A stretch of DNA of 64,000 nt, taken from NCBI GenBank assembly GCA_965226055.1, contig CBDDCA010000006.1:258251-322250 (forward strand). The letters are read 5' to 3'. Positions 1-64,000 of this stretch are shown here, piece after piece. Origin of the DNA: Spirochaetia bacterium (lineage in GTDB: Bacteria > Spirochaetota > Spirochaetia > WTKD01 > G963693115). A program made the translations under genes and the position numbers. The notes below the pieces were generated by a model. The model made no database searches and had not been told where the DNA came from. It was given only the letters and a program-made list of their open reading frames with translations. How positions within the stretch are numbered: position 1 is the stretch's first letter; each line of letters begins with the position of its first letter.

Positions 1-1611
1 TGCACCAAGCCGTTCATTATCATTATTTATCGAAGCAAAAATATTATTCGCCTGTAGCTTTTGCCTATACTCTTCAGCAACATCTCTATACTGTTCTACA
101 ATAGGAATAATAACTACCTGTTCAGGAGCAAGCCATACAGGAAAAGCTCCCGAGTAATGCTCTATCAATACACCAAAAAATCGTTCCAAAGATCCCAGCA
201 ACGCACGATGAATCATATAAGGACGCTTTTTTTCTCCATCTTTATCAATAAAACTCATGTTAAATCGCTCAGGCAAATTAAAATCAAATTGAATAGTCGT
301 CATTTGCCATTCTCTTCCTAGCGCATCCTTAATTTTAAAATCTATTTTAGGACCATAGAAGGCCCCTCCTCCTTCGTCTATCTCATATTCAATATGTTCT
401 TCTTCTACTGCTTTCTTTAATGCGTCTGTAACCCTTTGCCAGTCATCATCCTTGCCTACCGCTTTTTTTGGTTTTGTTGCCAAAAAAGCCTTAATATCAG
501 AGAATCCTAAATCTTTCCAAATAGAATAAGAAAATCGTAACACTTCTTTTATCTCATTTTCTACTTGATCGGGAGTACAAAAGATATGAGCATCATCCTG
601 TGTAAAACCACGAACACGTAATAATCCATGCAATACTCCTCCTTTCTCATATCGATATACAGTACCAAGCTCTGCCCAACGTAATGGAAGCTCACGATAC
701 GATCGCATCTTATTTTGATATATCAGTATATGAAAAGGACAGTTCATAGGTTTCGCATAATAATCGCTTGCATCTAACTCCATAGGAGAATACATATTCT
801 CTTTGTAAAATTCAAGATGTCCACTTTTTTCCCATAACCAGCTTTTTCCTACATGTGGCGTAAACAGTATATCATAACCATTGTGAAGATGTCTTTCACG
901 CCAATAATCCTCCACAGTCACACGAATGCGAGCTCCTTTTGGATGCCAATAAATCAACCCTGCTCCTGCCTCTTCATGAATACTAAATAAATCAAGCTCT
1001 TTACCAATCTTCCTATGATCTCTTTTTTCTACTTCTTTTAACCACTCTAAATGCTGACGTAGCTCTTTTGGTTGAGTCCATGCAGTAGCGTATATCCTTT
1101 GTAACATAGGACGCTTTTCATCTCCACGCCAATACGCTCCTGCTACAGAAAGTAACTTACACGCCTTTGCATTCAAATACTTAGTACTAGGAACATGAGG
1201 CCCCTTACATACATCAACAAAATCGTATACTGTATAGGTACTCAACTCAGCATCATCATGAAACCCACTGATAAGCTCTTGCTTATATGGTTGCTGTTCA
1301 TACAACTTCATAATATCATCACGAGTATGTACCTGTTTTGTAAATACAGATTCTTCTTTTAGTATCTCACCCATAGTATCTTCTATCCGTACTAAATCAG
1401 CTTCAGTAAGCGAATGAGGGAGATCAAAATCATAGTAAAAGCCATTTTCTATGGGCGGACCAATAGCAGTCTTTGCCTCTGGAAACAGCTGTAGCACTGC
1501 TTTTGCCATAACATGAGCAAAACTATGGCGTATACGATACAATTGTTCTTCTATAGATAATTTTTTATATTCTGATTCATTTATGTTTTCTTCCATAGTA
1601 ACCTCTTCCAT
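1..1611 (-). CDS. thrS: Threonyl-tRNA synthetase (3' partial; runs off window start). Begins directly with the editing (N2) domain
   Basis: Reverse-strand translation reads MEEVTMEEN...RHSFAHVMA (HxxxH), DVCKGPHVP (CxxxH), RDHRKIGKELDLF, then the class II catalytic core, then a C-terminal anticodon-binding region that continues past position 1. The ATG is at 1611 (alternative at 1596). This ORF is not in the supplied ORF track because it is edge-truncated. Confidence 0.85.
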   Translation of the reverse strand, partial: MEEVTMEENINESEYKKLSIEEQLYRIRHSFAHVMAKAVLQLFPEAKTAIGPPIENGFYYDFDLPHSLTEADLVRIEDTMGEILKEESVFTKQVHTRDDIMKLYEQQPYKQELISGFHDDAELSTYTVYDFVDVCKGPHVPSTKYLNAKACKLLSVAGAYWRGDEKRPMLQRIYATAWTQPKELRQHLEWLKEVEKRDHRKIGKELDLFSIHEEAGAGLIYWHPKGARIRVTVEDYWRERHLHNGYDILFTPHVGKSWLWEKSGHLEFYKENMYSPMELDASDYYAKPMNCPFHILIYQNKMRSYRELPLRWAELGTVYRYEKGGVLHGLLRVRGFTQDDAHIFCTPDQVENEIKEVLRFSYSIWKDLGFSDIKAFLATKPKKAVGKDDDWQRVTDALKKAVEEEHIEYEIDEGGGAFYGPKIDFKIKDALGREWQMTTIQFDFNLPERFNMSFIDKDGEKKRPYMIHRALLGSLERFFGVLIEHYSGAFPVWLAPEQVVIIPIVEQYRDVAEEYRQKLQANNIFASINNDNERLGA

Positions 1612-1675
1612 TCAATATATATTTATTGTATAGTACTCTTTACAATATTACCATACCCTACTGTTCTATATTGGA

Positions 1676-1767
1676 AATTATAGACTGATAGTAAATATGT
1701 ATAAAATGTTGTATAATTGAGTAAAGGAGGCTGGGCTAATCTAATTTTGCTTATCCTTGCCAACCCC
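1676..1767 (+). repeat. Copy A of a ~95-bp IS1595-like element terminal segment (about 85% identical to 4838-4930). It contains a 'taaaggagg' RBS-like motif and ends '...ccaacccc'
   Basis: Direct alignment of 1676-1767 with 4838-4930. The 5' part translates as the remnant of a transposase C-terminus (..NYRLIVN vs ..EFRFNYRPIAN). Confidence 0.5.
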
Positions 1768-1790
1768 TAAAATTATTAAAAGAGGTATAT

Positions 1791-4043
1791 ATGAAGTTAA
1801 ATATATTCTATTTATTTTTTATATTTCTTGTGTTTTCACTTTTTACTTGTGAAGATATAAAGGTTAATAGTAAGGAAAAAGCCACCGCACCAGCAGAGGC
1901 ACGCAGTGTTACAGCAAGCCACACCGATACAAGTATAACTATATCATGGCAAGCCCCTACCCTTACAAGCATACACACAAAAGCAAATGGAGAAAGGCTT
2001 ACAACGACAGATGTATCGTACAAAGTATACAGAGTAGCAAAAGGAAGTGATGCCCGAAGTATAGCCCAGATTAAAACAGCAGACACGAACCCGATAGCAG
2101 TAGCAAAAGGAACAACAAGCACAACTATAAGTAACCTTACTGAAAATACCACCTATGAAATAGTAGTACAATCAGTCAATGCAACAGATAGTACACAAGT
2201 CTCTACAGGCATGCGAATAGAAGTTACTACCCTTGCTACTAATCAAGCAACCGCACCAGCAGAGGCACGCAGTGTTACGGGAAGTCCTACCGATACCAGT
2301 ATAGGCATATCATGGCAAGCACCTGCCCTTACAAGCACACACAAAAAAGCAGATGGAGAAAGGCTCACAACAGCAGATGTATCGTACAAAGTATACAGAG
2401 TAGCAAAAGGAAGCAAAGCCCGCACAATAGCCCAGATTAAAACAGCAGACACAAACCCGATAGCAGTAGCAAAAGGAACAACAAGCACAACTATAAGTAA
2501 CCTTACTATAAATACTACCTATGAAATAGTAGTACAATCAGTCAATGCCACTGACCCAACAAAAATCTCTACAGGTACACTAATAGAAGTAACTACCAAT
2601 AGTCAAGCAACTGCACCAGCAGAGGCACGCAGTGTTACAGCAAACCACACCGATACCAGTACAACTATATCATGGCAACCCCCAATACTTACAAGCACAC
2701 ACAAAAAAGCAGATGGAGAAAGGCTCACAACGGCAGATGTATCGTATAAAGTATACAGAGTAGCAAAAGGAAAGAATGCCCGCACAATAGCCCAGATTAA
2801 AACAGCAGACACAAACCCAATAGCAGTTGCAAAAGGAATAACAAGCACAACTATAAGTAACCTTACTGGAAATACTCCCTATGAAATAGTAGTACAATCA
2901 GTCAATGCCACCGACCCAACAAAAACCTCTACAGGAGTACAAATAGAAATAACTACCAATAGTCAAGCAACTGCACCAGACGAGACACACAGTGTTACAG
3001 CAAGCCACACCGATACCAGTACAACTATATCATGGCAAGCCCCTACCCTTACAAGCAGTCACAAGAAAGCAGATGGAAGATGGCTCACAACAGCAGATGT
3101 ATCGTACAAAGTATACAGAGTAGCAAAAGGAAAGAATGCTCGCACAATAGCCCAAATTAAAACAGCAGACACGAACCCGATAGCAGTAGCAAAAGGAACA
3201 ACAAGCACAACTATAAGTAACCTTACTGGAAATACCACCTATGAAATAGTAGTACAATCAGTCAATGCTACCGACCCAACAAAAACCTCTACAGGAGTAC
3301 AAATAGAAATAACCACCCCAAGCCAAGCTACCATACCAGAAGAAATCCGCTTTTTAGGAAGAAGTCGAACCGATGACAGTATATCCCTATCATGGATATA
3401 TATTTATATTACTCCAGGCAAGAAAGCAACTGGACAAAAGCTTACAGCGGCAGATATATCGTATAAAATATATAGAGTAGCAAAAGGAAAGAATGCCCGC
3501 ACAGTAGCCCAGATTAAAACAGCAGACACAAACCCGATAACAGTAGCAAAAGGAATAACAAGCACAACTATAAGTAACCTTACTATAAATACTACCTATG
3601 AAATAGTAGTACAATCAGTCAATGAAACGGACACTACAAAAGTATCTACAGGAGTACGAATAGAAGCAAATACCGATAGTCAGGCAACCGCACCAGAAGA
3701 TACACAAAGTGTTGGAGTAGATACGACCACCGATGACAGTATAAGAATATCATGGGAAGCCCCTACCCTTACAAGCACACACAAAAAAGCAGATGGAGGA
3801 AGGCTCACAACAGCAGATGTATCATATAAAGTATACAGAGTAGCAAAAGGAAGGTATCCCCGCACAATAGCCCAGATTAAAACAGCAGACACGAACCCGA
3901 TAACAGTAGCAAAAGGAATAACCCACGCAACTATAAGTAACCTTAATGGAAATACTACCTATGAAATAGTAATACAATCAGTGAATGCAACGGACACTAC
4001 AAAAGTATCTACAGGAATACGATTAGAAGTAAATACCAAATAA
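1791..4043 (+). CDS. Surface lipoprotein with six tandem fibronectin type III-like repeats
   Basis: Signal peptide with lipobox (..FSLFTC). A ~120-aa unit repeats six times: 'ATAPAEARSVT..TDTSI.ISWQAP...ADGERLTTADVSYKVYRVAKG...TTYEIVVQSVNATD', which is FN3-like (SW..P, Y.V, TxYEfxVxavN). Confidence 0.8.
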   Translation: MKLNIFYLFFIFLVFSLFTCEDIKVNSKEKATAPAEARSVTASHTDTSITISWQAPTLTSIHTKANGERLTTTDVSYKVYRVAKGSDARSIAQIKTADTNPIAVAKGTTSTTISNLTENTTYEIVVQSVNATDSTQVSTGMRIEVTTLATNQATAPAEARSVTGSPTDTSIGISWQAPALTSTHKKADGERLTTADVSYKVYRVAKGSKARTIAQIKTADTNPIAVAKGTTSTTISNLTINTTYEIVVQSVNATDPTKISTGTLIEVTTNSQATAPAEARSVTANHTDTSTTISWQPPILTSTHKKADGERLTTADVSYKVYRVAKGKNARTIAQIKTADTNPIAVAKGITSTTISNLTGNTPYEIVVQSVNATDPTKTSTGVQIEITTNSQATAPDETHSVTASHTDTSTTISWQAPTLTSSHKKADGRWLTTADVSYKVYRVAKGKNARTIAQIKTADTNPIAVAKGTTSTTISNLTGNTTYEIVVQSVNATDPTKTSTGVQIEITTPSQATIPEEIRFLGRSRTDDSISLSWIYIYITPGKKATGQKLTAADISYKIYRVAKGKNARTVAQIKTADTNPITVAKGITSTTISNLTINTTYEIVVQSVNETDTTKVSTGVRIEANTDSQATAPEDTQSVGVDTTTDDSIRISWEAPTLTSTHKKADGGRLTTADVSYKVYRVAKGRYPRTIAQIKTADTNPITVAKGITHATISNLNGNTTYEIVIQSVNATDTTKVSTGIRLEVNTK
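1881..4040 (+). repeat. Six in-frame tandem repeats with a 360-bp period (366/360/360/360/357/357 bp), more than 90% nucleotide identity among units 1-4
   Basis: Unit starts ('gca(a/c)c(c/t)gcaccagcagaggcacgcagt') at 1881, 2247, 2607, 2967, 3327 and 3684. The reverse strand produces periodic spurious 75-aa ORFs. Confidence 0.9.
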
Positions 4044-4395
4044 GTAGGAATAATGAAAATACTAATAAGTAATTGCATAAAGGTAAAATATTCTAAACGA
4101 TATACAGAAAGAACACATCCCAAGAACCATATACCGAGAGTAATATAGTGCGACATTTCACCAGTAAAATATTGAAAGAGGTAGAGTATCAAGTAACCGA
4201 ATACTTAAAAAGTATAGGAGTAAAAAATGATAGAGAAAAAAGACAGTTTTAGAGATGGAATGAAAAAAGCAGATAAAAGCGAAGACACTAAAGTTATAGA
4301 ACAGATATTAAATGAAGTAGGTAACTATTTAGTACAATTCGTTATGTGAAGTAAGTTGAGAAACAGCAACAAAATGGTATCATATATTTCGAGTA

Positions 4396-4857
4396 ATGAT
4401 AGCAAAAAAACTCACAGTATATGAAGTATTGATAAAAAGAGAAATAGATGAAAGTTATTTCGGAGGAAAAAGAAAAGGAAAACGAGGAAGAGGAGCAACA
4501 GAAAAAACAATAGTGCTTAGATTGTATAAAAGGAGTGACCATGTGCATACACTCACAATAAGTAATACAACGACTTGCAACTCTATAGTATCATACAGAA
4601 AAAATAGCTCCTCAGAGTAGTATCTATACAGACACCTCTCCGAGTGATAATATACTTGCTGTATCAGACTTTCAGCACTATCGCATAAATCATGCAAAGG
4701 AATTTGCACACAAGCAAAATCATATAAACGAGATAGAGAATTTTTGGAATCCAATCAAAGAGACATCTGAGAAGATACAATGGAATACAAAAAAACCATT
4801 TTGAATTATACTTAAAAGAATATGAATTTCGGTTTAATTATAGACCGATAGCAAACA
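4396..4857 (+). pseudogene. IS1595/ISXO2-family transposase remnant (C-terminal DDE region only, with frameshifts and stops)
   Basis: The 74-aa ORF 'EIDESYFGGKRKGKRGRGATEKTIV' matches the ISXO2-like transposase signature. Downstream frames read '..HYRINHAKEFAHKQNHINEIENFWNPIKETSEKIQWNTKKPF*' and 'EFRFNYRPIAN', the hallmark C-terminus of IS1595 transposases, but these are split across three frames. Confidence 0.7.
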
Positions 4858-4930
4858 TGTATATATGTGTTGTAAAATTGGATAAAGGAGGCAGGGTTAG
4901 TCTAATTTTGCTTATATCCATGCCAACCCC
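4838..4930 (+). repeat. Copy B of the IS1595-like terminal segment (the native 3' end of the degraded element)
   Basis: About 85% identical to 1676-1767, and contiguous with the transposase pseudogene. Confidence 0.5.
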
Positions 4931-5033
4931 ATATTATATTTTCGCCTATACAGTTATAATTTTTAGCATTTCTGCTTATCTCTTAAAAGAGAAAAGCAGA
5001 AACATGTGTATATGCATTAACAATGCATGAGAA

Positions 5034-5993
5034 TTACTGTAATGGGTATAGTAGCTTTTGCACTTCGGGAGTATCGATATTTTCAAGGCTTACATACGTA
5101 GCACCTGTATCGATTCTTGGATTTACGCTTTTTCCTTGTAGAGCATCGTATACTGACATAACGCCTTTATATCCCATTTGAAATGGATTTTGTACAACAA
5201 AGCCATTAATAACTCCACTTTGAAGCAAAGCTATTTCTTGCTCACTAGAATCAAATCCAACAAGAATAATATCCTCTCTTCCAATTTCCTGCAATCCTAA
5301 TGCCGCTCCTACCGCAGAACCTTCGTTTGCTGCAAAAATAGCTTTAAGATCTGGATTAGCTCGTACCATATCAACGATAAGATTAGCAGATTTATCATGA
5401 TCTCCTGCACCGTACACTGGCTCAAGAACAGTTATACCAGAATACTTTTTTAATTCCTGTAAAGCTCCATCTCTTCTGTCTATCCCTGTAGAACTAGTTG
5501 CATCATGAACAATAACGCCTACTTTTCCTTCTTCACCAATAAGAGTAGCAAGCTCTTTTGCTCCTATCGCTGCAGCATTTGCATTATCAGTAGCAACAAA
5601 ACTCAATGGAATGTCACTATCTACTCCAGAATCAAACATAACTACTGGAATACCTGCTGTATTTGCTTTTTCCACATACGGAATAAGAGCTTCCTTATCT
5701 AAAGCAGCAAGCAACAGACCATCAACTCTTGATGTAATAGCATTTTCTACCATATTGATTTGTACATCAATCATTGATTCGGTAGCAGGCCCCTCAAAAG
5801 TAACTCTAATGCCAAGTTCTTCTGCCGCAGTATCAGCTCCCAGCTTTACTGTTTGCCAAAATTCATGCTGAAACCCTTTACTGATAACAGCAATATATGT
5901 GTCATCATCAGACACAGACTCTTGATTTCCACCAGCAAAAAGCATACCAGTGAACACCAACAATAAAATAGTTGAAATAATGATTTTTTTCAT
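5034..5993 (-). CDS. Sugar ABC transporter periplasmic binding protein (CUT2, ribose/monosaccharide type)
   Basis: Signal peptide and a periplasmic-binding-protein type I fold (..VISKGFQHEFWQ..GADTAAEELG..). It is the last gene of the ATPase-permease-SBP operon. Confidence 0.8.
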   Translation of the reverse strand: MKKIIISTILLLVFTGMLFAGGNQESVSDDDTYIAVISKGFQHEFWQTVKLGADTAAEELGIRVTFEGPATESMIDVQINMVENAITSRVDGLLLAALDKEALIPYVEKANTAGIPVVMFDSGVDSDIPLSFVATDNANAAAIGAKELATLIGEEGKVGVIVHDATSSTGIDRRDGALQELKKYSGITVLEPVYGAGDHDKSANLIVDMVRANPDLKAIFAANEGSAVGAALGLQEIGREDIILVGFDSSEQEIALLQSGVINGFVVQNPFQMGYKGVMSVYDALQGKSVNPRIDTGATYVSLENIDTPEVQKLLYPLQ

Positions 5994-6014
5994 TATAACC
6001 TCCTTATATTATTT

Positions 6015-6998
6015 TTATTTATTGTTCATCCCTCGTTTTATACGCTGATTATCAAGATAGACCGCTAGTATTACTACTAAGCCTATAATAATCTGCTGCC
6101 AAAATTGATTCACCTGCATAAGATTAAGCCCATTCCGTAACACACTCATAATCAAAGCTCCTATGACTGTCCCTAGTATAGTCCCTACTCCTCCCGATAA
6201 ACTTGCTCCTCCTATTACTGCAGCAGCAATTGCATCAAGCTCTAATCCTGTAGCAATAGATGGTTGCCCCGAATTCAAACGTGCAGCCATAATGATCCCT
6301 GCAAATCCACACATAGCTCCTGAGAAAGTATATACAAAAAACTTCACTAATTTTACAGAAATTCCCGAAAGCCTCGCTGCTTCTTCGTTGCTTCCAAGTG
6401 CGAAAATATATCTTCCTACTACCGTTTTTGATAATAGTAAATGAGCTATCACTGCAAACACAGCAAGATAAATAACAGGCATAGGTAATATACCGTACAT
6501 ATCATAATTATATAACAGCTTAAAATTCTGTTGTTGATTAAAATATATTGGTCTGCCACCACTCAACACTAAAGCAAACCCTCTCGCACTTATCATAACC
6601 CCAAGGGTAGCAATAAAAGGAGGCAATTCTAAATGTGCCACTACTACACCGCTAAAAGCACCACATAGTATACCAGATATAACTCCAATGACAAGTGCTG
6701 GAGCTATAGCCATGCCAGATCTTAAAAGAAGAGCTACAATGACCCCCGAAACAGCGACAATAGAACCAACAGAAAGATCAATACCTGCAGTAATAATAAC
6801 TATAGTAATACCAATAGCCACAATACCAGTTACTGCAGTTTGTTTAATTACTGTTATGATATTATCATATTTTAAGAAATAAGGACTTGCAAAAGAGAAA
6901 AATATTACAAGTAACAATAAACTTGCAAATATAGCTAATTTTTGAATAGTACTAGAATTTATCATCGATTTTTTACAGACAATTTCTTTTTGTGACAT
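6015..6998 (-). CDS. Sugar ABC transporter permease (RbsC/BPD_transp_2 family)
   Basis: A 327-aa polytopic membrane protein with a typical RbsC-like hydrophobic profile, placed between the ATPase and the SBP. Confidence 0.8.
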   Translation of the reverse strand: MSQKEIVCKKSMINSSTIQKLAIFASLLLLVIFFSFASPYFLKYDNIITVIKQTAVTGIVAIGITIVIITAGIDLSVGSIVAVSGVIVALLLRSGMAIAPALVIGVISGILCGAFSGVVVAHLELPPFIATLGVMISARGFALVLSGGRPIYFNQQQNFKLLYNYDMYGILPMPVIYLAVFAVIAHLLLSKTVVGRYIFALGSNEEAARLSGISVKLVKFFVYTFSGAMCGFAGIIMAARLNSGQPSIATGLELDAIAAAVIGGASLSGGVGTILGTVIGALIMSVLRNGLNLMQVNQFWQQIIIGLVVILAVYLDNQRIKRGMNNK

Positions 6999-7026
6999 TA
7001 TAATAACTCCTATTTATAATACATAT

Positions 7027-8547
7027 CTAATTTTCATGTTGCATATGACCAGTAGCATATAACATAATTTTTTCCTGTGTAATATCTTGTTTTTCTAATA
7101 TACCTGATACTTCTCCCGAACACATTACCAATACTCTATCACTCATCCCAACAATTTCACTTAAATCTGAAGATACCATTATGATAGAAAGCCCAGTATC
7201 AGTTAAAGAAGTAATAAGATCGTATATTTCACGTCTTGCTCCAACATCAATACCTCTTGTAGGCTCATCAAAAATCAAAACATCGCATTGCGTACACAAC
7301 CACCGAGCAATAATCACTTTTTGCTGATTTCCTCCACTTAAATAGCGTACAATCTGAGTTAAAGAAGGAGTTTTTATACGTAAAGAATCTACAAATTCTG
7401 TACAATGCTCTCTTGCAATATTTTTGTTAATGATCCCTATCTTTTTAGAATGTTCCTTTATGGTAGCAAGGATTATGTTTTCTTGTACATTGAGATTAAG
7501 AGCAAGTCCATTTTTTTTCCTATCTTCAGTCAGATATCCAATACCATGCCTTATTGCATCACGCGGAGTATTGATAGCAACTTCTTTAGAATGAACAAAT
7601 ACTTTACCACTATCCTTCGGATCTGCACCAAAGATAGCTCTCATTAACTCAGTACGACCAGCTCCCACTAAACCAGACACTCCTAGTATTTCTCCCTTAC
7701 ACAAAGAGAACGATATATTCTTTAAGTCAGGATTACGCTGTATATTTTCTACACGCAAAATTTCCTCTCCTCTATGAGGATGCCTCGTAGGAAACATATC
7801 AGTAAGCTCTCTTCCTACCATAAGATGTATAAGATGTTCAGTAGTAGTATCCGCATAGTGCAAAGTATCAATATACTGACCATCTCGAAATACAGTTACT
7901 CTGTCCGCAATTTCTTCCAGCTCCTTCAATTTATGAGAGATAAAAATAATTCCTTTTCCTTGCTCTTTTAGTCTACGTACTGTACTAAACAATACTTCTG
8001 TTTCTGCTTCACTTAATGTTGCTGTTGGCTCATCCATAATGAGAATATCACAAGACACTGAGATAGCTTTAGCAATCTCTACCATTTGCTGTTCTGCAAC
8101 ACTTAAAGTACTTACTTTTGCATATACATCAATACTATAATTAAGTAACTGCAATATTCTATTTGCTTCTTCATTTAATTTTTTCTCATTAAGCACATAC
8201 CGAGCATAGCGTGGTTCTCTCCCAATAAATATATTTTGTGCAACAGTAAGATGGGAGAAAAGATTGAATTCTTGATGAATAATACTAATACCAATTTCCT
8301 GTGCTACATGAGGATTAAGCACTTCAATTTTCTTACCACGATATATAATATCTCCTTTATCTGGTTGATATACTCCAGTAAGAATTTTCATAAGAGTAGA
8401 TTTGCCTGCCCCATTTTCACCTAAAATAGCATGTACTTCCCCTGCCTTTACATCTAAAGACACATTTTGCAACGCCTTTACTCCAGGAAAAAATTTAGAT
8501 ACATCTTGTACCTTCAACAGCATATCGCTTTTATTTTGTGCCATCAT
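7027..8547 (-). CDS. Sugar ABC transporter ATP-binding protein with two fused NBDs (RbsA/MglA type)
   Basis: Two Walker A motifs (GENGAGKST; GLVGAGRTE), two LSGG signatures (LSVAEQQ / LSGGNQQK), and a ~500-aa length. Confidence 0.85.
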   Translation of the reverse strand: MMAQNKSDMLLKVQDVSKFFPGVKALQNVSLDVKAGEVHAILGENGAGKSTLMKILTGVYQPDKGDIIYRGKKIEVLNPHVAQEIGISIIHQEFNLFSHLTVAQNIFIGREPRYARYVLNEKKLNEEANRILQLLNYSIDVYAKVSTLSVAEQQMVEIAKAISVSCDILIMDEPTATLSEAETEVLFSTVRRLKEQGKGIIFISHKLKELEEIADRVTVFRDGQYIDTLHYADTTTEHLIHLMVGRELTDMFPTRHPHRGEEILRVENIQRNPDLKNISFSLCKGEILGVSGLVGAGRTELMRAIFGADPKDSGKVFVHSKEVAINTPRDAIRHGIGYLTEDRKKNGLALNLNVQENIILATIKEHSKKIGIINKNIAREHCTEFVDSLRIKTPSLTQIVRYLSGGNQQKVIIARWLCTQCDVLIFDEPTRGIDVGARREIYDLITSLTDTGLSIIMVSSDLSEIVGMSDRVLVMCSGEVSGILEKQDITQEKIMLYATGHMQHEN

Positions 8548-8649
8548 TCATACCTACATACATTATCTCAAGAATACTAAATGAATTACTCTTTTTACAA
8601 TGTTTTAATATAAAAATGCACTGCAAAACAAAGAATATCCTTCCTAATA

Positions 8650-9642
8650 CTATTTACTTGTGTATTTTATAGAAACCCATATCCGAAACGAACTACTTTT
8701 TCCGTTATATTTACCACTTCCTTGAAAGCTAATTGTATACAATTTCTGTAATAGCTTCCCTTTTGCTTTACCACTTATTGTACCAGAGCTAGTATCAAAA
8801 CCTAATCCTGTCTCATCGTTAATATCAGGAGAAATAGCATAGCGACCAGATATATCACTGGGATTTGCATCAAAACTCACCGATATATCAGTATCTTTGT
8901 CAGCAATAGCCATAATGAACGGTAAGCCATTATACGGTTCTATGGTAACAGCATCATTCCCGCTTGGAGTAAATACATAGCTCCAGCCAGGAAGTTTTAC
9001 ACTCGTAACACCTGAATTATCAAATATACCTTCTACTCTAATAGTATCTTGTATATCCCATTCCTCTAAATCATGCTTAAACCCAGTGGCTCCCTTAAAC
9101 ATATTAATCATATTATTGATAGTATTGTTTACTTTCCACGTTGATATATCTTGATTAAACTGTGTCGCTCCTGCAAACATACTGTTCATATTTTTCACTT
9201 TCTCTACTTTCCACACTGATATGTCTTGATCAAACTGTGTTGCTCCTGCAAACATACCACTCATATCGGTAACATTACTGACATTCCAGCTTGATATATC
9301 TCCATTAAAATGAGTATTTCCCTTAAACATATTGCTCATATCGGTAACATTACTGACATTCCAGCTCGATATATCTCCATTAAAATTAGCTAAATCTCCA
9401 TCACTACTAAATAAACCACTCAAATCTGTCATATTACTTATATCTATATTTGAGAGATCTGTTTCCCATCCATGAAATGAAACTTCACGTTTTATATTAT
9501 TAGCTAGTACTTGTTTATCCGATGGATGATAGACAAAAGACAAGTCTGTAGATTCCTGACTACAACTAAAAAGCAGTAGCAATCCCATTCCTATCATCCA
9601 TAGAAAATAATACTTATATGCTTGAGCATTACATTGTCTCAT
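8650..9642 (-). CDS. DUF285-repeat lipoprotein with a C-terminal He_PIG-like Ig domain. A small paralog of the 2822-aa neighbour
   Basis: Lipobox (LLLFSC). Four repeats of '..F.G...FN.DIS.W.VS.VT.M..MF' (Mycoplasma-type DUF285), then 'SPDINDETGLGFDTSSGTISGKAKG' (the TGxISG signature). Confidence 0.7.
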   Translation of the reverse strand: MRQCNAQAYKYYFLWMIGMGLLLLFSCSQESTDLSFVYHPSDKQVLANNIKREVSFHGWETDLSNIDISNMTDLSGLFSSDGDLANFNGDISSWNVSNVTDMSNMFKGNTHFNGDISSWNVSNVTDMSGMFAGATQFDQDISVWKVEKVKNMNSMFAGATQFNQDISTWKVNNTINNMINMFKGATGFKHDLEEWDIQDTIRVEGIFDNSGVTSVKLPGWSYVFTPSGNDAVTIEPYNGLPFIMAIADKDTDISVSFDANPSDISGRYAISPDINDETGLGFDTSSGTISGKAKGKLLQKLYTISFQGSGKYNGKSSSFRIWVSIKYTSK

Positions 9643-9785
9643 AACTATTACACCAAATATACATTGATTACTACAGCTTGTACTTTAACTATAATTATTT
9701 TTACTAAATCTTACAGAGTAAAAAAACAATATGCTATTATTATACACTATATTAAAAAAATATGCAAAAATAGGTAATAAGTTGC

Positions 9786-9826
9786 CACGAGTTCAAGTAT
9801 TAAATGTGACAAAGGAGCAAAAAAAG
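9786..9826 (+). repeat. Solo IS30-family left-end (IRL) remnant, a degenerate copy
   Basis: 'cacgagttcaagtattaaatgtgacaaaggagcaaaaaaag' matches the left end of the intact IS at 54784 (cacgagttcaaggattaaatgcgacaaaggagcaaaaaaag) with three mismatches. Confidence 0.5.
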
Positions 9827-9930
9827 CGAAAATATAAAAAATACTGAATGTATCTCTTGCCTTTATTTCTTGAATTTGTAGCAGCTATCTTTTCTGTATA
9901 ACTGTGAGTAAGGTATTTTATAAGTGGCAA

Positions 9931-10536
9931 TTATATTCTACTGAATAAGATACTGAACAAAATACCAAATCCTGACAACATGATAGTCATTTGAATTCCA
10001 AAAAACCAGTACATAATAGTACTGTTTGTTTTTATCGATTCTTTCATAGATTTTATTTCTGTTGTCAAATTTTCCCGTACACTATTTATTTCTGTTGTCA
10101 AATTTTCCCGTACACTGCTTATCTCTGTTGTTAAGTTCTCCCGTATGCTGTTTATTTCTGTTGTTAAGTTCTCCCGTACACTGTTTATTTCTGTTGTTAA
10201 TTTCTTCTCTACACTGTTTATTTCTGTTGTCAAATTTTCCCGTACACTGCTTATCTCTGTTGTCAAATTCTCTCGTACGCTGTTTATTTCTGTTGTCAAA
10301 TTTTCCCGTACACTATTTATTTCTATTGTCAAATTTTCCCGTACACTGCTTATCTCTGCTGTTAAGTTCTCCCGTACACTGCTTATCTCTGCTGTTAAGT
10401 TCTCCCGTACGCTGTTTATTTCTGTTGTTAATTTCTTCTCTACACTGTTTATTTTTTCTAATAAAAAATCATATTGTGTAATTGGAGTTGCAAGCATTCC
10501 ATCTTCATTTGTAATTTTCTCTTGTACTGCTCTCAT
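9931..10536 (-). CDS. Bdr-like tail-anchored coiled-coil protein built on 11-aa (33-bp) tandem repeats
   Basis: Central '(T)EI(N/S)SVRENLT' repeated about 12 times and a C-terminal hydrophobic anchor (IMYWFFGIQMTIMLSGFGILFSILF). The architecture resembles Borrelia Bdr/DUF1640-type proteins. Confidence 0.6.
   Translation of the reverse strand: MRAVQEKITNEDGMLATPITQYDFLLEKINSVEKKLTTEINSVRENLTAEISSVRENLTAEISSVRENLTIEINSVRENLTTEINSVRENLTTEISSVRENLTTEINSVEKKLTTEINSVRENLTTEINSIRENLTTEISSVRENLTTEINSVRENLTTEIKSMKESIKTNSTIMYWFFGIQMTIMLSGFGILFSILFSRI
10050..10460 (-). repeat. About 12.5 contiguous 33-bp tandem repeats, coding and in frame
   Basis: Consensus unit 'ttatttctgttgtcaaattttcccgtacactg(c/t)' with alternating variants (gtcaaatt / gttaagttctc). 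Confidence 0.9.
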
Positions 10537-10604
10537 AATTTTATTATATCATATTATTATCATTGAGTAAGTATGTAATCATTTGTAAGGTTGCAAATAA
10601 ACAA

Positions 10605-13600
10605 CTAGCGACAATTCCCCGCTGGAAGACACCATCCAGGCAAGTTTTTTACAGCTGTACCCTTAAACATATCTGTTTTTATCACACTGTTTGCTACATT
10701 CCAGTTACTCAAATTCTGATTAAAAACACTAGCATCAGCAAACATACTGCTCATATCGGTAACATTACTTACATTCCAATTCCCTATATCTTGATTAAAA
10801 ACATCAGCATCATAAAACATATACCTCATATTGGCAACATTACTTACATTCCAATTCCCTATATCCTGATTAAAAGCTTCAGCATCATAAAACATACTGT
10901 TCATATTGGTAACTTTACCTACATTCCATTTTGATATATCTCCATTGAAAAATTCTGTTTGATTAAACATATTGCTCATATCGGTAACTTTACTTACATT
11001 CCATAACGATACATCTCCATTAAAGTATTGTTTATCATAAAATAGCCCTCCCATGTCTGTTATGTTACTTGTATCTATCATGTTTAAGTTAGGGGCAAAT
11101 CCTTGTGCTTTTATCTCTGCTTCTATGGCTTCCTCTAACTTTTTTTTGTTTTGAGGAGTGTACTTGTATTCTATCGTAACTGATATTGTTTTTGATCTAC
11201 TGGCATCAGTATATGTATGTATTGCTTTCCCATCGCTCTTTTTACTGGTAAACTCTATAGTATAGGTCTTTGAAGCTGCTTTGGTAGGAGTACCTGATAT
11301 CTTCCCAGTATCAGCATCAAAGCTCAACCCTGTATCTGCTGTTATATCCGGACTTATACTAAAAATTCCTGCTATAGCGGGTGTTTTAGTAAGTGTTACT
11401 TCTTTATCTTTCGTTAATGGTACTCCTACATATGCCTTTACACTACCTCCTATACTAGCTCTACTTGCACTTATATTAAAATACCATGTAGGGAGTATTA
11501 CTACAGCTGTATGCTCAAACATATTTGTTTTACTCACAGTTTTATCCACATTCCATGTTTCAAGTTCTTTATTAAATACACTTGCTCCCTTAAACATATT
11601 GCTCATATCGGTAACTTTACTGACATTCCACCCTGTTATATCTTGATTAAACTTACTTGCATTAATAAACATACTACGCATATCGGTAACTTTACTGACA
11701 TTCCACCCTGTTATATCTTGATTAAACTCACTTGCCTTAAAAAACATACTGCTCATATTGGTAACGCTACTGACATTCCATCTTGATATATTTCCATTAA
11801 AATTAACTTCACTGGAAAATAGACTACTCATATCTTTTATTTTACTTGTATCTATCATAGTGAGATCGGGGGTATTTCCTTGTACAGTTATCTCTGTATT
11901 TATAGCCTGCTGTAATTCTGCTTTATTATTAGGAATATGCTTATACTCTTTAATAGTAACTAACACTTTTATAGTCCGCCTATCATCAATATATTTATGT
12001 ATGAGTGTTTTATCAGCCTCTTCACTTCTAAACTGTATGGTATACTCAGTCTGTGAAGTTACTGTGGTGGGAGTACCTGATATTATGCCAGTACTAGTAT
12101 CAAAGTTCAACCCTGTATTTGTTGTTATATTTGGACTTATACTAAAACTCCCTGTTATAACGGGCGTTTTGGTAAGTATTATTTTTTGACTGTCTAGGAG
12201 TGATAAATCTCTATAGACACTTATAGTAGTACTATTTGCACTTATACTAAAATACCATGTAGGCAACTTTTTTACTGCTGAAGCAAGAAACATATCTGTT
12301 TTTGTCACACCGCTATCTACATTCCAACTTTCAAGATCTTGGTTAAATGCATTTGCGTTATTAAACATAAAAAACATATTCGTAACACTACTGACATTCC
12401 AATTTGATATATCCCCATTAAATTTTTGTGCTCCTGCAAATATACTGCTCATATTGGTAACTTTACTTACATCCCATTTCGATACATTTCCATTAAAATG
12501 ATCTTTACTGGAAAATATATTACTCATATCTGTTATAGCACTCGTATCTATTATGTTTAGATTAGCGGTATTTCCTTGTGCATTTATCTCATCATCTACA
12601 GCCTTCTGTAATTCTGTTTTATCACTGGGCGTATACTTATACTGACTTATAGTTACATGTATCTCTATTGTCCGATCAGTATATGTATGTATTGTTTTCC
12701 CATTCTTTTCACTGGTAAACTGTATAGTATACTTAGTTTGTGAAGCTAATATAGTGGGAGTACCCGATATTGAGCCAGTGTTAGTATCAAAGTTCAACCC
12801 TGTATTTGTTGTTATATTTGGACTTATACTAAAACTCCCTGTTACATTAGACGTTTTAGTGAGTGTTATTGTTTCAGTGTTACTTAGCGATAAATCTTTG
12901 TATCCAGTTATAGTAGTTCTGTTTGCATTTATACTAAAATACCATGTAGGCAACTTCTTTACTACTGTACTTTCAAACATATTTGTTTTTATTACACTGC
13001 TTTTTACATTCCAGTTTTCCAGATTTGCACTAAACTTTGATGCAAAATTGAACATAGTTTCCATATTTGTAACTTTACTTACAGTCCAATTTTTTATATC
13101 TTGGTTAAAGCTTTGTGCAGATAGAAACATAGCTCTCATATTTATAACTTTACTTACAGTCCAATTTTTTATATCTTGGTTAAAGGCATGTGCTCCAGCA
13201 AATAAACTCTCCATATTTGTAACAGCACTTACATTCCATCCTGATATATCTCCATTAAATTTATTCGCATTCAAAAACATATTGCTCATATTTGTAACTT
13301 TACTTACATTCCATTTTGATATATCTCCATTGAAATTAGCTTTATCCTCAAATAGATTACTCATATCTGTTATAACACTTGTGTCTATTATGTTGAGATT
13401 AGCAGTATCTCCTTGTGCAGCTATCTCATCATCTACAGCTTTCTGTAACTCTGTTTTATTACTAGGAGTATGCTTATAACTTGTGGTAACTGATATTTTT
13501 ATTGTTCTATCAGTATATTTATGTGTCGCTGGATTACCTTTACTATCAGTAAAGCTACTGGTAAACTCTATAGTATAATCAGTCTTTGAAGCTGCTTTAG

Positions 13601-16600
13601 TAGGAGTTCCTGATATTGTGCCAGTGCTAGTATTAAAATCTAACCCTGTATTTACTGTTATATCTGGACTTATACTAAAACTTCCTGTTATATCAGGCGT
13701 TTTGGTAAAAGTTATTTCTTTATTTTTTGCAAGTGGAACATTTACATATGTATTTATACTACGATTACTTGCACTTATATTAAAATACCATGTAGGCAAC
13801 TTTGCTACTGCGGTATTCTTAAACATATCTGTTTTTGTCACACCACTTGCTACATTCCAGCTTTCAAGATCTTTTTCAAATGCATTTGCTCCACTGAGCA
13901 TACTACTCATATTGGTGACAGCATTTACATCCCATTCGGATATATCTCCATTGAAAGTAATATTATCCTTAAATAGATCACTCATATCTGTTATTTTACT
14001 TGTATCTATTATGTTGAGATTAGCTTCGTTTCCTTGTACATTTATCTCTGTAGTTATAGCTTGCTTTAATTCTGTTTTATTATTAGGAGTATGCTTATAC
14101 CTACGTATCTCTACCGATATTTTTATTGTCCTATCAGTATCAATATATTTATGTATTACTGTTCCATCTGTCTTTTTACTTGTAAACTGTATGGTATATT
14201 CAGTCTTTGAGATTGCTGTAAGAGGAGTACCCGATATTTTACCAGTGCTAGGATCAAAATCTAAACCTGTATTTTTTGCTATATCTGGACTAACGCTAAA
14301 ACTTCCTGTTATATTAGGTGTTTTGGTAAGGGTTATTTCTTTATCTGTTGCTAATGGTATGTTTTTATATGCAATTATCTTATTATCACTTGCACTTATG
14401 CTAAAATACCATGTAGGCAACTTTGCTACTGCGGTATTCTTAAATATATCTGTTTTTGTCACAGTCCCATCGCTTGCTACATTCCAATCTTCCAGATCTT
14501 GGTTAAATTTTGTCGCTCCCAAGAACATCTTGCCTATATCGGTAACGCTACTTATATTCCAGCTTGATATATCTTGATTAAACGCTGCCGCTGACGAAAA
14601 CATCTGATGCATATTCGTAACTTTTCCTACCTTCCAATTTGATATATCTTTATTAAAAATGGTTGCTCCCGAAAACATAGCTGTCATATTTGTAACTTTT
14701 CTTACATCCCAGCCCGACATATTGCTATTAAAATTTGCTGCTCCTAAAAACATTCGATTCATATCCGTAACTGCCCCTACATTCCACCCCGATATATCTT
14801 TATTGAAACTGGTTGCTCCCGAAAACATATTCCCCATATCATTCACATTTTGTACCTTCCAATTTGATATATCTTGATTAAAACTTGTCGCATTCCAAAA
14901 CATACCATTCATGTTAGTAACACTTTGTACCTTCCAGTTTGATATATCTTGATTAAAACTACCTGCATAATAAAACATACTGCTCATATCAATAACATTA
15001 CTTACATTCCAACCAGAAATATCCCCATTAAATGCAGCAGCTTGATTAAACATATGACTCATATCAGTAACATTACTTACATCCCACTCAGATATTTTAC
15101 CATTAAAAGTAGTATTACTATTAAATAATCCACTCATATCATCAATCTTACTAGTATCAATTATATTTAAGTCAGCAGTATTTCCTTGTAATCCTATCTC
15201 AGTATTTATATTGTTTATTAATTCTAATTTACCAGTAGGAGTATACTTATGCCCTATAGTAACTGTTATCGTTATTGTCCTATCAGTATAGGCATATATT
15301 GTTTTCCCATTCTTTTCACTGGTAAACTGTATGGTGTAAGGAGTTTTTGAAGCTACCTTTGTAGGAGTACCCGATATTGTCCCAGAGCTAGAATCAAAAC
15401 TCAAGCCTGTATTTGTTGTGATACTTGGACTTATACTAAAACTTCCTGCTATACTAGGTGTTTTGGTAACTTTTATTTCTTCACTTGCTCCTAATTTTAT
15501 ACGTGCTTGCCCTGTCAGAGCAGACTTATTTGCACTTATACTAAAATACCATGTAGGTAACTTTGCTACTGCGGTATTCTTAAACATATCTGTTTTTGTC
15601 ACAGTCCCATCGCTTGCCACCTTCCAGCTTTCAAGATCTTTGTCAAATGCACTTGCTCCTAAAAACATGCTACTCATATCAGCAACCTTGCTTACATTCC
15701 ATCCCGATACATTTTGATTGAAACTTGTTGCTCCTGAAAACATATTACTCATATCGGTAACGCTACTTACATCCCATCCCGATATATCTCCATTGAAATT
15801 AGCTTTATTCTCAAATATATTACTCATATCTGTTATATTACTTGTATTTATTATGTTTAAGTTAGCAGTATTTCCTTGTACTTCTATCTCCTTTTTTATG
15901 TTTTCCAATAACTCTGTTTTGTTGTTAGGAGTATAAAGATAAGTATTTATTGCTACTGATAGAGTGATGGATCTAGTATCGACATAAGTATATGTCGCTG
16001 GATTACCTGAGCTATCAGTAAAGCTACTGGTAAACTGTATGGTGTAAGAAGTTTGTGAAGCTGCCTCGGTAGGAGTACCCGATATTGTGCCAGTTCTAGT
16101 ATCAAAATCTAACCCTGTATTTGCTTTGATATCTGGACTTATACTGAAACTTCCTGCTATAAGGGGTGTCCTTGTCAGTATTATATCTGTTATTGGTACT
16201 TTTACTCCCTCATGTATACTATTGCTGCTTGCGCTTATACTAAAATACCATGTAGGTAATTTTGCTACTGCAGTATTCGTAAACATATTTGTTTTTGTCT
16301 TAAGGCTTGCTATATTCCAGTTTTCAATATCTCCATTAAATTTTATCGCCCCACTCAACATATTTTCCATATCAGTGACTTTACTTACATTCCACTCGGA
16401 TATATTTCCATTGAAAGTAGTGTTATCCTTAAATAGATCACTCATATCTGTTATGTTACTTGTATCTATTATGTTGAGATTAGCAGTATTTCCTTGTGCA
16501 TTTATCTCTGTAGTTATAGCTTGCTTTAATTCTGCTATATTATTGGGAGTATGCTTATATTTATGTATCTCTACTGATATTGTTATTGTTCTATCAGTAT

Positions 16601-19073
16601 AGGTATGTGTTGCTAAAGCACCTGTACTACCAGTAAAGCTACTGGTAAACTGTATGGTGTAAGAAGTTTGTGAAACTGCTTTGGTAGGAGTGCCTGATAT
16701 TGTCCCAGTGCTAGTATTAAAACTCAACCCTGTATTTGCTGTTATATCTGGACTAATACTAAAATTTCCTGCTATATCAGGCGTTTTGCTAAGGGTTATT
16801 TCTTCATTTTTTGCTAGCGGTATTCCTCTATATACATCTATACTAGCACTATTTGACTTTATGCTAAAATACCATGTAGGTAATTTTGCTACTGCGGTAT
16901 TCTTAAATATATCTGTTTTTGTCACAGCGATTGCTACATTCCAGCCTTCAAGATCTTGTGTAAACTTAGAAGCACCAGAAAACATGCTACTCATATTGGT
17001 AACCTTGCTTACATTCCATCCCGACACATTTTGATTGAAACTTGTTGCTCCTAAAAACATACTGCTCATATCGGCAACTTTACTTACATTCCATCCCGAT
17101 ACATTTTGATTGAAACTTGTTGCTCCTAAAAACATACTGCTCATATCGGTAACTTTACTTACATTCCATTTCGATATGTCTCCATTAAAACTTGTTGCTC
17201 CTGAAAACATACTGCTCATATCGGTAACTTTACTTACATTCCATTTCGATATATCTCCATTGAAAGTAGTGTTATCCTTAAATAGCCTACTCATATCTGT
17301 TATAAGACTCGTATTTATTATGTTTAGATTAGCAGTATTTCCTTGCAATCCTACCTCTGTTTTTATAGCTTCCAATAATTCTGCTTTATTTTTTGGCTTA
17401 TACTCTATAGTGAGCAATATTTCTATTGTCCTATCAGTATCAGTATAGGTATGTATTTCTGTCCTATCAGAGGAGGTACTTGTAAATGTTATAATATACT
17501 CAGTCTCTGAGGCTACCTTTGTAGGAGTACCTGATATTGTGCCAGTACTAGTATCAAAACTCAACCCTATACTCGTTATATCTGGCTTTATACCAAATTT
17601 TCCTGTTATATCAGGCGTTTTGCTAAGAGTTATTTTTTCATTATCTGCTAGTGATACCCCTTTATATACAGTGAGCTCATCAACATTAGCACTTATGCTA
17701 AAATACCATGTAGGCAATTTTGCTACTGCGGTATTTGTAAACATATCTTTTTTTGTCACAGTGCTTGCTACATTCCAGCCTTCAAGATCTTTATCAAATG
17801 CACTTGCTCCTGAAAACATACCATCCATATCTGTAATATTACTTACCTTCCACTTTGATATGTCTCCATTGAAACTTGTTGCTCCTGCAAACATATTACT
17901 CATATCGGTAACATTGCTTACATCCCACAATGATATATCTCTATTAAAGGTAGTGTCATCCTTAAATAGATCATGCATATCTTTTACAGCACTTGTATTT
18001 ATATAGTTAAAATTATCTACATCAGTATTTTTAATTGCTTCTATTAATTCGTTACGTGTTTTTACTATAGCAGTAAACACCGATACATATATAGAGAACT
18101 GGCTAGACTTTCCTAAGTAACTTCCATCCCCTGTAAAACGAATTGTATATTTTCTTCGTATACCATTTTCTTTATCCTTCAATAACCTTATTGCAGTGCC
18201 ATATATTTCTCCATTATTGTCCTTCATCTCCAATCCTGTATCTTCCGTAAGAGTTGTCGTTTTTCCATCAGTACTATTAAATTCAATACTCCATGTACCA
18301 GTAATTCCTGGAGGGCTTGTTGCAATATTGATTGGCATTAAAGGAACATTCAAGCTCGACTTGATTAACTGTTCATTATCATACCTATCTGTGATAGAGT
18401 TTCCATCACGCACAAGAGTAAATACATAATGCCAACTAGGAATACTTGTTGCAGGTACATTAGCTCCCTTAAATATATCTTGTATATTTACTGAATCTGC
18501 TACCTGCCATTTCTCTAAATCATACTGAAACACTGTTGCTTTATTAAACATGTTACTCATATCGGTAACCTTGCTCACATTCCAGCCTGATATATCTTGA
18601 TTAAAACTTGCTGCGGCTTCAAACATGTTACTCATATCGGTAACCTTGCTCACATTCCAGCCTGATATATTTTGATTAAAACTCGTTGCTCCCTTAAACA
18701 GATTACTCATATTAGTAACATTACTTACATTCCAGCCTGATATATTTCCATTAAAGGTAGTATTTCCTTCAAACATACTGCTCATATCAGTAATATTGCT
18801 TACATCCCAACTTGATATATCACCTGAAAAATTGGAAAATTCACCATCACCTTTGAATAAGCCGCTTATATCTTTTACTTTACTTGTATCTATAGTAGAG
18901 AGATCTGCTGCATTTCCGCGGGAGGCAATTTCTCGCTTAATGTTTTCAATAAGCGATTCTCTACTATCAGGAGAGTAAATAAAGTCTAAACTTAAAGATT
19001 TTTCTGGATCACAACCAGATACCAAAAAAGCGAAACATAAAAATAGCCAAAATATAAAAAATTGATACTTCAT
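10605..19073 (-). CDS. Giant 2822-aa modular surface lipoprotein: about 10 modules, each a DUF285 repeat block plus a He_PIG-type Ig-like domain
   Basis: Lipobox (FLVSGC). Each module reads '..NTANLNIIDTS.ITDMS.LF', then 3-8 repeats of 'F.GATSFNQDIS.WNVS.VTDMS.MF', then 'AVAKLPTWYFSISA...ITLTKTP.I(A/T)GSFSISPDIT.NTGLSFDTSTGTISGTPT...YTIQFTS'. Confidence 0.85.
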   Translation of the reverse strand: MKYQFFIFWLFLCFAFLVSGCDPEKSLSLDFIYSPDSRESLIENIKREIASRGNAADLSTIDTSKVKDISGLFKGDGEFSNFSGDISSWDVSNITDMSSMFEGNTTFNGNISGWNVSNVTNMSNLFKGATSFNQNISGWNVSKVTDMSNMFEAAASFNQDISGWNVSKVTDMSNMFNKATVFQYDLEKWQVADSVNIQDIFKGANVPATSIPSWHYVFTLVRDGNSITDRYDNEQLIKSSLNVPLMPINIATSPPGITGTWSIEFNSTDGKTTTLTEDTGLEMKDNNGEIYGTAIRLLKDKENGIRRKYTIRFTGDGSYLGKSSQFSIYVSVFTAIVKTRNELIEAIKNTDVDNFNYINTSAVKDMHDLFKDDTTFNRDISLWDVSNVTDMSNMFAGATSFNGDISKWKVSNITDMDGMFSGASAFDKDLEGWNVASTVTKKDMFTNTAVAKLPTWYFSISANVDELTVYKGVSLADNEKITLSKTPDITGKFGIKPDITSIGLSFDTSTGTISGTPTKVASETEYIITFTSTSSDRTEIHTYTDTDRTIEILLTIEYKPKNKAELLEAIKTEVGLQGNTANLNIINTSLITDMSRLFKDNTTFNGDISKWNVSKVTDMSSMFSGATSFNGDISKWNVSKVTDMSSMFLGATSFNQNVSGWNVSKVADMSSMFLGATSFNQNVSGWNVSKVTNMSSMFSGASKFTQDLEGWNVAIAVTKTDIFKNTAVAKLPTWYFSIKSNSASIDVYRGIPLAKNEEITLSKTPDIAGNFSISPDITANTGLSFNTSTGTISGTPTKAVSQTSYTIQFTSSFTGSTGALATHTYTDRTITISVEIHKYKHTPNNIAELKQAITTEINAQGNTANLNIIDTSNITDMSDLFKDNTTFNGNISEWNVSKVTDMENMLSGAIKFNGDIENWNIASLKTKTNMFTNTAVAKLPTWYFSISASSNSIHEGVKVPITDIILTRTPLIAGSFSISPDIKANTGLDFDTRTGTISGTPTEAASQTSYTIQFTSSFTDSSGNPATYTYVDTRSITLSVAINTYLYTPNNKTELLENIKKEIEVQGNTANLNIINTSNITDMSNIFENKANFNGDISGWDVSSVTDMSNMFSGATSFNQNVSGWNVSKVADMSSMFLGASAFDKDLESWKVASDGTVTKTDMFKNTAVAKLPTWYFSISANKSALTGQARIKLGASEEIKVTKTPSIAGSFSISPSITTNTGLSFDSSSGTISGTPTKVASKTPYTIQFTSEKNGKTIYAYTDRTITITVTIGHKYTPTGKLELINNINTEIGLQGNTADLNIIDTSKIDDMSGLFNSNTTFNGKISEWDVSNVTDMSHMFNQAAAFNGDISGWNVSNVIDMSSMFYYAGSFNQDISNWKVQSVTNMNGMFWNATSFNQDISNWKVQNVNDMGNMFSGATSFNKDISGWNVGAVTDMNRMFLGAANFNSNMSGWDVRKVTNMTAMFSGATIFNKDISNWKVGKVTNMHQMFSSAAAFNQDISSWNISSVTDIGKMFLGATKFNQDLEDWNVASDGTVTKTDIFKNTAVAKLPTWYFSISASDNKIIAYKNIPLATDKEITLTKTPNITGSFSVSPDIAKNTGLDFDPSTGKISGTPLTAISKTEYTIQFTSKKTDGTVIHKYIDTDRTIKISVEIRRYKHTPNNKTELKQAITTEINVQGNEANLNIIDTSKITDMSDLFKDNITFNGDISEWDVNAVTNMSSMLSGANAFEKDLESWNVASGVTKTDMFKNTAVAKLPTWYFNISASNRSINTYVNVPLAKNKEITFTKTPDITGSFSISPDITVNTGLDFNTSTGTISGTPTKAASKTDYTIEFTSSFTDSKGNPATHKYTDRTIKISVTTSYKHTPSNKTELQKAVDDEIAAQGDTANLNIIDTSVITDMSNLFEDKANFNGDISKWNVSKVTNMSNMFLNANKFNGDISGWNVSAVTNMESLFAGAHAFNQDIKNWTVSKVINMRAMFLSAQSFNQDIKNWTVSKVTNMETMFNFASKFSANLENWNVKSSVIKTNMFESTVVKKLPTWYFSINANRTTITGYKDLSLSNTETITLTKTSNVTGSFSISPNITTNTGLNFDTNTGSISGTPTILASQTKYTIQFTSEKNGKTIHTYTDRTIEIHVTISQYKYTPSDKTELQKAVDDEINAQGNTANLNIIDTSAITDMSNIFSSKDHFNGNVSKWDVSKVTNMSSIFAGAQKFNGDISNWNVSSVTNMFFMFNNANAFNQDLESWNVDSGVTKTDMFLASAVKKLPTWYFSISANSTTISVYRDLSLLDSQKIILTKTPVITGSFSISPNITTNTGLNFDTSTGIISGTPTTVTSQTEYTIQFRSEEADKTLIHKYIDDRRTIKVLVTIKEYKHIPNNKAELQQAINTEITVQGNTPDLTMIDTSKIKDMSSLFSSEVNFNGNISRWNVSSVTNMSSMFFKASEFNQDITGWNVSKVTDMRSMFINASKFNQDITGWNVSKVTDMSNMFKGASVFNKELETWNVDKTVSKTNMFEHTAVVILPTWYFNISASRASIGGSVKAYVGVPLTKDKEVTLTKTPAIAGIFSISPDITADTGLSFDADTGKISGTPTKAASKTYTIEFTSKKSDGKAIHTYTDASRSKTISVTIEYKYTPQNKKKLEEAIEAEIKAQGFAPNLNMIDTSNITDMGGLFYDKQYFNGDVSLWNVSKVTDMSNMFNQTEFFNGDISKWNVGKVTNMNSMFYDAEAFNQDIGNWNVSNVANMRYMFYDADVFNQDIGNWNVSNVTDMSSMFADASVFNQNLSNWNVANSVIKTDMFKGTAVKNLPGWCLPAGNCR

Positions 19074-19219
19074 ATAAATATATTCAATAATACGTACAAA
19101 AAAATAAATTTACTTAATATAAATTTAGTACATTTATACGATTTTTCAACCTCTTATGTACATAATATATATTACTATATTTTATTGTCAATAATATCAT
19201 TTTCCAATACTCCCAATAT

Positions 19220-19675
19220 TTATTTCTTACGTTTTGCTCGCGTACTCTTGGGTGTATTCTTCTGTTGTGTATCATTCTCATCATTCACCATGATAGTATT
19301 AAAATTGATAGGAGGCAGTAGTATTGGGGAAATGCCAGATTTTGCTGTTAATGAAGAAATATATTCTCTTACATAAGGAAAAAGAACAGCAGGAGCATCT
19401 TTTTTTGAAAATTCTTTCAATAATGCTATATTTGGTTCTTCTGCATCTTCTTGAAACTGTCCTGCACAAATAATTTCAATATGTAACGAGTTTTCTTCAT
19501 TTTGAATTGTAACCTTTAGTTCTACATATAGCATATTATTATCTTCATCTATTGAAGATTTTGCTTCCATCTGCGGATCAATTTCAGATGATTGTATAGT
19601 AGCAGCTCTCTGGAATACTACATGAGGAAATATAATAGAATGTATTCTAATACCAAGTGATTTATTTTTTTGCAT
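19220..19675 (-). CDS. secB: Protein-export chaperone SecB
   Basis: '..APAVLFPYVREYISSLTAKSGISPILLPPINFNTIM' matches the conserved SecB core (FPYaRe.is.l...gfPpl.LaPvNFdal). It has an acidic and basic C-terminal tail. Confidence 0.7.
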   Translation of the reverse strand: MQKNKSLGIRIHSIIFPHVVFQRAATIQSSEIDPQMEAKSSIDEDNNMLYVELKVTIQNEENSLHIEIICAGQFQEDAEEPNIALLKEFSKKDAPAVLFPYVREYISSLTAKSGISPILLPPINFNTIMVNDENDTQQKNTPKSTRAKRKK

Positions 19676-19760
19676 AAAACTACCTACTCTCTACTTTACT
19701 ATAAAATGCAATTTATTATTGCATCATAATATACTATTATATATTATCGCAACTGCAGCA

Positions 19761-22289
19761 TTATAACTTTATAGTGAGAAAAAAACTAATTTCTAGCTGA
19801 CGTAGCCATTTGCTCGGACTAAAAGTGTATTCAATTTTTCTATTTGAAGGATCCTTATTACTTGAACCTGCTGTTTCTTTATCTTTTATTTCTTTGTCAT
19901 CTATTTGAAACCAAGCAAGAAAATCTCCTAAACTAAATCGGTATCCTAACACAACATTTTTATTATCAAGGAATTTGCCCGAGAAGGCAGGGACTAAACT
20001 CCATATTGGAGCATAACTACGTGCAGAATTGATCTCTGTTGTATCAAATCCTGTCCGAGGGTACACTGTAAGAGGAAACTCTGGTGATGGATGTTTTTCA
20101 TATACAGTGGGAGTAAATGGAGTATCTATAGTGTATACATTGGTGAGAGAAAAATTAAACGCGGGGTTTACTTTGTACAAATAGCTTAATTTAATGGTGT
20201 GCCGATAATCATTAGAGGCAGGAAGCCATATATCATCCTTTGTCTTAAAATATACAAACCCCAATGTGTATGAAATATCTAATATATGAAAATCGGTGGT
20301 ATACTGATAACGAAATGTTGCTCCTGTACCAAATCCATGTTTTACAGGTAAATACGAAAAGCCTCTTATGTTTGAGTTTGCATAGTCAGGATCTGAAAAA
20401 TCGGGAACGACATTATATTTGTATTGACTAAATATACCTTCAAAACCATAATACCATCCAAAGTAGGGAGATACAGAGAGCTGATGATCGCCAAGCTGTA
20501 TAAGATATTTCGCAAAAGACATTGTTCCATAGCTTGGATTGGTAAATGTTGTTTCATCGTACTGGTACTTAATAGTTTTTTCTAAAATTTTTCTATTGAC
20601 ATATTGTAATTCTTCTAAAAATGCAGGACTCCATCCTGTAAACAGGGAGAGTACATGTATATCGCTAAATGTTAGTGCATAGTCTGCTCGTACAGAAGGA
20701 TACACTTTGCTAGGGTCTTGTGCTATCCAAGATATGCCAGGACTTACAGAAAATGACATTTCTCCTCTATCGTATAGTTCCTCATAATCGTATTGGAAAA
20801 ATGCATAGGCTTTAAGATAGTCTTCGTTAATGGTGTACTTTGGCAGAGCAGCTTCTTTGTCTGTTTTATTCTCAGAATCGTTTGGATCTATATAATAAAA
20901 TATATCTTCGTAATTTGATCTTAAGGTAACATAGTCCACTATTGATCCTATGCTCATAACAACATTATCAAAAAACGACTGTGAATAGATATTTTTTATT
21001 CCTGTATTCCATACATTTGAATTTCCTTTATAGTAATATCCTGTATTATACAGTTCTTGATCGAGTTCTATAATGTTTCTACGCGTTTCTCCTATATTTT
21101 TTCTTCTAAATTCTGAATTAACATTTGCTACATAATAATAACTATAGATATCAAGCTCATTAAATGCACTTGCTCCAATTAATTTTGACCATTGTAGTCC
21201 TCCTCCAACAAAATAAGGGAAATTTTTAGATTCTAAAGTTACATCTTCATTTGAGGCACTTACATCAATAGTATCATAATACGCAAGCGTTAATAGTTTT
21301 ATTCTGTCTGCCCCTTTTGTGTATTCTAATGATAAAAAGAGATCTCCATATAAATAGCGCTCTATGTTTGTTTGTGTTTCTCCTGCAGATTCCGCAATTA
21401 ATTGTATAAGAGGAAACAGCGTATATTGAGAAATAGACTGCTTTGCCATAGTAAATAATGTTGTATGTTCATTTAAGTTAGTACGATAACTCAAAAAAGG
21501 ATCAGTAATGCCTACCCCTATATCTAATTGATGAGATGTTACTGTTTCGGGATACACAACAGTGGTTCCTCCAAGTGATTGTCCGTACCGTCCTGGAGGG
21601 GGACCTTTTAGTGTTTTTACTGAGCTAATTGATTCTTTTGAGAGTATTGGCTTTGTATTATCTGATAAATGAGTGTTTGAAGGAATGGGCAAAAAATCAA
21701 TATATGCTTGATTCCATGCAGAGTCTCCTCCAAATACCGAGAATAAAGAACCATAAGAAAAAAAGGTGCCATTTTGTGGATCAATTAAAAAAGGAGAAGT
21801 AGCATTTTCTTTTTCATTTATAAATACCCCTGCTTCTGTAGTGATAATATTAAATGGATCATTGTCTACTACAGGGAGATTGTCTATAAATTCAGCGTCA
21901 TACTCCTCTTTGTTCGGTTCAATTTGTATCTTTCTTTCTGCGGTAACAATAATCTCTTGTTCAAATTCTTCACTTATATCATCTAGTACAAATAGATACG
22001 GATCACGCTCCGAAGAAGAGACTGTTCCTATTTCAATGGTATAATCAAATTCTTTTTCCTCTATTGTGATGATCTTTACTGTATAGATTCCTGCATCAAT
22101 ATCTTTGAATACAAAGTTGCCTTCTGTATCACTCACTTCAATAGCGTCCAGTTCTATAATAATGATCGTTACATCAGAGAGAGATGCGTCATTTGATGAT
22201 GTACTGGAAACTACTTTTCCATAAAAATCTATTGCAAATACTGGCACACAAAGAAACAGAAACAAAATAGACACTATATACGGTTTCAT
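19761..22289 (-). CDS. Outer-membrane beta-barrel protein with an N-terminal carboxypeptidase-regulatory-like domain (TonB-dependent-receptor-like)
   Basis: Signal peptide MKPYIVSILFLFLCVPVFA, with an AAGGGG RBS upstream of the ATG at 22289. The track's earlier start at 22331 lacks an RBS. A 'GKVVS..DVTIIIIELDAIEV.DTEGNF.F' CarbopepD-like domain is followed by 'EIIVTAER' (plug/TonB-box-like) and a long region with alternating aromatic residues. Confidence 0.6.
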   Translation of the reverse strand: MKPYIVSILFLFLCVPVFAIDFYGKVVSSTSSNDASLSDVTIIIIELDAIEVSDTEGNFVFKDIDAGIYTVKIITIEEKEFDYTIEIGTVSSSERDPYLFVLDDISEEFEQEIIVTAERKIQIEPNKEEYDAEFIDNLPVVDNDPFNIITTEAGVFINEKENATSPFLIDPQNGTFFSYGSLFSVFGGDSAWNQAYIDFLPIPSNTHLSDNTKPILSKESISSVKTLKGPPPGRYGQSLGGTTVVYPETVTSHQLDIGVGITDPFLSYRTNLNEHTTLFTMAKQSISQYTLFPLIQLIAESAGETQTNIERYLYGDLFLSLEYTKGADRIKLLTLAYYDTIDVSASNEDVTLESKNFPYFVGGGLQWSKLIGASAFNELDIYSYYYVANVNSEFRRKNIGETRRNIIELDQELYNTGYYYKGNSNVWNTGIKNIYSQSFFDNVVMSIGSIVDYVTLRSNYEDIFYYIDPNDSENKTDKEAALPKYTINEDYLKAYAFFQYDYEELYDRGEMSFSVSPGISWIAQDPSKVYPSVRADYALTFSDIHVLSLFTGWSPAFLEELQYVNRKILEKTIKYQYDETTFTNPSYGTMSFAKYLIQLGDHQLSVSPYFGWYYGFEGIFSQYKYNVVPDFSDPDYANSNIRGFSYLPVKHGFGTGATFRYQYTTDFHILDISYTLGFVYFKTKDDIWLPASNDYRHTIKLSYLYKVNPAFNFSLTNVYTIDTPFTPTVYEKHPSPEFPLTVYPRTGFDTTEINSARSYAPIWSLVPAFSGKFLDNKNVVLGYRFSLGDFLAWFQIDDKEIKDKETAGSSNKDPSNRKIEYTFSPSKWLRQLEISFFLTIKL

Positions 22290-22364
22290 AAAAATACCCC
22301 TTAGTATTATATATACTATATCATAATACACTATATCATATTTATTTCATTTCCTATTTTATAT

Positions 22365-23216
22365 CTACTTAATTGCTCCGCCTATCATGCCTCTGATGAT
22401 ATATCTTTGTGCAAAAATAAATAAAATAACAATGGGGATAAGTGATAGTAATGCCGCAGTCAAAATGAGTTCCCATTGTTTGACATAGGCTCCTACAAAA
22501 TTAGCAACAGCAAGAGGAATTGTTTGTATTTGATTTCCTTTTCCTAGTACTAGAATAGGTAATAAAAAGTCATTCCATATCCATATACCATTTAATATCA
22601 ATACGGTAACATATACAGGTTTGAGAATAGGAAACACAATATAGAAAAAAGTTTGAAATGGATTGCATCCATCAACCCGTGCAGCGTCTTCTAATTCTAG
22701 TGGTATCGCTTTAATAAATCCATGAAATAAAAATATAGAAAGTGGTGCACCAAATCCAACATATGCAAATATAATGCCAGTATAAGAACGTAGCATCTTA
22801 ATGCCAACAGTAGATCCAAATATTCTAAACCATGATATTAAGGGTAACATCACTACTTGAAAAGGAATGACCATTGCACCAACAAAAATCAAAAATAATA
22901 CTGCAGATATTTTGTTCTTTGTGCGTACTAGTACCCATGCAGCCATAGAAGAACTGGTGGTTATCAATAACAGAGATACTGTGGTAATAATAGAAGAGCT
23001 TATAAAAGAAGATATATACCGTATATTTTTATCACTAAGAATAAAGGCAATATTATCAAAAATATTTGACCAATTTTCAGGAAATGATAAGGGGTTGTTT
23101 GTAATTTGAAAAGAAGATTTCGCTGAATTTATTATTACTAAGCCAAGAGGCAAGAAAACAGCAATACATAGCAGTAGGGTAATAGATTCTAATATACGTA
23201 ATATTACTTTATTCAT
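22365..23216 (-). CDS. Carbohydrate ABC transporter permease (CUT1, MalG-like)
   Basis: Six TM segments and an EAA-like loop (LEDAARVDGCNPFQTFFYIVFPILKP). Confidence 0.8.
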   Translation of the reverse strand: MNKVILRILESITLLLCIAVFLPLGLVIINSAKSSFQITNNPLSFPENWSNIFDNIAFILSDKNIRYISSFISSSIITTVSLLLITTSSSMAAWVLVRTKNKISAVLFLIFVGAMVIPFQVVMLPLISWFRIFGSTVGIKMLRSYTGIIFAYVGFGAPLSIFLFHGFIKAIPLELEDAARVDGCNPFQTFFYIVFPILKPVYVTVLILNGIWIWNDFLLPILVLGKGNQIQTIPLAVANFVGAYVKQWELILTAALLSLIPIVILFIFAQRYIIRGMIGGAIK

Positions 23217-24109
23217 TACATTTCTACCTCACGTTTTTTATTAAAATATACTTGAACAAGCGATATTACAAGTAATGCTACAAAAAATAGTACTGATTTA
23301 GATTGAGCTACTGCCATTTGACTTACTCCTTTTACTACTTTCTCTGATTCTTTTATGATATGCATTGATATTAGCTCAGTGCCTTGCATGGCTCTTCCCA
23401 TAAACATGGTGGAAGGCCCTCCGTAAGTGAGGGAATAGTTTACATCGTATTGCTTAAATGAATACAGGAGAGAGATAAATGTACATACTGTAAATGCAGG
23501 GGCTATCATAGGAATAGTAATTTTTCGAAATCTATCCCATGCACTTGCTCCATCAATCATGGCAGCTTCAAATAATGATTCAGGAATGCTCTGTAAGCCC
23601 GTGATATAAATTATCATAAGGTATCCTGCATATTGCCATACTCCCACTATTACCAGTGCTACTGTTGCATAATTTCTATCGGATAACATGAGAAAATCGG
23701 TATTAAAAAAACTAGGAAAAAATCTACTAAAAATAAATTGCCAAATATATCCTAGTATCAATCCTCCTATTAAATTAGGAAGAAAAAATCCTGCTCGATA
23801 AAAATTTCTAAATTTTAGTTTCTGTGTTACCAATAGTGCCAGTGATAAGGCACATACATTCATAAACACAATGTTAAGCGTACTGTATACTACAGTAATA
23901 ATAATTGAGTAAAGAAATCGCGGATCCTCAGAAAACATTTTTCGATAATTTTCAAAGCCAAGAAATTCTTTTACACGAATGCCGTTCCAATCAGTAAACG
24001 AATAAAAGACTCCCATAAAAAATGGGATGATCATAACCATAATAAATGCAATAAGAGCAGGGGCTAAAAATATCCAAAAATACATTGTATCGTTTTTTCT
24101 TCCTCTCAT
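23216..24109 (-). CDS. Carbohydrate ABC transporter permease (CUT1, MalF-like)
   Basis: EAA motif 'EAAMIDGASAWDRFRKITIPMIAP'. Its stop overlaps the start of the next permease. Confidence 0.8.
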   Translation of the reverse strand: MRGRKNDTMYFWIFLAPALIAFIMVMIIPFFMGVFYSFTDWNGIRVKEFLGFENYRKMFSEDPRFLYSIIITVVYSTLNIVFMNVCALSLALLVTQKLKFRNFYRAGFFLPNLIGGLILGYIWQFIFSRFFPSFFNTDFLMLSDRNYATVALVIVGVWQYAGYLMIIYITGLQSIPESLFEAAMIDGASAWDRFRKITIPMIAPAFTVCTFISLLYSFKQYDVNYSLTYGGPSTMFMGRAMQGTELISMHIIKESEKVVKGVSQMAVAQSKSVLFFVALLVISLVQVYFNKKREVEM

Positions 24110-24130
24110 AGTTTTTTCTCCTCACATATA

Positions 24131-25501
24131 TTATTGTAAATATTCTAAATACTCTTTTTGTACTTCTACCATCACCTCTACATATTCAGAGATATTTCTT
24201 GCTACATCTACTACTGGGTCTACAAGTAGTGCTTGTACTACTGATTGTTTTGATTTACTCATTATTGCATGAGCAGTCATGTCATGAATACCCACTTGAT
24301 TACGCAGTATTCCAGCATACGCAGGGGGTAACGGGGGGAGTGCTATGCCTTGTACTCCATTTTTATTGATACGAGCAGGAACTTCTACTGCAATACATTC
24401 TGGTAACTCGCTTATATATTTTCCTCCATTACCGTCACTATTAGGAATATTCACTGCTGCTTCTATGTAATCTACATCCTGTATGATACCATCGATAATA
24501 ATAGCAATGCGTTCACTTATACGTTTCTCAATTTTATGTTTCTTCTGTAACATATAGCGCTGATAGTACCGATAAAAATCAAGTATTCCACGATGATCGG
24601 CTACATCGTAGGCCCATCCAAGATATTCACCAAAATGACTATCGGAAGTAATGGGCAAAAGCCCAAACTGTTCAAGAATAAACAAAAAAAGCCTGCGTTC
24701 TCCCCAAAAACGTGATGCAGATATATCTGCCATTTCAGTAGCTCCTTCTGTTTCAATAAATTCACCATGTTCCATAAGGTGCATCATATAATCACTATAG
24801 GTAGGGACTGTCTTAAAAAACTCTTTTGCTTTTGCACGAATATCAGGATATACATCTTTTTTACTGTCTTTATAGTGTGCTTCCAGTAACACACTAAAGT
24901 GATTAAGTCCACCAGCTACAAGTTCTAAATTATCAAATGATGTATGAAGCATACTAGGAAGATACCGCTCTAAAGACGCTATTTCATGACACAGTCCAAT
25001 AAATTTTATATCAGGAAATTTTTTATGTACAGTGGTACATATTCTGCTCATAGGATTGCTATAATTAAACACAAACGCATCTGGACAAATACGCTGTATG
25101 TCTTCACACATAGCAAGTATAGGAGGAACAATACGCAAAGAGTGAAACAATCCTCCTGGTCCACCATTTTCTCCATATATTTGACGAATTCCATATTGTT
25201 GGGCAATAGTTCTATCTTGATCCCATAATACAAAACGGTCTCCTATTTCTATGGAAATAATAACAAAATCAGCACCTTGTAATGCTTCCTCTCTATTGGT
25301 AGTTGCTTTAATGGTGAACTGAAGCGAAGTATCTTGTTCAAGAAATGCAAGGGTATGATCGTGCACTTCTTTCAATTTCTTTGCGTTAATATCAAGGAGT
25401 GTAATAGTACTGCCTTGTAGAGAGGGAGTACAAAAAATATCTCCTAAAGTTCCATATCCAAATTGATGACTTCCTGCACCGATAAGCACTATATTAGCCA
25501 T
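24131..25501 (-). CDS. Glycoside hydrolase family 4 (NAD+/Mn2+-dependent alpha-galactosidase or 6-phospho-glucosidase type)
   Basis: N-terminal Rossmann 'IVLIGAGS', a 'GLCHEI' motif, and ~450 aa, all typical of GH4 (MelA/AglA/LplD). Confidence 0.8.
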   Translation of the reverse strand: MANIVLIGAGSHQFGYGTLGDIFCTPSLQGSTITLLDINAKKLKEVHDHTLAFLEQDTSLQFTIKATTNREEALQGADFVIISIEIGDRFVLWDQDRTIAQQYGIRQIYGENGGPGGLFHSLRIVPPILAMCEDIQRICPDAFVFNYSNPMSRICTTVHKKFPDIKFIGLCHEIASLERYLPSMLHTSFDNLELVAGGLNHFSVLLEAHYKDSKKDVYPDIRAKAKEFFKTVPTYSDYMMHLMEHGEFIETEGATEMADISASRFWGERRLFLFILEQFGLLPITSDSHFGEYLGWAYDVADHRGILDFYRYYQRYMLQKKHKIEKRISERIAIIIDGIIQDVDYIEAAVNIPNSDGNGGKYISELPECIAVEVPARINKNGVQGIALPPLPPAYAGILRNQVGIHDMTAHAIMSKSKQSVVQALLVDPVVDVARNISEYVEVMVEVQKEYLEYLQ

Positions 25502-25546
25502 AGTATATTGTTCCTTTCTTTTTATTTTTTCTTATTATATATATTG

Positions 25547-26797
25547 TTACTGTAATGTAGCAAAAGTTTCCGTAAGCTTTACAACAAACTGATCTTCGGT
25601 CAATTCTTTTTTTGCAAACTGTTCAAACAATGGGCCAAGTACATTGTCTCTAAAATCTCCGGGTAAATAGTATTGATTCCATGCATATGTTTTTCCTTCA
25701 TTCACCCATTCCAGTAAAGATGCAGATAATGGCGCTTTTGGAGTAAGACTAACATTAGTAAAGGCAGGTATAGCTTGAATTTTATTTACCATATAATCAT
25801 GGCCCTGTGGTGTTTCAGCCATAAATCGTAAGAACGCTTTTGCTTTACTTGCATTCCCGTACTTGTTGACTACATACCATGTTGGAGGATTCACAAACAC
25901 TCCATCTGTATCTTCAAACGAAGAACCATGTGGAGCATATGCACGAGGAAATGTCACGTTTGCATTTGCTAAGTTTGGTTCAATCCAATTTCCTTGATGA
26001 ATAAATGCTGCTTTCTGAGTAGCAAAGGCATTGACTTGTGCATCATAGTCTCCTGCCACTAGCACTCGTTGATCAGAGTAATCAAATAATAGCTTTACCC
26101 ACATTACATATTCTCTTAATCGTTCTTTTTCTACTTTTCCTTCAAGTGCTTTCTCTACAACAGAAAGATCATTTCTTGCTAAGCCATTCGAAAGGTACGA
26201 GTTTATATTATGATGAGATGTTACCCAATGCATACCAGAACCTGCAGTCATAGATACTACACTGTCAAGACCTAATACTTCTTTCATATCATCAAGCTCT
26301 TCAAACGCAGCCTTGTATGCATGATAATTAGTGAGTAATGCAGGATCAATGCCTGCCATATCAAGTATTTGTGCGTTATACCCCATGCCCCATCCCTCAA
26401 TGGCTATGGGAAAACCAACAATTTTATCATCAACTTCAAATCCTACATCAGTGTATTGAGTCCACGATTCATCAGAAAGATCATCTATGTATTCTGACCA
26501 TGTTTGGTATCCTTCTTTTCCATCAATGACAAATATATCTGGGGCTTCGCCTGCATTGATATCGGCTCGCAACTGAGTAGTGAGACTACAAGAATCACCT
26601 CCACATGTTTTGACCACTACTTTCATTCCTGTAGATTGCCTAAACACTTCAGCAAACTCTTTGAGCTGAGCATCAATTTCAACTTTGTTATGCATAATTA
26701 TAATAGGACGATCTTTAGTATCTTCATTTGATCCTCCTGCCCACGCTACAGTACTGATGTATACTATCAGTAAAAAATATATACCTATTTTCTTCAT
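25547..26797 (-). CDS. Extracellular solute-binding protein, family 1 (the sugar SBP of the CUT1 operon)
   Basis: A signal peptide and an SBP_bac_1-like profile. It is the first gene of the SBP-GH4-permease-permease operon. Confidence 0.8.
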   Translation of the reverse strand: MKKIGIYFLLIVYISTVAWAGGSNEDTKDRPIIIMHNKVEIDAQLKEFAEVFRQSTGMKVVVKTCGGDSCSLTTQLRADINAGEAPDIFVIDGKEGYQTWSEYIDDLSDESWTQYTDVGFEVDDKIVGFPIAIEGWGMGYNAQILDMAGIDPALLTNYHAYKAAFEELDDMKEVLGLDSVVSMTAGSGMHWVTSHHNINSYLSNGLARNDLSVVEKALEGKVEKERLREYVMWVKLLFDYSDQRVLVAGDYDAQVNAFATQKAAFIHQGNWIEPNLANANVTFPRAYAPHGSSFEDTDGVFVNPPTWYVVNKYGNASKAKAFLRFMAETPQGHDYMVNKIQAIPAFTNVSLTPKAPLSASLLEWVNEGKTYAWNQYYLPGDFRDNVLGPLFEQFAKKELTEDQFVVKLTETFATLQ

Positions 26798-26866
26798 AAA
26801 TTACTCCTTTAATTATTATTAGTATATCATATATGTACATATTATATTTTTATAACAAGAAAATAT

Positions 26867-26906
26867 CACGAGTTCAAGGATTAAATGCGACAAAGGAGCA
26901 AGAAAC
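26867..26906 (+). repeat. Solo IS30-family left-end (IRL) copy. It heads a ~410-bp cassette duplicated at 54278-54700
   Basis: 'cacgagttcaaggattaaatgcgacaaaggagcaagaaa' is followed by sequence that is more than 95% identical to 54325-54700. Confidence 0.55.
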
Positions 26907-27047
26907 ATAAAACAAGCATATTTTTTATTAGCTACTACATATAGTGTATATTTAGTATATAATTTTCAATTTAAGCACTAGAGAAATTTGCTTTATTTTT
27001 ATATTAATGCTATACTAAATGCAGAATAATAAGAGAACAATAACATT

Positions 27048-27281
27048 ATGAGTGTACAAGCAAAAACTGATACAAAAGAAACTACTTTAATTTTAAATAA
27101 TACCGATAAGGAAAATTTGGAAAGATGTTTCTCGGAATGGAAATTCAAAGATTATCAAAGCCTTATGAGGTTCGTATCATCTATTTTAATTGAGAGCGAA
27201 GATAAAATAACAATAGGCATTAAGAAAAGTGGAGTGCTAAAAGAATTTTCACCAGCAGATCATTTACTAAAAGATTCATAA
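27048..27281 (+). CDS. Small hypothetical protein (77 aa) carried on the duplicated IRL cassette. Its paralog is at 54474-54731
   Basis: An ORF is conserved in both cassette copies (MSVQ(A/V)KTDTKETTLILNNTDKENLERCFSEWKFKDYQSLMRFVSSILIESEDKITIGIKKSGVLKEFSPADHL). I recognise no known domain in it. Confidence 0.45.
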   Translation: MSVQAKTDTKETTLILNNTDKENLERCFSEWKFKDYQSLMRFVSSILIESEDKITIGIKKSGVLKEFSPADHLLKDS

Positions 27282-27626
27282 ATGGCAGATAATCAAAACA
27301 ATAAACCTAATGCTGAGTATAGCATTGAACATCAATTAAAGGAGTTAAAGCAAGATATAATTACCCCTCATAAATTTGCAAAGATATTTTCTGATGCTAT
27401 GCGTGAATCAAAAGGTTTAGATGAAAGTATACAAAAATGCTTAAAAGAGCTTATAGCTAAAGATGATGATATTAAAAAGGAAATTTTTGAGAGAATAAAA
27501 GATTACATCAAAGAAGAAAGAAAGTTATTTAATACATCAGTATGGAAAACATCTAAAGACATTATTCTTTTAATTGTAGGTGCTGGAATATCGTTTTTAT
27601 TTACATGGCTAGCAAAGTTTCTTTAA
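27282..27626 (+). CDS. Hypothetical coiled-coil protein with a C-terminal transmembrane anchor (114 aa)
   Basis: Its start abuts the stop of the 77-aa ORF (taaATG). A charged helical N-terminal region is followed by 'IILLIVGAGISFLFTWLAKFL'. Confidence 0.45.
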   Translation: MADNQNNKPNAEYSIEHQLKELKQDIITPHKFAKIFSDAMRESKGLDESIQKCLKELIAKDDDIKKEIFERIKDYIKEERKLFNTSVWKTSKDIILLIVGAGISFLFTWLAKFL

Positions 27627-27673
27627 GTAGCTAAAAAGAAGCTATACATTTGATACCGCACTTGATACCACGA

Positions 27674-28360
27674 CTACTCTCTCTGTAAGTGCTCTATAAT
27701 CATTTCTTTTGCTTCTGAAATCTCTAATAACGATGTTATAAAATAGTGCATATTCTCTTTTTGATGGAATTTTCTCTCATTGACTATCTCATCATAGTTA
27801 ATACACAGTAAACTACACAGCTCTTCTCCTGTATATGCCTCATACTCATTTATCTTATTCTTGAAGCCTGTCACTATCTGTTTTTTGTCTGTTACATTAA
27901 AAGAACACATCACAGGAGTAACGGTAAACTGTATTTCTCGTGATATAAAATTAATATATTCGTGTAAATGCCGTCTCTCTCCCGCTGATTTTTTAGTATC
28001 AAATTGATCTCCATCTTTTACTTCTATGACATAACAATTCTGCACATTCTGTTTTGTTTTTTGGAATGCTACAAAATCAGGCTCAAAAGATTTCTGAGCT
28101 ATTAAGGATTTTTTTATTTGTTGTTTGTTCGCTACCCATATTCCTTCTGGATAGGAATCTGACTTTAGATAAGAGTCAATATCTGTTATTTGATTACAAC
28201 GCTCCCATATAATCTTTTCTAGTTCATTCCCTGCTGATATTACTGTAGCTTGTAACTTACTTATCAAGTTACCTAGCTTTTCATTCCCTACTATTCTTGT
28301 ATAACCACTTGGAGACTGTTTCGTATCTCTTCCTTTTGCTTCACTGAGAAGAGCATTCAT
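27674..28360 (-). CDS. Putative Type II restriction endonuclease (PD-(D/E)xK fold)
   Basis: '..[26 protein letters not shown]' fits a PD...(D/E)xK motif. The start overlaps the upstream methyltransferase stop by 4 nt. I see no other recognisable family. Confidence 0.55.
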
Positions 28361-29070
28361 GTTTCTATTATATCACATCCTAAAAAATTTCTGTTTGATT
28401 TTTTACATGCTTCAAATACAGAAAAACTACCGCTTGCAGGGTCTATTACTATATCATCCTCATTTGTTACTGCTTCAATCAATGCTTTTTGTAGCTCTAT
28501 TGGCTTGTTATGAGCATGATTTCTCTCTACTTTCTCATCCCATACATCTCTTATAGTATGAACAGTCCATACTCCCTTTGCTCTTTTAGGAGCTTTCTGA
28601 ATAACATATACATATTCTGATACTCGCCTTGTTCTATACCCCATCCCTATTCTTTGTTTATTCCATGTTATAAGATCCACTATTTCTAAATGAGTTTCTA
28701 CTAACCACTTACTAATACCATTACACAAAATAAATTTGTCTACCCATAAAAAACAATGCCCCATAGGATGCAATACTCTATCTATCTCTTTTATAAACTT
28801 GTCTATTATTTTATCTGTCATCTGTGGCAAAATAGCTCTCGCTTTTTGCCGCTCCCCTTCATTTCCATATCCTTGCTTATCTAAGATTCCTCTATACTGA
28901 GGATCAAAAAATACTACTGGGAATGTATTACTATCCAACTTAGAAAGAAGATCTAAGCCATCCATCTGCATTTTTGTGTTTAGTGTTAGTCCTTTCGCTA
29001 ATGTTATATCTCCTTGCTTAATATCTCGCTTACTCGAATATACATTATTGGGATTATACTGTGCTTTCAT
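28357..29070 (-). CDS. DNA methyltransferase, beta class (N6-adenine/N4-cytosine; N6_N4_Mtase family)
   Basis: Motif IV 'VVFFDPQY' near the N-terminus and motif I '[15 protein letters not shown]' near the C-terminus. The IV-then-I order marks a beta-class amino-MTase. Confidence 0.75.
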
Positions 29071-30632
29071 GATAAGAGAGAATAGTAGCTTTGTAACACT
29101 GGATGAGGATCTCCTTTCAACAAAGTATGTGTTAGTACTTTTCCTAACTGCACCCCTTCTTGATCAAAAGAATTGATGTTCCATAAGAACCCTTGAAACA
29201 TTACTTTATTTTCAAAGTGTGAAAGTAACGCACCAAGTGTGTACGGAGTTGCCATATCAGCATACAATACACTGGAAGGACGATTTCCTATAAACAGCTT
29301 ATGTGCATTATCATTATCCTTTCCCATTGAAAACGCCACTATCTGTGCTGCTAAGTTTGCCAACAGCTTTTGTTGACTTGTAGAGCCTTCATAGGATATA
29401 TCATGTTGCATCTGAGAATGAGTAAACGCTATAAACTGTAATGGTACAATATCAGTTCCCTGATGTAATAGCTGATAAAAACTATGCTGTCCGTTTGTCC
29501 CTGGTTCTCCAAACACTACCGGTCCAGTAGTATAGTCAATACGTTCCCCAAAACGATTTACTTGTTTTCCATTACTCTCCATATCAAGCTGTTGTAAATG
29601 AGCAGGAAAACGAGATAACGCCTGACTATACGGAAGCACTGCAGTGTAAGGATACTTAAGAACATTACGTTCGTACACACCAATAAGAGCATCTATCATT
29701 GCAGGATTTTGCATAACAGGAGCAGTATACGCTATCTTATCACTCTCATGTGTACCACGTAAAAACTCCCGTGTTATATCGCTTCCATAGGCAAGATTTA
29801 AGAGACATACTCCCACCGCACTACTTACCGAATAGCGTCCACCAATATAATCATCAATAAAAAAAGAATCGAGGTAATCTTTTGATTGTGCTAAAGGACT
29901 TGTTTCAGAGGTTACACATACCATATGCTTTTTGGGATGTTTAATACCTGCTTGTTGTAACCATTCTAACGCAAACTGAGCATTGGTAAGCGTTTCTTGT
30001 GTTGTCCCACTCTTTGAAACTAAAATAAACAATGTTGTTTCTGGATTAGCAAACAATAATTGTTCTCCCGTATCATCAGGGTCAACATTACTTATAAACC
30101 CTACTTTTCGTATAGGAATATCTTTTCTTTTTGCGTATACATAGGAACGCAAAGCAAGATATACAGCACGAGGGCCAAGATCTGAACCTCCTATTCCTAT
30201 TTGAATAAAAGTATCAAAAGGTTTTCCTGTTTCTCCTACTATTTCTTGGGCATGTACTTTTTTTGCAAAATTTTCACAAAGGCGTATCTGTTCGGCATAA
30301 AATTCATTATAATTTCTCCCTTCTTTTTGGACTACAGTGTCTAACTGTCCACGAAGAGCATGGTGTAATACCATACGCTGTTCGCCAGTGTTTACTATTT
30401 CCCCATTTACAAGCTGAGAAAACATTTCTTTGAGTTGTTGTTCTTCTGACAGAGCATAGAGTTGCTGAAGTATCTCATCGTTTACTCTTTTTGCAGAAAA
30501 ATTATAGCGGTATCCAGCTCCTGCTACATCATATTGTTGAATACGTTTTGCATCAAATTGTTCATAACTAAACAATGGCATATCACTTAACTTCTTAAAA
30601 TTAGTACAATCATTTAAGTTCTTATTACTCAT
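29067..30632 (-). CDS. pgi: Glucose-6-phosphate isomerase
   Basis: A 521-aa PGI-family protein (..[11 protein letters not shown].., ..ESNGK..) with typical length. Its stop overlaps the start of the MTase gene. Confidence 0.85.
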
Positions 30633-30829
30633 ATATTCAGTATAATAGAATTACTATATTTTATTTCAAATATCCTTTCGCATACCTAGTAACAATACTC
30701 CTATACCAGCTTAACCTATTAAAAAGTAAAAGGCACAGCACTAATACCGTAAACTTAATACTATCTTAACAATTTTTTAATTATTATCTCATATAGATAC
30801 TCTATACTGTAAGAAAAAAAGGAGATACT

Positions 30830-31816
30830 ATGAAAAAATTTAGTTTCATATTACTAATAGTGATAAGTACAATCACTATTGTACCCGTTTTTGCCAATGG
30901 CAATAAAGAAGAAGCAGATAGCTCTAATAATTGGGCAATAAAAAGAGAAGCACAGATCCCCGAAGTGAATGCAAGTAATGTACAAGGAAGCATCATTATT
31001 GCAGGAAGTTCTACTGTATTTCCTGTTGCTGAAAAACTTGCAGATATTTTTCGTGAAGACGGATATACAGGAAATATAAAAGTAGACAGTATTGGAAGTG
31101 GTGCTGGGTTTGAACGCTGGACAAAAGGAGAAACAGATATTGCTAATGCAAGTCGCCCTATTAAAGAAAAAGAAATAAACACTGCACAATCAATAGGAAG
31201 AGATCCTATTGGGTTTCTGATAGGAATTGACGCATTAGTAGTGATAGTAAATCCTGAAAACGACTGGCTTAATGATGTGAGCATTGAAATGCTTGCAAAA
31301 ATTTTTAGCTCTGATAAATGGAGTGATGTAAATCCAAGCTGGCCAAATGCTATGATTGAAAAATTTTCACCAGGAACTGATAGCGGTACATTTGATTACT
31401 TCGTAGAAGCTGTATTTGACAAAGATAAAGAACCACTACTCTCTGCAAACTCACTCCAGCTTTCCGAAGATGACAATATTCTCTCAAGGGGGGTACAAAG
31501 CTCTAAATACGGTATTGGGTACTTTGGATATGCATACTACAATGAAGCAAAAGATACACTCAAAGCTATTAGTATTTCAGGAAGCGTGCCTTCCGAAAAA
31601 AGTGTATACGACAATACATACCCATTAGCACGCCCATTGTACATGTATTCTTCTGCTTCAATTATGCAAGAAAAACAACAAATAGCTGCATTTTTAGCGT
31701 ATACATTGAATAATATAGAAAGCGTTATCACAGAAGTAGGATATTTTCCTGCACGTCAGGCTGATTATACTAACAGTAACAAAGCATGGATGCAAGCAAT
31801 GGAAGGAAACTATTAA
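30830..31816 (+). CDS. pstS: Phosphate ABC transporter substrate-binding protein
   Basis: Signal peptide and 'IIIAGSSTVFPVAEKLADIF..GSGAGFERW', the PstS signature. It is the first gene of the pst operon. Confidence 0.85.
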   Translation: MKKFSFILLIVISTITIVPVFANGNKEEADSSNNWAIKREAQIPEVNASNVQGSIIIAGSSTVFPVAEKLADIFREDGYTGNIKVDSIGSGAGFERWTKGETDIANASRPIKEKEINTAQSIGRDPIGFLIGIDALVVIVNPENDWLNDVSIEMLAKIFSSDKWSDVNPSWPNAMIEKFSPGTDSGTFDYFVEAVFDKDKEPLLSANSLQLSEDDNILSRGVQSSKYGIGYFGYAYYNEAKDTLKAISISGSVPSEKSVYDNTYPLARPLYMYSSASIMQEKQQIAAFLAYTLNNIESVITEVGYFPARQADYTNSNKAWMQAMEGNY

Positions 31817-31837
31817 AATAGTAACTATCGTATAACT

Positions 31838-32764
31838 ATGAAAATGCCACGATTACAAGATAAAAATAAGTACCGTCATATCCCAAGAATACATGAACGA
31901 GGTATTGAATGGGTTCTTACCATATGTGGAGTACTCTCTATAATAATAACAATAGCCATCGTGCTCTTTCTTGGCAAAGACGCTCTCCCGTTCTTTCAAG
32001 ACGAAGAAGTTTCATTATGGGAATTTTTTACTTCGACATCGTGGCAACCTGCATTAGGACAGTTAGGCATACTTCCTTTGTTTAATGCAACATTACTTAC
32101 TAGTTTTATAGCCTTACTTTTTGCTACGCCCATTGGTGTTTTTACTGCTATATACTTAAGCGAGTTTGCCAGTACAAGAATACGAAACATACTAAAACCT
32201 ATATTAGAAATGCTTGCAGGCATTCCTTCAATAGTATACGGGTTTTTTGCAGTAGTATTTGTTACCCCTTTACTTCGAACAATTATTGGAAGTGATGTAG
32301 TGAACATTTATAATAATCTTTCTGCAGGTTTAATGATGGGGGTACTCATACTTCCAATTATTACTTCTATGGTAGAAGATTCTCTTCATGCCATACCAAA
32401 CACATTACGGAGTGGAGCCTACGCCTTAGGAGCAACGAAATTTCAGACTGCAACACAGATCGTACTTCCTGCAGCATTTTCTGGAGTATCAGCAAGTATT
32501 ATTATTGGATTATCGCGTGCCATAGGAGAAACTACTATAGCAGCCTTAGCTGCAGGAGCAGGAGCTAATTTCACCTTTAATCCATTTGAATCTGCCGAAA
32601 CTATGACAGGCTATATTCTACGTATTAGCGGTGGAGATGTAAGCTATAATACTATAGACTATACCAGCATTTTTGCTATTGGCATTACATTATTTTTTAT
32701 TACCCTTGGACTAAATATGTTAGGGCAGTATATCAGTAACAAATATAGAGAGGTATACGATTGA
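31838..32764 (+). CDS. pstC: Phosphate ABC transporter permease PstC
   Basis: A polytopic protein with an EAA-like loop 'AIPNTLRSGAYALGATKFQT', placed immediately after pstS. Confidence 0.85.
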   Translation: MKMPRLQDKNKYRHIPRIHERGIEWVLTICGVLSIIITIAIVLFLGKDALPFFQDEEVSLWEFFTSTSWQPALGQLGILPLFNATLLTSFIALLFATPIGVFTAIYLSEFASTRIRNILKPILEMLAGIPSIVYGFFAVVFVTPLLRTIIGSDVVNIYNNLSAGLMMGVLILPIITSMVEDSLHAIPNTLRSGAYALGATKFQTATQIVLPAAFSGVSASIIIGLSRAIGETTIAALAAGAGANFTFNPFESAETMTGYILRISGGDVSYNTIDYTSIFAIGITLFFITLGLNMLGQYISNKYREVYD

Positions 32765-33921
32765 TGAATCTTAAAACAGTAAAAGAAAAATTTCAAATAC
32801 TCTGCTTATTTGCATCATCACTTTTTTCCATACTCATACTCATTACGCTTTTATTCCAAATTCTCAATGAGAATTTTGGATATGTAATGTACGAATACTC
32901 AATAGAAGAAAAAGAGCTTCTCAGCACACCATTGGAACAAGCCAGCAAAGAAGAGATGATTGTTCTCTTAAAAGAAACATTACGCCCTTCTTTACAACGA
33001 AATTTAACAGAAGACACAGCATTTGAAAACCAAACTATTGACACTTTACGCAACCATGTTCGTCAGTACATTCTGAAAGAAAAAATTGTCAAATCATGGT
33101 CACTCTATGATTCTATTACAAAAAAAGATGAAATCTTTGCACAAGCTACCAGTACTAAAAACCGAATAGTATTTCATTCTTGGCTAAACCCTAACTTCAT
33201 AATTTCAAAACAAAGTACCGAAGCAAGTACAACAGGAATTCGAACTGCTATACTTGGTACATTATGGGTTATTACGATTGCTGCTTTATTTTCTATTCCG
33301 TTTGGTGTTGCAACTGCAATATATCTGGAAGAATACGCAAAAAAAAATATGCTCACAAACATTATTACCACCAATATTTATAATCTTGCAGGAGTTCCCT
33401 CTGTTATATATGGATTACTTGGACTAGCACTCTTTGTTCGTATTTTTGAACCTATCACACAAGGAAGAACAATACTATCTGCTGGACTTACCTTAGGGCT
33501 TATGTGTTTACCTATGATAATCATCAACTCTCAAGAAGCCATTAAAGCTGTCCCTAACACCTTACGTTATTCTAGTTATGCACTTGGAGCAACAAAATGG
33601 CAAACCATCCTGTACCATGTACTTCCCTACTCTTTAGAACGCATTATTACAGGCATTATACTTGCTCTTTCTCGAGCAATAGGAGAAACCGCTCCTCTTG
33701 TTATCATAGGGGCAGCAACATTTATCAGTGTAGATCCCAACAACATCTTTGCCAGCTTTACTGCATTACCCATTCAAATATATCAATGGGCATCACGCCC
33801 TCAACACATTTATTACAACACAAGCTCAGCAGCAATTATCGTATTACTTATTCTCATTTTAATAGTAAACATTATTCCTATTAGTATACGAAATAGGCTG
33901 TCAAAAAAAGTAAAAATATAA
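32761..33921 (+). CDS. pstA: Phosphate ABC transporter permease PstA (with an N-terminal extension)
   Basis: 'AVPNTLRYSSYALGATKWQT' with six C-terminal TM segments. It overlaps pstC by 4 nt. Confidence 0.8.
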   Translation: MMNLKTVKEKFQILCLFASSLFSILILITLLFQILNENFGYVMYEYSIEEKELLSTPLEQASKEEMIVLLKETLRPSLQRNLTEDTAFENQTIDTLRNHVRQYILKEKIVKSWSLYDSITKKDEIFAQATSTKNRIVFHSWLNPNFIISKQSTEASTTGIRTAILGTLWVITIAALFSIPFGVATAIYLEEYAKKNMLTNIITTNIYNLAGVPSVIYGLLGLALFVRIFEPITQGRTILSAGLTLGLMCLPMIIINSQEAIKAVPNTLRYSSYALGATKWQTILYHVLPYSLERIITGIILALSRAIGETAPLVIIGAATFISVDPNNIFASFTALPIQIYQWASRPQHIYYNTSSAAIIVLLILILIVNIIPISIRNRLSKKVKI

Positions 33922-33941
33922 GAGAATGAAAGTAGGACATT

Positions 33942-34727
33942 ATGAACACAAAAAATAACACCCTCTTACAAACAAAAAAACTCAATTTTTATTATAACTA
34001 CGATAAAAAGAAACCTTCAAGTATGATACATGCACTTACAGATATTTCTCTTGAAATAGAGCACAACACAATCTGTGCACTTATAGGACCTTCTGGGTGT
34101 GGAAAGAGTACTTTCTTACGTTGTATAAACCGTATGAACGATCTCATCCCTCATACAAAAGCGGAAGGGGAAATTCTTGTAAAAGGAAAAAATATCTTTG
34201 ATTCTGAAGTAGATCCAGTAGAAGTACGAAAAGAGATAGGAATGGTATTTCAAAAGCCCAATCCTTTTCCTAAAAGTATTTATGAAAATATAGCATGGGG
34301 GGCACGTATCAATGGTATCACTAAAAACCTTGATGAACTGGTAGAAAAAAACCTTGTGAATGCTGGACTATGGGATGAAGTAAAAGATAAACTAAAATCA
34401 AGTGCACTCTCTCTATCAGGAGGACAACAACAACGACTTTGCATTGCTCGTACATTAGCAATAAATCCGCAAATAATTCTTATGGATGAACCAACATCGG
34501 CACTTGATCCCATATCAACGTCTGTAATTGAGAACTTGATTATTGAGCTAAGAAAATCTTATACTATAATTATAGTAACTCATAATATGCAACAGGCAGG
34601 AAGAATATCAGACGATACCGCATTTTTCCTTAATGGTGTCCTCATAGAATGCGACAAAACAGCAGACATGTTTGTAAAACCCAAAAACATAAAAACAGAA
34701 GAATATATTACTGGCAAATTCGGATAA
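33942..34727 (+). CDS. pstB: Phosphate ABC transporter ATP-binding protein
   Basis: Walker [19 protein letters not shown], and a PstB-like C-terminus. Confidence 0.9.
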
Positions 34728-34743
34728 ATTTATAGGAGATAAT

Positions 34744-35403
34744 ATGACATTAATAAGAGAACATTTTAATCAAGCACAAAATGAAATAGAGAAACGCATC
34801 ATTCGTTTTTCTTCAATGATATCAGATACATTACACAAAGCATTTAATACAGTGCTAGCATTAGATTTATCAGAAGCGAAACAGATTATTGAACACGATA
34901 AACTAATTGATGAAGAACAACGTAAAATTGAAGAAGCATGTGTAAAAATACTTGCAACGGAACAACCAGTGGCATCAGATTTACGGAGTTTAGTAGCATA
35001 CATAAAAGAGCTTTCTCTGTATGAAAAAATTGGAGATTATGCAAAAAGTATGTGCTTAAATACCGAGATGGTAACAAAACAGCTTATTGAAGAATATTCT
35101 CCTCATATCATTGCTCAACGAAAGGTAGTATTTGAAATGCTTGAAAGTACTATTGAAGCTTTAGTAAAAAAAGACGCAAACTTAGCACGCGATACTGCTC
35201 AAAAAGATAATCAACTTGACAAAAATTACCGTGCCACACAAAGAGAGCTCCTTAAAAAACTTGATAACAATGATATACATCATGAAAGTATAGTTGCATT
35301 TATCAATATTATTAAATGTTTTGAAAGAATTGGAGACATGATAAGCATCATTGACGAATTGATAGTATATGCTGTTAATGGCATACATGAAGACCTAAAC
35401 TAA
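34744..35403 (+). CDS. phoU: Phosphate uptake regulator PhoU
   Basis: 219 aa with two PhoU-repeat helical halves (..DxxxxE..IGD...I), placed directly after pstB. Confidence 0.8.
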   Translation: MTLIREHFNQAQNEIEKRIIRFSSMISDTLHKAFNTVLALDLSEAKQIIEHDKLIDEEQRKIEEACVKILATEQPVASDLRSLVAYIKELSLYEKIGDYAKSMCLNTEMVTKQLIEEYSPHIIAQRKVVFEMLESTIEALVKKDANLARDTAQKDNQLDKNYRATQRELLKKLDNNDIHHESIVAFINIIKCFERIGDMISIIDELIVYAVNGIHEDLN

Positions 35404-35417
35404 AAAGCTATTGTTGT

Positions 35418-36128
35418 ATGTCAGTGTCATCCCTGCCATCTGTTCTTATTGCTGATGATGATAAAGAAATATGTAAGCTTATTGAAATACTTATAAAGCC
35501 CATAAGTAGCACTACCACAATAACAAATACTGGAAAACAAACCTTACAATGTATTGAAACATCTATACCAGATGTTATTATACTTGATCTCAGTTTTCCT
35601 GATCTTGACGGATTTTCAATTTGCTCATGGATTCGCAAGAATGAAACAATACCACAACCTATCATTATAGTACTTACCGCAAGAAATTCGGACAAAGATA
35701 AAATAAACAGCTTTGATATTGGTGCAGATGAATACATAAGCAAACCGTTTAGTCCAGCATTTCTTAGTAAAAGAATACATATGCTATGGCAACAAAAAAA
35801 TAGTAGCAACAGTGCCACAACCAACACTACAAAGATTCAGTTTAATGAAATCGTGCTTGATATAGAACAAAAAAGAGCATTTATCGAAGAGAGTGAAATA
35901 TATCTTACCTTTATGGAATGGCAGATACTTTTATTATTTATGAAACATCCCGGAAAAGTATTATCACGTTCTTTCATTATCCAACATGTAAAAGGAGATA
36001 ACTTTATTATATATGATAGAGTAATTGATGTTCATATTGTAGCATTACGAAAAAAATTAGGACACTTAAAATCATATATCTGCACAAAACGAAGTATGGG
36101 ATATTATCTTGATAATACAAAAAAATAA
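35418..36128 (+). CDS. OmpR/PhoB-family response regulator
   Basis: A receiver domain (LIADDDKEI..DLSFPDLDG) plus a winged-helix trans_reg_C domain (..LTFMEWQILLLFMKHPGKVLSR..). Confidence 0.8.
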   Translation: MSVSSLPSVLIADDDKEICKLIEILIKPISSTTTITNTGKQTLQCIETSIPDVIILDLSFPDLDGFSICSWIRKNETIPQPIIIVLTARNSDKDKINSFDIGADEYISKPFSPAFLSKRIHMLWQQKNSSNSATTNTTKIQFNEIVLDIEQKRAFIEESEIYLTFMEWQILLLFMKHPGKVLSRSFIIQHVKGDNFIIYDRVIDVHIVALRKKLGHLKSYICTKRSMGYYLDNTKK

Positions 36129-37161
36129 TAACAATACCCTCGATTATACAAACTATCTCAGCTTATTAAAAGCATCAAACTTTTTATCACCTTGGTGTAT
36201 AATAAATAAAAATCTCACTATTGTAGAAGCACATCAAAAAATAACATCATTTTCAAAGTTTGATACTGTAGTAGGACTTCATATTCTTCAAGCGTTTCTC
36301 AGTCATATATTAGAAGAACATCTTGAACAATTTCTTCTCACTGAAGAAAGAAGCAACACTATCGTAGTTCCAATCCATGAACAGCAATATCATATTGAAA
36401 TATCAAAAATACAAAATAGCCCCTATATATTGCTTATATTTATGAAGCTACAAGACAGTACACTTGATAAGAATGAAAAAACAGAGGAAATATTTATTCA
36501 AAATATATCACATGAATTACGTACTCCCCTTACTATTATATTAGGCTATATTGAACACATTACCACCAATCAAACTACTGATACATTTAAGGAAGAACTG
36601 TACTGTATTCAACAACAAGGACATCGACTGCACAATATTATTGATGCTCTTACATACCTATACTTTCCTAAACATTTTCAACAACAAACACCTGACACAT
36701 ATGAAAACATTAACAATATCATTACAGAATTCTTAGGCACACAAATTACCAAAAAAAAGAAATCATATATTTCCTTTATTCAGTGTCAAAAAAACACACA
36801 CATAAACATAAACAAAGTACTCTTATATATCGTTCTCTACAACCTTATTGATAATGCTATAAAATTTTCTTCAAACGAACCGCATATCATCATTACTGCC
36901 AAAGATAAAAAAGATACCATAGTAGTATCAATACAAGACCAAGGAATGGGCATTCCAGAACATCTTCACGAAAAAATATTTGAACGATTTTATCGTGTTA
37001 CTAGCACCGATCACCAAACAACACAAGGCTCAGGACTTGGACTGACAATAACAAAAAAAATCATACAGACAATGAACAGTAGCATACAGCTACAGAGTGC
37101 TGTACACAAAGGAACTACTGTAATACTCACCTTTCCGAAAGACACTCATAAAAATGTATAG
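36109..37161 (+). CDS. Sensor histidine kinase (PhoR-like by context). No predicted TM segment
   Basis: H-box 'NISHELRTPLTII', then N/G boxes (LIDNAIKFS; GSGLGLTI). It overlaps the response-regulator gene by 20 nt. Confidence 0.8.
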   Translation: MIIQKNNNNTLDYTNYLSLLKASNFLSPWCIINKNLTIVEAHQKITSFSKFDTVVGLHILQAFLSHILEEHLEQFLLTEERSNTIVVPIHEQQYHIEISKIQNSPYILLIFMKLQDSTLDKNEKTEEIFIQNISHELRTPLTIILGYIEHITTNQTTDTFKEELYCIQQQGHRLHNIIDALTYLYFPKHFQQQTPDTYENINNIITEFLGTQITKKKKSYISFIQCQKNTHININKVLLYIVLYNLIDNAIKFSSNEPHIIITAKDKKDTIVVSIQDQGMGIPEHLHEKIFERFYRVTSTDHQTTQGSGLGLTITKKIIQTMNSSIQLQSAVHKGTTVILTFPKDTHKNV

Positions 37162-37179
37162 CTATCATTTTCTGTAGTG

Positions 37180-38484
37180 CTAAGGAATAATGTTACTTAC
37201 AAGATAGTCTCTATTATACATGATAACTCTACCCAACTTATACTCTCTCCATTTCACAAGAATAGGTTGAGGAACAATATTCTTTTCTTGCTCCAACTGT
37301 GTTACAGTGAACATCGTACTATCATATATAGTAGCTATTTCTAAACGCTCTTTGAGCATTGTTACTAAATTACCATCAACAGACCATAATTTTATTCTTG
37401 CATCCTTTCCTGCACTTGCAATACTATTGCTCTTTCCATTAAAAGCAACTGTCCATATACGATCATTATTATCCTTAATACTTCGTTCTAAAGTAGCATT
37501 TTTTACATTCCATATATTTATACTCTCATCAGCACTACTACTAATAATATACTTTGAATCAGCACTAAACCCAACAGCATATATATTTGAAGCATGTCCT
37601 TTTAGTACACGACTTGCTCGCAGTCCTTCTTTAGACGACTTTGCCTGTGCTAAGTCATCCAACGAGTATACTATTATCGTACAATCATCACTAGCACTTG
37701 CAAGATATTTTCCATCTGCACTAAACGCCAACGCATTGACATCTCCGTAATGTCTTCTAAAGCTCTGTAAAGCAGTTATGTTTCTGTCTTGCTTTGCCAT
37801 TTCTGTATTAAAAGGAACATTCCAAAATCGTACAATATTATCTGTACCACCACTTGCAAGATATGTTCCGTCAGAACTATATGCTATAACATGTATCTCC
37901 TGTTGTGTCTGTAGCTCATCTATAAGCTGTGCATTCTCTACATCCCATATACGAATACTTCCATCTTTTCCCGCACTTGCAAGAGTATTTTCACTAGGAT
38001 GAAATGCTATAGTATACCCCTCGTTCTGTGAGATAGTATGATTTTGTGACTTATCCTGAAATTGAGCTTGAATTTGAGTAAGGATATTCCCTTTATTTGT
38101 TAGATCCCAAATAGTAATAGTACCATCAACACTCACACTTGCTACCAACGTTCCACTAGGACTATATAGTACTTGAGAAATAGCAGAGCTATGTCCTTCT
38201 AAACTACGAATAATCTGATAACTGTTTAGGTCCCATAGTTTGACTGTATTATCTTTTGATCCACTCACAAGAAAATTACCACTAGGAGAAAATGCAATGC
38301 TAACAACATCATCACTATGAATGGGCTGTGGCTCTAACCTTTCTAAGCCTACTTGTTGCATAAAATCAAGGGCTGACCCCTTCGCTACTTCCTGCTCTTC
38401 CTTATATGATGTACAGCTTGTTGCTACCAAGAGAACATAAAAAAAAGAGATTATAAATATACACTGTAATAATTGCTGTTTCAT
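37180..38484 (-). CDS. WD40-repeat beta-propeller lipoprotein
   Basis: Lipobox (LLVATSC). There are at least seven WD-like units (..GH...I..V.FSP.G..L.SGS.D.T.K.WD..). Confidence 0.7.
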   Translation of the reverse strand: MKQQLLQCIFIISFFYVLLVATSCTSYKEEQEVAKGSALDFMQQVGLERLEPQPIHSDDVVSIAFSPSGNFLVSGSKDNTVKLWDLNSYQIIRSLEGHSSAISQVLYSPSGTLVASVSVDGTITIWDLTNKGNILTQIQAQFQDKSQNHTISQNEGYTIAFHPSENTLASAGKDGSIRIWDVENAQLIDELQTQQEIHVIAYSSDGTYLASGGTDNIVRFWNVPFNTEMAKQDRNITALQSFRRHYGDVNALAFSADGKYLASASDDCTIIVYSLDDLAQAKSSKEGLRASRVLKGHASNIYAVGFSADSKYIISSSADESINIWNVKNATLERSIKDNNDRIWTVAFNGKSNSIASAGKDARIKLWSVDGNLVTMLKERLEIATIYDSTMFTVTQLEQEKNIVPQPILVKWREYKLGRVIMYNRDYLVSNIIP

Positions 38485-38668
38485 GTAAATACACTATGAG
38501 TGTATTCTTATTATCTGCAATTTTAATCAAAAATTTTACTACTTTGATAAATATATTAGTATTTATTTTCCTGCATGTATACAACATAAGTACTAGATAC
38601 TCCTCTATAGCAGATACTTGCACCAATAATACAGATTTTATCAAATGTTCATTATAAAACTCCTATTA

Positions 38669-41116
38669 TCAAATTCCCAGTGCATTCAACCTCAGTCTCT
38701 CTGTTGTAGTTTGTACAGTCTTTGCTTGATACCCCTTAAGCGGAATAAGATTTTGGTGAATAGCATCCAATATAGTATGTTTAGTAGGAAAATACTCCAA
38801 TTCCAAATCAGCAGGAGGCGTAATAAGATTTTTTGCACCAACAACAAAAGGAGGAGCATCTAAATAATCAAATACCACTGTACTAAGATTACTTGCTACA
38901 GTATGCATAAATGAACCTCTTTCCACTGCATCACTTACTAATAGTACCTTTCCTGTTTTTTTTACCGATTCTATAAGAATATCATATTGTAATGGATTTA
39001 TAAAACGAAGATCAATAACATCTGATTCTATACCATGTTTTGTCGAGAGATACTGTGATGCTTCCAATGCTGGATACAGAGTTGGCCCTACTGTAATAAT
39101 ACTAAGATGCTTTCCGTTTCTCCGCTGTACAGGAACACCCAATTCTACTGTATAATGCTCCTGTGGTACTCCCTGTGAATAAAACAGCTCTCCTTTACTA
39201 TACAATTTTTGACTTTCAAAAAATATCACAGGGTTACTTGCACTCAATGCTGTAGCAAGCATCCCTTTTGCATCATAGGGAGTGACAGGATACATGACTT
39301 GTAACCCAGGTATGTGTGCCACAAGAGATGTCCAATCTTGTGAATGCTGTGGCCCATACTTAGTTCCCACTGATACACGCAGCACTAATGGCATTTGTAA
39401 TGCTAACGCACTCATGCCTTGCCACTTTGACATCTGATTAAATACTTCATCTCCAGCCCTCCCAAGAAAATCACAATACATAAGCTCCACTAATGCCCGT
39501 CCTCCACTGAGAGCATACCCTATAGCTGTACCAACAATAGCACTTTCTGCAATAGGAGGGTTAAACAATCTATGATATGGCAACGACTCAGTTAAGCCAC
39601 GATAACACGCAAACGCTCCTCCCCAATCTCTATTTTCTTCTCCATATAATATCAACTTTGAATCAGTATATGCACTATGTAGCACAGCTTCAAATATCCC
39701 ATCACGCAATGTATACACCTGAGATTCTGGATATGGTTTTTTTTGTTCATCAAAAGCATAGCGTTTTTTACTTAATAGCTGTTTTACACGAGAATTTTCC
39801 TCTTGTGGAATACGTACTTCTGGTATATCATTTGTAGTGTATGCTTTTTGAGAAAACATTCTATTCTCAATAGCAGCAACAGTAACAAAAGGATTTTCCT
39901 CTGTACGAATAACAAGCTCAAGTGTCTTCTTTATTTTTATCATAACATCTTCATGAAAAGAAGAACATGCTTCTTCACTTACAATAGCATGAGATAGCAA
40001 ATAATTAGCATACTCTATAATTGGATCTTTTTCCTTAAAGCTATCAATTTCCTCTTTTGTTCTATATGAAGAAACATCAGAAGAAGAATGACCTGAAATT
40101 CTATATGTAATCGTATCAAGCAAAACAGGCCCACGCCCTTGTAATAGAATTTCTTTTTTTCTCCGCGTAGCATCAGCCACCGCTAATGGATTAAAGCCAT
40201 CGACTCTTTCTGCATACATAGCATTTGCATTCACCCCCGATGCAATACGAGCCATAACCCCTATCCCCATAGTTTCCCCAACAGTTTGCCCTCCCATACC
40301 ATAAAAATTATTAAAGATATTCATCAGATATGGCGGAGCTCCCTCTTTATCCCAAAGACTATAGTACTGTTCCATTGAAGAAAACATAAGAGCTTCCCAT
40401 ACTGCTCCACATGCCATAGCAGCATCCCCTATATTTGCAATTACTATGCCCGGTGTATTATGTATTTTTTTATACAAAGCAGCCCCCAATGCAATAGTAG
40501 CACTGCCTCCCACTATAGCATTATTTGGCATACTTCCCAACGGAAAAAAGAATGCATGCATTGATCCTCCGATCCCTGCATTAAATCCATTTTCTCTTGC
40601 AAAAATTTCCGAAAGCAACCCATACAATACACAATATTCCGCAACATCATACATATTTTTTGCGAGCTTATGCTTTTCAACAATATGTAGCAGAGTACCT
40701 TCTCTATAATTCAAGAACAATGTATATAAATCATTTTCATTTAAGCCTCGAATAGCCGAAAAACATTTTGCTATAATCTCACCATGACTACGATGAGAAC
40801 CAAAAATAATATCATTTTTTTCTAAAGCAAGACATTGTCCTACAGCAGCTGATTCCTGTCCAATAGATAAATGTACTGCCCCTCTATGAGTGTAGCGTAT
40901 GTTCTGATATTCTCCCTTTGTTTTTATAGCACTAAGCATTTGCTCAAATTCTCGAATTATGAGCATATCATAATATACTCTTCTTAACCTTTCTCTCCCG
41001 TACCGTTCCAGTTCTCTATAAAAATGAGGTTGATACGCATTTATTGGAATAGACGCAGACTCTAACACATCTGCTTTGCGTATTTCATCTTTTTGTAACA
41101 ATATACTCTTTGGCAT
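38669..41116 (-). CDS. Fused E1 alpha+beta component of a TPP-dependent 2-oxoacid (pyruvate/acetoin-type) dehydrogenase
   Basis: 815 aa. The N-terminal E1-alpha TPP-binding region is followed by an E1-beta transketolase-like pyrimidine-binding region and C-terminal domains. Confidence 0.8.
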   Translation of the reverse strand: MPKSILLQKDEIRKADVLESASIPINAYQPHFYRELERYGRERLRRVYYDMLIIREFEQMLSAIKTKGEYQNIRYTHRGAVHLSIGQESAAVGQCLALEKNDIIFGSHRSHGEIIAKCFSAIRGLNENDLYTLFLNYREGTLLHIVEKHKLAKNMYDVAEYCVLYGLLSEIFARENGFNAGIGGSMHAFFFPLGSMPNNAIVGGSATIALGAALYKKIHNTPGIVIANIGDAAMACGAVWEALMFSSMEQYYSLWDKEGAPPYLMNIFNNFYGMGGQTVGETMGIGVMARIASGVNANAMYAERVDGFNPLAVADATRRKKEILLQGRGPVLLDTITYRISGHSSSDVSSYRTKEEIDSFKEKDPIIEYANYLLSHAIVSEEACSSFHEDVMIKIKKTLELVIRTEENPFVTVAAIENRMFSQKAYTTNDIPEVRIPQEENSRVKQLLSKKRYAFDEQKKPYPESQVYTLRDGIFEAVLHSAYTDSKLILYGEENRDWGGAFACYRGLTESLPYHRLFNPPIAESAIVGTAIGYALSGGRALVELMYCDFLGRAGDEVFNQMSKWQGMSALALQMPLVLRVSVGTKYGPQHSQDWTSLVAHIPGLQVMYPVTPYDAKGMLATALSASNPVIFFESQKLYSKGELFYSQGVPQEHYTVELGVPVQRRNGKHLSIITVGPTLYPALEASQYLSTKHGIESDVIDLRFINPLQYDILIESVKKTGKVLLVSDAVERGSFMHTVASNLSTVVFDYLDAPPFVVGAKNLITPPADLELEYFPTKHTILDAIHQNLIPLKGYQAKTVQTTTERLRLNALGI

Positions 41117-41222
41117 ACTTATTTATAGTGTATCATGTATTTTTATTGAAAAAAACTACTACTTGCACTCAATCTTCAATATTGTTAGGATACATACATT
41201 TTCACTTTCTTTTTGGCATCTC

Positions 41223-42032
41223 TCATACTACAGATGAAGGCGAAAAGTGAGCTATGGCTAACGATACTTTGTGTAAAAATCCAGCTGCTTGTACTTCATT
41301 ATATGCTCTACTATCAAAAGAAAATGATAATGTCACATACGGCTTAAAAGATACTCCCCCATCAGCTGTATATCTTGCCTGTGGCACAATAGGACTTATT
41401 CCTAATATGCCCGTCTGTGGAATAGTGAGAACAGGAGTATAGTGTTCTATCCCATATGATCCAAAATTACTTATAGTAAATGTAGCTCCTTTAAGGGACT
41501 GTGCATCTATACTATTGTTTCTACACTTATGTATAAGAATTTTTGCATTCTGTGATATTTCGTTAAGAGACTGTGTATGTGCATTTCGTAACACTGGCAT
41601 TAGTACCCCAGAAGGACTATTTACCATAAAAGAAAGATGTACCGAACTATGCTCAACAATTTGGTTTCCATCTTCTCGCAAAGAATTTATAAAAGTACAC
41701 TCTGCAAGCACACGAGAACAAATATACAAAAACATATCATTTAGAGTAATAGTTTTATTCTGTGTTTTATATTGCTTATGGGATCGCTGAACAGATCTTG
41801 CATCTGCTGACATTGTTATTGTGCGCTGCTCAATGCTCCTTACCTGTTCTTGTTGCAATAAAAACGAACGAATAGTAGCTTCTTCTATCCTTAACAAAGA
41901 GTTCTGTTCAATATACAAGTGAAACAATGGGTAAAGGGAAACAAACTGTTCAAAACTCCACCCTCTTTGTGTAAGATAGCGTTTTGCTCGGGGACTTAGA
42001 TGCACAGAAGGAAGAGTAGCTATTTCTGTCAT
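41223..42032 (-). CDS. E2-like 2-oxoacid dehydrogenase acyltransferase catalytic domain. It has no lipoyl domain and an atypical active-site motif
   Basis: A PSBD-like N-terminal segment (SPRAKRYLTQRGWSFEQF) plus a 2-oxoacid_dh catalytic fold ending '..LSFSFDSRAYNEVQAAGFL', where the canonical motif is DHRxxDG. Confidence 0.65.
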   Translation of the reverse strand: MTEIATLPSVHLSPRAKRYLTQRGWSFEQFVSLYPLFHLYIEQNSLLRIEEATIRSFLLQQEQVRSIEQRTITMSADARSVQRSHKQYKTQNKTITLNDMFLYICSRVLAECTFINSLREDGNQIVEHSSVHLSFMVNSPSGVLMPVLRNAHTQSLNEISQNAKILIHKCRNNSIDAQSLKGATFTISNFGSYGIEHYTPVLTIPQTGILGISPIVPQARYTADGGVSFKPYVTLSFSFDSRAYNEVQAAGFLHKVSLAIAHFSPSSVV

Positions 42033-42087
42033 ATATATTTGCTATTATACATTACTTTCACTTTCATATGTCTCTCTCCATTTATTA

Positions 42088-43044
42088 TCATATTGGTATC
42101 TTAATCCATGCTTGAGGCACATCTGTATCATTGATACTGTATCCTTCTTTTTCTTTAGAACTAATATACGGTAAAATTACTATCTTATCTTTATTTGTAT
42201 TAAGCCATGCTCCCCACCAACTAAATGTACTACTTGCAATTATTTGATGCTTACATTTACTTAGCAAATATAAATCTTCATGTCCTTTTGAAAGTGAATT
42301 TCCGTCCATAATAGTAAAGGATATATGAGAGAAACGATGAGCTTGCCTTTTAACCCATGCAGGATCATCACTAAAGAAAAAATAATGTGGATGCTGTAAT
42401 TTTTTCTGCATAATATGTATTGCAGCAAGATAATAATCTATACCTACCAAATTGCCTATAGTAACAACATCTGTCCTACGAATATGAACTCCCACTGATT
42501 GCTTTTTACTCAATATGATGTTTTCGTATTTTAAAGAATAGCTGCCAAGTGGATTACGAAGGGTACATTGCTGAAGAATATCACTTCGATACTCTTCAAA
42601 AAATGTATGACATTGAAACCAACCATCAAGGTACACATTATTCCCCAGACGAAATAAAGATTGTACATACTCATCTGGATACCCATATTTAACATGATGA
42701 TTATTAAACGTTTTCAAACAATATATCTTTGTAAGATACCGTTTAAGAAATAATGCTACTTTCATAGGAACATTCATTTTCCTTATAAGAGATAATAAAG
42801 CATGCACTCTCCTATAATATTTGTAAGAAGGTATTAGTAAGCAACCATATTGAGCAATAATATTATATTCATCAAGAAAAAGAATACGAGCTTTTATACT
42901 GTTACCAGCAGAATCTTTCACAAAATAATCATAATCTAAAAAATCAAGAACAACATAGGTATTATTTTTTCTTGCTAAGGCATAGGCTGTAGCGTATTGA
43001 AATAACTGATTACCAAGTCTCCCTTGTACTTTAACAGCTATCAT
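42088..43044 (-). CDS. Glycosyltransferase family 11 (alpha-1,2-fucosyltransferase-like)
   Basis: N-terminal 'MIAVKVQGRLGNQLFQYATAYALA' is the GT11 hallmark (FutC/WbsJ-like). Its start lies inside the 3' end of the upstream HtrL-like gene. Confidence 0.75.
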   Translation of the reverse strand: MIAVKVQGRLGNQLFQYATAYALARKNNTYVVLDFLDYDYFVKDSAGNSIKARILFLDEYNIIAQYGCLLIPSYKYYRRVHALLSLIRKMNVPMKVALFLKRYLTKIYCLKTFNNHHVKYGYPDEYVQSLFRLGNNVYLDGWFQCHTFFEEYRSDILQQCTLRNPLGSYSLKYENIILSKKQSVGVHIRRTDVVTIGNLVGIDYYLAAIHIMQKKLQHPHYFFFSDDPAWVKRQAHRFSHISFTIMDGNSLSKGHEDLYLLSKCKHQIIASSTFSWWGAWLNTNKDKIVILPYISSKEKEGYSINDTDVPQAWIKIPI

Positions 43045-43990
43045 ATCTTATACCATATTTATCCCTTCCATTGAGGACGTACCCCCCCCCCCCCAATTTC
43101 CACAGCATGCCTTTTACAATATTCTTAAAAGATTGATATAACGAAGGTTTCATTTTTTTCTGTAATAATTTCTCTGGTAAAAAATATTGATGAAAATAAA
43201 ACCATACATCAAAAGGATGAGGAGGATCAATCATATGAAAATATTCGGGATATCCAATGGCAAGACGAGCATATATATTTTGTTCTACTCCAATAAATGT
43301 ACCATGAGAAGACATGTTATCCTTCAATGTATAGTAAAGATTATGTATTTTTAAGAGAATAGAGCTATGAATAAGAAATAAGCCTCCAACATGTTCTCTT
43401 GTTCGCAAGGTCAATGTAGCTATATTTTCTTTCTCCTTCGCATATTGTTGAACATCAAACCTTTGTTCTGTTTTTGTCATTACTACTTTATGGGGAGACA
43501 TAGTAGTTACTTTTTCTACATCAGGCCACTGTCTAATTTCTCTTGGTTTCAAATCGTAATCATACCTACGCTTTCTTCCTCTAAACGCTCCAATATCCAT
43601 CCACATAAACCACTGCGACCGAAACACATTTAACTCATACGCTTCTTTTACAAAATGTAATTTTTCGTTCCATATAATATACAGCTCAGGATCATGTATA
43701 TCTTTTTCTTTATTTTTTGCATGATGTTCTTGATACAATGCATAATGAGCATACTCATGAAGCTGATGAAATTCTTTTATAATAACAACAGTATTTTCTT
43801 GATACTTTTTCCTTAATCGTAAAAAATAGGGAGCATGCTCTTTATCAGTAAATATAACGAGCGGGAGTTTCATATTACAGAGAAAATTTTTTATCCACTG
43901 TTTATACATATCATCACTATGTTTTGATTTCTTAAGACGATAATATGCAGTCACTATTGTGAGACTATTCTTAACAATACTTTCCTCCAA
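43031..43990 (-). CDS. HtrL/YibB-family putative glycosyltransferase, copy 1. It has a poly-G tract near its 3' end
   Basis: 'SLTIVTAYYRLKKS...' has HtrL_YibB-like N-terminal topology. It is about 96% identical to the 44115-45119 protein up to '...MLWKLGGGG', after which the tails differ. Confidence 0.6.
   Translation of the reverse strand: MEESIVKNSLTIVTAYYRLKKSKHSDDMYKQWIKNFLCNMKLPLVIFTDKEHAPYFLRLRKKYQENTVVIIKEFHQLHEYAHYALYQEHHAKNKEKDIHDPELYIIWNEKLHFVKEAYELNVFRSQWFMWMDIGAFRGRKRRYDYDLKPREIRQWPDVEKVTTMSPHKVVMTKTEQRFDVQQYAKEKENIATLTLRTREHVGGLFLIHSSILLKIHNLYYTLKDNMSSHGTFIGVEQNIYARLAIGYPEYFHMIDPPHPFDVWFYFHQYFLPEKLLQKKMKPSLYQSFKNIVKGMLWKLGGGGYVLNGRDKYGIRYDSC
43082..43094 (-). repeat. Homopolymeric tract C13 on the + strand (G13 on the coding strand). 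It lies ~17 codons before the stop of HtrL copy 1
   Basis: Counted directly: 43081 'a', then 13 c, then 'aatttcc'. Confidence 0.95.
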
Positions 43991-44046
43991 ACACTAGTAC
44001 AAGTATATCATACTAGTACTATTTTTATTTAAGTCAACAATAACGA

Positions 44047-44085
44047 TCACGAGTTCAAGGAGTAACTGCGACAAAGGAGCAAAAA
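44047..44085 (+). repeat. Solo IS30-family left-end (IRL) remnant at the junction of the tandem HtrL duplication
   Basis: 'cacgagttcaaggagtaactgcgacaaaggagcaaaaaa' matches the IS30 left end at 54784 with four mismatches. Confidence 0.5.
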
Positions 44086-44114
44086 ACATACTGTTACCTA
44101 ATTTATGTGATCTA

Positions 44115-45119
44115 TCAAAAATAAGACAAGATGCCATTAGTATACAACAAAAATTCTATTTTATAAGCAAACTCTCTTTCCTTCCTTATTATTATTCCAT
44201 TGGGGTGTACCCCCCCCCCCCCCAATTTCCACAGCATGCCTTTTACAATATTCTTAAAAGATTGATACAACGAAGGCTTTATTTTTTTCTGTAATAATTT
44301 CTCTGGTAAAAAATATTGATGAAAATAAAACCATACATCAAAAGCATGAGAAGGATCAATCATATGAAAATATTCAGGATATCCAATGGCAAGACGAGCA
44401 TATATATTTTGGTCTACTCCAATAAATGTACCATGAGAAAACATATTATCCTTCAATGTATAATAAAGATTATGTATTTTTAAGAGAATAGAGCTATGAA
44501 TAAGAAATAAGCCTCCAACATGTTCTCTTGTTCGCAAGGTCAATGTAGCTATATTTTCTTTCTCTTTCGCATATTGTTGAACATCAAACTCTTCCTCTGT
44601 TTTTATCATTACTGCTTTATGGGGAGACATAGTAGTTACTTTTTCTACATCAGGCCACTGTCTAATTTCTCTTGGTTTCAAATCGTAATCATACCTACGC
44701 TTTCTTCCTCTAAACGCTCCAATATCCATCCACATAAACCACTGCGACCGAAACACATTTAACTCATACGCTTCTTTTACAAAATGTAATTTTTCGTTCC
44801 ATATAATATACAGCTCAGGATCATGTATATCTTTTTGTATATCTTTTGCATGATGTTCTTGATACAATGCATAATGAGCATACTCATGAAGCTGATGAAA
44901 TTCTTTTATAATAACAACAGTATTTTCTTGATACTTTTTCCTTAATCGTAAAAAATAGGGAGCATGCTCTTTATCAGTAAATATAACGAGCGGGAGTTTC
45001 ATATTACAGAGAAAATTTTTTATCCACTGTTTATACATATCATCACTATGTTTTGATTTCTTAAGACGATAATATGCAGTCACTATTGTGAGACTATTCT
45101 TAGCAATACTTTCCTCCAA
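44115..45119 (-). CDS. HtrL/YibB-family putative glycosyltransferase, copy 2. It has a poly-G tract near its 3' end
   Basis: Tandem paralog of 43031-43990. It is identical over most of its length and diverges at only a few residues (e.g. KDIQKD vs KNKEKD; MIKTEEEFD vs MTKTEQRFD). Confidence 0.6.
   Translation of the reverse strand: MEESIAKNSLTIVTAYYRLKKSKHSDDMYKQWIKNFLCNMKLPLVIFTDKEHAPYFLRLRKKYQENTVVIIKEFHQLHEYAHYALYQEHHAKDIQKDIHDPELYIIWNEKLHFVKEAYELNVFRSQWFMWMDIGAFRGRKRRYDYDLKPREIRQWPDVEKVTTMSPHKAVMIKTEEEFDVQQYAKEKENIATLTLRTREHVGGLFLIHSSILLKIHNLYYTLKDNMFSHGTFIGVDQNIYARLAIGYPEYFHMIDPSHAFDVWFYFHQYFLPEKLLQKKIKPSLYQSFKNIVKGMLWKLGGGGVHPNGIIIRKEREFAYKIEFLLYTNGILSYF
44210..44223 (-). repeat. Homopolymeric tract C14 on the + strand (G14 on the coding strand) in HtrL copy 2
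   Basis: Counted directly: '...tggggtgta' then 14 c (44210-44223) then 'aatttcc'. This is one nucleotide longer than the tract in copy 1. Confidence 0.95.
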
Positions 45120-45224
45120 ACACTAGTACAAGTATATCATACTAGTACTATTTTTATTTAAGTCAACAATAACGATACTATACCAATAGCCCAAAATTAT
45201 AAGGGCTATTGATATATGCAAGTA

Positions 45225-46250
45225 TTACTCTTCCACTAATACAGGAGGTGGTGTTTGTTCTGAGTCTTGAAACATAGCTTCTTCATTTTCTTCAGGTTCT
45301 TGAGCAAAAAAGTGATCATCATCAACAAGGAAACGATCTTCTACTGTCGAGTTATTAAGAATAAATGCAACAGTATCGCGTCCTCCTTTTGTTTTTGCAT
45401 AATAGGTATCAGCAAAAAAGTATATATCTAATTCAAGAGCATCTCCTGATTTTTGAGTTACTTTTATACTGATACTTTTTGTTTCTTCTTGCAATGCTAC
45501 AGATGTAAGATCTTTCGCTTCTAAGAAAAACATATCTGTGAGATACTTTTCTGCAAGCACAGCATCAATCTTTTTATCAGAACCTACTAAACTCCATCCC
45601 TCATCGTTTCTTTCTAGTAGCATAGTACTTGACAACACTTTTGTCTTATCATCATATCGTTGTATTTGATACTGAGATACATTTTCTACAGCATTATTAC
45701 TAGGAAACAAACGAAGGTCTGCCCAATCCAGATAATCATACTGTAGGTAAGACACCATAGTATCATCTATTTGATATACAGAGGGACTATCATCAATTTG
45801 AGCAAAACTATTTGCTCCTGAAGCATCGCTCACTCGCAATGAAATCAGCTGGGATCCATCCTCTGCTGAAAGAACTAAGGAATACGCAGTATCGCCTAAC
45901 TGATACTGTGATACATCTTTTGGATCTTTCGATACGAGCCTTCCTTTTTTTACCTTTGCTACTGTATTGAGGAACGATTGCACTATATCTTGATTTACAG
46001 GATAATTTTTTACATCCACATCCTCTTCTTCTCTTGTGAGCGTCCATATATTGTTCAATTTTTTGAGAACAAATTTTTCGCTCGTACCAATTCCTTCTAC
46101 ATTAGCTATATCAACAGTACCAATAAGTGGCTGTGATACTTTTTTTCTCTGCTGTGATTGAGGCTTTGTTACTGTAGCTATGGTATACACTAGCACTAAT
46201 ATCACAAATATCACAGTGAGTATTACAATATTTTTTGTATTTTTAGTCAC
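45225..46250 (-). CDS. Secreted/anchored accessory protein of the GldG-type ABC system (DUF4340-like)
   Basis: An N-terminal TM anchor and an acidic C-terminal tail. It sits immediately downstream of the gldA/F/G-like genes. Confidence 0.5.
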   Translation of the reverse strand: MTKNTKNIVILTVIFVILVLVYTIATVTKPQSQQRKKVSQPLIGTVDIANVEGIGTSEKFVLKKLNNIWTLTREEEDVDVKNYPVNQDIVQSFLNTVAKVKKGRLVSKDPKDVSQYQLGDTAYSLVLSAEDGSQLISLRVSDASGANSFAQIDDSPSVYQIDDTMVSYLQYDYLDWADLRLFPSNNAVENVSQYQIQRYDDKTKVLSSTMLLERNDEGWSLVGSDKKIDAVLAEKYLTDMFFLEAKDLTSVALQEETKSISIKVTQKSGDALELDIYFFADTYYAKTKGGRDTVAFILNNSTVEDRFLVDDDHFFAQEPEENEEAMFQDSEQTPPPVLVEE

Positions 46251-46267
46251 AATTATTCTCCTTTATT

Positions 46268-48013
46268 TTAATATCGTCTCCGAGAAAGATTTCTTCTCAT
46301 AAAAAGTACTACTGCCCCAACAATAACTATAAGTAAAGGGACAAAAAAGTTATTGATCAACTGAACAACAAACATATACCCTTCTTTTTTTGCTTCGTCT
46401 TGAATCTTATTTAACTGAAGATTACGTACATTCTTTGACTTTATCTGTAATAACTCTACATCAGCACTTAACCATTCTGTTGAGTTAGATACAAAAGAAA
46501 TATTATACTGTGCATTAGAAAATTGATAGAGAGGACTTATAAAATAATGACTTCCCGCAGCAAGAAACCTTGCCTGTTCGGTACTTGATATATACTCTTC
46601 TATACTCTCCTCTGGGGTACTTATAATCCCTGCTTCTACTGCACTTGATAATGGGCCATTAAATACAGAGATAAGATTATATTGTTTTGTATTCTCTTCA
46701 TTTTTAGAAGTAAAAAATCCAGTGTTATCAGGAACTACATTAAAGCCGTTTCCTTGTGCATTAGGCCCTACTGTCCATCCATCTTCTGTAGTTTTCACTA
46801 TATTTGTTACATAGTCTGCAACATCATCGCGAACAACTATTGGGCTTGTCCAATACATATCCAAGCCTGCAAAACGGTTTGTAATAGGATGATCTAAGGC
46901 AACATTTTGCTGAGCAATGGTAGGCCACATTGGATAACTTTGAAAAATACTTACTCCTGCACCACCACTTAAAGGAATCTGCTTATTAAGAGAATCAAGT
47001 GCTATTTCATCTTTTATAGTAAGCCCATAACTCTCTATCATTTTATTAAGGACTGTGTCATTGGCTGTTGCAAATAAGCCTCTTTGTAAATCAACATTCG
47101 CTCTATCAACTGCAAAAAACACTCCTTTTCCTTGCATAACAAATTGGTCTATACGATATGCTAACTCATTGGACACATCCTGATTTCCTAAAATATACAA
47201 CACATCCACATCATCAGGAAACGGAGCATCATCTTTTTCTATTATTTTGACTTCAAAATCTTGCTCAAGTATTTGTTGTATCACTTGCCTATTCTGTTGA
47301 TCATCATAGTATGTATCAAGAAACAACACTCCAACAACACGTGCATCATCATTATATGTTTCTACTATTTTTGATACTACTTGATACTCAATAATGGATG
47401 GTTCTAATGTAAAAGGGATAACACTGTTTCGTTCTTGATAAGAAATAACAATGCCTGAATATACCACCGCAAAAGATGCCTCGTTCTTTTCAACAAACTG
47501 TATCTGTCTTGGTTCTAAGCCTTTTCCACGTAATTCTTCTTCGCTCAATGTTTCTGGATCAATCTCCTCTACAATAATACTCCCAGAACTCCGTGCTGCT
47601 ATTTCTTGTAATGTATCAAGAATTTGCTGTGTTCCTTGTGCTTGCAGTTTTAATTTAGGACTAATATAATAATCTATGTATACAATATCCTCAAGGTCTC
47701 TTAGTATATCAATGGTCACCTGAGAGATTGAATATACTTTATTTTCTGTAGTATCAATACGAAAGGGAAATACCAACGAGTTTATTAGCACTAACACGAT
47801 TACTGCAAAGAATACAATAGAAACAAACTGTTCCTTTGCTTTTTTCTGCCATATCCCCCCTCCCTTAGCTCCTTTCTTTACTTTCTTCTGAGATACAGTA
47901 GAACTTTCTCCTTGAGATGCTGTATCTTTCTGAGTATCATCCTGTTGTGCTGGCACAGATGATACATTTTTTATATCTTCATTTCTTTCATCATTACTCA
48001 TGTCTACCTCCAT
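46268..48013 (-). CDS. GldG-like ABC-transport auxiliary protein (ABC-type uncharacterized transport system)
   Basis: 581 aa with one N-terminal and one C-terminal TM segment flanking a large periplasmic region. The position after the ABC-2 permease resembles gldG. Confidence 0.65.
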   Translation of the reverse strand: MEVDMSNDERNEDIKNVSSVPAQQDDTQKDTASQGESSTVSQKKVKKGAKGGGIWQKKAKEQFVSIVFFAVIVLVLINSLVFPFRIDTTENKVYSISQVTIDILRDLEDIVYIDYYISPKLKLQAQGTQQILDTLQEIAARSSGSIIVEEIDPETLSEEELRGKGLEPRQIQFVEKNEASFAVVYSGIVISYQERNSVIPFTLEPSIIEYQVVSKIVETYNDDARVVGVLFLDTYYDDQQNRQVIQQILEQDFEVKIIEKDDAPFPDDVDVLYILGNQDVSNELAYRIDQFVMQGKGVFFAVDRANVDLQRGLFATANDTVLNKMIESYGLTIKDEIALDSLNKQIPLSGGAGVSIFQSYPMWPTIAQQNVALDHPITNRFAGLDMYWTSPIVVRDDVADYVTNIVKTTEDGWTVGPNAQGNGFNVVPDNTGFFTSKNEENTKQYNLISVFNGPLSSAVEAGIISTPEESIEEYISSTEQARFLAAGSHYFISPLYQFSNAQYNISFVSNSTEWLSADVELLQIKSKNVRNLQLNKIQDEAKKEGYMFVVQLINNFFVPLLIVIVGAVVLFMRRNLSRRRY

Positions 48014-48765
48014 TTTCTGTTAATAAGTACTTGTCTATTTAAAAATAAGAATAGAGCCGATACTGCAAGATAATATATAACATCTCTCGTATCAATAAGC
48101 CCTTTTACAAAACTGTCAAGATGTGTGGGCAAAGCAATATAGTCTATAAGCTGTGCTAAAAAACGTGGCAAGGCAGGCAAATTTGGAAGATATGCTATAA
48201 GGGTAAGCAAAAAAAGCACAAGTGCAGTTAAAAGGAAATTAGATATTTGATTTTTCGAAAGCGATGAGAGAAAACACCCAAGACTCACTTCGGTAGTAGT
48301 AAGCAGTATAATACCCAGATAGTTTGCAAAAAGTACGCCTAGCTCAAAATCACCAAACGGCAACAACGATAGCGTAAGAATAGTATTTATTACAATCATC
48401 ACAAGAAACAAGCTCAATGCCCCTAAAAACTTTCCTAACACTAACTGCCATTCAGTAAAAGGAAGGGTAAGTAGTAATTCATCTGAACCCGTTTTTTTCT
48501 CTTCTGACCATGTACGCATCGTTACCGCTGGTACTACTATAATAAAAAATATAGGAATAATACTAAAAATAGTGCGAAAATCTGCCCTATTTTGCACAAA
48601 AAATGCTTGAAATTGAAATGTCCATAAAGAGACAATCAATGTAAAAAAGAAAATAAGAATATATGCAATGGGAGAGCTAAAATATTGTTTTAACTCTTTT
48701 TTTACTAATATAAATGTCATGCTACTCTCCTGATTGTTTAGTAATTTTTTCAAAAATGGATTCAA
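48004..48765 (-). CDS. ABC-2 family permease (GldF-like)
   Basis: Six TM segments. The probable true start is the internal M (MTFILVKKEL..) at about 48720, abutting the ATPase stop. Confidence 0.7.
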   Translation of the reverse strand: MNPFLKKLLNNQESSMTFILVKKELKQYFSSPIAYILIFFFTLIVSLWTFQFQAFFVQNRADFRTIFSIIPIFFIIVVPAVTMRTWSEEKKTGSDELLLTLPFTEWQLVLGKFLGALSLFLVMIVINTILTLSLLPFGDFELGVLFANYLGIILLTTTEVSLGCFLSSLSKNQISNFLLTALVLFLLTLIAYLPNLPALPRFLAQLIDYIALPTHLDSFVKGLIDTRDVIYYLAVSALFLFLNRQVLINRKWR

Positions 48766-49663
48766 GGCTGGTACTTTTTTGACTTAATTCCCGTAATCGG
48801 ATACGCTCTTTACTTGCCCAATCAAAAAATATCTCACCTTTCATATACTCAGATAAACCAGTGATAATAACCTTCGTGGAATCATCTTTTTCTTCAACAA
48901 TGTCTACTTTATTCACTCCCTCAACATTTCCTAGAGAAAGCACTGTTTCTTTAGGAACATTGCCTACCAACTCTAAGGAAAATATATCTTCTCCTTTTAG
49001 CTGATGAGATATTTCCTCACTTGTTCCTTCTGCTACAATTTTTCCTTCATTTACAATAAGCACACGCTTACATAACACTTCAACTTCTTGTAGTATGTGA
49101 GTAGAGAGAATAACTGTTTTTGTTTCTCCTAGTTCTTGAATAACTTTCCGTATTTCTTTAATCTGATTTGGGTCTAGTCCTGATGTAGGTTCATCTAAAA
49201 TAACTACTGCAGGATCATGGATAATAGCCTGTGCAAGCCCTACCCTTTGCCTCATTCCTTTTGAAAGACTGGAAATAGGTTTGTACACAAAATCACTAAT
49301 ACCACAACGCTGTATTCCCTTATCTATTGCAGCACCTAAGTCTACCGAACTAATGCCTCTCGCTCTTCCAATAAACTGCAAGTACTCATACACGAGAAGA
49401 TCTTCGTACAGTGGAGTAGTTTCGGGCAAATATCCGACTTGCGATTTTGTAAAAACAGTGTCTTCCACCACACTTTTTCCTGCTATCTTTACTGTTCCAC
49501 TATGTGGATTATGATAGCCTGTTATCATTTTCATAATAGTAGTTTTTCCTGCCCCATTAGGACCAAGGAGACCCACTATTTCTCCTTCAGGTACAAAAAA
49601 ACTTACATCTCTTACTGCTGTAAATGTATCATACCTTTTTGTTACATTTTTTAATTCAATCAT
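48722..49663 (-). CDS. ABC transporter ATP-binding protein (GldA-like)
   Basis: Walker A GPNGAGKTT, LSKGMRQRVGLA, and Walker B ILDEPTSGLD. Confidence 0.85.
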   Translation of the reverse strand: MIELKNVTKRYDTFTAVRDVSFFVPEGEIVGLLGPNGAGKTTIMKMITGYHNPHSGTVKIAGKSVVEDTVFTKSQVGYLPETTPLYEDLLVYEYLQFIGRARGISSVDLGAAIDKGIQRCGISDFVYKPISSLSKGMRQRVGLAQAIIHDPAVVILDEPTSGLDPNQIKEIRKVIQELGETKTVILSTHILQEVEVLCKRVLIVNEGKIVAEGTSEEISHQLKGEDIFSLELVGNVPKETVLSLGNVEGVNKVDIVEEKDDSTKVIITGLSEYMKGEIFFDWASKERIRLRELSQKSTSLESIFEKITKQSGE

Positions 49664-49835
49664 ATGATAGAAATCCTCCTAGTCAATAGAGTTAATATTG
49701 TGTAATGATCAACTATTTATTTAAACTTTACTCCAGTATACAAATATACTAAACACTATGCAAGAGTTACGGGGAATAATTTTTGGGGAAATTAGAGGGT
49801 ACATTAGATAGTAGAACCATAAGTTTGTACTGTTT

Positions 49836-50699
49836 TTAATGAGAGATACTATTAACTTTTAAACTATCTTTGAAAAATAATATTTCTTTTCCATTCTTAG
49901 TTTTATTAGCAAAATGTTTTAGAATAAAAGGTTTTCTATTTTTTACCCAAGAAAAATTTTCATTTATTTCCTCTTTATCATCATAAGAAACAATCCAAGA
50001 AAATTTTTTAATATTTTTAATTTTTTCACTTAAGATTTTATGCTGATCTTGTTTATAAAAGTTTAAGTATAAATCTTTTCCTTTATTAAAATAGGGAGGA
50101 TCAAAATAAAATATTGTCTGCTTATTTTTTTCTTCTTTTTGAATTTTATCAATTAGTTCTAAAACATCTAGATTATGCAGAGTTATTTGTTCTTTATACC
50201 TTGCTATTAATTTGATTTTTTTTATTATTGTATCTTTATTGAATCTACAATTTAATTTATATTTTCCTTTTTGTTTTAAGCCTCCAATAGGACCTCCTTT
50301 TAAAATTCCTGAAAAATTTGCCCTATTTAAAAATAATGTAGAAAAGCCTACCTCTAATGATGAAAAATTTTGTATCTCTTTTTGTATTTCTTTTTGTTTT
50401 TTCCAATTTTCTATACTTATTTCTGTATCATGTATGAGTGTGCATAACTCATCAGTTTTATTCAAAACACAATACCAAAAAGAATAAATAGATTTGTCTA
50501 AATCATTTAAAGTTATTTTTTTAAATTTATTTTCTAATAAAAGATATAAACCAACTGAAGCTCCTCCACAAAAAGGCTCTACATAATGATCATTTATTTT
50601 ATTATCAGTGCAAATTTGAGAAATAAATTTTGAAAGCCTATTCTTTCCTCCTGGATATCTTAATGGTGAATAAAATTTATTTTTAATCATTTTTACCAT
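49836..50699 (-). CDS. Dam-family (D12, alpha-class) N6-adenine DNA methyltransferase
   Basis: 'YPGGKNRL' , then motif I 'EPFCGGASV', then 'NDLDKSIY', then motif IV 'FYFDPPYF'. The gene is very AT-rich compared with its neighbours. Confidence 0.8.
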   Translation of the reverse strand: MVKMIKNKFYSPLRYPGGKNRLSKFISQICTDNKINDHYVEPFCGGASVGLYLLLENKFKKITLNDLDKSIYSFWYCVLNKTDELCTLIHDTEISIENWKKQKEIQKEIQNFSSLEVGFSTLFLNRANFSGILKGGPIGGLKQKGKYKLNCRFNKDTIIKKIKLIARYKEQITLHNLDVLELIDKIQKEEKNKQTIFYFDPPYFNKGKDLYLNFYKQDQHKILSEKIKNIKKFSWIVSYDDKEEINENFSWVKNRKPFILKHFANKTKNGKEILFFKDSLKVNSISH

Positions 50700-51969
50700 A
50701 GTAATGCTTTAATATTTTCCCTACAATTTTAGAACACTGTAAAATATTTGTTTTATCATATTCAATATTTGCGTGAGCATATTTTGCTAATAACGATTCA
50801 AAATCAGAATTTTTTTTCAAAATGTCTGTGCCAATACTATTGAAATTTAATTCTTTTTGATCTAACATATCAGATGCTTTAATTTCTTTCATAAATTCTC
50901 CAAAAACAGCATCATCACTTGCTCGTTTATCTCCCTCATTTTCAAAATATTTTCTTCCAGCAGCCTCCATTATTAGTCTCAAAGACATACCTATAATAGG
51001 TAAGATATTTTTATCTCTTTTAAATGTTTCATAAATTTCATCTAGTATACTATACAAATCATTAACTTTTCCTTTTTTTAGTTCTAATTTTTCTCCAAAT
51101 AAAGTATCTACGATTGCTTTATCTCTAGGAGTTTTTCTTAGTTTTTTTTGTAAATTATTATCTTTTATCACATTCTTGCTACTCTGTTCTGTAAAATTTC
51201 TAATATTTAATTCTTTATCATCAATTAAAGGTTTTATTGATCCTCTATTTTTTCTTGTACTTATTTGTTTACTTTGAATCAATTGTATTAATTTTTCAAA
51301 AATTAATTGTAATTTTTCATCCTTTTCATATGAAGGATAAACACTCTCTAATTTATTATTTGAATCAAAATAAAAACCTAATTTGTAAAAATTATCTACA
51401 GTCAAAATTTCTGTTTTAATAAAATTTTGATCTAGTGCTTTATAATTCTCACTTATTAAATGTGTTGCTTCTTCAATTTTTAAAAATAAACTTTTTTCCT
51501 TTTTCAAATGATAATGATCAAAATAATCTTGTTGTAAAGCAGACCAAGTATTATTTCTTATATTATCTGCTTGTATAATTGTTAATGCTGTTTTCTCATT
51601 ACATAAAACACAAGAAATTTCTTTTAAGTTTACTAAATTTTTTGGTGGACTAGATGGAAATAATTTTTTTTCTATTACAACAGACCATTGTGGATTTTGT
51701 AAATATTTTAATACTACTATTCTTTTATTACCATCATAAACAATATGTTTTTTATTTTTAAAAACAACAATTGGTAATTTATTAAGATGATAGAAATCTC
51801 CCATTTCTTCAATTAGCTTTGGAATATTCCATTTATCTCTATCATCCTTTATGGCTTTTTTTATTATTTCTAAATCTCCAATATCTTCTCCAATTGGATC
51901 TCTTGGATTTTCAGTCCATAAATGTAATTCCGATATTTTTATCTCTTTGATTTTTTGATCATCACCCAT
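50683..51969 (-). CDS. ParB/Srx-like (DUF262-like) nuclease-domain protein, 428 aa. Its gene overlaps the start of the Dam-family MTase gene
   Basis: N-terminal 'ISELHLWTENPRDP ... LPIVVFKNKKHIVYDGNKRIVVLKYL' fits the ParB N-terminal/DUF262 pattern (NPR...DG.xR). I recognise no domain in the C-terminal half. Confidence 0.6.
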   Translation of the reverse strand: MGDDQKIKEIKISELHLWTENPRDPIGEDIGDLEIIKKAIKDDRDKWNIPKLIEEMGDFYHLNKLPIVVFKNKKHIVYDGNKRIVVLKYLQNPQWSVVIEKKLFPSSPPKNLVNLKEISCVLCNEKTALTIIQADNIRNNTWSALQQDYFDHYHLKKEKSLFLKIEEATHLISENYKALDQNFIKTEILTVDNFYKLGFYFDSNNKLESVYPSYEKDEKLQLIFEKLIQLIQSKQISTRKNRGSIKPLIDDKELNIRNFTEQSSKNVIKDNNLQKKLRKTPRDKAIVDTLFGEKLELKKGKVNDLYSILDEIYETFKRDKNILPIIGMSLRLIMEAAGRKYFENEGDKRASDDAVFGEFMKEIKASDMLDQKELNFNSIGTDILKKNSDFESLLAKYAHANIEYDKTNILQCSKIVGKILKHYYGKND

Positions 51970-52016
51970 ATATTTAATTCCTCCACCTCTCTTGCTTAAT
52001 CTACTTAATAAGTATA

Positions 52017-52958
52017 CTAATCTTTCAATGGAATTGTAAACACTTGCCTTTCTCTACAACATACGAGTGAGTCGAATATATTTTTTGCTTCTTTTTCAAT
52101 TTCTCCAATATCATTTAATGTATAACGAGGGCTAAAATGCAATAATGCAGCTTGGGTAACACCTCCACTTTCTTTCACCATTTGTGCAGCTTCCACCCCT
52201 GTTAAGTGTAATTTTTCTTTTGCTGCCTCCAAGTGTTCTTGCTTAAACATTCCTTCAATAAACACTAAGTCTGAACCTGCCATTTCTTGCACAATATCGG
52301 GCGTTGGACGTGTATCGGTAACATATACAATTTTTCTTCCGCTCCGTGAAGCCCCTAATACTTGATGAGGATAGTATGTTTTTTCGTCAATGGTAATTGT
52401 TTCTCCTCGCTGTAATGTTGCCCAGTGGGGACCTCGCGGTATGTTCAGCTGCACTGCCTTTTCTACATCAAATCGGCCTGGCCTCTCATGTTCAATAAAA
52501 GAAAAACCCCATACTTTACGGGTATGTTTTCCGAGAAATGTTTTGATATGAAATTCATTTTTTTTGTGACAATATACTACAGACTGATTATCCAGTTCTT
52601 CTAAAATAACATACTCTATATCAAAGTTAATGTACATACCAAGACTACGCCTTGTAGCTTCAATAAACTCTCTCACTGCTGCAGGACATACAATAGTAAG
52701 AGGAATATCACGCCCTACCTGTGAAGAGAGCATCAACAGACCAGGCAATCCCGTAACATGATCAGCATGAGAATGACTAATACATACTACATTGATTTTT
52801 TTCCAGCTTACAGAAGCCTTACGTAAACTCAACTGCAAGCCTTCACCACAATCAAACAATATCTCATCAGATCCACGTCTCAGCAATACAGACGACAAAT
52901 GCCTTCGAGGAAGAGGCAGAGACCCACTTGTTCCCATTACAATAGCTTCGAGAATCAT
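52017..52958 (-). CDS. rnz: Ribonuclease Z (tRNA 3' endonuclease, MBL fold)
   Basis: 'CISHSHADHVTGLPGLL' is the HxHxDH motif, with an N-terminal 'MGTSGSLP' and a length of ~310 aa. Confidence 0.85.
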   Translation of the reverse strand: MILEAIVMGTSGSLPLPRRHLSSVLLRRGSDEILFDCGEGLQLSLRKASVSWKKINVVCISHSHADHVTGLPGLLMLSSQVGRDIPLTIVCPAAVREFIEATRRSLGMYINFDIEYVILEELDNQSVVYCHKKNEFHIKTFLGKHTRKVWGFSFIEHERPGRFDVEKAVQLNIPRGPHWATLQRGETITIDEKTYYPHQVLGASRSGRKIVYVTDTRPTPDIVQEMAGSDLVFIEGMFKQEHLEAAKEKLHLTGVEAAQMVKESGGVTQAALLHFSPRYTLNDIGEIEKEAKNIFDSLVCCRERQVFTIPLKD

Positions 52959-52974
52959 ATATATGTAACTATGA

Positions 52975-54195
52975 CTATACTTCTACTTCTTTTGAATAGT
53001 CTACAGAGTCCCACATAAAACCATGAATAGTATAAAATTCCTTGCGAAATCCATGTATGTCTGTTTTTTCTTCAAGGTTAGTTTCATCTATTTGATTCCA
53101 AATATCCGCTACTTTCTTCTGAATATCGTCTCGCATTTCCCAATCATCCATACGAATACGCTGATGTTCATCAGTACGAATACCTACATTAGTCGCATGC
53201 TCACTTCCGTATATTCTTTCACTAAAGAGTCTCCCCATTTGTTCTATGCATCCTTCATGAATGCCTTCTTCTTTCATCACCTTATATAATATAGCAAGAT
53301 ACAAGGGAACGACAGGAATGACACTACTAGCTCGCGTTACTAACGCTTTATTTACCGAAACATATGCTCGACCGAGTCCTGCTGACTGCATTGCAGTATC
53401 AAGCTCATGTGCAGTAGCTTCTAAATCTTCTTTTGCTTTGCCTATTGTTCCGCTTCTATATAGCTCCTTTGTTAGTTCAGGACCGATATATGAAAACGCA
53501 ATATTGAAGGAATTTTCAGCCAATACCCCAGCTTTCATCAATGCCTCTGTCCATAGCTTCCAATCTTCTCCTCCCATCACTTTCACAGTGTGAGCAATCT
53601 CTTCCTCACTTGCAGGAGCAACATCAATATCATATAAAGAAGAATCAACTATATTGATTGACTTTCCTACAAAATTGTTTCCTATCGGTTTTAATACCGA
53701 ATTATATACTTCCCCTGTAGTAGGATCAATACGCTTTGGTGAAGCAAGGCTATAAATAACAAGATCTATCTTTCCCATTTCTTGCTGTATTACATCAATA
53801 CACTGCTGTTTTATTTCATTACTAAATGCGTCACCATAAATGGAGTTACACCAGAGCCCTGCTTGTTTTGCTTCCGCTTCAAAGGCATGCGTGTTATACC
53901 AGCCTACAGTAGCAGTTCGCTTTTTTGCAGGATTAGCAGGAGCTTCAAAGGCAACACTCAGTGTCTTTGCTCCATATCCAAATGCAGCAACAATACGCGA
54001 GGCTAAGCCATATCCTGCAGATCCTCCAAGAATCAGTACATTTTTCGGAGCATTACTGCTCTTATCTTGAATACTTTGTATGTGTTTTTTGACATACTCA
54101 ATTTGTGATTGCACTAATTTTGTACACCCAGTTGGATGTGCATTTATACAGACATTTTTCATTATTTTTGGTGATACTATCATACTTTCTGCCAT
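52975..54195 (-). CDS. fabV: Trans-2-enoyl-CoA/ACP reductase (FabV/Ter family)
   Basis: 'CINAHPTGC', 'GGSAGYGLASRI' and ~400 aa match the Ter/FabV pattern. The true start may be the internal M (MIVSPKIM) a few codons in. Confidence 0.8.
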   Translation of the reverse strand: MAESMIVSPKIMKNVCINAHPTGCTKLVQSQIEYVKKHIQSIQDKSSNAPKNVLILGGSAGYGLASRIVAAFGYGAKTLSVAFEAPANPAKKRTATVGWYNTHAFEAEAKQAGLWCNSIYGDAFSNEIKQQCIDVIQQEMGKIDLVIYSLASPKRIDPTTGEVYNSVLKPIGNNFVGKSINIVDSSLYDIDVAPASEEEIAHTVKVMGGEDWKLWTEALMKAGVLAENSFNIAFSYIGPELTKELYRSGTIGKAKEDLEATAHELDTAMQSAGLGRAYVSVNKALVTRASSVIPVVPLYLAILYKVMKEEGIHEGCIEQMGRLFSERIYGSEHATNVGIRTDEHQRIRMDDWEMRDDIQKKVADIWNQIDETNLEEKTDIHGFRKEFYTIHGFMWDSVDYSKEVEV

Positions 54196-54283
54196 ACTTA
54201 CTCCTATTGATTAAAATATATTACATGGTATTTTACATTATATTAAAACAATGGTATTGTTGCAGTAACTTATTATTGGGGAT

Positions 54284-54324
54284 CACGAGTTCAAGGATTA
54301 AATGCGACAAAGGAGCAAAAAAAG
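54284..54324 (+). repeat. Solo IS30-family left-end copy heading the second duplicated cassette
   Basis: The 58 bp from 54281 are identical to 54781-54838, the left end of the intact IS. Confidence 0.6.
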
Positions 54325-54473
54325 TAAGAAAAATAAAACAAAGCATATTTTTATTAGCTACTACATATAGTGTATATTTAGTATATAATTTTCAATTTAA
54401 GCACTAGAGAAATTTGCTTTATTTTTATATTAATGTTATACTAAATGCAGAATAATAAGAGAACAATAACATT

Positions 54474-54731
54474 ATGAGTGTACAAGTAAAAACTGATACA
54501 AAAGAAACTACTTTAATTTTAAATAATACCGATAAGGAAAATTTGGAAAGATGTTTCTCGGAATGGAAATTCAAAGATTATCAAAGTCTTATGAGGTTCG
54601 TATCATCTATTTTAATTGAGAGCGAAGATAAAATAACAATAGGCATTAAGAAAAGTGGAGTGCTAAAAGAATTTTCACCAGCAGACCATTTAGTAAACGA
54701 TGTCAGAACCTCAGAACAACCAAAAAAGTAG
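54474..54731 (+). CDS. Small hypothetical protein (85 aa), paralog of 27048-27281 with a divergent C-terminal tail
   Basis: Identical over the first ~72 residues apart from one substitution (A5V), then '..HLVNDVRTSEQPKK' where the other copy reads '..HLLKDS'. Confidence 0.45.
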   Translation: MSVQVKTDTKETTLILNNTDKENLERCFSEWKFKDYQSLMRFVSSILIESEDKITIGIKKSGVLKEFSPADHLVNDVRTSEQPKK

Positions 54732-54785
54732 TGATAATTATATCACCGATCAACAGTTAAAGGAATTTAATTATGTCACCGATCA

Positions 54786-55864
54786 CGAGTTCAAGGATTA
54801 AATGCGACAAAGGAGCAAAAAAAGTAAGAAAAAATAAAAAAAGGAGACACTCTATAATTGTATAAACGAAACAAATTAGGAGGTCTCCTTTATGAGTATA
54901 CCAAAAAACTCATTTCGTCATCTGACAGAGAAAGATCGTACTATTATCGCTACGCTCCGTCATGCAAAGTACAGTGTCAATGCTATAGCCAAACGCCTCA
55001 GTGTCCATCGCAGCACTGTCTATCGTGAAATACAACGCAATGGGGGCAAACGTGTCTATAATGAAGTCATTGCTCACAGACGGGCAAGAAAACGATGGGA
55101 ACAGAGTCATACAAAACACTCTGTTCTTTCTCATACTATTCGTACCTATATCGTTTTTCACCTTATTTTCGATGGCTGGTCGCCCGAACAAATAGCAGGA
55201 AGGCTCAGTATTGATATGCCTCAGTATGCTATCAGTCATGAGACGATATATCACTTTATTTACCGTTTCGCTCCTCATTTGACACAGTATCTGCGAAAAC
55301 AGCACCAAACACGCAAAAAAAGAACCATATCTCACTCTTTTTCTGTTTCTCGTATCCCTCATCGTGTCTCAGTACACGAACGAGGCGATGTTTCTAATGA
55401 ATATGGCCACTGGGAAGTAGATCTTGTTGGCTCTTCTTCAAAAGCTACTGTGCTTGCTTTAGTGGAAAAACATACCCGTTATGTTCTTTTTCATAAGATA
55501 CCTGACAAAACTGCTCATACCGTACAGTATGGCATGCTCTTTGCTCTAAGGAACATACCACGCCATTTATGTAACAGTTTCACTTATGATAATGGGAGTG
55601 AATTTATGCTCCATACTGAAATAAATACACGCTTGAATGCTCGTTCTTATTTTTGTACTCCTTACTGTGCTTGGGAAAAAGGATTAGTCGAACATTCTAT
55701 TGGATTATTACGTCAGTACTTTCCTAAGAAGACTTTGTTTCATAGAGTCAAGCAAAGTGATATACTACAAGTACAAACGCTTATCAATCATAGACCACGA
55801 AAATGTCTTCATTTTTTGACCCCTGCTGAAGCCTTTTCTGTCGCATTTAGTCCTTGAATCCGCA
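54786..55864 (+). mobile_element. Intact IS30-family insertion sequence (~1.08 kb) with terminal inverted repeats of ~23-25 bp
   Basis: IRL 'cgagttcaaggattaaatgcgaca' (54787-54810). The reverse complement of the right end (55839-55863) reads 'gcggattcaaggactaaatgcgaca'. A single transposase ORF is present and its stop lies inside the IRR. Confidence 0.8.
54892..55857 (+). CDS. IS30-family DDE transposase
   Basis: An N-terminal HTH ('..NAIAKRLSVHRSTVYREIQRNGG', cf. IS30 '..RSTISRELKRN') and a C-terminal DDE region (HWEVDLV ... YDNGSEF ... CLHF). An RBS 'aggagg' lies 8 nt upstream. Confidence 0.85.
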   Translation: MSIPKNSFRHLTEKDRTIIATLRHAKYSVNAIAKRLSVHRSTVYREIQRNGGKRVYNEVIAHRRARKRWEQSHTKHSVLSHTIRTYIVFHLIFDGWSPEQIAGRLSIDMPQYAISHETIYHFIYRFAPHLTQYLRKQHQTRKKRTISHSFSVSRIPHRVSVHERGDVSNEYGHWEVDLVGSSSKATVLALVEKHTRYVLFHKIPDKTAHTVQYGMLFALRNIPRHLCNSFTYDNGSEFMLHTEINTRLNARSYFCTPYCAWEKGLVEHSIGLLRQYFPKKTLFHRVKQSDILQVQTLINHRPRKCLHFLTPAEAFSVAFSP

Positions 55865-56137
55865 CTTAGTACAGAAAATAATAAGGAAATGATAATTACT
55901 CTTATGGCTGATAAATTTGAAATTGCTAAAGACGCAATGACTTATCGTCTGGGATTACAAAATAAATAGCTTTTTTATGATAGCCTAAAAAACTCTCTGT
56001 AATTGCCCATCATAGCAATACTACAAAAATTTTAATTTTTTACTATAATACTAGTGTATGATGATAACATACAATAATGAAACAAAAGGAGTATTTCTAT
56101 GAATGAAAATAGAGAGCTACAAAGTATGAAAAAAATC

Positions 56138-56152
56138 GGGGGGGGGGGGGGG
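56138..56152 (+). repeat. Homopolymeric G15 tract inside the 5' end of the lipoprotein reading frame (a candidate slipped-strand phase-variation switch)
   Basis: Counted directly: 'aaaaaatc' + 15 g + 'tacactc'. The upstream ATG at 56099 (with a GGAG RBS 8 nt upstream) reads MNENRELQSMKKIGGGGG and terminates at the TAA at 56177 in the current frame. Confidence 0.95.
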
Positions 56153-56190
56153 TACACTCTCGATATAAGCAAAACCTAACTATACTAGTA

Positions 56191-59100
56191 GTGCTAGCAA
56201 TGACTACCCTCGTACTTGTAGGATGTGCAGAGAGTAGCAACAATTCCTCATCAGGCGGAGGGGGAAAACAGGTAACCCCGACACTCGCATCAGTGTCCAA
56301 TGTGCAGATACAAGCAGCAAGCAACGATGGGACGCTCTCGTTACGCTGGCAAGCTCCCAGCGAAGCCACGCATGTAGTAGTAAAAGCTACATCAACTGCG
56401 CCAGCACAATCTATACAGGTGCGTGTTCCTGCAATAGAATATCGTGCATTGTTTCAACAAAACAGACCCTACACCCTCAGAGGCTTGCATGCCACTACCG
56501 ATTATACAGTAGAGATAGAAGCACAAAAATCAGACTCAGAAGTATCACCAAAAACAACACGCTCTGTGACAACACTGATCGATGAAACTGCACCACAGGA
56601 CACTTTTACACGGGTAGCAGTAGAGAAAGCACAAAACGATAGTATAAAGCTAACATGGGACAAAGCACTGCTATCGTCAGGCAAGACAGACATAGCCGAA
56701 GCCACAATACAGGTGATAGAAAGAACTACTAATGTAAGGGCAGAAGTATCAGTACAAGATGTAACACAAGGAGAGGTGAGCATTGCTGTCCCCACTATAG
56801 ACGGCATAAGCTATGATATAGTAGTAGTATACAAAGATAGCAACGGTAACGAAAGCACAGCAAAGCAAGCACTCAGAGGCATAGTGCCATCAGCACTCTC
56901 ACAAACAGTAACGCCACTTTCCGCATCAGACCTTACAGTAACAGCAAACGATAAAAGCAATAGCCCAGCCGATGAAAGCCTGCTTATTATGTGGGATGAT
57001 AAAGATGACAGCTTTGACTTTTCAAACAAAAGCCTCCAAGTACGCGTTATAGCAACCGCAACAAATACAGTAGTAGCAGAGGAGACAATAGACAAAGATA
57101 CAAGTGCAACAAATGTCAGCGGAGCAAGTGCAGACAACCAAGAGTACGCCACTGTGTATGTAGCAAAAGATGGCATAGCACTCACAAAACTCTATGGCAC
57201 GCTTACCTACAAAGTAGAAGTGTATGTTTCTCAAAACGGAAAGTACTCCACTGCAGTGTCAAAAGAACAAGCAACAACAGACAAAAGCACAGAGCCTGTA
57301 AGCAATGTAAGTGCCGTAGGAGGAGCAACAAGCATAGTAGTAGGCTGGCAAGCCCCCGATGTACGAGATTATGCAGGAGTGACTATAACAGTAACAGAAA
57401 AGGACAGCACAACAGCAGCAAAGACAGTGACAATAACAGAGAGAACAGTACGCAACACACAGATAACAGACCTCAAAGCAACCACCGAGTATACAGTGGC
57501 AGTCGTATCAATGGACAGTGCAGGCAACAAAGGAACAGAAGCAACAGCCACAGTCAGCACATCAGCAGATAGCACCGCCCCCGATGCAGTAACAAGCATA
57601 CAAGCAAGCTATCCTTTTGTATCAGCAGCAAAGATAGGCACACAGATAACATGGACAGCACCCGATGCAGCAAAAGCAAAGAACAAAGACATAAAAGAAT
57701 ACAGCGTAAGCATAGCAGAAAAAGGCACAAGCACCACAGTACTGAGCGAGAAGAAAATACCCTATCCCACAAAGTCACTCTCTGTAGAAGAACTTGTGCA
57801 AGGCAAAACATATACCATAACAATACTCACGCTTGATTACTCAGAAAACAAAAGTAGCCAAGCCACAAAAGACATAACAACCCCCAACTCACTCACAGCT
57901 CCCTCAGAAGATCTCTTTCAAAGCAAGCCTACCCTTGACAAAACAGGAGCTATACAGATAAAAGCAACTTTTAAGAATGCTCCAAGCATAGGACGATACT
58001 ACACCTTGCGTATGAAAGAGGGAGCTACCTTAATAGCAGAAAAAAGCATAACAAACACAGCAATCACCATTAGCTTTGGGATAGCAGATGGCTTAGAAGT
58101 ACCTAAGAGCCAAGCAAATGCCAAGAATTATCGCTTTGATTTTCTGCAAATAGCAAATAACAGAGTAAGTCCAGTAACCGCACTGAGTGATGCAGTAGCA
58201 GTATACGATAGCACCTCGACAGCACCGCCCGCTCCCAAAGATGCAAAGCTCTCCGTAGAGTCAGTAACCCAAACAACTGCAAAAGCAGTCTATACATTTA
58301 GTGCAGGAGACATTACTGATACCAACAAAGCACCCAGCGGAAGCAAACTCACACAGGCACAAATACAATACAAAGTATACATAGCAGCAGGAGACCACAG
58401 CACAAAAACACTAGACGAAATAAAAGCCCTTGCAGGAGTACAAACAAGAGAGCTAGCAGGAAACAGCACTCCATTAAAAGCAACATTTATAGGAACGAAA
58501 GGAGCAGACTATACCGCAGGGGTAGAAGCAATAAACAGCCTCAATCCATCATATAGTACAGGAGCATCAGTAACAATAAAGAAAGCAACACTTACTGCTC
58601 CCCCAAGCACACCAAAAGTAACAACCTACACTAACAGTAATGCAGTGGTATTTGCAGTGCCTACCACAGGAAGTAACAGCGGGAAAAAAGTCATAACAGT
58701 ACAACTCAATGCCTCAGACATAGCAGGAGTGAGCAAGGCAAATGGCAATGCCCTTGAAGCGACAGACCTTGCCTACTATGTGCTATACCTCAAGAAAGAA
58801 GATAGCACAGGAAAGCCTGCCAGCGTATCAGCACTATGGGCAACAGAAAAGAGCAGTACAAGAGTGGCAAAATACACAAAAGCAACAGGAACAACTCAAG
58901 ACACAATATCCATAGCAATAGTAGACAGCACCAGTGGAAGCAATGCAGGAGCCACACCCATAGAAACAGCAAAAGACTACTACATAGGAGTAAGGATAGT
59001 CAACACAACATCCCCCAATTACGATGCAACAAATAGCGACAAGCTCTTTCCTGCAGGCTTTTACACCGATGTAACAGAAATAAAGGAAATCTATACTTCC

Positions 59101-60906
59101 AAAGCAGTAGCACCCAGCCAGTCATTACTCACAGGAAAGCTGGTAGTATCACAGTCAACAAATACTACAGGCACAATAAAGCTGGTACTTACCGAGCTAA
59201 ATACATTTACAGGAGCAAAAGACTACGATGGCACAAACATAACAGCAAATGACAAGCTAGTATACACAGTGTATGGCTTACAGAAAGACACCACTCCTAC
59301 AGTAGCAGAAGTACTTGCAGGCAGAAAAGTAAACCTAGGCAGTGCAAGTAGCGGAGTGTACACAGTACCAGCTCTTGCCAGTTTAGGCTTATCTTCAGAC
59401 ACAGCACCAGTAGTAGCAATAAAAGGAGCGACAAAGTATTACTTTGTGGTAGAGGTAGCAATAAAAACAGACCCTAGCAAGAAAGTAGCATCCTCAACAG
59501 TAGCAAGCGTAACAACCGCATCGCAGGCGACCGCCCCCGCAGAAGTAAGCAGTATACAGACAAGAGTAGCCCAGACAGGCATGAGAGTATCGTGGACAGC
59601 CCCCAGCCTCAGTGCAAGCCACAAAGCAAATACAGGCGATGCCCTAACAGTAGCACAAGTATCGTACAAGGTATACAAAGTAGCTAAGGGAGGCAGTGCA
59701 AAAAGTGTAGCAGCAATAAAACAAGCAGACTCAAGTCCTACAACAGTAGCAGCAGGAACAACAAACACTACCCTGACAGGATTGACAAACGGAACGACCT
59801 ACGAAATAGTAGTGCAAGCAGTAAACAGCACCGATGATACAAAAGCATCCACTGGACTACGCCACGAGTTTGAAGCAAGAGGAATAGCTATAGGAAACAC
59901 TAGCATAGTCTCAGCAGAAGTAGGCAAAACGCCAGCAATAAATATTACAAGAGTACTTACCAGTAACTCTGCCTTTACCTGTGATGCAAACATACTAGAG
60001 GCAGATGCAAAGAAGATAAAACAAGAAACAGGGCTAGCAGTATCGTTTGATCAGAGTAGCAAAACAGTTACTATAACAGGCATAGCAAATAAGTCTAATA
60101 TACGAGATACAGCCATTACTGAGTATAACTATGCTGTAGCACAGTGTACAATAACCGCTTCAAAGAAAAAAGTGCCAGCCACCATCGTGATACAGACAGA
60201 GCTAAGAACAGCACCATCAGGAAAAGCAGAAGCCTATTACAGACCAACAACAAAGGCACAGCTTCAAACTATTATCAGTGAAGAAAAGACAAGGCAAGGT
60301 TCAGGAGGAAACAGTAACCCTAGCCCCAACCTCAACATGATAGACACCAGTGCTATTACTGATATGAGCCAATTATTTCAGAATGATACTACTTTTAATG
60401 GAGATCTAACACAGTGGAATACCAGTAATGTAACGAGAATGAATGGTATGTTTACTGATGCAAGTGTTTTTAATCAAAATATAGGAGATTGGGATACAGG
60501 AGAAGTTATACATATAGGTAGTATGTTTTTTAGAGCAAGTGTTTTTAATCAAAATATAGGAAGCTGGAATATAAGTAAAGTTAAAAATATTGATAGTATG
60601 TTTGCTAGTGCCAGTGCTTTTAATCAAGACATAGGAAATTGGGACACAAGCAATGTTATTAATATGAGTACTACATTTTTGAGTGCAAGTGCCTTTAATC
60701 AAGACATAGGAAACTGGAATGTAAAGAATGTCGATTCTATAACTGGTATGTTTAACGGAGCTTCTACATTTGATCAAGATTTATCATCATGGATATTGTG
60801 TAAAGCAAGTCTCACTTTTTTGGAGTTCGAAAATTCGGCTATGGATGGAAAAACAGCAAAGTACCCGACAGTAAAGCGTCAAAGTGATCCAGCATGTACA
60901 TCGTAA
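56191..60906 (+). CDS. Large chimeric surface lipoprotein (1571 aa): Ig/FN3-like domains plus a C-terminal DUF285 repeat module
   Basis: Lipobox (..LVLVGC). Several 'S(L/I)..W.AP' FN3-like domains. One FN3 unit (about 59520-59880) is homologous to the 1791-4043 repeats. The C-terminal 'NLNMIDTSAITDMSQLF..FNQNIGDWDT..' carries six DUF285 repeats. The frame is open from 56113, but the strong start at 56099 is out of frame. Confidence 0.75.
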   Translation: MLAMTTLVLVGCAESSNNSSSGGGGKQVTPTLASVSNVQIQAASNDGTLSLRWQAPSEATHVVVKATSTAPAQSIQVRVPAIEYRALFQQNRPYTLRGLHATTDYTVEIEAQKSDSEVSPKTTRSVTTLIDETAPQDTFTRVAVEKAQNDSIKLTWDKALLSSGKTDIAEATIQVIERTTNVRAEVSVQDVTQGEVSIAVPTIDGISYDIVVVYKDSNGNESTAKQALRGIVPSALSQTVTPLSASDLTVTANDKSNSPADESLLIMWDDKDDSFDFSNKSLQVRVIATATNTVVAEETIDKDTSATNVSGASADNQEYATVYVAKDGIALTKLYGTLTYKVEVYVSQNGKYSTAVSKEQATTDKSTEPVSNVSAVGGATSIVVGWQAPDVRDYAGVTITVTEKDSTTAAKTVTITERTVRNTQITDLKATTEYTVAVVSMDSAGNKGTEATATVSTSADSTAPDAVTSIQASYPFVSAAKIGTQITWTAPDAAKAKNKDIKEYSVSIAEKGTSTTVLSEKKIPYPTKSLSVEELVQGKTYTITILTLDYSENKSSQATKDITTPNSLTAPSEDLFQSKPTLDKTGAIQIKATFKNAPSIGRYYTLRMKEGATLIAEKSITNTAITISFGIADGLEVPKSQANAKNYRFDFLQIANNRVSPVTALSDAVAVYDSTSTAPPAPKDAKLSVESVTQTTAKAVYTFSAGDITDTNKAPSGSKLTQAQIQYKVYIAAGDHSTKTLDEIKALAGVQTRELAGNSTPLKATFIGTKGADYTAGVEAINSLNPSYSTGASVTIKKATLTAPPSTPKVTTYTNSNAVVFAVPTTGSNSGKKVITVQLNASDIAGVSKANGNALEATDLAYYVLYLKKEDSTGKPASVSALWATEKSSTRVAKYTKATGTTQDTISIAIVDSTSGSNAGATPIETAKDYYIGVRIVNTTSPNYDATNSDKLFPAGFYTDVTEIKEIYTSKAVAPSQSLLTGKLVVSQSTNTTGTIKLVLTELNTFTGAKDYDGTNITANDKLVYTVYGLQKDTTPTVAEVLAGRKVNLGSASSGVYTVPALASLGLSSDTAPVVAIKGATKYYFVVEVAIKTDPSKKVASSTVASVTTASQATAPAEVSSIQTRVAQTGMRVSWTAPSLSASHKANTGDALTVAQVSYKVYKVAKGGSAKSVAAIKQADSSPTTVAAGTTNTTLTGLTNGTTYEIVVQAVNSTDDTKASTGLRHEFEARGIAIGNTSIVSAEVGKTPAINITRVLTSNSAFTCDANILEADAKKIKQETGLAVSFDQSSKTVTITGIANKSNIRDTAITEYNYAVAQCTITASKKKVPATIVIQTELRTAPSGKAEAYYRPTTKAQLQTIISEEKTRQGSGGNSNPSPNLNMIDTSAITDMSQLFQNDTTFNGDLTQWNTSNVTRMNGMFTDASVFNQNIGDWDTGEVIHIGSMFFRASVFNQNIGSWNISKVKNIDSMFASASAFNQDIGNWDTSNVINMSTTFLSASAFNQDIGNWNVKNVDSITGMFNGASTFDQDLSSWILCKASLTFLEFENSAMDGKTAKYPTVKRQSDPACTS

Positions 60907-60927
60907 CATAGAGAGAGATACATACTT

Positions 60928-60960
60928 ATGGCAAGAAAGGAAATACTCTTTTCTTGCCAT
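60928..60960 (+). terminator. Hairpin downstream of the lipoprotein stop (11-bp perfect stem, 10-nt loop). A weak terminator candidate with no U-tract
   Basis: 'atggcaagaaa-ggaaatactc-tttcttgccat'. Confidence 0.3.
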
Positions 60961-61084
60961 AAGAGTATAAAATTCATAAAAACAAGCATCATCAATTTCT
61001 CCATACATGAAATTATAGACAATAATAAGGAATTATATGGTATACTAAAAAATATACACTGCAATTAGTTTATACCTATTATTT

Positions 61085-61657
61085 ATGCAACAGAAAGCAT
61101 CTGCCACAGACACACAAGAACTACAGGACATTATCTCAGCATTAGATAACGAACAATATAGAAATAGCTTTGGTCGTATAGTACGTAATCTTGAAGACAT
61201 TAAAACATACACAAAAAAACTATATCTCAAAAATATGCTACAGATAGCACTTTCACAAAACTATACATGCATAGATGAAGAAACATTTGCTCTTGCAGAA
61301 ACACAAGAACACGATACACTGTCTTTAGCAATACGTTCTGGATCAGAATGTGGTGGCGTATACTATGCCCTGTTTCTAAAAAGCAAAAACTATACTCTCC
61401 CTGCATATCTTACACTAAAATCTTTCTGTGATACGACTATTCCTCGTATTATTGGCTGTCATAGTCCCGAACAAATACCTTTCTTTTGGAATTACTTTAA
61501 TCCCGCCATTAACTTTCTGTTCTTCTCCGATAACAACACTCTCTCCCTTCTTCATACACAATCACGACAAAAAATAGTTACGCAGCACTGGAAACAGTTA
61601 CATCAGTTCTTACACACTATTACCGATGAAGTAAAGAAACATTTCACTCTATTGTAA
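61085..61657 (+). CDS. Hypothetical protein (190 aa)
   Basis: A long ORF with no recognisable motif. Confidence 0.4.
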   Translation: MQQKASATDTQELQDIISALDNEQYRNSFGRIVRNLEDIKTYTKKLYLKNMLQIALSQNYTCIDEETFALAETQEHDTLSLAIRSGSECGGVYYALFLKSKNYTLPAYLTLKSFCDTTIPRIIGCHSPEQIPFFWNYFNPAINFLFFSDNNTLSLLHTQSRQKIVTQHWKQLHQFLHTITDEVKKHFTLL

Positions 61658-61690
61658 GATTGTAAGCATAGCCTCTTATTATTCCTCATA

Positions 61691-62458
61691 TTAGTTATTA
61701 TTAAACTCACGAAAAGAATCTATTTCTTTTTGAGTATATAATTCAGACAGAGGAGATATTTCTTCAATTTCAATAAAAGGGACTTTATATTGTAATTGCT
61801 CACGCCATACTCTCATATCCTTTACTGTTTCAAAATCTATGGTACGAACAATCTTCATATGCTTTTTTTTATTTTGCTGTTCAAACTCCACCACTGCAAA
61901 TTTTCCGCCCCCTATATACTGTATTTCTTGTCCTTCCTGTATGTCTTCACAGGCTTGTACATATGCTATTGCCTCATCAAAACTCACATACTCATCGCTT
62001 GCTCCCTTGTTAAAGGCAGTCAATACTTCAGATATGGGCTTACCACTATCACTAGACACTAGCTGTAAAGAAGTATCAGGAGACACAACATGAGGCACAG
62101 CTCCCTTAGGATAACTACGCGACTGAGGCACAGAAACAGGATTATCTTTTTGATACATTGTTTCGCTTGATATATGAGTAGCTTTTATCTTTGTCATACG
62201 TAACCCTGTTTGTACACCAGCAAGAACAATAGTAGTTTCCTTATTATGAGATTGATTGCCGTGTGTACTTTTTGAATCTATCTTTTTATCTCCCTTTTTT
62301 GCTTTTTTTGTCAGCGACTGAGAAGACTGTTTGTTATATGCCGTAGCATTACTATGCTGTTGCTTTGTATCATCATGTTTAGCAACATGCTTGCCTACAC
62401 TTTTTTGGGTATTCTTCTTTTTTCCAAAAAAGCTATTGCGTATATGCTTTTTTTCCAT
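61691..62458 (-). CDS. Hypothetical basic protein (255 aa) with a low-complexity, lysine-rich N-terminus
   Basis: An ORF of good coding quality. The conserved-looking C-terminal half (..IQYIGGGKFAVVEFEQQ..) belongs to no family I can name. Confidence 0.45.
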   Translation of the reverse strand: MEKKHIRNSFFGKKKNTQKSVGKHVAKHDDTKQQHSNATAYNKQSSQSLTKKAKKGDKKIDSKSTHGNQSHNKETTIVLAGVQTGLRMTKIKATHISSETMYQKDNPVSVPQSRSYPKGAVPHVVSPDTSLQLVSSDSGKPISEVLTAFNKGASDEYVSFDEAIAYVQACEDIQEGQEIQYIGGGKFAVVEFEQQNKKKHMKIVRTIDFETVKDMRVWREQLQYKVPFIEIEEISPLSELYTQKEIDSFREFNNN

Positions 62459-62483
62459 GTATATAGTATAATTAAAATATACA

Positions 62484-64000
62484 ATGAGTACAACTCTATT
62501 TTTAGTTGATGGACATGGGCTTATTTTTCGTTCCTATTATGCTCATATTAAAAATCCATTACGAAATTCACAGGGACATAACACTTCAGCTATTTATGGT
62601 TTTTTTCAAAGCATAAAAAAAATCTTTACTGACTATGCTCCTTCAGATATCGTAATTGCATTGGATTCACATGAGGCAGAACTTGAACGTAAAAAAGTAT
62701 ATCCAAACTACAAAGCAAATCGACAAAAAACTCCCGAAGATCTTAAAACACAAATCGCTATTATCATAGACATCATTAAAGCTATGGAAATTCCTCATTT
62801 AAGCGTACTTGGACATGAAGCCGATGATATTATAGCTACCTTATCAAGAAAAAAGAGCAAAGACAACATAGCAAGTACCATAGTAAGCTCTGATAAAGAT
62901 CTCTTTCAATTACTTGGAGATAATGTTTCTATATTACGTCCTACAAGTAAAAGCAGCGATTGGATACCGATAACTCCAGCATGGATTCAAGAAAACTATA
63001 ATATTGAATATTCCCAAATTCATGACTATCTTGCTATTATTGGAGATAGTAGCGACAATATTCCGGGTGTTGCAGGATTAGGACCAAAAACAGCAGCAGC
63101 ATTATTACAAAATTACAAAAATCTCGATGAAATATTTGCTAACATTAGCAACTTAAAAGAAAGCTGGCGAAAAAAACTCGTGGATGCCAAAGAAATAGCA
63201 CAATTAAGCTATGCACTTATTGCCTTACACTATGATGTTCCTATCCCTGACAATTTTACTACCGCATATCCCGAATTATTATGGCATAAAGCTCATAGTA
63301 TTTTTGAAAATAATGATATATCCAGTTTTCCCACAAAAAACCCACACGGTAGCACTTCCACACAAAACACCACTACTGCTTCGCCTAACGATACCGAAAC
63401 ACATAGTTCCACAGCATCATGTTCCGTTAGCATTATTGAAAAAACTGAACAATTACAAGCAATAGTAAACACTGCGTTAGACAAAAACATCATAAGCATA
63501 TATCCTGTGTATACAGGACATACCCCACATACTACCCTTACTGGACTTGCTCTTGCTTGTAGTGAACATCAAGCCTACTATCTTCCTTTCTCTTCATCAA
63601 CAGGAGATAACGATACCAAGAAAGAGGAGCATGTTTCATATAACACATTGATGGAAGATAGCACATCAAGAAAAACATGTATAGACCTATTACAATCGTT
63701 ATTCAAAAGTAAGAAATGCGTACTTCTATTTCATGATGCAAAGCAAGCACTCAATATACTGTACAGAGAAGGCTTTGAAAAAGCACATAATTACTTTCAT
63801 CCAAAAAAGCACAGTTTTGCTATAGTAGATTGCATCATTGCAGCATGGCTTATTTCACCCGAAAATAATCAGTACGATATAGCATCATTATGTAACAAAT
63901 ACCTCCCTCAGCATCCTCTTACGAACTCTATACATACACTGTCTTTTCTGACAGACAATACAGACGCTTCATCACTCGTACATAGTGCTGGCATTCATAG
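62484..64000 (+). CDS. polA: DNA polymerase I (5' partial; 5'-3' exonuclease domain plus the start of the 3'-5' exonuclease region), running off the window end
   Basis: 'LFLVDGHGLIFRSYYA', '..DSHEAELERKKVYPNYKANR', 'GEHEADDIIATL' and 'IPGVAGLGPKTAAALL' are the 5'-nuclease/H3TH motifs of Pol I. This ORF is absent from the ORF track because it is edge-truncated. Confidence 0.85.
   Translation, partial: MSTTLFLVDGHGLIFRSYYAHIKNPLRNSQGHNTSAIYGFFQSIKKIFTDYAPSDIVIALDSHEAELERKKVYPNYKANRQKTPEDLKTQIAIIIDIIKAMEIPHLSVLGHEADDIIATLSRKKSKDNIASTIVSSDKDLFQLLGDNVSILRPTSKSSDWIPITPAWIQENYNIEYSQIHDYLAIIGDSSDNIPGVAGLGPKTAAALLQNYKNLDEIFANISNLKESWRKKLVDAKEIAQLSYALIALHYDVPIPDNFTTAYPELLWHKAHSIFENNDISSFPTKNPHGSTSTQNTTTASPNDTETHSSTASCSVSIIEKTEQLQAIVNTALDKNIISIYPVYTGHTPHTTLTGLALACSEHQAYYLPFSSSTGDNDTKKEEHVSYNTLMEDSTSRKTCIDLLQSLFKSKKCVLLFHDAKQALNILYREGFEKAHNYFHPKKHSFAIVDCIIAAWLISPENNQYDIASLCNKYLPQHPLTNSIHTLSFLTDNTDASSLVHSAGIH

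Follow-up and report, generated by a model that had tools for sequence, protein, structure and literature searches.

HhaII of Haemophilus haemolyticus is reportedly the first restriction-modification (R-M) system to have been cloned (by Mann, Rao and Smith in 1978), and it is said to have been sequenced by Schoner et al. in 1983. The system cuts G^ANTC, and its methyltransferase M.HhaII produces m6A at GANTC (PMC7026639). The two genes lie head-to-tail (PMC3039593). Motif IV of M.HhaII (P00473) reads DPQYR instead of D/NPPY (PMC4190342), and the enzyme does without the C-terminal segment of about 80 residues that serves strand separation in CcrM and M.HinfI (PMC7672430). R.HhaII is a predicted PD-(D/E)XK nuclease, and the HinfI and HpyAIV endonucleases are placed in families separate from it (PMC2441816). 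The insertion of an R-M system into an operon-like structure has an earlier example (Furuta, Abe and Kobayashi 2010; PMC2853133). The 'transporter IS' (tIS) of the IS1595 family carry passenger genes, according to the passages of PMC3129680 and PMC2853133 that cite Siguier, Gagnevin and Chandler 2009.

The window analysed here (the whole stretch of 64,000 nucleotides) contains two genes directly behind pgi which very probably constitute an ordinary, intact two-gene Type IIP R-M system of the HhaII family. The features of the locus are as follows.

29067-30632, minus strand: pgi (glucose-6-phosphate isomerase, 521 aa), from the open reading frame list and profile matches
28357-29070, minus strand: beta-class DNA amino-methyltransferase, 237 aa, from the open reading frame and Pfam and PADLOC profiles
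27674-28360, minus strand: predicted Type II restriction endonuclease of PD-(D/E)XK type, 228 aa, from a PADLOC profile
28894-28905, minus strand: methyltransferase motif IV, DPQY (residues 56-59), followed by R60; predicted catalytic loop
28420-28443, minus strand: methyltransferase motif I, DPASGSFS (residues 210-217); predicted AdoMet binding
28016-28084, minus strand: predicted nuclease catalytic motif E93-P94-D95-x17-E113-V-K115, from the homologue alignment
30642-30669, minus strand: sigma-70-like promoter match TTGAAA-16-TATTAT, a consensus match at 10/12 positions
26975-28409, no strand: segment missing from the sister genome L001, from blastn colinearity

The genes follow one another in the order pgi, methyltransferase (M), endonuclease (R), and both junctions take the form ATGA, a 4-nt overlap of stop and start (29067-29070 between pgi and M, 28357-28360 between M and R). 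The TGA stop of pgi overlaps the ATG of M, with no DNA in between. Both overlaps described in the original prediction are thus seen in the sequence, and the perfect ATGA junctions confirm that the R-M genes are physically welded to pgi. The pgi product matches PF00342 (E 5.8e-127) and NF010695 (705.7 bits against a cut-off of 703), and its C-terminus ends where those of 80 homologues end, so that the insertion left pgi unaltered. Neither the M nor the R reading frame contains a frameshift or an internal stop, and the R-M pair is apparently intact. By composition the pair does not stand out as foreign: neither GC nor GC3 sets M-R apart (0.33, where the window averages 0.35). An Rfam scan of the window returned no match, and two small convergent reading frames gave nothing credible in PHROGs, Pfam, NCBIfam or PADLOC.

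The 237-aa protein matches the Pfam family PF01555 (N6_N4; 69.4 bits, cut-off 26.7) and the PADLOC profile MTase_II PDLC03271 (E 1.4e-84), and has more than 3000 homologues; an exact search for it in the contig index gave no entry. Its motif IV lies N-terminal to motif I, which is the order of the beta permutation. In a PDB search the protein aligns with the beta-class m6A enzymes M.MboIIA (1G60, over both motifs, with motif I on motif I) and DpnA; N4-cytosine methyltransferases are also among the matches (E about 5e-5). Across 25 homologues, residues F54, D56, P57, Q58, Y59 and R60 are invariant, and so are D210, P211 and G214. The beta-class assignment proposed from motif order agrees with the Pfam match, the 1G60 alignment and the invariant motifs. 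The protein ends 4 residues past motif II, and only its residues 178-233 are covered by the NCBIfam CcrM model, whose score of 31 bits stays below the cut-off of 830. An N-terminal extension of about 20 aa, conserved in close homologues, is missing here; many homologues likewise begin near residue 9, so that the extension is dispensable. M is taken to begin at the ATG overlapping the stop of pgi, because the conserved V10 and R15 need this start.

The 228-aa protein matches the PADLOC profile REase_II PDLC03487 over profile positions 4-226 of 227 (E 2.5e-52), and some of its 176 homologues bear the NCBI name 'restriction endonuclease'. Profile searches assigned it to no Pfam or NCBIfam family, and a PDB sequence search returned only chance matches to GST. 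Residues E93, P94, D95, E113 and K115 do not vary across 35 homologues, nor do E46 and E48, which sit on the long helix before them; behind the motif comes DGDxFDTKK, invariant or nearly so, with D116 and D118 at 90% or more. The arrangement first written as 'PD-x18-E-V-K' is present as P94-D95...E113-V114-K115, but its spacer has 17 residues, not 18. The AF2 model is confident (pLDDT 92, pTM 0.85), alpha/beta and nuclease-like, with the order helix-strand-strand-strand-helix-strand around the motif. The motif itself falls on strands 96-101 and 107-115, between helices 27-54 and 122-140, D95 opening one strand and ExK closing the next. The top PDB fold matches of the model, all with weak scores, are EcoO109I (probability 0.95), BsaWI, Card1, NucS and AvaII. 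The full-length profile match and the PD-(D/E)XK-like predicted fold suggest that the protein is most likely a Type II endonuclease of PD-(D/E)XK type, with D95, E113 and K115 as predicted catalytic residues and E46 and E48 as helper acids. Enzymes of the ScaI, BglII and PabI types, which are of similar size, were rejected as relatives, since Pfam models or solved structures are available for these families and none of them matched the protein.

The two genes belong together far beyond this genome. Among 80 genome loci kept from a longer list of matches and spread over many phyla, the methyltransferase lies directly upstream of the endonuclease homologue, on the same strand, in 79. Conjugative plasmids of Campylobacter carry the pair annotated as 'DNA methyltransferase' and 'restriction endonuclease'. 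The profiles of both proteins and the near-universal M-R order identify a Type II R-M pair, and the compact combination of a beta amino-methyltransferase with a PD-(D/E)xK nuclease, as originally proposed, is upheld by profiles, predicted fold and synteny alike. The motif IV variant DPQY had been singled out as uncommon. It is indeed rare, but it is no oddity of this gene: DPQYR is invariant in the family and published for M.HhaII, which points to a system that is most likely HhaII-like (G^ANTC, m6A). This reading draws on the published motif, the profiles and the gene order rather than on an alignment with the HhaII sequence itself. In PADLOC the methyltransferase profile spans 228 positions and the endonuclease profile 227, which we take to be the lengths of M.HhaII and R.HhaII. 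'HhaII' does not appear as a source name among the 120 best matches listed for each of the endonuclease, the methyltransferase and the Campylobacter plasmid homologue; the names in these lists are 'restriction endonuclease', 'DNA methyltransferase' or 'hypothetical'. On this reading, the 237-aa enzyme would most likely methylate the adenine of GANTC (m6A), and the 228-aa endonuclease would most likely cut unmethylated GANTC in incoming DNA.

The closest relatives of the pair (L005 and L004) show the cassette in another setting. There an IS1595 transposase abuts M in the order transposase-M-R, so it is the cassette, and not pgi, that accounts for the tight coupling to whatever lies upstream. 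Complete elements with M-R, bounded by inverted repeats of 26-29 bp and target duplications of 8 bp, occur in four lineages (L063, L008, L009 and L004). Their transposase combines an ISXO2-like DDE domain (DDE_Tnp_IS1595) with a Zn ribbon, and their inverted repeats begin with GGGAaTTAT; the ends presumably fit the ISNwi1 subgroup of ISfinder. The palindromes CTTAAG and CAATTG in the inverted repeats were considered as recognition sites and dropped, since they vary from element to element and the idea has no support. A Ruegeria MAG contains at least 14 near-identical copies (at least 99.85% identity) in one genome. Homology between the window and the relatives stops at 29065 and 27660, and no transposase, inverted repeat or target duplication was found flanking M-R in the window. 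The M-R cassette probably came in horizontally, as its absence from 80 other pgi loci and its setting in the relatives indicate, and may have done so on such a transposon. Its transposase and inverted repeats would then have disappeared together with some 20 N-terminal codons of M, so that M was left joined to the natural stop of pgi.

No promoter, terminator or controller gene of its own is recognisable for M-R. The best promoter match of the region lies just upstream of pgi, and this site likely drives pgi-M-R; no terminator-like site was found between pgi, M and R. Promoter-like sites in the region are fewer than in shuffles (11 against 20). A weaker promoter-like match (9/12) inside the 3' end of pgi, at 29069-29097, makes separate transcription of M-R possible. 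Most likely, M-R would be read from the pgi promoter, and translation would probably proceed by termination-reinitiation at both ATGA overlaps. With this mode of translation and the order M then R, the methylase would be made before the nuclease and at least as abundantly.

The sister genome L001, with 96.9% nucleotide identity, retains the pgi-M junction and an untouched pgi. Colinearity in blastn breaks at window positions 28410 and 26974, where a 1.4-kb deletion took the 3' end of the methyltransferase gene, including motif II, and the whole endonuclease gene. The missing segment comprises M from codon ~221, all of R and two small plus-strand reading frames, and the deletion junction bears a TTGAA microhomology. 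The L001 methyltransferase ends in GSFSVFEVEIIY followed by a stop, without RNFLGCD. The relatives also show decay: R is split into 141 + 83 aa in L004, and M stands alone in L003.

The assignment of both genes to one R-M family leaves room for a recognition site other than GANTC, or for m4C in place of m6A. Members of one R-M family can differ in specificity, the beta class includes m4C as well as m6A enzymes (the N4-cytosine matches noted above among them), and the likeness to HhaII draws on motif, profiles and gene order. On the other hand, the rare DPQYR is common to this methyltransferase and M.HhaII, the D-P-x-Y form is typical of adenine methyltransferases while m4C enzymes usually have S-P-P-Y/F, and the best structural relatives in the PDB search are m6A enzymes. 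The host DNA speaks in the same direction. Of 32 non-alphaproteobacterial host loci, with an observed/expected ratio of 0.84 for GANTC, 29 fall under expectation; of 39 control loci, with a ratio of 1.03, 19 do so. The window taken alone, at 0.81 (z about -2.0), shows no significant signal. This weak avoidance is in modest agreement with an HhaII-like specificity and is not unique to the site, as GGNCC is more depleted than GANTC in the same host loci, and TCNGA and CCNGG nearly as much. We consider a different site or modification rather unlikely. A reading of the 228-aa protein as a nuclease outside restriction (repair, Type IV or toxin-like) beside an orphan methyltransferase could appeal to its lack of a Pfam or NCBIfam family and to Card1, NucS and Cas4, nucleases of other functions whose folds match at similarly weak scores. 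It is hardly credible against the full-length PADLOC Type II match, the position of 79 of 80 homologues, across phyla, right behind a methyltransferase of this one family, and the joint movement of M and R in transposons and on plasmids.

The HhaII-like R-M pair might also be a remnant that is decaying or silent, its methylase an orphan and its nuclease inactive, as the truncated M of L001 without R, the split R of L004, the solitary M of L003 and the missing N-terminal extension could suggest. But both reading frames are full length and uninterrupted and hold every family-invariant residue, and the shorter N-terminus is shared with many homologues; decay of the window copy seems quite improbable. 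The original prediction held that linkage to pgi would stabilise the module, and an adaptive anchoring of a selfish R-M module to an essential operon would fit the perfect ATGA coupling, with no intervening DNA, and the retention of the pgi-M junction in two related genomes. This part of the prediction is not supported. L001 lost R and the C-terminus of M by an internal deletion beside an intact pgi, so operon linkage gave the module no protection, and neither M nor R occurs at any of 80 more distant pgi loci (57-62% identity); the linkage is seen in this lineage only. Since in its relatives the cassette adjoins a transposase just as closely, anchoring by selection is improbable, and the attachment to pgi is a local accident. 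Linkage to pgi would give the HhaII-like pair expression, not permanence.

Two genes, of which the nuclease had no Pfam name, can now be annotated as an R-M system that is probably HhaII-like and specific for GANTC. The label offers a prediction that can be checked in methylome data and points to a probable barrier to transforming the organism. Two genomes of 97% identity share one pgi-M junction, which is followed by the nuclease in one of them and not in the other; this clean natural experiment shows that fusion to an operon is no safeguard against the loss of an R-M module. Of greater interest is what the relatives reveal: the R-M family crosses phyla inside IS1595-family transposons, and high copy numbers are possible in one genome. 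More tentatively, and with some doubt, HhaII-type M-R might be viewed as a promoter-less IS1595 passenger that is expressed from whatever gene lies upstream, can be amplified, and can be captured by a housekeeping operon after loss of the transposase. If so, the window would represent the end state of a transposon-to-operon domestication of a restriction system, and IS bursts would drive the dosage and spread of restriction enzymes.

The R-M family is long known, and the pair described here is a further HhaII-like member. It shares with HhaII a small beta-class m6A-type methyltransferase with DPQYR as motif IV and no C-terminal segment of the CcrM/HinfI type, head-to-tail genes, and an endonuclease predicted to be of PD-(D/E)XK type; the HhaII proteins are presumably about 228 aa each, like the pair here. 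It differs in its host, a low-GC (35%) uncultured bacterium and not a member of the Pasteurellaceae, and in its genes, which are fused to pgi without any space to themselves. With HinfI and CcrM it shares the probable recognition sequence GANTC and beta-class m6A chemistry, but not their C-terminal segment of about 80 residues. Relatives of the pair ride on tIS-like elements as passengers, whereas the window copy, with no transposase, inverted repeat or target duplication, is at most a stranded remnant of one. The locus also resembles operon-inserted R-M systems, such as SsuDAT1I, which sits between purH and purD in Streptococcus suis: a Type II pair lies between or behind housekeeping genes, at a translation stop, with the target gene intact, and is present or absent between close relatives. 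It departs from them in that this locus showed neither a long target duplication nor flanking repeats, and in that its junction is a perfect 4-nt overlap of stop and start.

The two reading frames directly after pgi, a 237-aa methyltransferase gene (M) and a 228-aa nuclease gene (R), form a genuine Type II restriction-modification system, to all appearances intact, of a long-known family. The features of the locus are as follows.

29067-30632, minus strand: pgi, 521 aa (PF00342, E 5.8e-127; NF010695, 705.7 bits)
28357-29070, minus strand: methyltransferase M, 237 aa
27674-28360, minus strand: restriction endonuclease candidate R, 228 aa
27282-27626, plus strand: 114-aa ORF with a hydrophobic C-terminal tail, convergent to R
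27048-27281, plus strand: 77-aa ORF abutting the 114-aa ORF, convergent to R
30642-30669: best sigma-70-like promoter match (10/12 positions), just upstream of pgi
26865-26901, 44046-44082, 54282-54318 and 54782-54818, minus strand: four copies of the 37-nt dispersed repeat TTGCTCCTTTGTCGCATTTAATCCTTGAACTCGTGAT

The original prediction described the reading frames, overlaps and motifs of this locus correctly, except that the spacer between PD and ExK in R is 17 residues rather than 18. Both junctions read ATGA, each stop codon sharing 4 nt with the next start, and the M start thus overlaps the pgi stop as had been proposed. This ATG is fixed as the start of M because V10 and R15 are invariant among 25 homologues (56-95% identity); an N-terminal extension of about 20 residues, conserved in the closest homologues, is missing from the window's protein. 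The predicted beta-class amino-methyltransferase is borne out by motif order, with motif IV (residues 56-59) preceding motif I (residues 210-217), and by a match to Pfam N6_N4_Mtase of 69.4 bits (cut-off 26.7). A PADLOC Type II methyltransferase profile matches nearly end to end (E 1.4e-84). The nearest solved structures are the beta-class adenine methyltransferases M.MboIIA and DpnA, on whose DPPY and motif I the DPQY and DPASGSFS of M align. DPQY had been singled out as uncommon; since F54, D56-P57-Q58-Y59-R60, D210-P211 and G214 are invariant in the 25 homologues, it is a hallmark of the family rather than an oddity of this gene.

R matches no family in Pfam or NCBIfam, and a few of its 176 homologues carry the NCBI name 'restriction endonuclease'. 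The PADLOC profile REase_II (PDLC03487) covers it at positions 4-226 of 227 (E 2.5e-52). Among 35 homologues (45-71% identity) E46, E48, E93-P94-D95, E113 and K115 are invariant, and the DGDxFDTKK following ExK varies little or not at all (D116 and D118 are kept in at least 90%). In an AlphaFold model built from this alignment (pLDDT 92, pTM 0.85), D95 opens a strand and E113-x-K115 closes the next, flanked by a long helix (27-54) and a second helix (122-140); the predicted core order is that of PD-(D/E)XK. A Foldseek search of the PDB returned EcoO109I (probability 0.95), then BsaWI, Card1, NucS and AvaII, all PD-(D/E)XK nucleases with weak scores (best E 5.5e-3, TM about 0.33), and no close solved relative. 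Profile match, invariant catalytic residues and predicted fold together uphold the assignment of the 228-aa ORF as a nuclease of this type.

The strongest evidence that R is the restriction component is synteny. In 79 of 80 loci from species-representative genomes encoding an R homologue, tblastn located the same methyltransferase family directly upstream and in the same orientation, and this conservation excludes a chance neighbour. Host genomes belong to Spirochaetota, Patescibacteria, Actinomycetota, Chloroflexota, Bacteroidota, Poribacteria, Alpha- and Gammaproteobacteria and Firmicutes; conjugative Campylobacter plasmids carry the pair as well, under the labels 'DNA methyltransferase' and 'restriction endonuclease'. 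Many hosts are associated with sponges or invertebrates (Poribacteria, Poriferihabitaceae, Porifericomitales, a Spongia bin, Ruegeria), which suggests exchange within that habitat, with sampling bias as an alternative.

In the closest relatives of the pair (loci L002/L005 and L004, 70-78% protein identity), an IS1595-family transposase (DDE_Tnp_IS1595 with a Zn ribbon) lies directly upstream of M, and in one of them the transposase stop and M start overlap in a manner resembling the pgi junction. Across loci, elements bearing the pair have 26-29-bp inverted repeats beginning GGGAaTTATATAC and 8-bp target duplications:

Ruegeria MAG NZ_CBDAQX01 (loci L062-L064, L066-L074, L076, L077), about 6224-8971 of each locus: 2,748 bp, transposase-M-R plus an 86-codon ORF
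Actinomycetota MAG (L008, 5927-8713): complete element, 2,787 bp, related ends, target duplication TTAATTTA
Staskawiczbacteria MAG (L009, 5050-8292): complete element, 3,243 bp, related ends, target duplication TTATCTTT
L004, 5038-7496: complete element, 2,459 bp, related ends

The Ruegeria MAG holds at least 14 copies of its element (identity at least 99.85%, most 100%), three of them (L068, L071, L073) interrupted or truncated; the terminal inverted repeats of the element are perfect over 26 bp (GGGAATTATATACTTAAGTAACATTT), and several copies have 8-bp target duplications. Such a copy number is unusual for a restriction system and comes from a single MAG, in which assembly artefacts are possible. 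Several further hosts retain partial transposase remnants before M. The window's pair has no transposase, inverted repeat or target duplication, and its homology to relatives ends at 29065 and 27660. The simplest history would be arrival on an IS1595-type transposon followed by a deletion fusing M to the pgi stop. These multi-copy, transposon-borne relatives, which lie outside the window, are the most notable observation, although the idea itself has been published before: insertion sequences with passenger genes, and restriction-modification or solitary methyltransferase genes linked to them, are known (PMC3129680; PMC2853133).

Neither gene follows pgi in 80 metagenome pgi loci (57-62% protein identity). 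PGI ends there at the homologous position (...LLNI* or ...LLS*, against ...SLLS* in the window), so the cassette sits exactly at the natural stop and leaves pgi unaltered. One close relative shares the arrangement, L001 from a 2.36-Mb circular metagenomic assembly, colinear with window 35070-28410 through the pst operon, pgi and the methyltransferase (96.9% nucleotide identity) and resuming at 26974. Missing there (26975-28409) are the last approximately 17 methyltransferase codons with motif II (RNFLGCD), all of R and the two small convergent ORFs. The junction carries TTGAA microhomology, and the methyltransferase ends ...GSFSVFEVEIIY*; its truncation implies a deletion in L001 rather than an insertion in the window. 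To judge from this comparison, the module was lost through a small internal deletion with pgi intact, and the proposal that it gains stability from its linkage to a core gene is therefore not supported. Insertion of restriction-modification genes in operon-like structures at translation stops was known earlier (PMC2853133); the fusion with pgi is a modestly interesting accident of this lineage. Stages of decay are seen in related metagenomic genomes: the nuclease split into 141 and 83 aa (L004, 6795-7497), the methyltransferase alone amid unrelated genes (L003, 6001-6735), and the methyltransferase cut off before motif II (L001, 6001-6678).

The two small ORFs lie in a low-GC stretch (0.28-0.29) and gave nothing credible in Pfam, NCBIfam, PADLOC or PHROGs. 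An approximately 490-bp duplicate pair (26865-27349 and 54282-54770, 91% identity) comprises an intergenic stretch and the 77-aa ORF, whose second copy (54474-54731, 96% protein identity) has an IS30-like transposase gene (54892-55857; HTH_38 and rve) after it in place of the 114-aa ORF. The four copies of the 37-nt repeat differ by 0-2 mismatches, none being expected by chance; the repeat has no Rfam match, and one copy lies at the final end of the colinearity with L001. It may be an IS end, a promoter/operator or a recombination site.

The pair is set among housekeeping genes, flanked by those for a sugar ABC transporter and by pst-phoU, and not within a defence island. No terminator-like hairpin separates any of the three genes, the 3' end of pgi holds a single weak internal promoter-like match (9/12), and direct reading of the sequence revealed neither a controller protein nor, before M or R, a recognisable Shine-Dalgarno sequence. 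The pgi promoter would drive a transcript through M and R, and ribosomes ending at the pgi TGA would reinitiate at the overlapping M ATG, and likewise from M to R, so that the methylase would be made first. M would then methylate host GANTC sites, and R would cut unmodified GANTC in incoming DNA through D95, E113 and K115. R probably acts as a homodimer, the usual form of Type IIP enzymes that cut symmetric sites.

Site avoidance was assessed in DNA flanking the pair. The observed/expected ratio of GANTC is 0.84 in non-alphaproteobacterial hosts (below expectation in 29 of 32 loci) against 1.03 in control loci (19 of 39), 0.81 in the window (z = -2.0), and 0.74 in alphaproteobacterial hosts, a figure confounded by CcrM. 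In the same host loci GGNCC is depleted more than GANTC, and TCNGA and CCNGG almost as much; the avoidance supports GANTC specificity without settling it. In the whole window CCNGG is strongly rare (18 observed, 47 expected), CGNCG absent (10.6 expected) and GTNAC over-represented (190 against 146), departures that hint at further restriction systems in the host or at biased mutation.

The source name 'HhaII' is absent among the matches listed for R, M and the Campylobacter plasmid homologue. M.HhaII and R.HhaII are presumably 228 and 227 aa long, the lengths of the two matched PADLOC profiles. The invariant DPQYR of M is exactly motif IV of M.HhaII (P00473), described as 'DPQYR instead of N/DPPYN' (PMC4190342), and M, like M.HhaII, is without the C-terminal segment of CcrM and HinfI (PMC7672430). 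The HhaII genes lie head-to-tail (PMC3039593), and R.HhaII is predicted to be a PD-(D/E)XK enzyme (PMC2441816). By these shared traits the pair quite probably belongs to the HhaII family. HhaII cleaves G^ANTC and M.HhaII forms m6A at GANTC (PMC7026639), and GANTC is, with somewhat less assurance, the favoured specificity of the pair.

Follow-up and report, generated by a model that had tools for sequence, protein, structure and literature searches.

What can slippage change when a long poly-G tract lies at the very end of a gene? The question is raised by two tandem HtrL/YibB-family genes in the window (the whole 64-kb stretch of DNA that was analysed), each of which carries such a tract close to its 3′ end, upstream of a GT11-family gene. 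Our preferred answer, which we consider probable though far from certain, is that a recent, strain-specific tandem duplication has produced two genes whose 3′-terminal poly-G tracts confer C-terminal phase variation rather than ON/OFF switching.

The duplicated locus and its proteins

Both HtrL/YibB copies lie upstream of the GT11 gene, and genes, promoters, spacer and the two tracts are all on the minus strand. Copy 2 (44115..45119, an ORF of 334 residues as listed from a TTG at 45119) comes first, followed by copy 1 (43031..43990, 319 residues) and by the gene of the GT11 (alpha-1,2-fucosyltransferase) family (42088..43044), which has no simple sequence repeat (SSR) of its own. A sequence-only reading of the window had proposed tandem HtrL/YibB paralogs beside a GT11 gene, with PF09612 as the profile against which the HtrL-like similarity could be checked, and the Pfam searches bear this out: both copies match PF09612 (HtrL_YibB) above the cut-off of 24.1 bits, at 30.4 and 28.8 bits, and the GT11 gene is a full-length match to PF01531 (89.2 bits; residues 1-298 against profile positions 1-282 of 298).

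The duplicated DNA (43066-44047 versus 44195-45176) shows 23 mismatches, and the copies differ further by one base in tract length and by a single-base indel immediately 3′ to the homopolymer. The 298 residues encoded ahead of the tract include 13 differences (95.6% identity), in agreement with the near-identity over ~300 residues seen earlier, and the dN/dS of 0.45 between the copies suggests that they are under relaxed constraint. The duplication takes in 57 bp of upstream promoter and 5′UTR, including a predicted sigma-70-like promoter (TTGACT-16-TAGTAT) 5′ of copy 2 (45139..45166), which is repeated as a promoter-like site 5′ of copy 1 (44010..44037). The Shine-Dalgarno (SD) sequence GGAGG of copy 2 is better suited to an ATT start at 45107 than to the TTG at 45119; the public protein P0035 (295 aa) has a length that fits copy 2 called from M40.

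The age of this arrangement can be judged from OZ244590.1, a Spirochaetia MAG whose flanking genes are 94-99% identical to the window at the nucleotide level and which is a same-species-level relative. Its syntenic locus has one HtrL copy, preceded by the promoter sequence found 5′ of copy 2. This copy has GGAGGGAGAGA in place of a tract, ends in the tail LEGETPSME* and is separated from GT11 by 18 nt. When the genome collection was scanned with the HtrL alignment, OZ244590.1 was the sole genome to match, through the ortholog and a 45% paralog, and no third strain with the locus came up. Because only one copy and no tract are found in this relative, both tract and duplication are likely to be recent and strain-specific; as the tract is missing from the only comparable relative, there is no sign of long-term selective maintenance, and it does not appear to be a conserved device. 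In alignment to the OZ244590.1 locus, the first part of the unique spacer separating the two copies (44048..44194) still contains TAATAATAA, the triple stop of the ancestral locus, as well as degraded traces of the GT11 start and of the junction between HtrL and GT11. A GT11 pseudogene in the spacer, with 'KLGNSMFF' as its remnant, was considered but is poorly supported, since a convincing alignment with the start of GT11 covers only ~25 nt at the junction.

The only known context of the uncharacterised HtrL/YibB family is LOS/LPS gene clusters (PMC4172580). Copy 1 consists of a GT-A-like core (residues ~10-270), a basic amphipathic C-terminal extension (271-298), a Gly run and a disordered tail. 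The AF2 model of the protein (pLDDT 82.8) resembles GT-A-fold glycosyltransferases and nucleotidyltransferases at modest TM values of 0.35-0.45, the top PDB matches being XXYLT1, alpha3GalT, glycogenin and GtrB, all of which we take to have the GT-A fold. PF09612 is precomputed for 31 of 34 homologs, W130-x-D132-I-G134 is invariant among those aligned, and the HtrL domain occurs naturally fused to GT11, GT2 and GT8 domains. Overall, the label 'glycosyltransferase' is reasonable but indirect. Most family members stop ~30 residues before the tract, while the closest orthologs end 6-9 residues past its position, and the ~30-residue basic extension is common only to both copies and their nearest relatives. 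Residues 271-298 carry a net charge of +6 and contain the joint-highest amphipathic moment of the protein, with modelled helices at 273-279 and 282-293; pLDDT falls below 50 from 298 to 319. The alternative tails are therefore probably disordered, following a basic amphipathic helix.

Tract lengths, reading frames and tails

The window contains 15316, 2509, 447, 89, 19 and 4 G/C runs of lengths 1 to 6, none of lengths 7-12, and then one each of 13, 14 and 15. These three are the only G/C runs of at least 7: tract 1 in copy 1 (G13, 43082..43094) and tract 2 in copy 2 (G14, 44210..44223), which read as C13 and C14 on the plus strand and have the lengths and positions originally reported, and a third at 56138-56152. 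Judged by this run-length distribution the tracts are far above chance expectation, and chance does not account for them. The values G13 and G14 are those of one metagenome-assembled consensus; both exceed the length of about 8 or more G/C at which a homopolymer is regarded as hypermutable in an SSR contingency locus.

Length is only one of the features that define such loci. An ON/OFF switch is placed in 5′ coding sequence or in a promoter spacer, whereas the tracts described here begin at codon ~298 of 319 and 334, after the conserved domain and ~9 codons before the ancestral stop. Stops in all three frames lie 5-31 codons past the Gly run, and a near-full-length protein is made every time. 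This is the arrangement termed C-terminal phase variation, in which a poly-G of at least 10 lies near the 3′ end and the frames alter only C-terminal residues (PMC2823697). In tract 2 the first G completes a Leu codon (TTG); G13 yields YTPME* (5 aa, ancestral-like), G14 a 31-aa tail and G15 a 15-aa tail. The tails of copy 1 comprise 7, 10 or 16 aa across the three frames, with 16 residues after GGGG for G13, so that of the two tail lengths given by the sequence-only reading the 31 residues of copy 2 stand and the 17 of copy 1 become 16. Relative to the frame that would give the C-terminus of the ortholog, each tract is offset by exactly +1, and a systematic one-base error in the consensus would therefore erase the 'different tails'.

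In copy 1 the frame also determines where translation ends relative to GT11. With G13 the TAA (43033-43031) lies 11 nt past the GT11 ATG at 43044 and copy 1 overlaps the GT11 start by 14 nt, as had been recognised; with G12 an ancestral-like tail (TSSME...) ends 3 nt before the ATG, and with G14 the stop is 14 nt before it. The computation of all three frames thus upholds the earlier view that slippage would swap C-terminal tails and displace the stop with respect to the start of GT11 without gross truncation. The G12 frame matches that of GT11, but fusion of the two proteins by slippage is precluded by the TAA two codons before the ATG.

Under the preferred reading, C-terminal phase variation, a stretch rich in purines at the very 3′ end of the gene, represented by its counterpart in OZ244590.1, would have turned into the G13/G14 homopolymer in both copies, and changes in length by slipped-strand mispairing are to be expected from the length of the tracts. 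Because the tract lies so close to the ancestral stop, each slip would merely swap one of three short tails, and the catalytic domain would be made in every frame. A slip in copy 1 would move the stop between -14 and +11 nt relative to the start of GT11 and could at most tune GT11 translation. The effect on the glycan is expected to be graded or nil.

Competing readings of the tracts

The strongest rival, which we regard as possible but unlikely, is that the tracts are real but are young, effectively neutral mutational by-products that serve no adaptive purpose, and that the difference between 13 and 14, and with it the difference in frame, is either an artefact of the consensus or reflects a mixed population caught at one moment. 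In long-read metagenome consensuses no positions are less reliable than homopolymers of 13-15, and related assemblies have coverage-tagged contig names (ctg..._14x_c, ..._6.49x_l), which we take to indicate long-read metagenome assemblies. The shared +1 offset from the ancestral-like frame, the missing tract in the same-species-level relative and the relaxed constraint between the copies all fit this explanation. It has to contend with the distance from GGAGGGAGAGA to G13-14, which takes about four A-to-G changes plus expansion against a background divergence of roughly 4%, and with the absence of runs of 7-12 in the window, a pattern that fits contingency tracts under selection better than drift. 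Metagenome contigs scanned with the 19 bases flanking the tract gave 3 matches, all of them unrelated high-GC chance matches.

A more doubtful reading assigns the tract of copy 1 to the control of GT11, either through repositioning of the stop (termination-reinitiation coupling) or through a C/U-rich sRNA bound to the G-repeat, so that surface fucosylation would change gradually. The tract lies 37 nt upstream of the GT11 ATG, and the stops at -14, -3 or +11 nt surround the start. No terminator and no separate promoter-like site were found between copy 1 and GT11, so the promoter-like site at 44010..44037 probably drives GT11 too. There is a precedent in the RepG sRNA of H. pylori, which acts on the tlpB-hp0102 bicistronic mRNA through a variable G-repeat (6-16 G) upstream of a co-transcribed fucosyltransferase gene; LPS is controlled gradually according to repeat length, not ON/OFF, and the system requires a dedicated sRNA and a repeat in the 5′ UTR (PMC8295292). 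The locus described here likewise has a G-repeat upstream of a fucosyltransferase-family gene in what would be a bicistronic mRNA, but the repeat is coding (Gly codons). The three stop positions all fall within the normal range for reinitiation and the differences between them may be small. GT11 has no canonical SD sequence here (-3.4 kcal/mol) or in OZ244590.1 (-2.9), which would suit coupling; about half of the ORFs in the window also have none, so its absence carries little weight, and the argument that GT11 must be coupled for want of an SD was set aside on this ground. Sequestration of the GT11 start by RNA structure was likewise rejected, the local fold being ordinary (z = -1.14, not significant), and an Rfam scan of the window returned no family above the gathering score. 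Finally, the tract of copy 2 is equally long though it has no intact gene downstream. Slightly less credible again is the fuller version, in which the copy 1 tract would be a rheostat for the overlapping GT11 (the stop repositioned, or the G-repeat of the mRNA recognised in trans) that grades the surface fucosylation of a host-associated spirochete, while copy 2 would contribute a variant of the partner enzyme whose tail switches independently. Variable surface fucosylation, as originally suggested for this locus, is a conjecture.

Least probable of all is classical ON/OFF phase variation, in which one frame would give an active HtrL-like enzyme, the others inactive or unstable forms, and a glycan epitope would be switched: long poly-G tracts in surface-glycan-type genes, a bona fide ON/OFF poly-G lipoprotein gene in the same lineage and an amphipathic helix just before the tract that could be sensitive to the residues following it speak for it, but the tract comes after the whole conserved domain, ~30 residues beyond the point where most homologs stop, no frame truncates the protein, and the tail is predicted to be disordered.

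Comparison with known systems

The closest parallel is found in H. canadensis, where Snyder et al. (2010) described poly-G tracts of at least 10 near the 3′ ends of genes clustered in surface-glycan loci; the three frames give proteins that differ by a few to ~20 C-terminal residues, and expression is not abolished (PMC2823697). The locus matches this architecture, with a poly-G of that length at the 3′ end of surface-glycan-type genes and frames that swap only tails. The 3′-terminal poly-G tail device has thus already been described, and the HtrL/YibB pair is a further case of a known kind. Unlike H. canadensis, which is an epsilonproteobacterium, the host here belongs to the spirochetes; two tandem paralogs each carry the tract, and one of them lies just ahead of, and translationally overlaps, a GT11 gene; length variation was seen at the read level in H. 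canadensis, whereas the lengths given here come from a single consensus. Should the tracts slip, and should the tails or the position of the stop have consequences, SSR-based glycan variation would extend to an uncultured Spirochaetia lineage, and the locus would be a natural test of the phenotype of C-terminal phase variation, largely untested since the 2010 proposal. What it mainly shows at present is how a contingency-type tract can originate rapidly from a purine-rich codon run and then be carried along by tandem duplication.

The sequence-only reading had seen in the locus the same device as in the Lewis-antigen phase variation of H. pylori, and this does not hold. The two have in common a G/C homopolymer of similar length and the presence of a GT11-family enzyme in the locus; in H. 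pylori futC belongs to that family. No G/C run of at least 7 was found inside the GT11 ORF (42088-43044), all three long runs of the window lying outside it; instead the tract belongs to the neighbouring gene, where it is terminal and lies in a segment of low model confidence. In H. pylori futA/futB/futC and beta-(1,3)galT are phase-variable through poly-C (about 12-16 in beta-(1,3)galT), and a tract inside the fucosyltransferase ORF sets the frame and turns the enzyme ON or OFF (PMC2806470). Spirochetes provide another comparison: in T. pallidum tprL and the subfamily II tpr genes, poly-G length in the promoter varies transcription (PMC7864442). Poly-G in surface-related genes of a spirochete is common to both cases, but a promoter-spacer role was rejected here, as no sigma-70-like hexamers and no terminators flank the tract.

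The third long run of the window, the G15 tract at 56138-56152, lies in a lipoprotein signal peptide and is OFF at G15 both here and in OZ244590.1, with the ON frame in a third genome. Judged from these sequences, it is the better candidate contingency locus of the window, and its gene provides stronger evidence than the HtrL/YibB locus that the lineage uses poly-G contingency tracts. The flank 'G(n)TAC(AC)' is common to all three tracts, which might hint at copying from the lipoprotein tract; this origin was rejected, as the ortholog without a tract already has the 'AC' (GAGACGCC) and the coincidence that remains is only ~1-in-48.

Tandem HtrL/YibB genes with poly-G tracts at their 3′ ends

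Two HtrL/YibB-family open reading frames lie in tandem on the minus strand, copy 1 (43031-43990, 319 aa) and copy 2 (44115-45119, 334 aa), and the stop of copy 1 overlaps the ATG of a downstream GT11-family gene (42088-43044, minus, 318 aa) by 14 nt. The duplicated DNA (43066-44047 versus 44195-45176) also includes 57 bp 5′ of the ORF, with a promoter-like TTGACT-16-TAGTAT site ahead of both copies; the segments differ by 23 mismatches, by one base of tract length and by a 1-base indel immediately 3′ of the tract. Over the 298 residues ahead of the tract the copies differ at 13, and the codons there carry 7 synonymous and 14 non-synonymous changes (dN/dS ~0.45). Each copy carries a poly-G tract near its 3′ end, G13 in copy 1 (43082-43094; C13 on the plus strand) and G14 in copy 2 (44210-44223; C14 on the plus strand), and ORFs, tract coordinates and Pfam matches bear out the sequence-only reading in its description of such paralogs beside a GT11 gene.

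The poly-G tracts are not chance events, because G/C runs in the 64-kb window (34.7% GC) fall off geometrically from length 1 to length 6 (15316, 2509, 447, 89, 19 and 4), are lacking at lengths 7-12, and then occur once each at 13, 14 and 15, the last in a lipoprotein gene. About 50 kb of related loci hold no G/C run of at least 7 except the orthologous lipoprotein tract. All three tracts are followed 3′ by TAC (43079-43081, 44207-44209 and 56153-56155), extended to TACAC in copy 2 and the lipoprotein gene; this is probably a weak coincidence, about 1 in 48, because the tract-less ortholog has AC there already.

Both copies match Pfam PF09612 (HtrL_YibB), at 30.4 and 28.8 bits against a cut-off of 24.1 bits, and the GT11 gene matches PF01531 (Glyco_transf_11) over its full length at 89.2 bits. 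HtrL_YibB is an uncharacterised family found in LOS/LPS clusters (PMC4172580). An AlphaFold model of the HtrL-like protein, built with 14 homologs, reached a pLDDT of 82.8 and a pTM of 0.84, and its significant Foldseek neighbours in the PDB are glycosyltransferases and nucleotidyltransferases, at modest TM scores of 0.35-0.45. Among them are XXYLT1, alpha-1,3-GalT, glycogenin, GtrB and LARGE1, which we take to have the GT-A fold. In metagenomic proteins the HtrL_YibB domain is naturally fused to GT11 (P0034), GT2 (P0010) and GT8 (P0023), fusions that speak for a functional connection of HtrL-like enzymes with other glycosyltransferases, GT11 included. Given family context, fold neighbours and domain fusions, a reasonable reading is that the HtrL-like proteins are putative glycan-building transferases.

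An N-terminal beta-strand, TIVTAYY, lies in frame 5′ of the first ATG and is conserved, and neither copy has an ATG upstream of this strand, which points to a non-ATG start for both genes (start regions 43976-43990 in copy 1 and 45105-45119 in copy 2, minus). A GGAGG Shine-Dalgarno sequence is correctly spaced for an ATT at 43978 (copy 1) and 45107 (copy 2), and not for the TTG chosen by the ORF finder. The public gene call for the ortholog in OZ244590.1 begins at an internal Met40, which takes away part of the HtrL-like fold, and those for two proteins of the window's own genome (P0001 and P0035) apparently do likewise.

Origin of the tracts and of the duplication

A genome scan found OZ244590.1 ('MAG: Spirochaetia bacterium', 2.36 Mb), a relative with the gene order of the window: ABC transporter, DUF4340, HtrL, GT11, E2, E1 and WD40. 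Flanking genes share 94-99% nucleotide and 92-99.6% amino acid identity, about species level; the HtrL genes (43095-43990 and 44224-45119 versus 9884-10774 of the syntenic locus L001) are more diverged, at 91% and 85.5%, respectively, which points to either accelerated evolution of HtrL or its allelic replacement. OZ244590.1 has one HtrL copy, in which the tract position reads TTGGAGGGAGAGACGCCCTCAATGGAATAATAATAA with no homopolymer; after the tail LEGETPSME comes a triple stop, with a gap of 18 nt before the GT11 ATG. This comparison argues for a recent origin of the window homopolymer from a purine-rich run, and for an ancestral gene that probably stopped 9 codons past the tract position. 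The ancestral ending (SME or PME before the stop) is restored at G12 in copy 1 and at G13 in copy 2, and each assembled tract is exactly one base over that length.

The 3′ flank of copy 2 retains the TAATAATAA stop and ~25 nt of a decayed HtrL-GT11 junction, which suggests that the duplicated unit extended into the GT11 start. At the same locus of a more distant relative (L002; 318-5018 and 7994-10002), two tandem GT11 genes are 92% identical in nucleotide and 89% in amino acid sequence, and a CTP-transferase-like gene paired with a 299-aa gene is repeated twice; no G/C run of at least 6 occurs in these regions. The locus appears prone to glycosyltransferase-gene rearrangement, a hotspot of glycan-gene duplication.

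Tail switching and its alternatives

Most family members stop just after a conserved WFY.H.Y motif, ~30 residues short of the tract position. The C-terminal extension LPEKLLQKKMKPSLYQSFKNIVKGMLWKL, common to the nearest relatives only, carries a net charge of +6, is predicted as two short helices in the AlphaFold model, and contains in residues 283-294 the joint-highest amphipathic moment of the protein. The tract lies directly 3′ of this extension, and all residues beyond it have pLDDT <50. With simulated tract lengths, copy 1 ends in GGGGYVLNGRDKYGIRYDSC at its native G13 (stop 11 nt past the GT11 ATG), in GGGGTSSMEGINMV at G12 (stop ending 3 nt before the ATG) and in GGGGVRPQWKG at G14 (14 nt before). 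Copy 2, with no intact gene downstream, has a 31-aa tail at its native G14, ends in YTPME at G13 and has a 15-aa tail at G15. No simulated frame of either copy truncates the enzyme or fuses it to GT11, and the earlier expectation of tail variation rather than gross truncation was right.

The tracts would slip during replication, like G runs of such length in other bacteria, and thereby swap one short disordered tail for another after a helix that probably binds membranes; in copy 1, slippage would also change where translation terminates relative to the GT11 start. Eight genes of H. canadensis with a 3′-end poly-G of at least 10, of which five sit in or close to a surface-glycan cluster, led to the proposal of 'C-terminal phase variation' (PMC2823697), a pattern that the HtrL locus matches. 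The locus may thus represent C-terminal poly-G switching, already known elsewhere, in an unusual host, and probably doubled by a recent tandem duplication. The outcome we favour, with moderate confidence, is that the phenotypic effect of tail switching is real but modest, or null.

Alternatively, the 13-versus-14 difference could stem from a consensus error or capture one moment of a mixed population, and both tracts may be young, neutral by-products; we give this a lower but appreciable probability. A possible but unsupported alternative is that the tract tunes GT11, via repositioning of the stop or as an sRNA-targeted G-repeat, for which RepG acting on tlpB-hp0102 is a precedent (PMC8295292); however, all three stop positions lie inside reinitiation range, genes without a Shine-Dalgarno sequence are common in the window, and local RNA folding shows nothing unusual. 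The tract position makes ON/OFF switching of the HtrL enzymes unlikely. A promoter-spacer role of the T. pallidum tprL type (PMC7864442) was rejected, as no hexamers flank the tract.

Phase-variable fucosylation, proposed by analogy with Lewis antigens, found no support. In H. pylori, the reading frames of futA, futB, futC and beta-(1,3)galT are set by poly-C tracts inside these genes (PMC2806470), whereas the GT11 ORF here carries no repeat; the likeness goes no further than a G/C homopolymer lying close to a GT11 gene, and the locus lacks what defines the H. pylori mechanism.

The lipoprotein tract and other surface genes

The G15 tract (56138-56152) falls in codons 5-9, signal-peptide codons, of the precursor of a 1571-aa FN3/DUF285 lipoprotein (56126-60906, plus). 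At G15, the ATG at 56126 yields MKKIGGGGGYTLDISKT and a stop (OFF), and at G16 or G13 translation would run through MKKIGGGGG(V)HSRYKQNLTILVVLAMTTLVLVGC and the lipobox LVGC into the full protein (ON). The OZ244590.1 ortholog also has G15 (L008 3930-3944), is split likewise and is OFF; P0038, from a third genome, has VKKIGGGGGVHSQYKQNLT near its start and, further on, LILVGCSEG, the ON frame. Such an arrangement is the classic mark of translational phase variation, and it shows that these genomes truly contain long G tracts rather than assembly artefacts. The lineage appears to use poly-G switching, with the lipoprotein gene as its clearest case and a far better phase-variation candidate than the HtrL locus. 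A gene for a presumably IS30-like transposase, containing HTH_38 and rve domains (54892-55857, plus), ends ~270 nt before the lipoprotein ATG; in OZ244590.1 the region 5′ of the lipoprotein gene instead contains uvrC and a T14 tract (L008 3749-3762).

Other putative surface proteins are an FN3 protein with six 360-nt repeats (1791-4043, plus), a 330-aa DUF285 protein (8650-9642, minus) and a 2822-aa ORF (10605-19073, minus) full of 75-nt repeats resembling those of the DUF285 genes. Such large, repeat-rich proteins suggest that the bacterium lives in association with a host and has a variable surface.

A strain-specific island (49836-51969, minus), between a metallo-beta-lactamase-fold gene and the ABC transporter, encodes a D12-class N6-adenine DNA methyltransferase and a 428-aa ORF with no match in Pfam, possibly a restriction-modification system. 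At this position OZ244590.1 (L001 1249-4781) carries a TnpB/Cas12f-like gene and DUF4468.

What the first reader, a model, noticed from the sequence alone, without database searches (positions are those of the whole stretch)
49836..51969. AT-rich islet: a ParB/DUF262-like nuclease-domain protein translationally coupled to a Dam-family m6A methyltransferase. A candidate uncharacterised defence, R-M-like or addiction module
The 428-aa protein has a ParB N-terminal/DUF262-type motif ('NPRDP...VYDGNKRIV'). I cannot assign any family to its C-terminal ~280 aa. The ParB-like gene's 3' end overlaps the start of a complete alpha-class Dam-like MTase gene (YPGGK / EPFCGGASV / DPPYF) by 17 nt.

The pair is markedly more AT-rich than the flanking fabV/rnz and ABC genes (judged by eye; not computed). 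It is wedged between two conserved operons, which suggests horizontal acquisition.

ParB/DUF262 domains are the NTPase or nicking modules of GmrSD, Dnd, Ssp and BREX-associated proteins. An MTase paired with such a protein, without a classical PD-(D/E)xK, HNH or PLD nuclease, does not correspond to a named R-M type.
Basis: partly seen in the sequence, partly recalled or inferred. Interest (0 to 1): 0.8.

Follow-up and report, generated by a model that had tools for sequence, protein, structure and literature searches.

The report
ParB/HEPN plus methylase defence cassette
This is a horizontally acquired two-gene cassette (a ParB-like/HEPN protein plus an adenine DNA methylase) that is a divergent member of PD-λ-5, an anti-phage system already named and experimentally validated, so it is a real defence module but not a new kind of system.

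Summary
Two intact, overlapping minus-strand genes (428 aa, 50683..51969; 287 aa, 49836..50699) form the lowest-GC stretch of the window (GC 0.23 vs 0.35; GC3 0.11-0.12 vs 0.23-0.33).

The pair matches a named system. PADLOC assigns the methylase to PD-Lambda-5_B (E=1.6e-110). The 428-aa protein hits only PD-Lambda-5_A models (15 models, best E=1.6e-10). An AlphaFold model (pLDDT 85) resolves the unassigned C-terminus as a HEPN fold. Residues 1-250 resemble ParB/Noc/KorB: the N-domain plus the central DNA-binding domain. Vassallo et al. 2022 describe PD-λ-5 as "ParB/HEPN, methyltransferase".

The gene linkage held in all 83 related loci, from bacteria, CPR, DPANN archaea and a few viral contigs. 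A sister genome with ~97% identical flanks carries a Cas12-like gene plus CRISPR array at the same site. The site is therefore a defence hotspot.

Two features are unusual. The family lacks the canonical HEPN Rx4-6H motif. The window protein and its two nearest relatives have lost a near-invariant R-x-H in the ParB-like domain.

The mechanism is inferred, not shown: methylation marks self, the ParB-like module senses unmarked DNA, and HEPN and/or ParB nuclease activity executes.

Verdict: new member of a known kind; moderate-low interest.

The parts
49789..51984 (.). Strain-specific cassette (2,196 bp): the only part of this region with no counterpart in a sister genome whose flanks are ~97% identical
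   Evidence: blastn of the window against L081: window 54283..51985 = L081 6676..8975 (96.7% identity) and window 49788..45895 = L081 13049..16941 (97.0%). L081 holds 4,073 bp of unrelated cargo in between. No flanking direct or inverted repeat longer than 7-9 nt.
50683..51969 (-). Gene A: 428-aa ParB-like/HEPN protein (PD-λ-5_A type)
   Evidence: ORF. Hits 15 PADLOC PD-Lambda-5_A models, best E=1.6e-10, and two models align through residue ~280. No Pfam or NCBIfam hit. More than 300 full-length homologues at 37-48% identity. AF2 model has mean pLDDT 85.2.
51670..51969 (-). Residues 1-100: ParB/sulfiredoxin-fold N-domain with ENPRDP (51895..51912) and DGNKR (51721..51735)
51220..51669 (-). Residues 101-250: strand-helix continuation of the ParB N-domain plus a helical central domain. 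Contains C120/C123 (51601..51612). At 51562..51573 it reads 'QADN' where the family has 'ERKH'.
   Evidence: Foldseek alignments to ParB-CDP (6sdk), Noc and M. xanthus ParB span ~240-260 columns. R134 and H136 are each conserved in 82 of 84 sequences, but the window has A134 and N136.
51085..51219 (-). Residues 251-295: Lys-rich, length-variable linker
   Evidence: pLDDT is below 50 for residues 272-285. This is the region with large indels in the family alignment.
50686..51084 (-). Residues 296-428: HEPN-fold domain with invariant R331 (MSLRL, 50974..50988) and H399 (KYAHAN, 50767..50784). It has no canonical Rx4-6H motif.
49836..50699 (-). Gene B: 287-aa alpha-class D12 N6-adenine DNA methyltransferase (PD-λ-5_B type). 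Motif I EPFCGGASV at 50553..50579; motif IV DPPYF at 50088..50102.
   Evidence: PADLOC PD-Lambda-5_B PDLC04018 E=1.6e-110, full length. PF02086 E=4e-18, above the gathering score. TIGR00571 (dam) is below its cut-off. The only PDB relative is 7m6b_B, E=7e-12.
50683..50699 (-). A/B overlap (17 nt, or 8 nt if B starts at ATG 50690): translational coupling
   Evidence: Sequence. In 62 of 83 related loci B follows A on the same strand, mostly overlapping (estimated -32..+47 nt).
51980..51984 (-). GGAGG Shine-Dalgarno sequence for gene A, 10 nt upstream of the ATG. It lies in the first bases of the cassette.
   Evidence: Read from the sequence. The cassette boundary is at 51984/51985.
52011..52040 (-). 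Promoter-like site TTTACA-18-TATACT in the conserved flank at the end of rnz. It could drive whatever cargo sits in the hotspot (weak evidence).
   Evidence: Consensus scan, 10 of 12 matches. The number of sites in the region is not above shuffled expectation (21 vs 20.4), and no terminator-like sites were found. The sequence is shared with the sister genome.

Best explanation
The region is a divergent two-gene PD-λ-5-type anti-phage cassette. It was acquired horizontally from a lower-GC donor and inserted into a defence-cargo hotspot between rnz and a GldA-like ABC transporter operon.

What is shown:
- Gene B is a D12-class N6-adenine DNA methyltransferase.
- Gene A is a three-part protein: a ParB/sulfiredoxin-fold N-domain with the ENPR and DGN(R/K)R motifs, a ParB-like central helical domain, and, after a flexible linker, a C-terminal HEPN fold.
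- The genes are intact and coupled.
- The A-B linkage is universal in the related loci examined.
- The PD-λ-5 family is a proven defence system (literature).

Proposed working (inferred):
1. B methylates a short motif throughout the host chromosome and so marks self.
2. A dimerises through its HEPN domain. That domain occupies the position of the ParB C-terminal dimerisation domain.
3. A uses its ParB-like NTP- and DNA-binding module to engage DNA that lacks the mark.
4. Engagement switches on an effector. This is RNA cleavage by the HEPN domain (abortive or growth-arrest arm), DNA nicking by the ParB/Srx domain (restriction arm), or both. This is the 'compact RM+Abi' logic proposed for PD-λ-5.

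Not shown: methylation-dependent discrimination, the nature of the effector chemistry, and the recognition motif.
For: Family assignment:
- B matches PD-Lambda-5_B at E=1.6e-110. A hits 15 PD-Lambda-5_A models and no other PADLOC family.
- A canonical relative of A (L015) hits 22 PD-Lambda-5_A models, up to E=1.4e-15, over residues 7-368.
- The best structural match among viral proteins is the N-half of a canonical PD-λ-5_A in the P2-like Vibrio phage ValB1MD-2 (E=3e-6).
- The family profile aligns to that protein over positions 11-174 and shares LKLWxENPR, GNRRI and the R-H of 'ERKH'.

Architecture:
- Foldseek top 27 PDB hits are all ParB/Noc/KorB/Srx, over ~250 columns.
- Vassallo et al. label PD-λ-5 'ParB/HEPN, methyltransferase'.

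Linkage:
- A B-type methylase is adjacent to A in 83 of 83 loci across very diverse taxa.

Defence context:
- The sister genome has a Cas12-like gene plus an 8-repeat CRISPR array at the identical site.
- The nearest relative P0002 sits inside a type I R-M island.

Function of the family:
- It had to be cloned in a strain deleted for mrr. From established knowledge that Mrr restricts N6-methyladenine DNA, this implies an active methylase.

Foreign origin:
- GC 0.23 vs 0.35 and GC3 0.11-0.12 vs 0.23-0.33.
- A and B are singletons in the 15-billion-protein collection, whereas their neighbours have 90%-identity partners in the sister genome.
Against: - The match of A to the PD-Lambda-5_A profiles is weak (E=1e-10 to 1e-3) and does not reach the HEPN part.
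- C-terminal similarity to a canonical PD-λ-5_A is only a shared motif register (N303, R331, E/D335, H399). It has no statistical support (BLAST E~5; hhalign probability <1%).
- The family lacks the canonical HEPN Rx4-6H catalytic motif, so RNase activity is not assured.
- The window protein departs from 19 of 96 conserved columns. It has lost R134 and H136, each conserved in 82/84. Its ParB-like module may therefore work differently or be impaired.
- No sequence-level link to bona fide ParB could be shown.
- No mechanistic study of PD-λ-5 was found in the searched literature.
- Nothing here tests expression or activity in this host.
Confidence: 0.75

Rival explanations
1. A minimal type II-like restriction-modification pair. 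The ParB/Srx-fold domain of A is the only nuclease and nicks or cuts unmethylated DNA. The HEPN-fold domain is non-catalytic and serves only for dimerisation or regulation.
For: - No Rx4-6H motif anywhere in the family.
- The HEPN domain sits where ParB has its dimerisation domain.
- ParB/Srx proteins with DNA-nicking activity are documented (cited in PMC12839542).
- The methylase is strictly linked to A.
Against: - R331, E/D335, H399 and S413 are invariant or nearly so in the HEPN domain. That argues for a functional site rather than a mere scaffold.
- PD-λ-5 protected more strongly against T-even phages, whose DNA is heavily modified, than against the λvir used to select it. This is not typical of simple sequence-specific restriction (inference).
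- The window protein has lost the R-x-H of the ParB-like module but keeps every HEPN invariant.
Confidence: 0.2
2. A PrrC-like guard. The HEPN RNase of A is held inactive by contact with the methylase (or by methylated DNA). It is released when a phage anti-restriction or anti-methylase factor, or DNA damage, disturbs that complex. In this model discrimination does not rest on reading unmethylated phage DNA.
For: - This model was proposed for R-M-linked HEPN proteins in general (PMC3710099).
- Three-gene variants carry an OLD/ABC-type ATPase of the kind used as phage sensors.
- The same methylase subfamily is paired with such ATPases alone in prophages.
Against: - The two-gene system has no separate restriction enzyme to guard.
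- In 13 of 83 loci B is convergent rather than co-translated with A, so tight stoichiometric co-assembly is not universal.
- There are no data on an A-B interaction.
Confidence: 0.15
3. The copy in this genome is functionally impaired or decaying: a remnant of a PD-λ-5-type cassette whose sensor module is no longer active.
For: - The window protein differs from consensus at 19 of 96 conserved columns (E133Q, R134A, K135D, H136N, R147Q, R82K).
- There is no room for a dedicated promoter inside the cassette.
Against: - Both ORFs are intact and still coupled, with a strong GGAGG before A.
- All other invariants are kept.
- The two nearest relatives (P0002 and P0003, ~48% identical) share the loss of ERKH yet remain full length. 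P0002 and another close relative, P0004, keep the adjacent methylase, and P0002 lies in an R-M island. This pattern fits a viable sub-lineage, not decay.
Confidence: 0.12
4. This is not a defence system: a ParB-type DNA-binding regulator or partition remnant next to an orphan regulatory adenine methylase.
For: Residues 1-250 resemble ParB, Noc and KorB, which are DNA-binding CTP switches used in segregation and transcription control.
Against: - No ParA partner, and a HEPN C-terminus.
- Exclusive hits to defence-system profiles.
- Universal linkage to one methylase subfamily.
- Located at a site that carries CRISPR-Cas in the sister genome, and inside an R-M island in a relative.
- The family is experimentally validated as anti-phage.
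Confidence: 0.03

Closest known systems
PD-λ-5 (Vassallo et al. 2022, E. coli ECOR7; PADLOC/DefenseFinder 'PD-Lambda-5')
   Same: - Two genes: a ParB/HEPN protein followed by a D12 adenine methylase.
- B matches the PD-Lambda-5_B profile over its full length (E=1.6e-110). A matches only PD-Lambda-5_A profiles.
- Shared motifs with a canonical phage-borne PD-λ-5_A: LWxENPR, GNRRI, and the N...R...H register in the C-terminal domain.
- Mobile, and located in a hotspot.
   Different: - A belongs to a distant sub-family. Profile E-values are only ~1e-10, there is no BLAST-level similarity to phage or plasmid records, and it is shorter (428 aa against PADLOC models of up to ~590-610 positions).
- The cassette is chromosomal and carries no prophage genes.
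- The host is an uncultured, probably spirochaete-like bacterium rather than an enterobacterium.
- The window allele lacks the R-x-H that even the canonical protein keeps.
R-M-linked HEPN proteins and ParB-HEPN fusions (Anantharaman et al. 2013: Saro_3948-type ParB-HEPN; MAE_28990 'in operon with ParB nuclease and DNA methylase')
   Same: HEPN fused to, or encoded next to, a ParB-fold domain and a DNA methylase. P0002's pair is embedded in a type I R-M locus, exactly as that paper describes.
   Different: I could not test which of the 2013 HEPN clades this domain belongs to. Those clades are listed as 'mostly active' (Rx4-6H present), whereas this family lacks the motif.
PrrC / EcoprrI (HEPN anticodon nuclease guarding a type I R-M system)
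   Same: Combination of DNA modification-based immunity with a latent HEPN effector. This is the conceptual model for 'RM+Abi'.
   Different: PrrC is a separate ABC-ATPase-HEPN protein regulated by a complete type Ic R-M enzyme. Here there is no HsdR/S and no ATPase in the two-gene form, and the HEPN is fused to a ParB-like module.
CTP-switch ParB family (ParB/Spo0J, Noc, KorB, PadC)
   Same: These are the best structural matches for residues 1-250. The order of elements is the same: strand, NPxxPR-like loop, helices, strand-strand-G(E/N)RR, helix, strand, helix (one search compared with the 6sdk_A sequence).
   Different: - No detectable sequence-profile similarity.
- No ParA or parS context.
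- The C-terminal dimerisation domain is replaced by HEPN.
- Nucleotide binding and clamp behaviour are untested.
GmrSD / DUF262-containing type IV restriction enzymes, DndB, BrxU
   Same: These use a ParB/Srx-superfamily N-domain (DGQQR-type motif) in a defence protein.
   Different: - No DUF262 or DUF1524/HNH Pfam hit and no PADLOC GmrSD/BrxU/Dnd hit.
- These enzymes attack modified DNA and have no cognate methylase, whereas here the methylase is obligatory.

Membership tests
PD-λ-5 defence system | Component B: D12-class adenine methylase recognised by the PD-Lambda-5_B profile | tested here: met
   PDLC04018 E=1.6e-110, residues 8-285 against profile positions 3-278 of 291. This is better than any generic MTase_II model. 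PF02086 is above its gathering score.
PD-λ-5 defence system | Component A recognised by PD-Lambda-5_A profiles | tested here: met
   15 PD-Lambda-5_A models and nothing else. Best E=1.6e-10. PDLC03998 and PDLC04000 align residues 6-280. The match is weak and excludes the C-terminal domain. A canonical-motif relative (L015) scores up to E=1.4e-15 over residues 7-368.
PD-λ-5 defence system | Component A architecture: ParB-like N-terminus plus HEPN C-terminus | tested here: met
PD-λ-5 defence system | A and B adjacent in one operon | tested here: met
   17-nt (or 8-nt) overlap on the same strand. Adjacent in 83 of 83 related loci.
PD-λ-5 defence system | Protects cells against phage infection | not testable with these tools
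   Shown only for the E. coli ECOR7 system.
HEPN superfamily | Four-helix up-down HEPN fold | tested here: met
HEPN superfamily | Catalytic Rx4-6H motif (present in active RNase members) | tested here: not met
   Absent in the window protein. Found only as 3 unaligned chance matches among 43 family members. R331 and H399 are invariant but 68 residues apart.
ParB/sulfiredoxin superfamily | ParB/Srx fold of the N-domain | tested here: met
ParB/sulfiredoxin superfamily | Recognition by sequence models (Pfam ParBc PF02195 / DUF262 PF03235) or profile similarity to a solved ParB | tested here: not met
   No Pfam family at E<=1. The family profile against PDB sequences gives no ParB hit. hhalign against B. 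subtilis ParB (sequence verified as 6sdk_A) gives probability 0.6%. That test used a single-sequence template and so was weak.
Chromosome/plasmid partition ParB | ParA partner gene, C-terminal dimerisation domain, partition context | tested here: not met
   The neighbours are RNase Z and an ABC transporter. The C-terminus is HEPN. The conserved partner is a methylase.
D12-class (alpha) N6-adenine DNA methyltransferase | PF02086 match with motif I (FxGxG) N-terminal to motif IV (DPPY) | tested here: met
   PF02086 scores 66.5 bits against a cut-off of 22. EPFCGGASV is at residues 41-49 and DPPYF at residues 200-204.
Dam orthologue (GATC-specific) | Reaches the TIGR00571 cut-off, or is close to solved Dam enzymes | tested here: not met
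   59 bits against a cut-off of 114.85. The only PDB match is 7m6b_B at E=7e-12. Specificity is unknown.
Classical type II restriction-modification | A dedicated PD-(D/E)xK, HNH, GIY-YIG or PLD endonuclease partner | tested here: not met
   The cassette holds only A and B. A has no such domain by Pfam, PADLOC or fold search.
GmrSD-type (DUF262 + DUF1524/HNH) type IV restriction | DUF262 N-domain plus HNH C-domain, and no cognate methylase | tested here: not met
   No Pfam or PADLOC hit to these families. The C-terminus is HEPN. The methylase is obligatory.

The most novel reading that the evidence does not exclude
Protein A would be a ParB-type nucleotide-gated DNA clamp recruited to immunity.

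The proposed arrangement:
- The HEPN domain replaces the ParB C-terminal dimerisation domain and closes one end of a dimer.
- The ENPR / DGNRR / ERKH pocket (the counterpart of ParB boxes I-III) binds CTP or another NTP and gates the other end.
- Loading happens only at recognition sites that methylase B has not marked.
- Loading or spreading on foreign DNA then licenses a non-canonical R331/H399 HEPN nuclease.

In the window's sub-lineage the box-III-like R-x-H is lost (E133Q, R134A, H136N). This could give a hydrolysis-deficient, long-lived 'on' state. If correct, it would be the first ParB-like CTP switch acting as a methylation-sensitive immune sensor, and it would explain PD-λ-5.
Probability: 0.15. 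Interest if true: 0.75.

Novelty: new member of a known kind. Interest (0 to 1): 0.3.

Why it matters
The finding itself is an instance of a system discovered in 2022, with its architecture predicted in 2013, so it does not open a new category. Its value is as material for a system whose mechanism is still unknown.

- **A large, previously unnamed sub-family.** PD-λ-5_A has a sub-family with no Pfam coverage: 1,269 50%-identity clusters at E<=1e-3. It spans Bacteroidota, Proteobacteria, Actinobacteria, Spirochaetota, CPR bacteria and DPANN archaea. Every one of the 83 loci examined has the methylase.
- **A testable model.** The fold analysis suggests that the sensor half is a ParB/Noc/KorB-like NTP switch, and that the effector half is a HEPN fold without Rx4-6H but with an invariant Arg/His pair.
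- **Natural variants for dissecting the system:**
  - alleles lacking the R-x-H;
  - a split A gene in a P2-like phage;
  - a three-gene form with an OLD/ABC-type ATPase (verified in L015; inferred from gap size in six more loci);
  - methylase plus ATPase only.
- **A defence hotspot.** The rnz|ABC junction of this uncultured lineage exchanges PD-λ-5 for a compact Cas12-type CRISPR locus between ~97%-identical genomes.

Tried and rejected
- **Pfam and NCBIfam on protein A:** no hit at E<=1. The 'DUF262' label could not be confirmed.
- **tblastn of A against 50,697 phage and 72,556 plasmid records:** no match. No direct BLAST link to a published PD-λ-5_A was found. The link came later through structure and PADLOC.
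- **Family profile against PDB sequences:** only a spurious ClpC hit, E=0.39.
- **hhalign of the family against B. subtilis ParB and against the ValB1MD-2 C-half:** probabilities below 1%. Single-sequence templates are too weak, so the box I-III mapping stays an inference. No bona fide ParB gene exists in the DNA already fetched from which to build a profile.
- **Search for target-site duplications or inverted repeats at the cassette ends:** nothing longer than 7-9 nt. The insertion mechanism is unknown. The IS30-like gene about 3 kb away is not adjacent to the cassette.
- **Promoter and terminator scan:** not above chance.
- **AFDB50 fold search:** library unavailable.
- **Rejected readings:** partition ParB, GmrSD-type type IV enzyme, Dam orthologue, classical type II R-M (see the membership table).
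Full report
**1. Observation**

They overlap by 17 nt. A second in-frame ATG at 50690 (Met4) fits better with where homologues start to align (query residues 5-11). That start would give an 8-nt ATGATTAA overlap. Either way the genes are translationally coupled.

All quoted motifs are present.

- GC is 0.231 against 0.351 for the rest of the window.
- This is the minimum among all 2,134-bp windows (mean 0.346, sd 0.033).
- GC3 is 0.110 and 0.122 against 0.23-0.33 in nine other genes.

The flanking genes are RNase Z (above NCBIfam equivalog cut-offs), FabV and a GldA-like ABC ATPase. All run in the same direction as the pair.

**2. What the two proteins are**

*Methylase (B).*
- It matches Pfam PF02086 (D12 class).
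- It matches PADLOC's PD-Lambda-5_B model over its full length at E=1.6e-110, better than any generic type II methylase model.
- It is not a Dam orthologue. TIGR00571 scores 59 bits against a cut-off of 114.85.
- Its only solved relative is 7m6b_B at E=7e-12.
- Its specificity is therefore unknown.

*428-aa protein (A).*
- It has no Pfam or NCBIfam match, even at E<=1.
- It hits 15 PADLOC models, all of them PD-Lambda-5_A. The best is E=1.6e-10, and two models align through residue ~280.

*Structure of A.*
- An AlphaFold2 model built on 43 homologues has mean pLDDT 85.2. Low confidence is confined to residues 272-285 and 377-387.
  - ParB/sulfiredoxin-fold proteins: PadC 7.4, KorB 7.3, pNOB8 ParB-N 7.1, sulfiredoxin 6.8.
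- Foldseek's top 27 PDB hits are all ParB, Noc, KorB or sulfiredoxin. The alignments span about 240-260 columns.

So residues 1-250 look like the ParB N-domain plus its central DNA-binding domain. A Lys-rich linker follows, and residues ~296-428 are a HEPN fold.

**3. It is a named system**

- The supplementary table of Vassallo et al. 2022 describes PD-λ-5 (E. coli ECOR7) as 'ParB/HEPN, methyltransferase'.
- It protected more strongly against T-even phages than against λvir.
- It had to be cloned in a strain deleted for mrr.
- Anantharaman et al. [quoted passage not shown] They proposed a PrrC-like logic for R-M-linked HEPN domains.
- Later papers only repeat the RM/Abi idea. I found no mechanistic study.

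**4. A direct reference**

- The best structural match among viral proteins is an uncharacterised 252-aa protein of the P2-like Vibrio phage ValB1MD-2 (E=3e-6).
- Next to the integrase in that phage, three coupled genes encode proteins of 252 aa, 265 aa and a methylase.
- PADLOC shows that the first two are the two halves of one PD-Lambda-5_A model: positions 4-238 at E=4e-109, and positions 250-502 at E=1.7e-69. The third is PD-Lambda-5_B at E=2.3e-118.
- The window's methylase is 43% identical to that methylase.
- The window family's profile aligns to the phage N-half over positions 11-174. It shares LKLWxENPR and GNRRI, and it has 'LQRH' where the family has 'ERKH'.
- In the C-half, MAFFT places N303, R331, E/D335 and H399 in register with 'KLNSLF...ITLRVFLD...SYMHG'. 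This has no statistical support on its own (BLAST E~5; hhalign <1%).

**5. The family and its linkage**

- A has more than 300 full-length homologues at 37-48% identity in the word-indexed search. None has a Pfam domain, and nearly all are 'hypothetical'.
- A profile search of 1.84 billion cluster representatives finds 1,269 at E<=1e-3 and 153 at E<=1e-30.
- Eighty genomic loci and three viral contigs were examined. They come from Flavobacteriia, Bacteroidales, Alpha-, Beta- and Gammaproteobacteria, Coriobacteriia, Spirochaetota, Fibrobacteria, many CPR/Patescibacteria, and Nano-, Pace- and Woesearchaeota.
- A B-type methylase lies next to A in 83 of 83 loci:
  - 62 directly downstream on the same strand, mostly overlapping;
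  - 13 convergent;
  - 7 with a ~1.4-1.8 kb insert between A and B;
  - 1 with B upstream.
- In L015 the insert is a 524-aa AAA_15/AAA_21 ATPase of the OLD/PtuA/GajA/AriA kind, coupled on both sides. For the other six loci only the gap size is known.
- The same methylase subfamily occurs in temperate phages next to the integrase, paired with such an ATPase alone: Citrobacter phiNP and Streptococcus Javan645.

**6. Conserved residues and what is unusual in the window allele**

- Invariant or nearly so across 84 sequences: W18, E20-N21-P22-R23, D79-G80-N81, R83, C120, C123, R134, H136, W142, R239, F291, Y306, R331, H399 and S413.
- The canonical HEPN Rx4-6H motif is absent from the family. If the HEPN domain is catalytic, it uses a non-canonical R331/H399 constellation. 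I could not measure their distance in the model.
- The window protein departs from 19 of 96 conserved columns. The changes include E133Q, R134A, K135D, H136N, R147Q and R82K.
- Its two nearest relatives (P0002, P0003) share the loss of ERKH.
- P0002 still has the methylase immediately downstream and sits inside a type I R-M island: HsdM, HsdS fragments, an AAA_15 ATPase, then A, B, HsdR. Another close relative, P0004, also keeps the adjacent methylase.
- This looks like a viable sub-lineage rather than decay, but an impaired sensor cannot be excluded.
- By order of secondary-structure elements (compared with the 6sdk_A sequence verified), ENPR, DGNRR and ERKH sit where ParB has boxes I, II (GERRxR) and III (ENLQRE). 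This mapping is my inference. The sequence-profile test was uninformative.

**7. Acquisition and context**

- A and B are singletons in the 15-billion-protein collection. RNase Z, FabV and the ABC ATPase each have a partner at 90% identity or more on a 2.36-Mb contig from another sample.
- That sister genome is ~97% identical on both sides (window 54283..51985 and 49788..45895).
- Between these points the window has 2,196 bp (49789..51984), which is exactly A+B with 15 and 47 bp of flank. The sister genome has 4,073 unrelated bp.
- The sister genome's cargo is:
  - a 782-aa protein with Cas12f1-like TNB and IS605 OrfB HTH hits;
  - eight copies of a 36-nt repeat at 66-nt spacing, i.e. a CRISPR array;
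  - a DUF4468 gene.
- A third genome (FabV 83% identical) has neither cargo, and its synteny differs after rnz.
- The junction is therefore a cargo-swapping defence hotspot. This independently supports a defence role.
- No repeats mark the cassette ends.
- The GGAGG for A lies in the first bases of the cassette.
- A promoter-like TTTACA-18-TATACT lies in the conserved flank, but the scan is not above chance.
- The host is an uncultured lineage. FabV's named relatives, at only 55-57% identity, are mostly Spirochaetota MAGs. This placement is weak.

**8. Mechanism**

*Shown:* the domain folds, the motif conservation, the gene coupling, the universal A-B linkage, the foreign composition, the hotspot location, and (from the literature) anti-phage activity of the family.

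*Inferred:*
1. B marks self DNA with m6A. The need for a Δmrr host in E. coli fits an active methylase, given that Mrr restricts N6-methyladenine DNA (established knowledge).
2. A's ParB-like module engages unmarked DNA, possibly in an NTP-dependent way.
3. The HEPN domain dimerises the protein and acts as an RNase effector, and/or the ParB/Srx domain nicks DNA.

*Rivals:*
- a pure R-M pair with a non-catalytic HEPN;
- a PrrC-like guard;
- an impaired allele;
- a non-defence ParB regulator with an orphan methylase (least likely).

**9. Verdict**

It is wrong on novelty, because this is PD-λ-5, a divergent and previously unprofiled sub-family of it.

- Novelty: new member of a known kind.
- Interest: about 0.3. 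The value lies in the natural variants and in the ParB-switch/HEPN model they suggest for a system that is still mechanistically unexplained.

Noticed in passing
L081 9088-12125 (sister genome ena:ERZ25071788 ctg26443_14x_c; same site as window 49789-51984): At the identical rnz|ABC junction the sister genome carries a compact type V-like CRISPR locus. It has a 782-aa protein with only weak Cas12f1-like TNB (E=4.5e-6) and IS605 OrfB HTH (E=5.5e-4) hits. An array of 8 copies of a 36-nt repeat (TTTGTAGGGAGTGTTATTTTTGACCCTAACTACAAG), spaced 66 nt start to start, follows at ~11624-12125. No cas1 or cas2 lies within the 4-kb cargo. This may be an unclassified small Cas12 variant.
   Followed up: partly
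L015 7308-8882 (Phocoenobacter atlanticus); also L011, L017, L032, L042, L049, L064: Three-gene variant of the system. In L015 a 524-aa AAA_15/AAA_21 ATPase (best PADLOC hits ATPase-Toprim_I-B, PtuA, GajA, AriA) is inserted between A and B and is translationally coupled to both. In the other six loci only the 1.4-1.8 kb gap was seen, so the insert was not identified there.
   Followed up: partly
L083 2131-4819 (Citrobacter phage phiNP) and L084 2193-4846 (Streptococcus phage Javan645): The same methylase subfamily (43-48% identical to B) sits next to the integrase of temperate phages. There it is paired with a 579-595-aa OLD/ABC-type ATPase and no ParB/HEPN protein. This is a possible sister 'methylase + ATPase' defence module. 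In the phiNP record the methylase ORF is not annotated at all.
   Followed up: partly
L092 2446-4885 (Vibrio phage ValB1MD-2, Peduoviridae): A canonical PD-λ-5 in a P2-like phage is annotated only as two hypothetical proteins plus 'DNA adenine methylase'. PD-λ-5_A is split into 252-aa (ParB half) and 265-aa (HEPN half) ORFs that overlap by 4 nt (ATGA). This is either a natural split or a frameshift.
   Followed up: partly
L089 1-11179 (contig holding P0002, the closest relative of protein A): The A-B pair is embedded in a type I R-M island interrupted by an IS1595 transposase. The order is HsdM, RhuM, three HsdS fragments, a 303-aa AAA_15/21 ATPase, a 226-aa unknown, then A, B, a 23S_rRNA_IVP protein and a split HsdR.
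   Followed up: no
window 54283-55857: Synteny with the sister genome ends at 54283, just upstream of fabV. The window then has an 85-aa ORF (54474..54731, +) and an IS30-like transposase ORF (54892..55857, +, 321 aa). This is a second strain-specific insertion about 2.3 kb from the cassette. The 'IS30-like' label rests on my reading of the translation. It was not tested.
   Followed up: no
window 56191-60906 (+): A 1,571-aa Thr/Ser/Ala-rich putative surface protein. Its C-terminal region has tandem 'FNQ(D/N)IGxW(D/N)(T/I)' repeats (BspA/DUF285-like by eye). The coding strand shows very strong AT skew (0.3-0.56) and higher GC (0.43-0.47) than the rest of the window.
   Followed up: no
window 51562-51573 (residues 133-136 of protein A): The window allele reads QADN where 82 of 84 family members, and the canonical phage PD-λ-5_A, keep an Arg/Lys-His pair (ERKH / LQRH). 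Only the window protein and its two nearest relatives (P0002, P0003) lack it. The functional consequence is unknown.
   Followed up: partly
L014, L020, L023-L029, L033-L039 and others (A homologues that align only to query residues 5-338): In many CPR, DPANN and Bacteroidota loci the last ~90 residues of A diverge too far for tblastn, although the gene continues for a similar length. In the aligned variants (P0089, P0100, P0118) the His is kept within a different motif (TGAHQYS / AGAHSYI). The HEPN half therefore evolves much faster than the ParB half.
   Followed up: partly

Follow-up and report, generated by a model that had tools for sequence, protein, structure and literature searches.

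The run of 15 G's in the signal-peptide coding region of a giant lipoprotein gene in the window, which here means the whole stretch of 64,000 nucleotides that was analyzed, most probably acts as the ON/OFF switch of a contingency gene, with translational phase variation driven by slipped-strand mispairing. An ON/OFF switch of this kind in an FN3/DUF285 lipoprotein had been proposed in a first-pass annotation, and this reading is strongly supported by a comparison with 33 tract-bearing paralogs of a related genome. Judged from these homologs, the window gene is not a lone locus but belongs to a family of some 40 genes.

The tract was confirmed to be exactly 15 G's on the + strand, inside the signal-peptide coding region, and its length is far beyond chance: a 13-G match arose in 0 of 100 dinucleotide-preserving shuffles, and the expectation from composition was ~1.6e-5. 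G15 also falls among the slippage-prone mononucleotide repeats, for which ~8 or more was taken as the threshold for G/C. The tract begins 39 nt downstream of the ATG that follows the Shine-Dalgarno (SD) sequence and ~90 nt downstream of a -10-like box (Table 1). An Rfam search of the whole window returned nothing at the gathering threshold, and thus no known RNA element accounts for the region.

Translation confirmed that the two upstream starts, ATG 56099 and ATG 56126, share one frame, read MKKIGGGGGYTLDISKT through the tract and end at TAA 56177-56179. The long open reading frame of 1571 aa from GTG 56191 to 60906 is in a different frame from the leader, as the first-pass annotation had stated, and remains open upstream as far as 56113; LVGC, the lipobox, was likewise found at 56215-56226. 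When tract lengths of G10-G20 were simulated, G10, G13, G16, and G19 (n = 1 mod 3) joined the leader to the 4.7-kb body in an ORF of 1600-1603 aa, with a precursor of 1601-1602 aa, and every other length gave peptides of 21-27 aa only, so that gain or loss of a single G can put the body in or out of frame with the start codon. Both wrong frames terminated 5-9 codons on, at conserved TAA codons. One tract length in three thus fuses the frames, in line with the first-pass annotation, but the lengths named there were wrong, the two alternative frames having been swapped: G14 and G17, said to fuse the frames, run into TAA 56166-56168 (…GGGGGTLSI*), and G13 and G16, said to reach that stop, are the fused, predicted ON forms. 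The description of the gene as currently OFF holds for the assembled sequence but not as a secure state, since it depends on the consensus call of a 15-base homopolymer.

Table 1. Coordinates of the switch region and lipoprotein gene in the window.
Feature	Position	Strand	Remarks
TATAAT, -10-like promoter box	56044..56049	+	Context TACTATAAT; conserved in paralogs; function putative
Shine-Dalgarno AAGGAG	56086..56091	+	(A)AGGAG 6-8 nt before leader ATG in 33/33 paralogs
Leader, n-region MNENRELQSMKKI	56099..56137	+	Homologous to paralog leader class MNDSYKSKELYS[VIM]KKI
Second in-frame ATG	56126	+	Inside leader
A7 run	56129-56135	+	Inside leader
Poly-G tract G15, candidate hypermutable switch element	56138..56152	+	Exactly 15 G; homologous site is G11-G18 in 33 paralogs
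Signal peptide remainder, body frame	56152..56226	+	VHSRYKQN, h-region LTILVVLAMTTLV, lipobox L-V-G-C 56215-56226
TAA stop for n = 2 mod 3 (G14, G17)	56166..56168	+	Simulation (…TLSI*); conserved in paralogs
TAA stop for n = 0 mod 3 (G15, present state)	56177..56179	+	Simulation (…YTLDISKT*)
Mature lipoprotein body including stop codon	56227..60906	+	Ser/Gly linker, FN3 repeats, C-terminal DUF285/PARCEL repeats

Fusion yields MNENRELQSMKKIGGGGGVHSRYKQNLTILVVLAMTTLVLVGC, a product consistent with a lipoprotein signal peptide. Sequences were examined for a charged n-region, an h-region, and the lipobox [LVI][ASTVI][GAS]C, a PROSITE-type pattern, and the fused form MKKIGGGGGVHSRYKQNLTILVVLAMTTLVLVGC matched the pattern with K/R within the first 7 residues, the lipobox Cys being at position 34 from ATG 56126 and at position 43 from ATG 56099. 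Only the leader-body fusion combined the pattern with a K/R-bearing n-region. The internal starts were found to be unsuitable, as the first-pass annotation had argued: from GTG 56191 the Cys is at position 12 of an uncharged peptide that fails the signal-peptide test, and the product from ATG 56200 does not match the pattern, so that internal initiation would give products with no usable signal peptide. In the Pfam scan of the whole window protein, only fn3-type families and DUF285 were returned (fn3, 8e-27; DUF285, 2e-57), with PF03382 at 192 bits (cut-off 25), and the NCBIfam PARCEL repeat TIGR02167 scored 39.5 bits (cut-off 30). The protein carries the tandem ~25-aa repeats of the DUF285/PARCEL type, and tandem 25-aa units with a 75-nt period were detected at 60442-60754 by TRF. 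The model for the Mbov_0838 family PARCEL surface lipoprotein (NF045896) gave 127 bits (cut-off 500), the repeat region alone matching, and the window protein is thus not of that family. The lipoprotein is presumably lipidated and surface-exposed.

The window and nearly all of the 33 tract-bearing paralogs have a (g/a)CTATAAT box upstream of the SD, at comparable distances from it. The box at 56044 is called from this conservation and not from the generic sigma-70 scan, which did not list it because there is no good -35. The ribosome-binding site expected before ATG 56099 was found as AAGGAG, with 7 nt between GGAG and the ATG. ATG 56126, the second start named at the outset, was rejected as the main start, since this codon is GTG or ATC in many paralogs and thus not conserved as ATG; by this comparison, the SD-ATG at 56099 is the conserved start. 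A TTG inside the A-run of one paralog (L013) was also rejected as a real start.

The paralogs were drawn from OZ244590.1, a 2.36-Mb Spirochaetia MAG that is a close relative (PGI 98% identical) and that carries 41 paralogous loci on one chromosome, an estimated ~8% of the genome. Poly-G stands at the identical position in 33 of the 41 loci, flanked by AAAAAAATC and TACACTCTCGATATAAGCAAA, and its length ranges from G11 to G18, a spread between paralogs of one relative and not between cells or orthologs (11 G in one locus, 12 in four, 13 in one, 14 in eleven, 15 in nine, 16 in four, 17 in one, and 18 in two). Elsewhere in the 222 kb of paralog loci, no G/C run reached a length of 9. All 33 tract-bearing paralogs have AAGGAG and an ATG 33-72 nt upstream of the tract, with the frame open from the ATG to the tract, and the full-length products of the family are about 1,500-1,600 aa. 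Eight tracts are in frame, 14 need one more G, and 11 need one less, a distribution that does not depart from uniformity (chi-square 1.64, p = 0.44); such a spread of phases is as expected for free switching, although its near-uniformity could be partly noise. Six paralogs (L005, L008, L021, L023, L037, and L041) have no tract or a degenerate one and seem to carry the same leader in a "locked" form.

As the relative is a long-read metagenome contig (ctg26443_14x_c, the name being taken as ~14x coverage), the consensus of an 11-18-base homopolymer may be off by one, so that no individual copy, the one in the window among them, can be called ON or OFF with confidence. It is accordingly conceivable, though somewhat unlikely in our judgment, that the OFF state is a consensus artifact and that the true window tract is G16 (or G13), with the gene intact and expressed. 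The low coverage suggested by the contig name, the intact body ORF in the window, and the restoration of its frame by a single extra G all speak for such a miscall. However, the paralog tracts span 11-18, which is too wide for errors of ±1 about one in-frame length, errors in 25 of 33 copies seem unlikely, and the other genes of the window are not frameshifted despite many A/T runs of 7-9. A miscall would, moreover, alter only the present state and not the nature of the element.

The out-of-frame copies might also be dead, or be silent donors for gene conversion, as in M. synoviae vlhA or the T. pallidum tprK donor sites, with the tract as a scar or recombination signal. This is very improbable. 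It would agree with the 25 of 33 copies that are out of frame, with the shuffling of promoter/leader classes relative to bodies, and with bodies that differ by only ~6% within a subfamily, which suggests concerted evolution. Nevertheless, every out-of-frame copy has its own SD, ATG, and open leader, nearly all have the -10-like box, and each is one or two G's away from being in frame; silent cassettes need no SD, ATG, leader, or promoter and would lose such parts. The body frame is open for >1,020 codons to the locus end in at least 30 of the 33 tract-bearing paralogs; L033 has a shifted reading frame following a 2-nt deletion, and extra frameshifts occur in L003 and L011 only. On the sequence evidence, the out-of-frame copies are not decaying.

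The promoter/leader classes are shuffled with respect to the gene bodies (Mantel r = 0.07-0.09, vs 0.93 for body vs body), which indicates that recombination near the tract has occurred; the promoter/leader modules evidently evolved separately from the bodies, and the two histories part at the tract or close to it. A three-layer G-quadruplex is predicted to be possible for tracts of at least 15 G, and by analogy with the pilE G4 in Neisseria, recombination stimulated by the tract could be what shuffles the family and keeps it evolving in concert. A broader proposal, which we regard as doubtful, is that the poly-G module organizes an SSR-controlled surface-protein system that ranks among the largest known, and that it is perhaps also a recombination junction; on this view, a possibly invertebrate-associated uncultured spirochete may have 33 genes of 4.7 kb that switch independently and take up ~8% of its 2.36-Mb genome. 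Per-column conservation across 65 paralogs was fairly even, with the highest variability over the last ~120 residues, where the PARCEL region ends, and no clear "variable cassette" was seen in this profile.

It may further be asked whether RNA polymerase slippage or ribosomal frameshifting on the G run yields all paralogs, so that the tract tunes dose instead of acting as an ON/OFF switch. A homopolymer longer than the RNA:DNA hybrid is a condition for slippage by RNA polymerase, and tracts of 11-18 nt exceed that length; the three phases are also about equally common, as if phase were under little selection. "Riboshifting" has been raised as an alternative for the P48-like poly-G of M. agalactiae (PMC2824730). 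This explanation is nonetheless quite improbable, because in either wrong frame a conserved TAA follows within 5-9 codons, which fits a designed OFF state, and because DNA length sets expression in the characterized poly-G contingency genes (Neisseria, Campylobacter, and M. bovis P68; PMC2824730, PMC11868660). RNA polymerase slippage on a 15-G template could still make the OFF state leaky.

Under the slipped-strand switch, which we favor, transcription would start from the gene's own promoter, probably at the -10-like box at 56044, and translation would begin at the SD-ATG at 56099, with nothing but the charged n-region encoded by the leader. Between this n-region and the h-region with its lipobox, the tract would be translated as Gly codons, and slipped-strand mispairing during replication would add or remove G's. 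At n = 1 mod 3 (G13, G16), a prolipoprotein of ~1,600 aa would be made, which could be exported, lipidated at the Cys, and displayed; in either of the remaining phases, translation would end after 22-27 codons at one of the two conserved TAA codons. With ~30-40 paralogs per genome, most having the same private promoter/SD/leader/poly-G module, each cell would display a random and changing subset of paralogs, resulting in combinatorial surface variation. Tract length would presumably change at high frequency within the population, and the variation may serve escape from host immunity, phage, or predators.

Close mechanistic parallels are Neisseria opa (pentamer CTCTT) and pilC (poly-G, lying in the signal peptide), in which the repeat is likewise in the signal-peptide coding region and one length in three is ON. 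The 11 opa genes of N. gonorrhoeae each switch independently, which gives combinatorial expression (PMC11868660); the spirochete family is about three times larger, with ~4.7 kb per gene. The comparison with opa and pilC made in the first-pass annotation thus stands for mechanism but not for sequence homology: none to the Opa or PilC families was found in the Pfam scan of the whole window protein, and Opa and PilC are outer-membrane beta-barrel or pilus-tip proteins, whereas the window gene encodes a lipoprotein. The vlhA (pMGA) genes of M. gallisepticum similarly form a large variable surface lipoprotein family, each with a private promoter and a simple repeat that governs its expression (PMC6258824). 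Their switch, however, is transcriptional, a GAA trinucleotide upstream of the promoter, in contrast to the mononucleotide run in the ORF that would act translationally here, and the proteins are unrelated. The vlhA family comprises tens of genes and around a tenth of the genome, a scale comparable to the ~8% estimated here.

The arrangement was thought unusual in the first-pass annotation, which is true for spirochetes but not in general, as mycoplasma lipoprotein genes, including PARCEL/DUF285 ones, carry poly-G in the 5′ coding region, where tract length determines whether the body receives a complete signal peptide (PMC2996958, PMC2824730). M. agalactiae MAG1330 and MAG3260 (PARCEL, DUF285) and P48-like (G10), as well as M. 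bovis P68 (G8-10), are likewise lipoprotein genes with N-terminal poly-G, and the first two have the same C-terminal repeat type as the window protein (DUF285, TIGR02167). The mycoplasma systems differ in belonging to monoderm Mollicutes instead of a diderm spirochete, in tracts of 8-13 G instead of 11-18 G, and in having two PARCEL genes with tracts, whereas an identical module is shared by 33 of 41 paralogs here; the window protein is also distinguished by its ~1,600 aa and FN3-rich stalk. Among spirochetes, variable poly-G with length heterogeneity in vivo has been described at the T. pallidum surface-protein genes tprE/G/J, tprL, and tp0126, and the poly-G switches that we found in the spirochete literature were of this promoter type only (PMC7864442). 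The T. pallidum tracts studied (7-11 G) lie in promoters and alter transcription, whereas the window tract lies within the coding leader and shifts the frame, and the protein families differ.

The switch is thus of a known kind in a new instance, which is notable for its scale (~8% of the genome). If switching is real, this share of the genome would be given to some 30-40 giant lipoproteins, each randomly toggled by its own poly-G, and the resulting combinatorial surface variation would match M. gallisepticum vlhA in scale with a translational switch of the opa/pilC type, extending translational poly-G phase variation to spirochete lipoproteins. It would also suggest that the cell surface of an organism represented only by metagenomes is under strong, fluctuating selection by host immunity, phage, or grazers. 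Because gene callers cut these genes to "MLAITTLVLVGC…" and thereby lose the signal peptide, the nature of the family will go unrecognized in such genomes by annotation and by lipoprotein prediction; the state of the paralogs in the window's own genome was judged by called N-termini alone. The family comprises 67 paralog clusters drawn from a handful of assemblies, and it seems confined to few ENA/NCBI assemblies, since scans of JGI metagenome contigs gave no match to either its protein pattern or its DNA pattern AAATC-G11+-TACACTCTC. Comparison of the flanks of the window gene (52000-56098 and 60907-64000) with the 41 loci revealed no positional ortholog, only short repeat matches to L012.

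Two more poly-G tracts are present in the window, at 43082-43094 and 44210-44223, and its G/C runs are bimodal, with none of length 7-12 and then runs of 13, 14, and 15; the two extra tracts indicate that the genome maintains such tracts. Campylobacter jejuni and Helicobacter pylori are low-GC organisms whose phasomes include many long intragenic G/C tracts, some of them in glycosyltransferase genes, and their tracts are spread over many unrelated genes, in contrast to the one expanded paralog family described here. A general review is available (PMC11868660). The two additional window tracts sit in HtrL/YibB-like genes adjoining a GT11 fucosyltransferase-like gene, and in this they resemble the glycosyltransferase tracts of C. 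jejuni and H. pylori.

The poly-G tract of the lipoprotein gene is real and not a chance run; the G+C of the window is 34.7%, the number of runs expected from base composition is ~1.6e-5, and no 13-G run occurred in 100 dinucleotide-preserving shuffles. The lengths of G/C runs in the whole window were bimodal: 23 runs of 5-6 bases were followed, after a gap from 7 to 12, by C13, C14, and G15. Tracts of this length form a separate class that is maintained. As the first-pass annotation had read, ATG 56099 and ATG 56126 share a frame, in which both translate through the G15 run to …MKKIGGGGGYTLDISKT and end at TAA 56177-56179, and the 1571-aa ORF lies in a different frame. The latter frame has no stop codon as far upstream as 56113, with the translation …RGGGGVHSRYKQNLTILVVLAMTTLVLVGC. 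The region was then rebuilt with G10 to G20, and each version was translated from ATG 56099. As a result, G10, G13, G16, and G19 gave a single ORF of 1600-1603 aa starting MNENRELQSMKKIGGGGGVHSRYKQNLTILVVLAMTTLVLVGCAESS… (ON, with leader and body in one frame), G12, G15, and G18 stopped at TAA 56177, and G11, G14, G17, and G20 stopped at TAA 56166. Thus, G15 as assembled would need either one additional G or the loss of two to be ON. The annotation had rightly expected one length in three to be expressed, but it had placed ON at G14 and G17, which are a second OFF phase, and had assigned the stop at 56166 to G13 and G16. At all tract lengths, the mRNA is predicted to fold so that the SD/ATG region base-pairs with the next leader codons (GAGUAUUUCUAU / AUAGAGAGCU, 56086-56118). 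By calculation only, G-quadruplex stability in the ViennaRNA model jumps from two to three layers at G15 or longer.

Features of the window, with strand and basis or remark
Feature	Position	Strand	Basis or remark
-10-like box (g/a)CTATAAT, window copy	56044-56049	+	paralog comparison
AAGGAG (SD)	56086-56091	+	7 nt, then ATG 56099
Leader start ATG	56099	+	SD-preceded
Second ATG	56126	+	frame common to ATG 56099
Poly-G tract, exactly 15 G	56138-56152	+	sequence
Long ORF	GTG 56191..60906	+	1571 aa, mechanical ORF listing
Tandem units, 75 nt (25 aa)	60442-60754	+	TRF
IS30-family transposase gene	54892-55857	+	~240 nt 5' of lipoprotein leader
Poly-G tracts, G13 and G14	43082-43094; 44210-44223	-	sequence
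GT11 fucosyltransferase-like gene	42088-43044		HtrL/YibB-like pair directly upstream
434-aa WD40 beta-propeller protein gene	37180-38484	-	strong matches to eukaryote-type WD40 models
2,822-aa protein gene	10605-19073	-	18 DUF285 stretches, He_PIG domains, N-terminal lipobox-like …FLVSGC
750-aa FN3 protein gene (MKLNIFYLFFIFLVFSLFTC…)	1791-4043	+	

The fused form matched a PROSITE-style lipoprotein signal pattern, with K/R near the N-terminus and the lipobox Cys at residue 34 from ATG 56126 or residue 43 from ATG 56099. When translation started at GTG 56191, Cys was residue 12 with no charged n-region, and the ATG 56200 start did not match the pattern; judged in this way, and in agreement with the annotation, neither internal start can yield a lipoprotein fit for export. 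Pfam bore out the FN3/DUF285 assignment, with four fn3 stretches (8e-27) and a C-terminal DUF285 match (2e-57), and TIGR02167, the NCBIfam PARCEL repeat, scored above its cut-off for the DUF285 region. The product thus qualifies as a DUF285/PARCEL protein and, in the fused frame, has a lipoprotein signal peptide. With the model for the Mbov_0838 PARCEL lipoprotein, the score was 127 bits where the cut-off is 500, and hence the protein has the PARCEL repeat yet lies outside that family. The predicted layout runs from a lipidated Cys through a Ser/Gly linker and a long stalk of FN3 type to a PARCEL head and is consistent with an adhesin-like lipoprotein of the surface, for which surface exposure is likewise predicted.

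When one genome per species was scanned, the 41 loci found for the family (L001-L041) were all on one complete chromosome, OZ244590.1 ("MAG: Spirochaetia bacterium"), of which 41 copies of ~4.7 kb make up ~8%. Phosphoglucose isomerase (PGI) is 98% identical between the window and this genome, indicating very close relatives, whereas the top cross-genome identity of the lipoprotein was only ~80%; therefore, divergence or turnover in the family is far more rapid than in housekeeping genes. Searched as a protein, the fused sequence matched 67 clusters of 1,400-1,700 aa at 52-90% identity, derived from a handful of assemblies (contigs of 2,360,799, 957,439, 726,939, 216,694, 162,075, 145,498, and 40,519 bp), the window product being cluster P0002 on the 957-kb contig. 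Their called N-termini were in frame with a poly-Gly stretch (e.g., MIHRDLHSIKKIGGGGGVHSRYKQN…), truncated from MLAITTLVLVGC or MTTLVLVGC, which is the gene-caller form of an out-of-frame copy, or tract-less (e.g., MKKSNEKLNYQLNGKL… and MKKVMKKYWLIAL…). The closest named match of the window PGI gene (29067-30632, minus strand), at 69%, carries the annotation of a scallop (Ylistrum balloti) protein and presumably stems from bacterial DNA in the mollusc assembly, which no more than hints at an association of the wider lineage with the marine environment or invertebrates; the next named matches are Spirochaetaceae/Spirochaetales MAGs at ~60%.

A tract of G11-G18 was present at the exact homologous site in 33 of the 41 loci, between almost invariant flanks (AAAAAAATC-Gn-TACACTCTCGATATAAGCAAA), and no other G/C run of at least 9 was found in the 222 kb of fetched locus DNA. 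The lengths were G11 in 1, G12 in 4, G13 in 1, G14 in 11, G15 in 9, G16 in 4, G17 in 1, and G18 in 2. All 33 carry (A)AGGAG and an ATG 33-72 nt 5' of the tract with the leader frame open to it, and a (g/a)CTATAAT box lies another 40-60 nt upstream in nearly all of them, so that each copy is a self-contained expression unit. In paralogs, GTG or ATC often stands where the window has its second ATG, and by this comparison the conserved start is the SD-preceded ATG. Counted from this ATG, leader and body share a frame in 8 copies (L004, L007, L010, L011, L017, L024, L028, and L035), 14 need one more G (including L033, which has a 2-nt deletion 3' of the tract and whose phase was re-derived by hand), and 11 need one fewer, a split indistinguishable from uniform (chi-square 1.64, p = 0.44). 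The A-run immediately 5' of the tract (56129-56135 in the window) is A4, A6, A7, or A8 among L002-L040; its length moves the register, which puts L007 ON at G14, L010 at G17, and L011 at G15, and slippage might also occur there, at a lower rate.

The contig name of the relative, ctg26443_14x_c, is read as a long-read metagenome assembly at ~14x. A homopolymer of 11-18 bases may be off by one in such a consensus, and hence the ON/OFF state of any single copy, including that of the window, is unsafe, and the even phase spread could be partly noise. The span of 11-18 exceeds what errors of +/-1 allow. The caveat touches the annotation's statement that the gene is currently OFF, which is correct for G15 as assembled, and not the nature of the element.

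In 30 of the 33 copies, the body frame stays open for >1,020 codons until the fetched locus ends, extra frameshifts occur only in L003 and L011 (in the latter downstream of the in-frame tract), and both TAA stops, at 56166 and 56177 in the window, are conserved across paralogs. Distances in the 170 nt 5' of the tract were uncorrelated with gene-body distances among L002-L040 (Mantel r = 0.07-0.09), whereas two body parts correlated with each other at 0.93. The bodies form two subfamilies (6% difference within, 26% between), which leader classes cross (e.g., L004/L027; L040 with L018/L025/L031; and L022, L026, L030, and L039, which carry subfamily-2 leaders). Judging from this shuffling, the family has clearly recombined, and the implied junction is at, or close to, the conserved block of tract and signal peptide. 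Such recombination would suit out-of-frame copies serving as a silent archive for gene conversion, but this is contradicted by their intact private expression signals; because promoter, SD, leader, and 4.7-kb ORF are all kept, they are not pseudogenes or silent cassettes and look like genes under selection when ON and parked when OFF. The tract is absent in L005, L008, L023, L037, and L041, and L021 has an in-frame degenerate tract, GGAGGG ("MRKLGGLHSQYKQ", ~2410-2420); these copies look like locked versions. L001 has a T15 run (~2415-2430) and no lipobox at the signal-peptide position, its product being called MYFFFFFFLW…, and the N-terminal module of L016 runs on from an upstream ORF, perhaps as a tandem fusion like the 2,616-aa cluster P0001.

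Taken together, the best explanation, which we consider likely, is a slipped-strand translational contingency switch, essentially as the annotation had proposed, although it mis-stated the ON lengths and missed the gene family. Replication slippage would alter n, and the n-region would be fused to the h-region and lipobox when n = 1 mod 3; at other lengths a 22-27-residue peptide would end at one of the two conserved TAA codons. About 30 independent switches could let a population show many different family subsets, with length variation within a population, its rate, lipidation, and surface display being putative. The switch resembles Neisseria opa and pilC functionally, the repeat lying inside the signal-peptide coding region, and also resembles opa in belonging to a family of independently switching genes; by Pfam, the protein has no homology to Opa or PilC. 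There are 11 opa genes in N. gonorrhoeae (PMC11868660). Poly-G precedents in lipoprotein genes are the Mycoplasma agalactiae PARCEL lipoproteins MAG1330 and MAG3260 (PMC2996958), together with P48-like (G10) of the same species and P68 (G8-10) of M. bovis, in which the signal peptide is complete at one length (PMC2824730). Transcriptional slippage on the G15 template could make OFF leaky, as was also raised for P48-like (PMC2824730). M. gallisepticum vlhA is alike in scale, but its GAA repeats act on transcription (PMC6258824), and the spirochete poly-G phase variation found described, in T. pallidum, involves tracts in promoters (PMC7864442), whereas the window tract is within an ORF. What is unusual is the scale and uniformity of the switch module in an uncultured spirochete, the type of mechanism being already known.

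On OZ244590.1, all 12 loci below 1.02 Mb are on the plus strand and 26 of the 29 above 1.19 Mb are on the minus strand; with an origin close to position 0, the leading strand would nearly always be the G-rich coding strand of the family. A further fetched region (L042) holds tandem family genes at 3001-7596 and 7980-10596, separated by 384 nt, and their two switches could be phased by one long read.

Elsewhere in the window, no poly-G tract was found in the large surface-protein genes of 2,822 and 750 aa. The G13 and G14 tracts are each inside one of two paralogous HtrL/YibB-like genes (43031-43990 and 44115-45119), ~17-30 codons ahead of the stop, where a change of length affects only the last 5-30 residues of a 308-334-aa protein, and hence they are not obvious ON/OFF switches; their flanks (AAATT-Gn-TAC) are similar to those of the lipoprotein tract (AAATC-Gn-TAC). 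Two ~47-nt segments just upstream of the IS30 gene (54284-54330 and 54784-54830), 500 nt apart, both match one stretch of L012 and may represent either the ends of an IS or a dispersed repeat.
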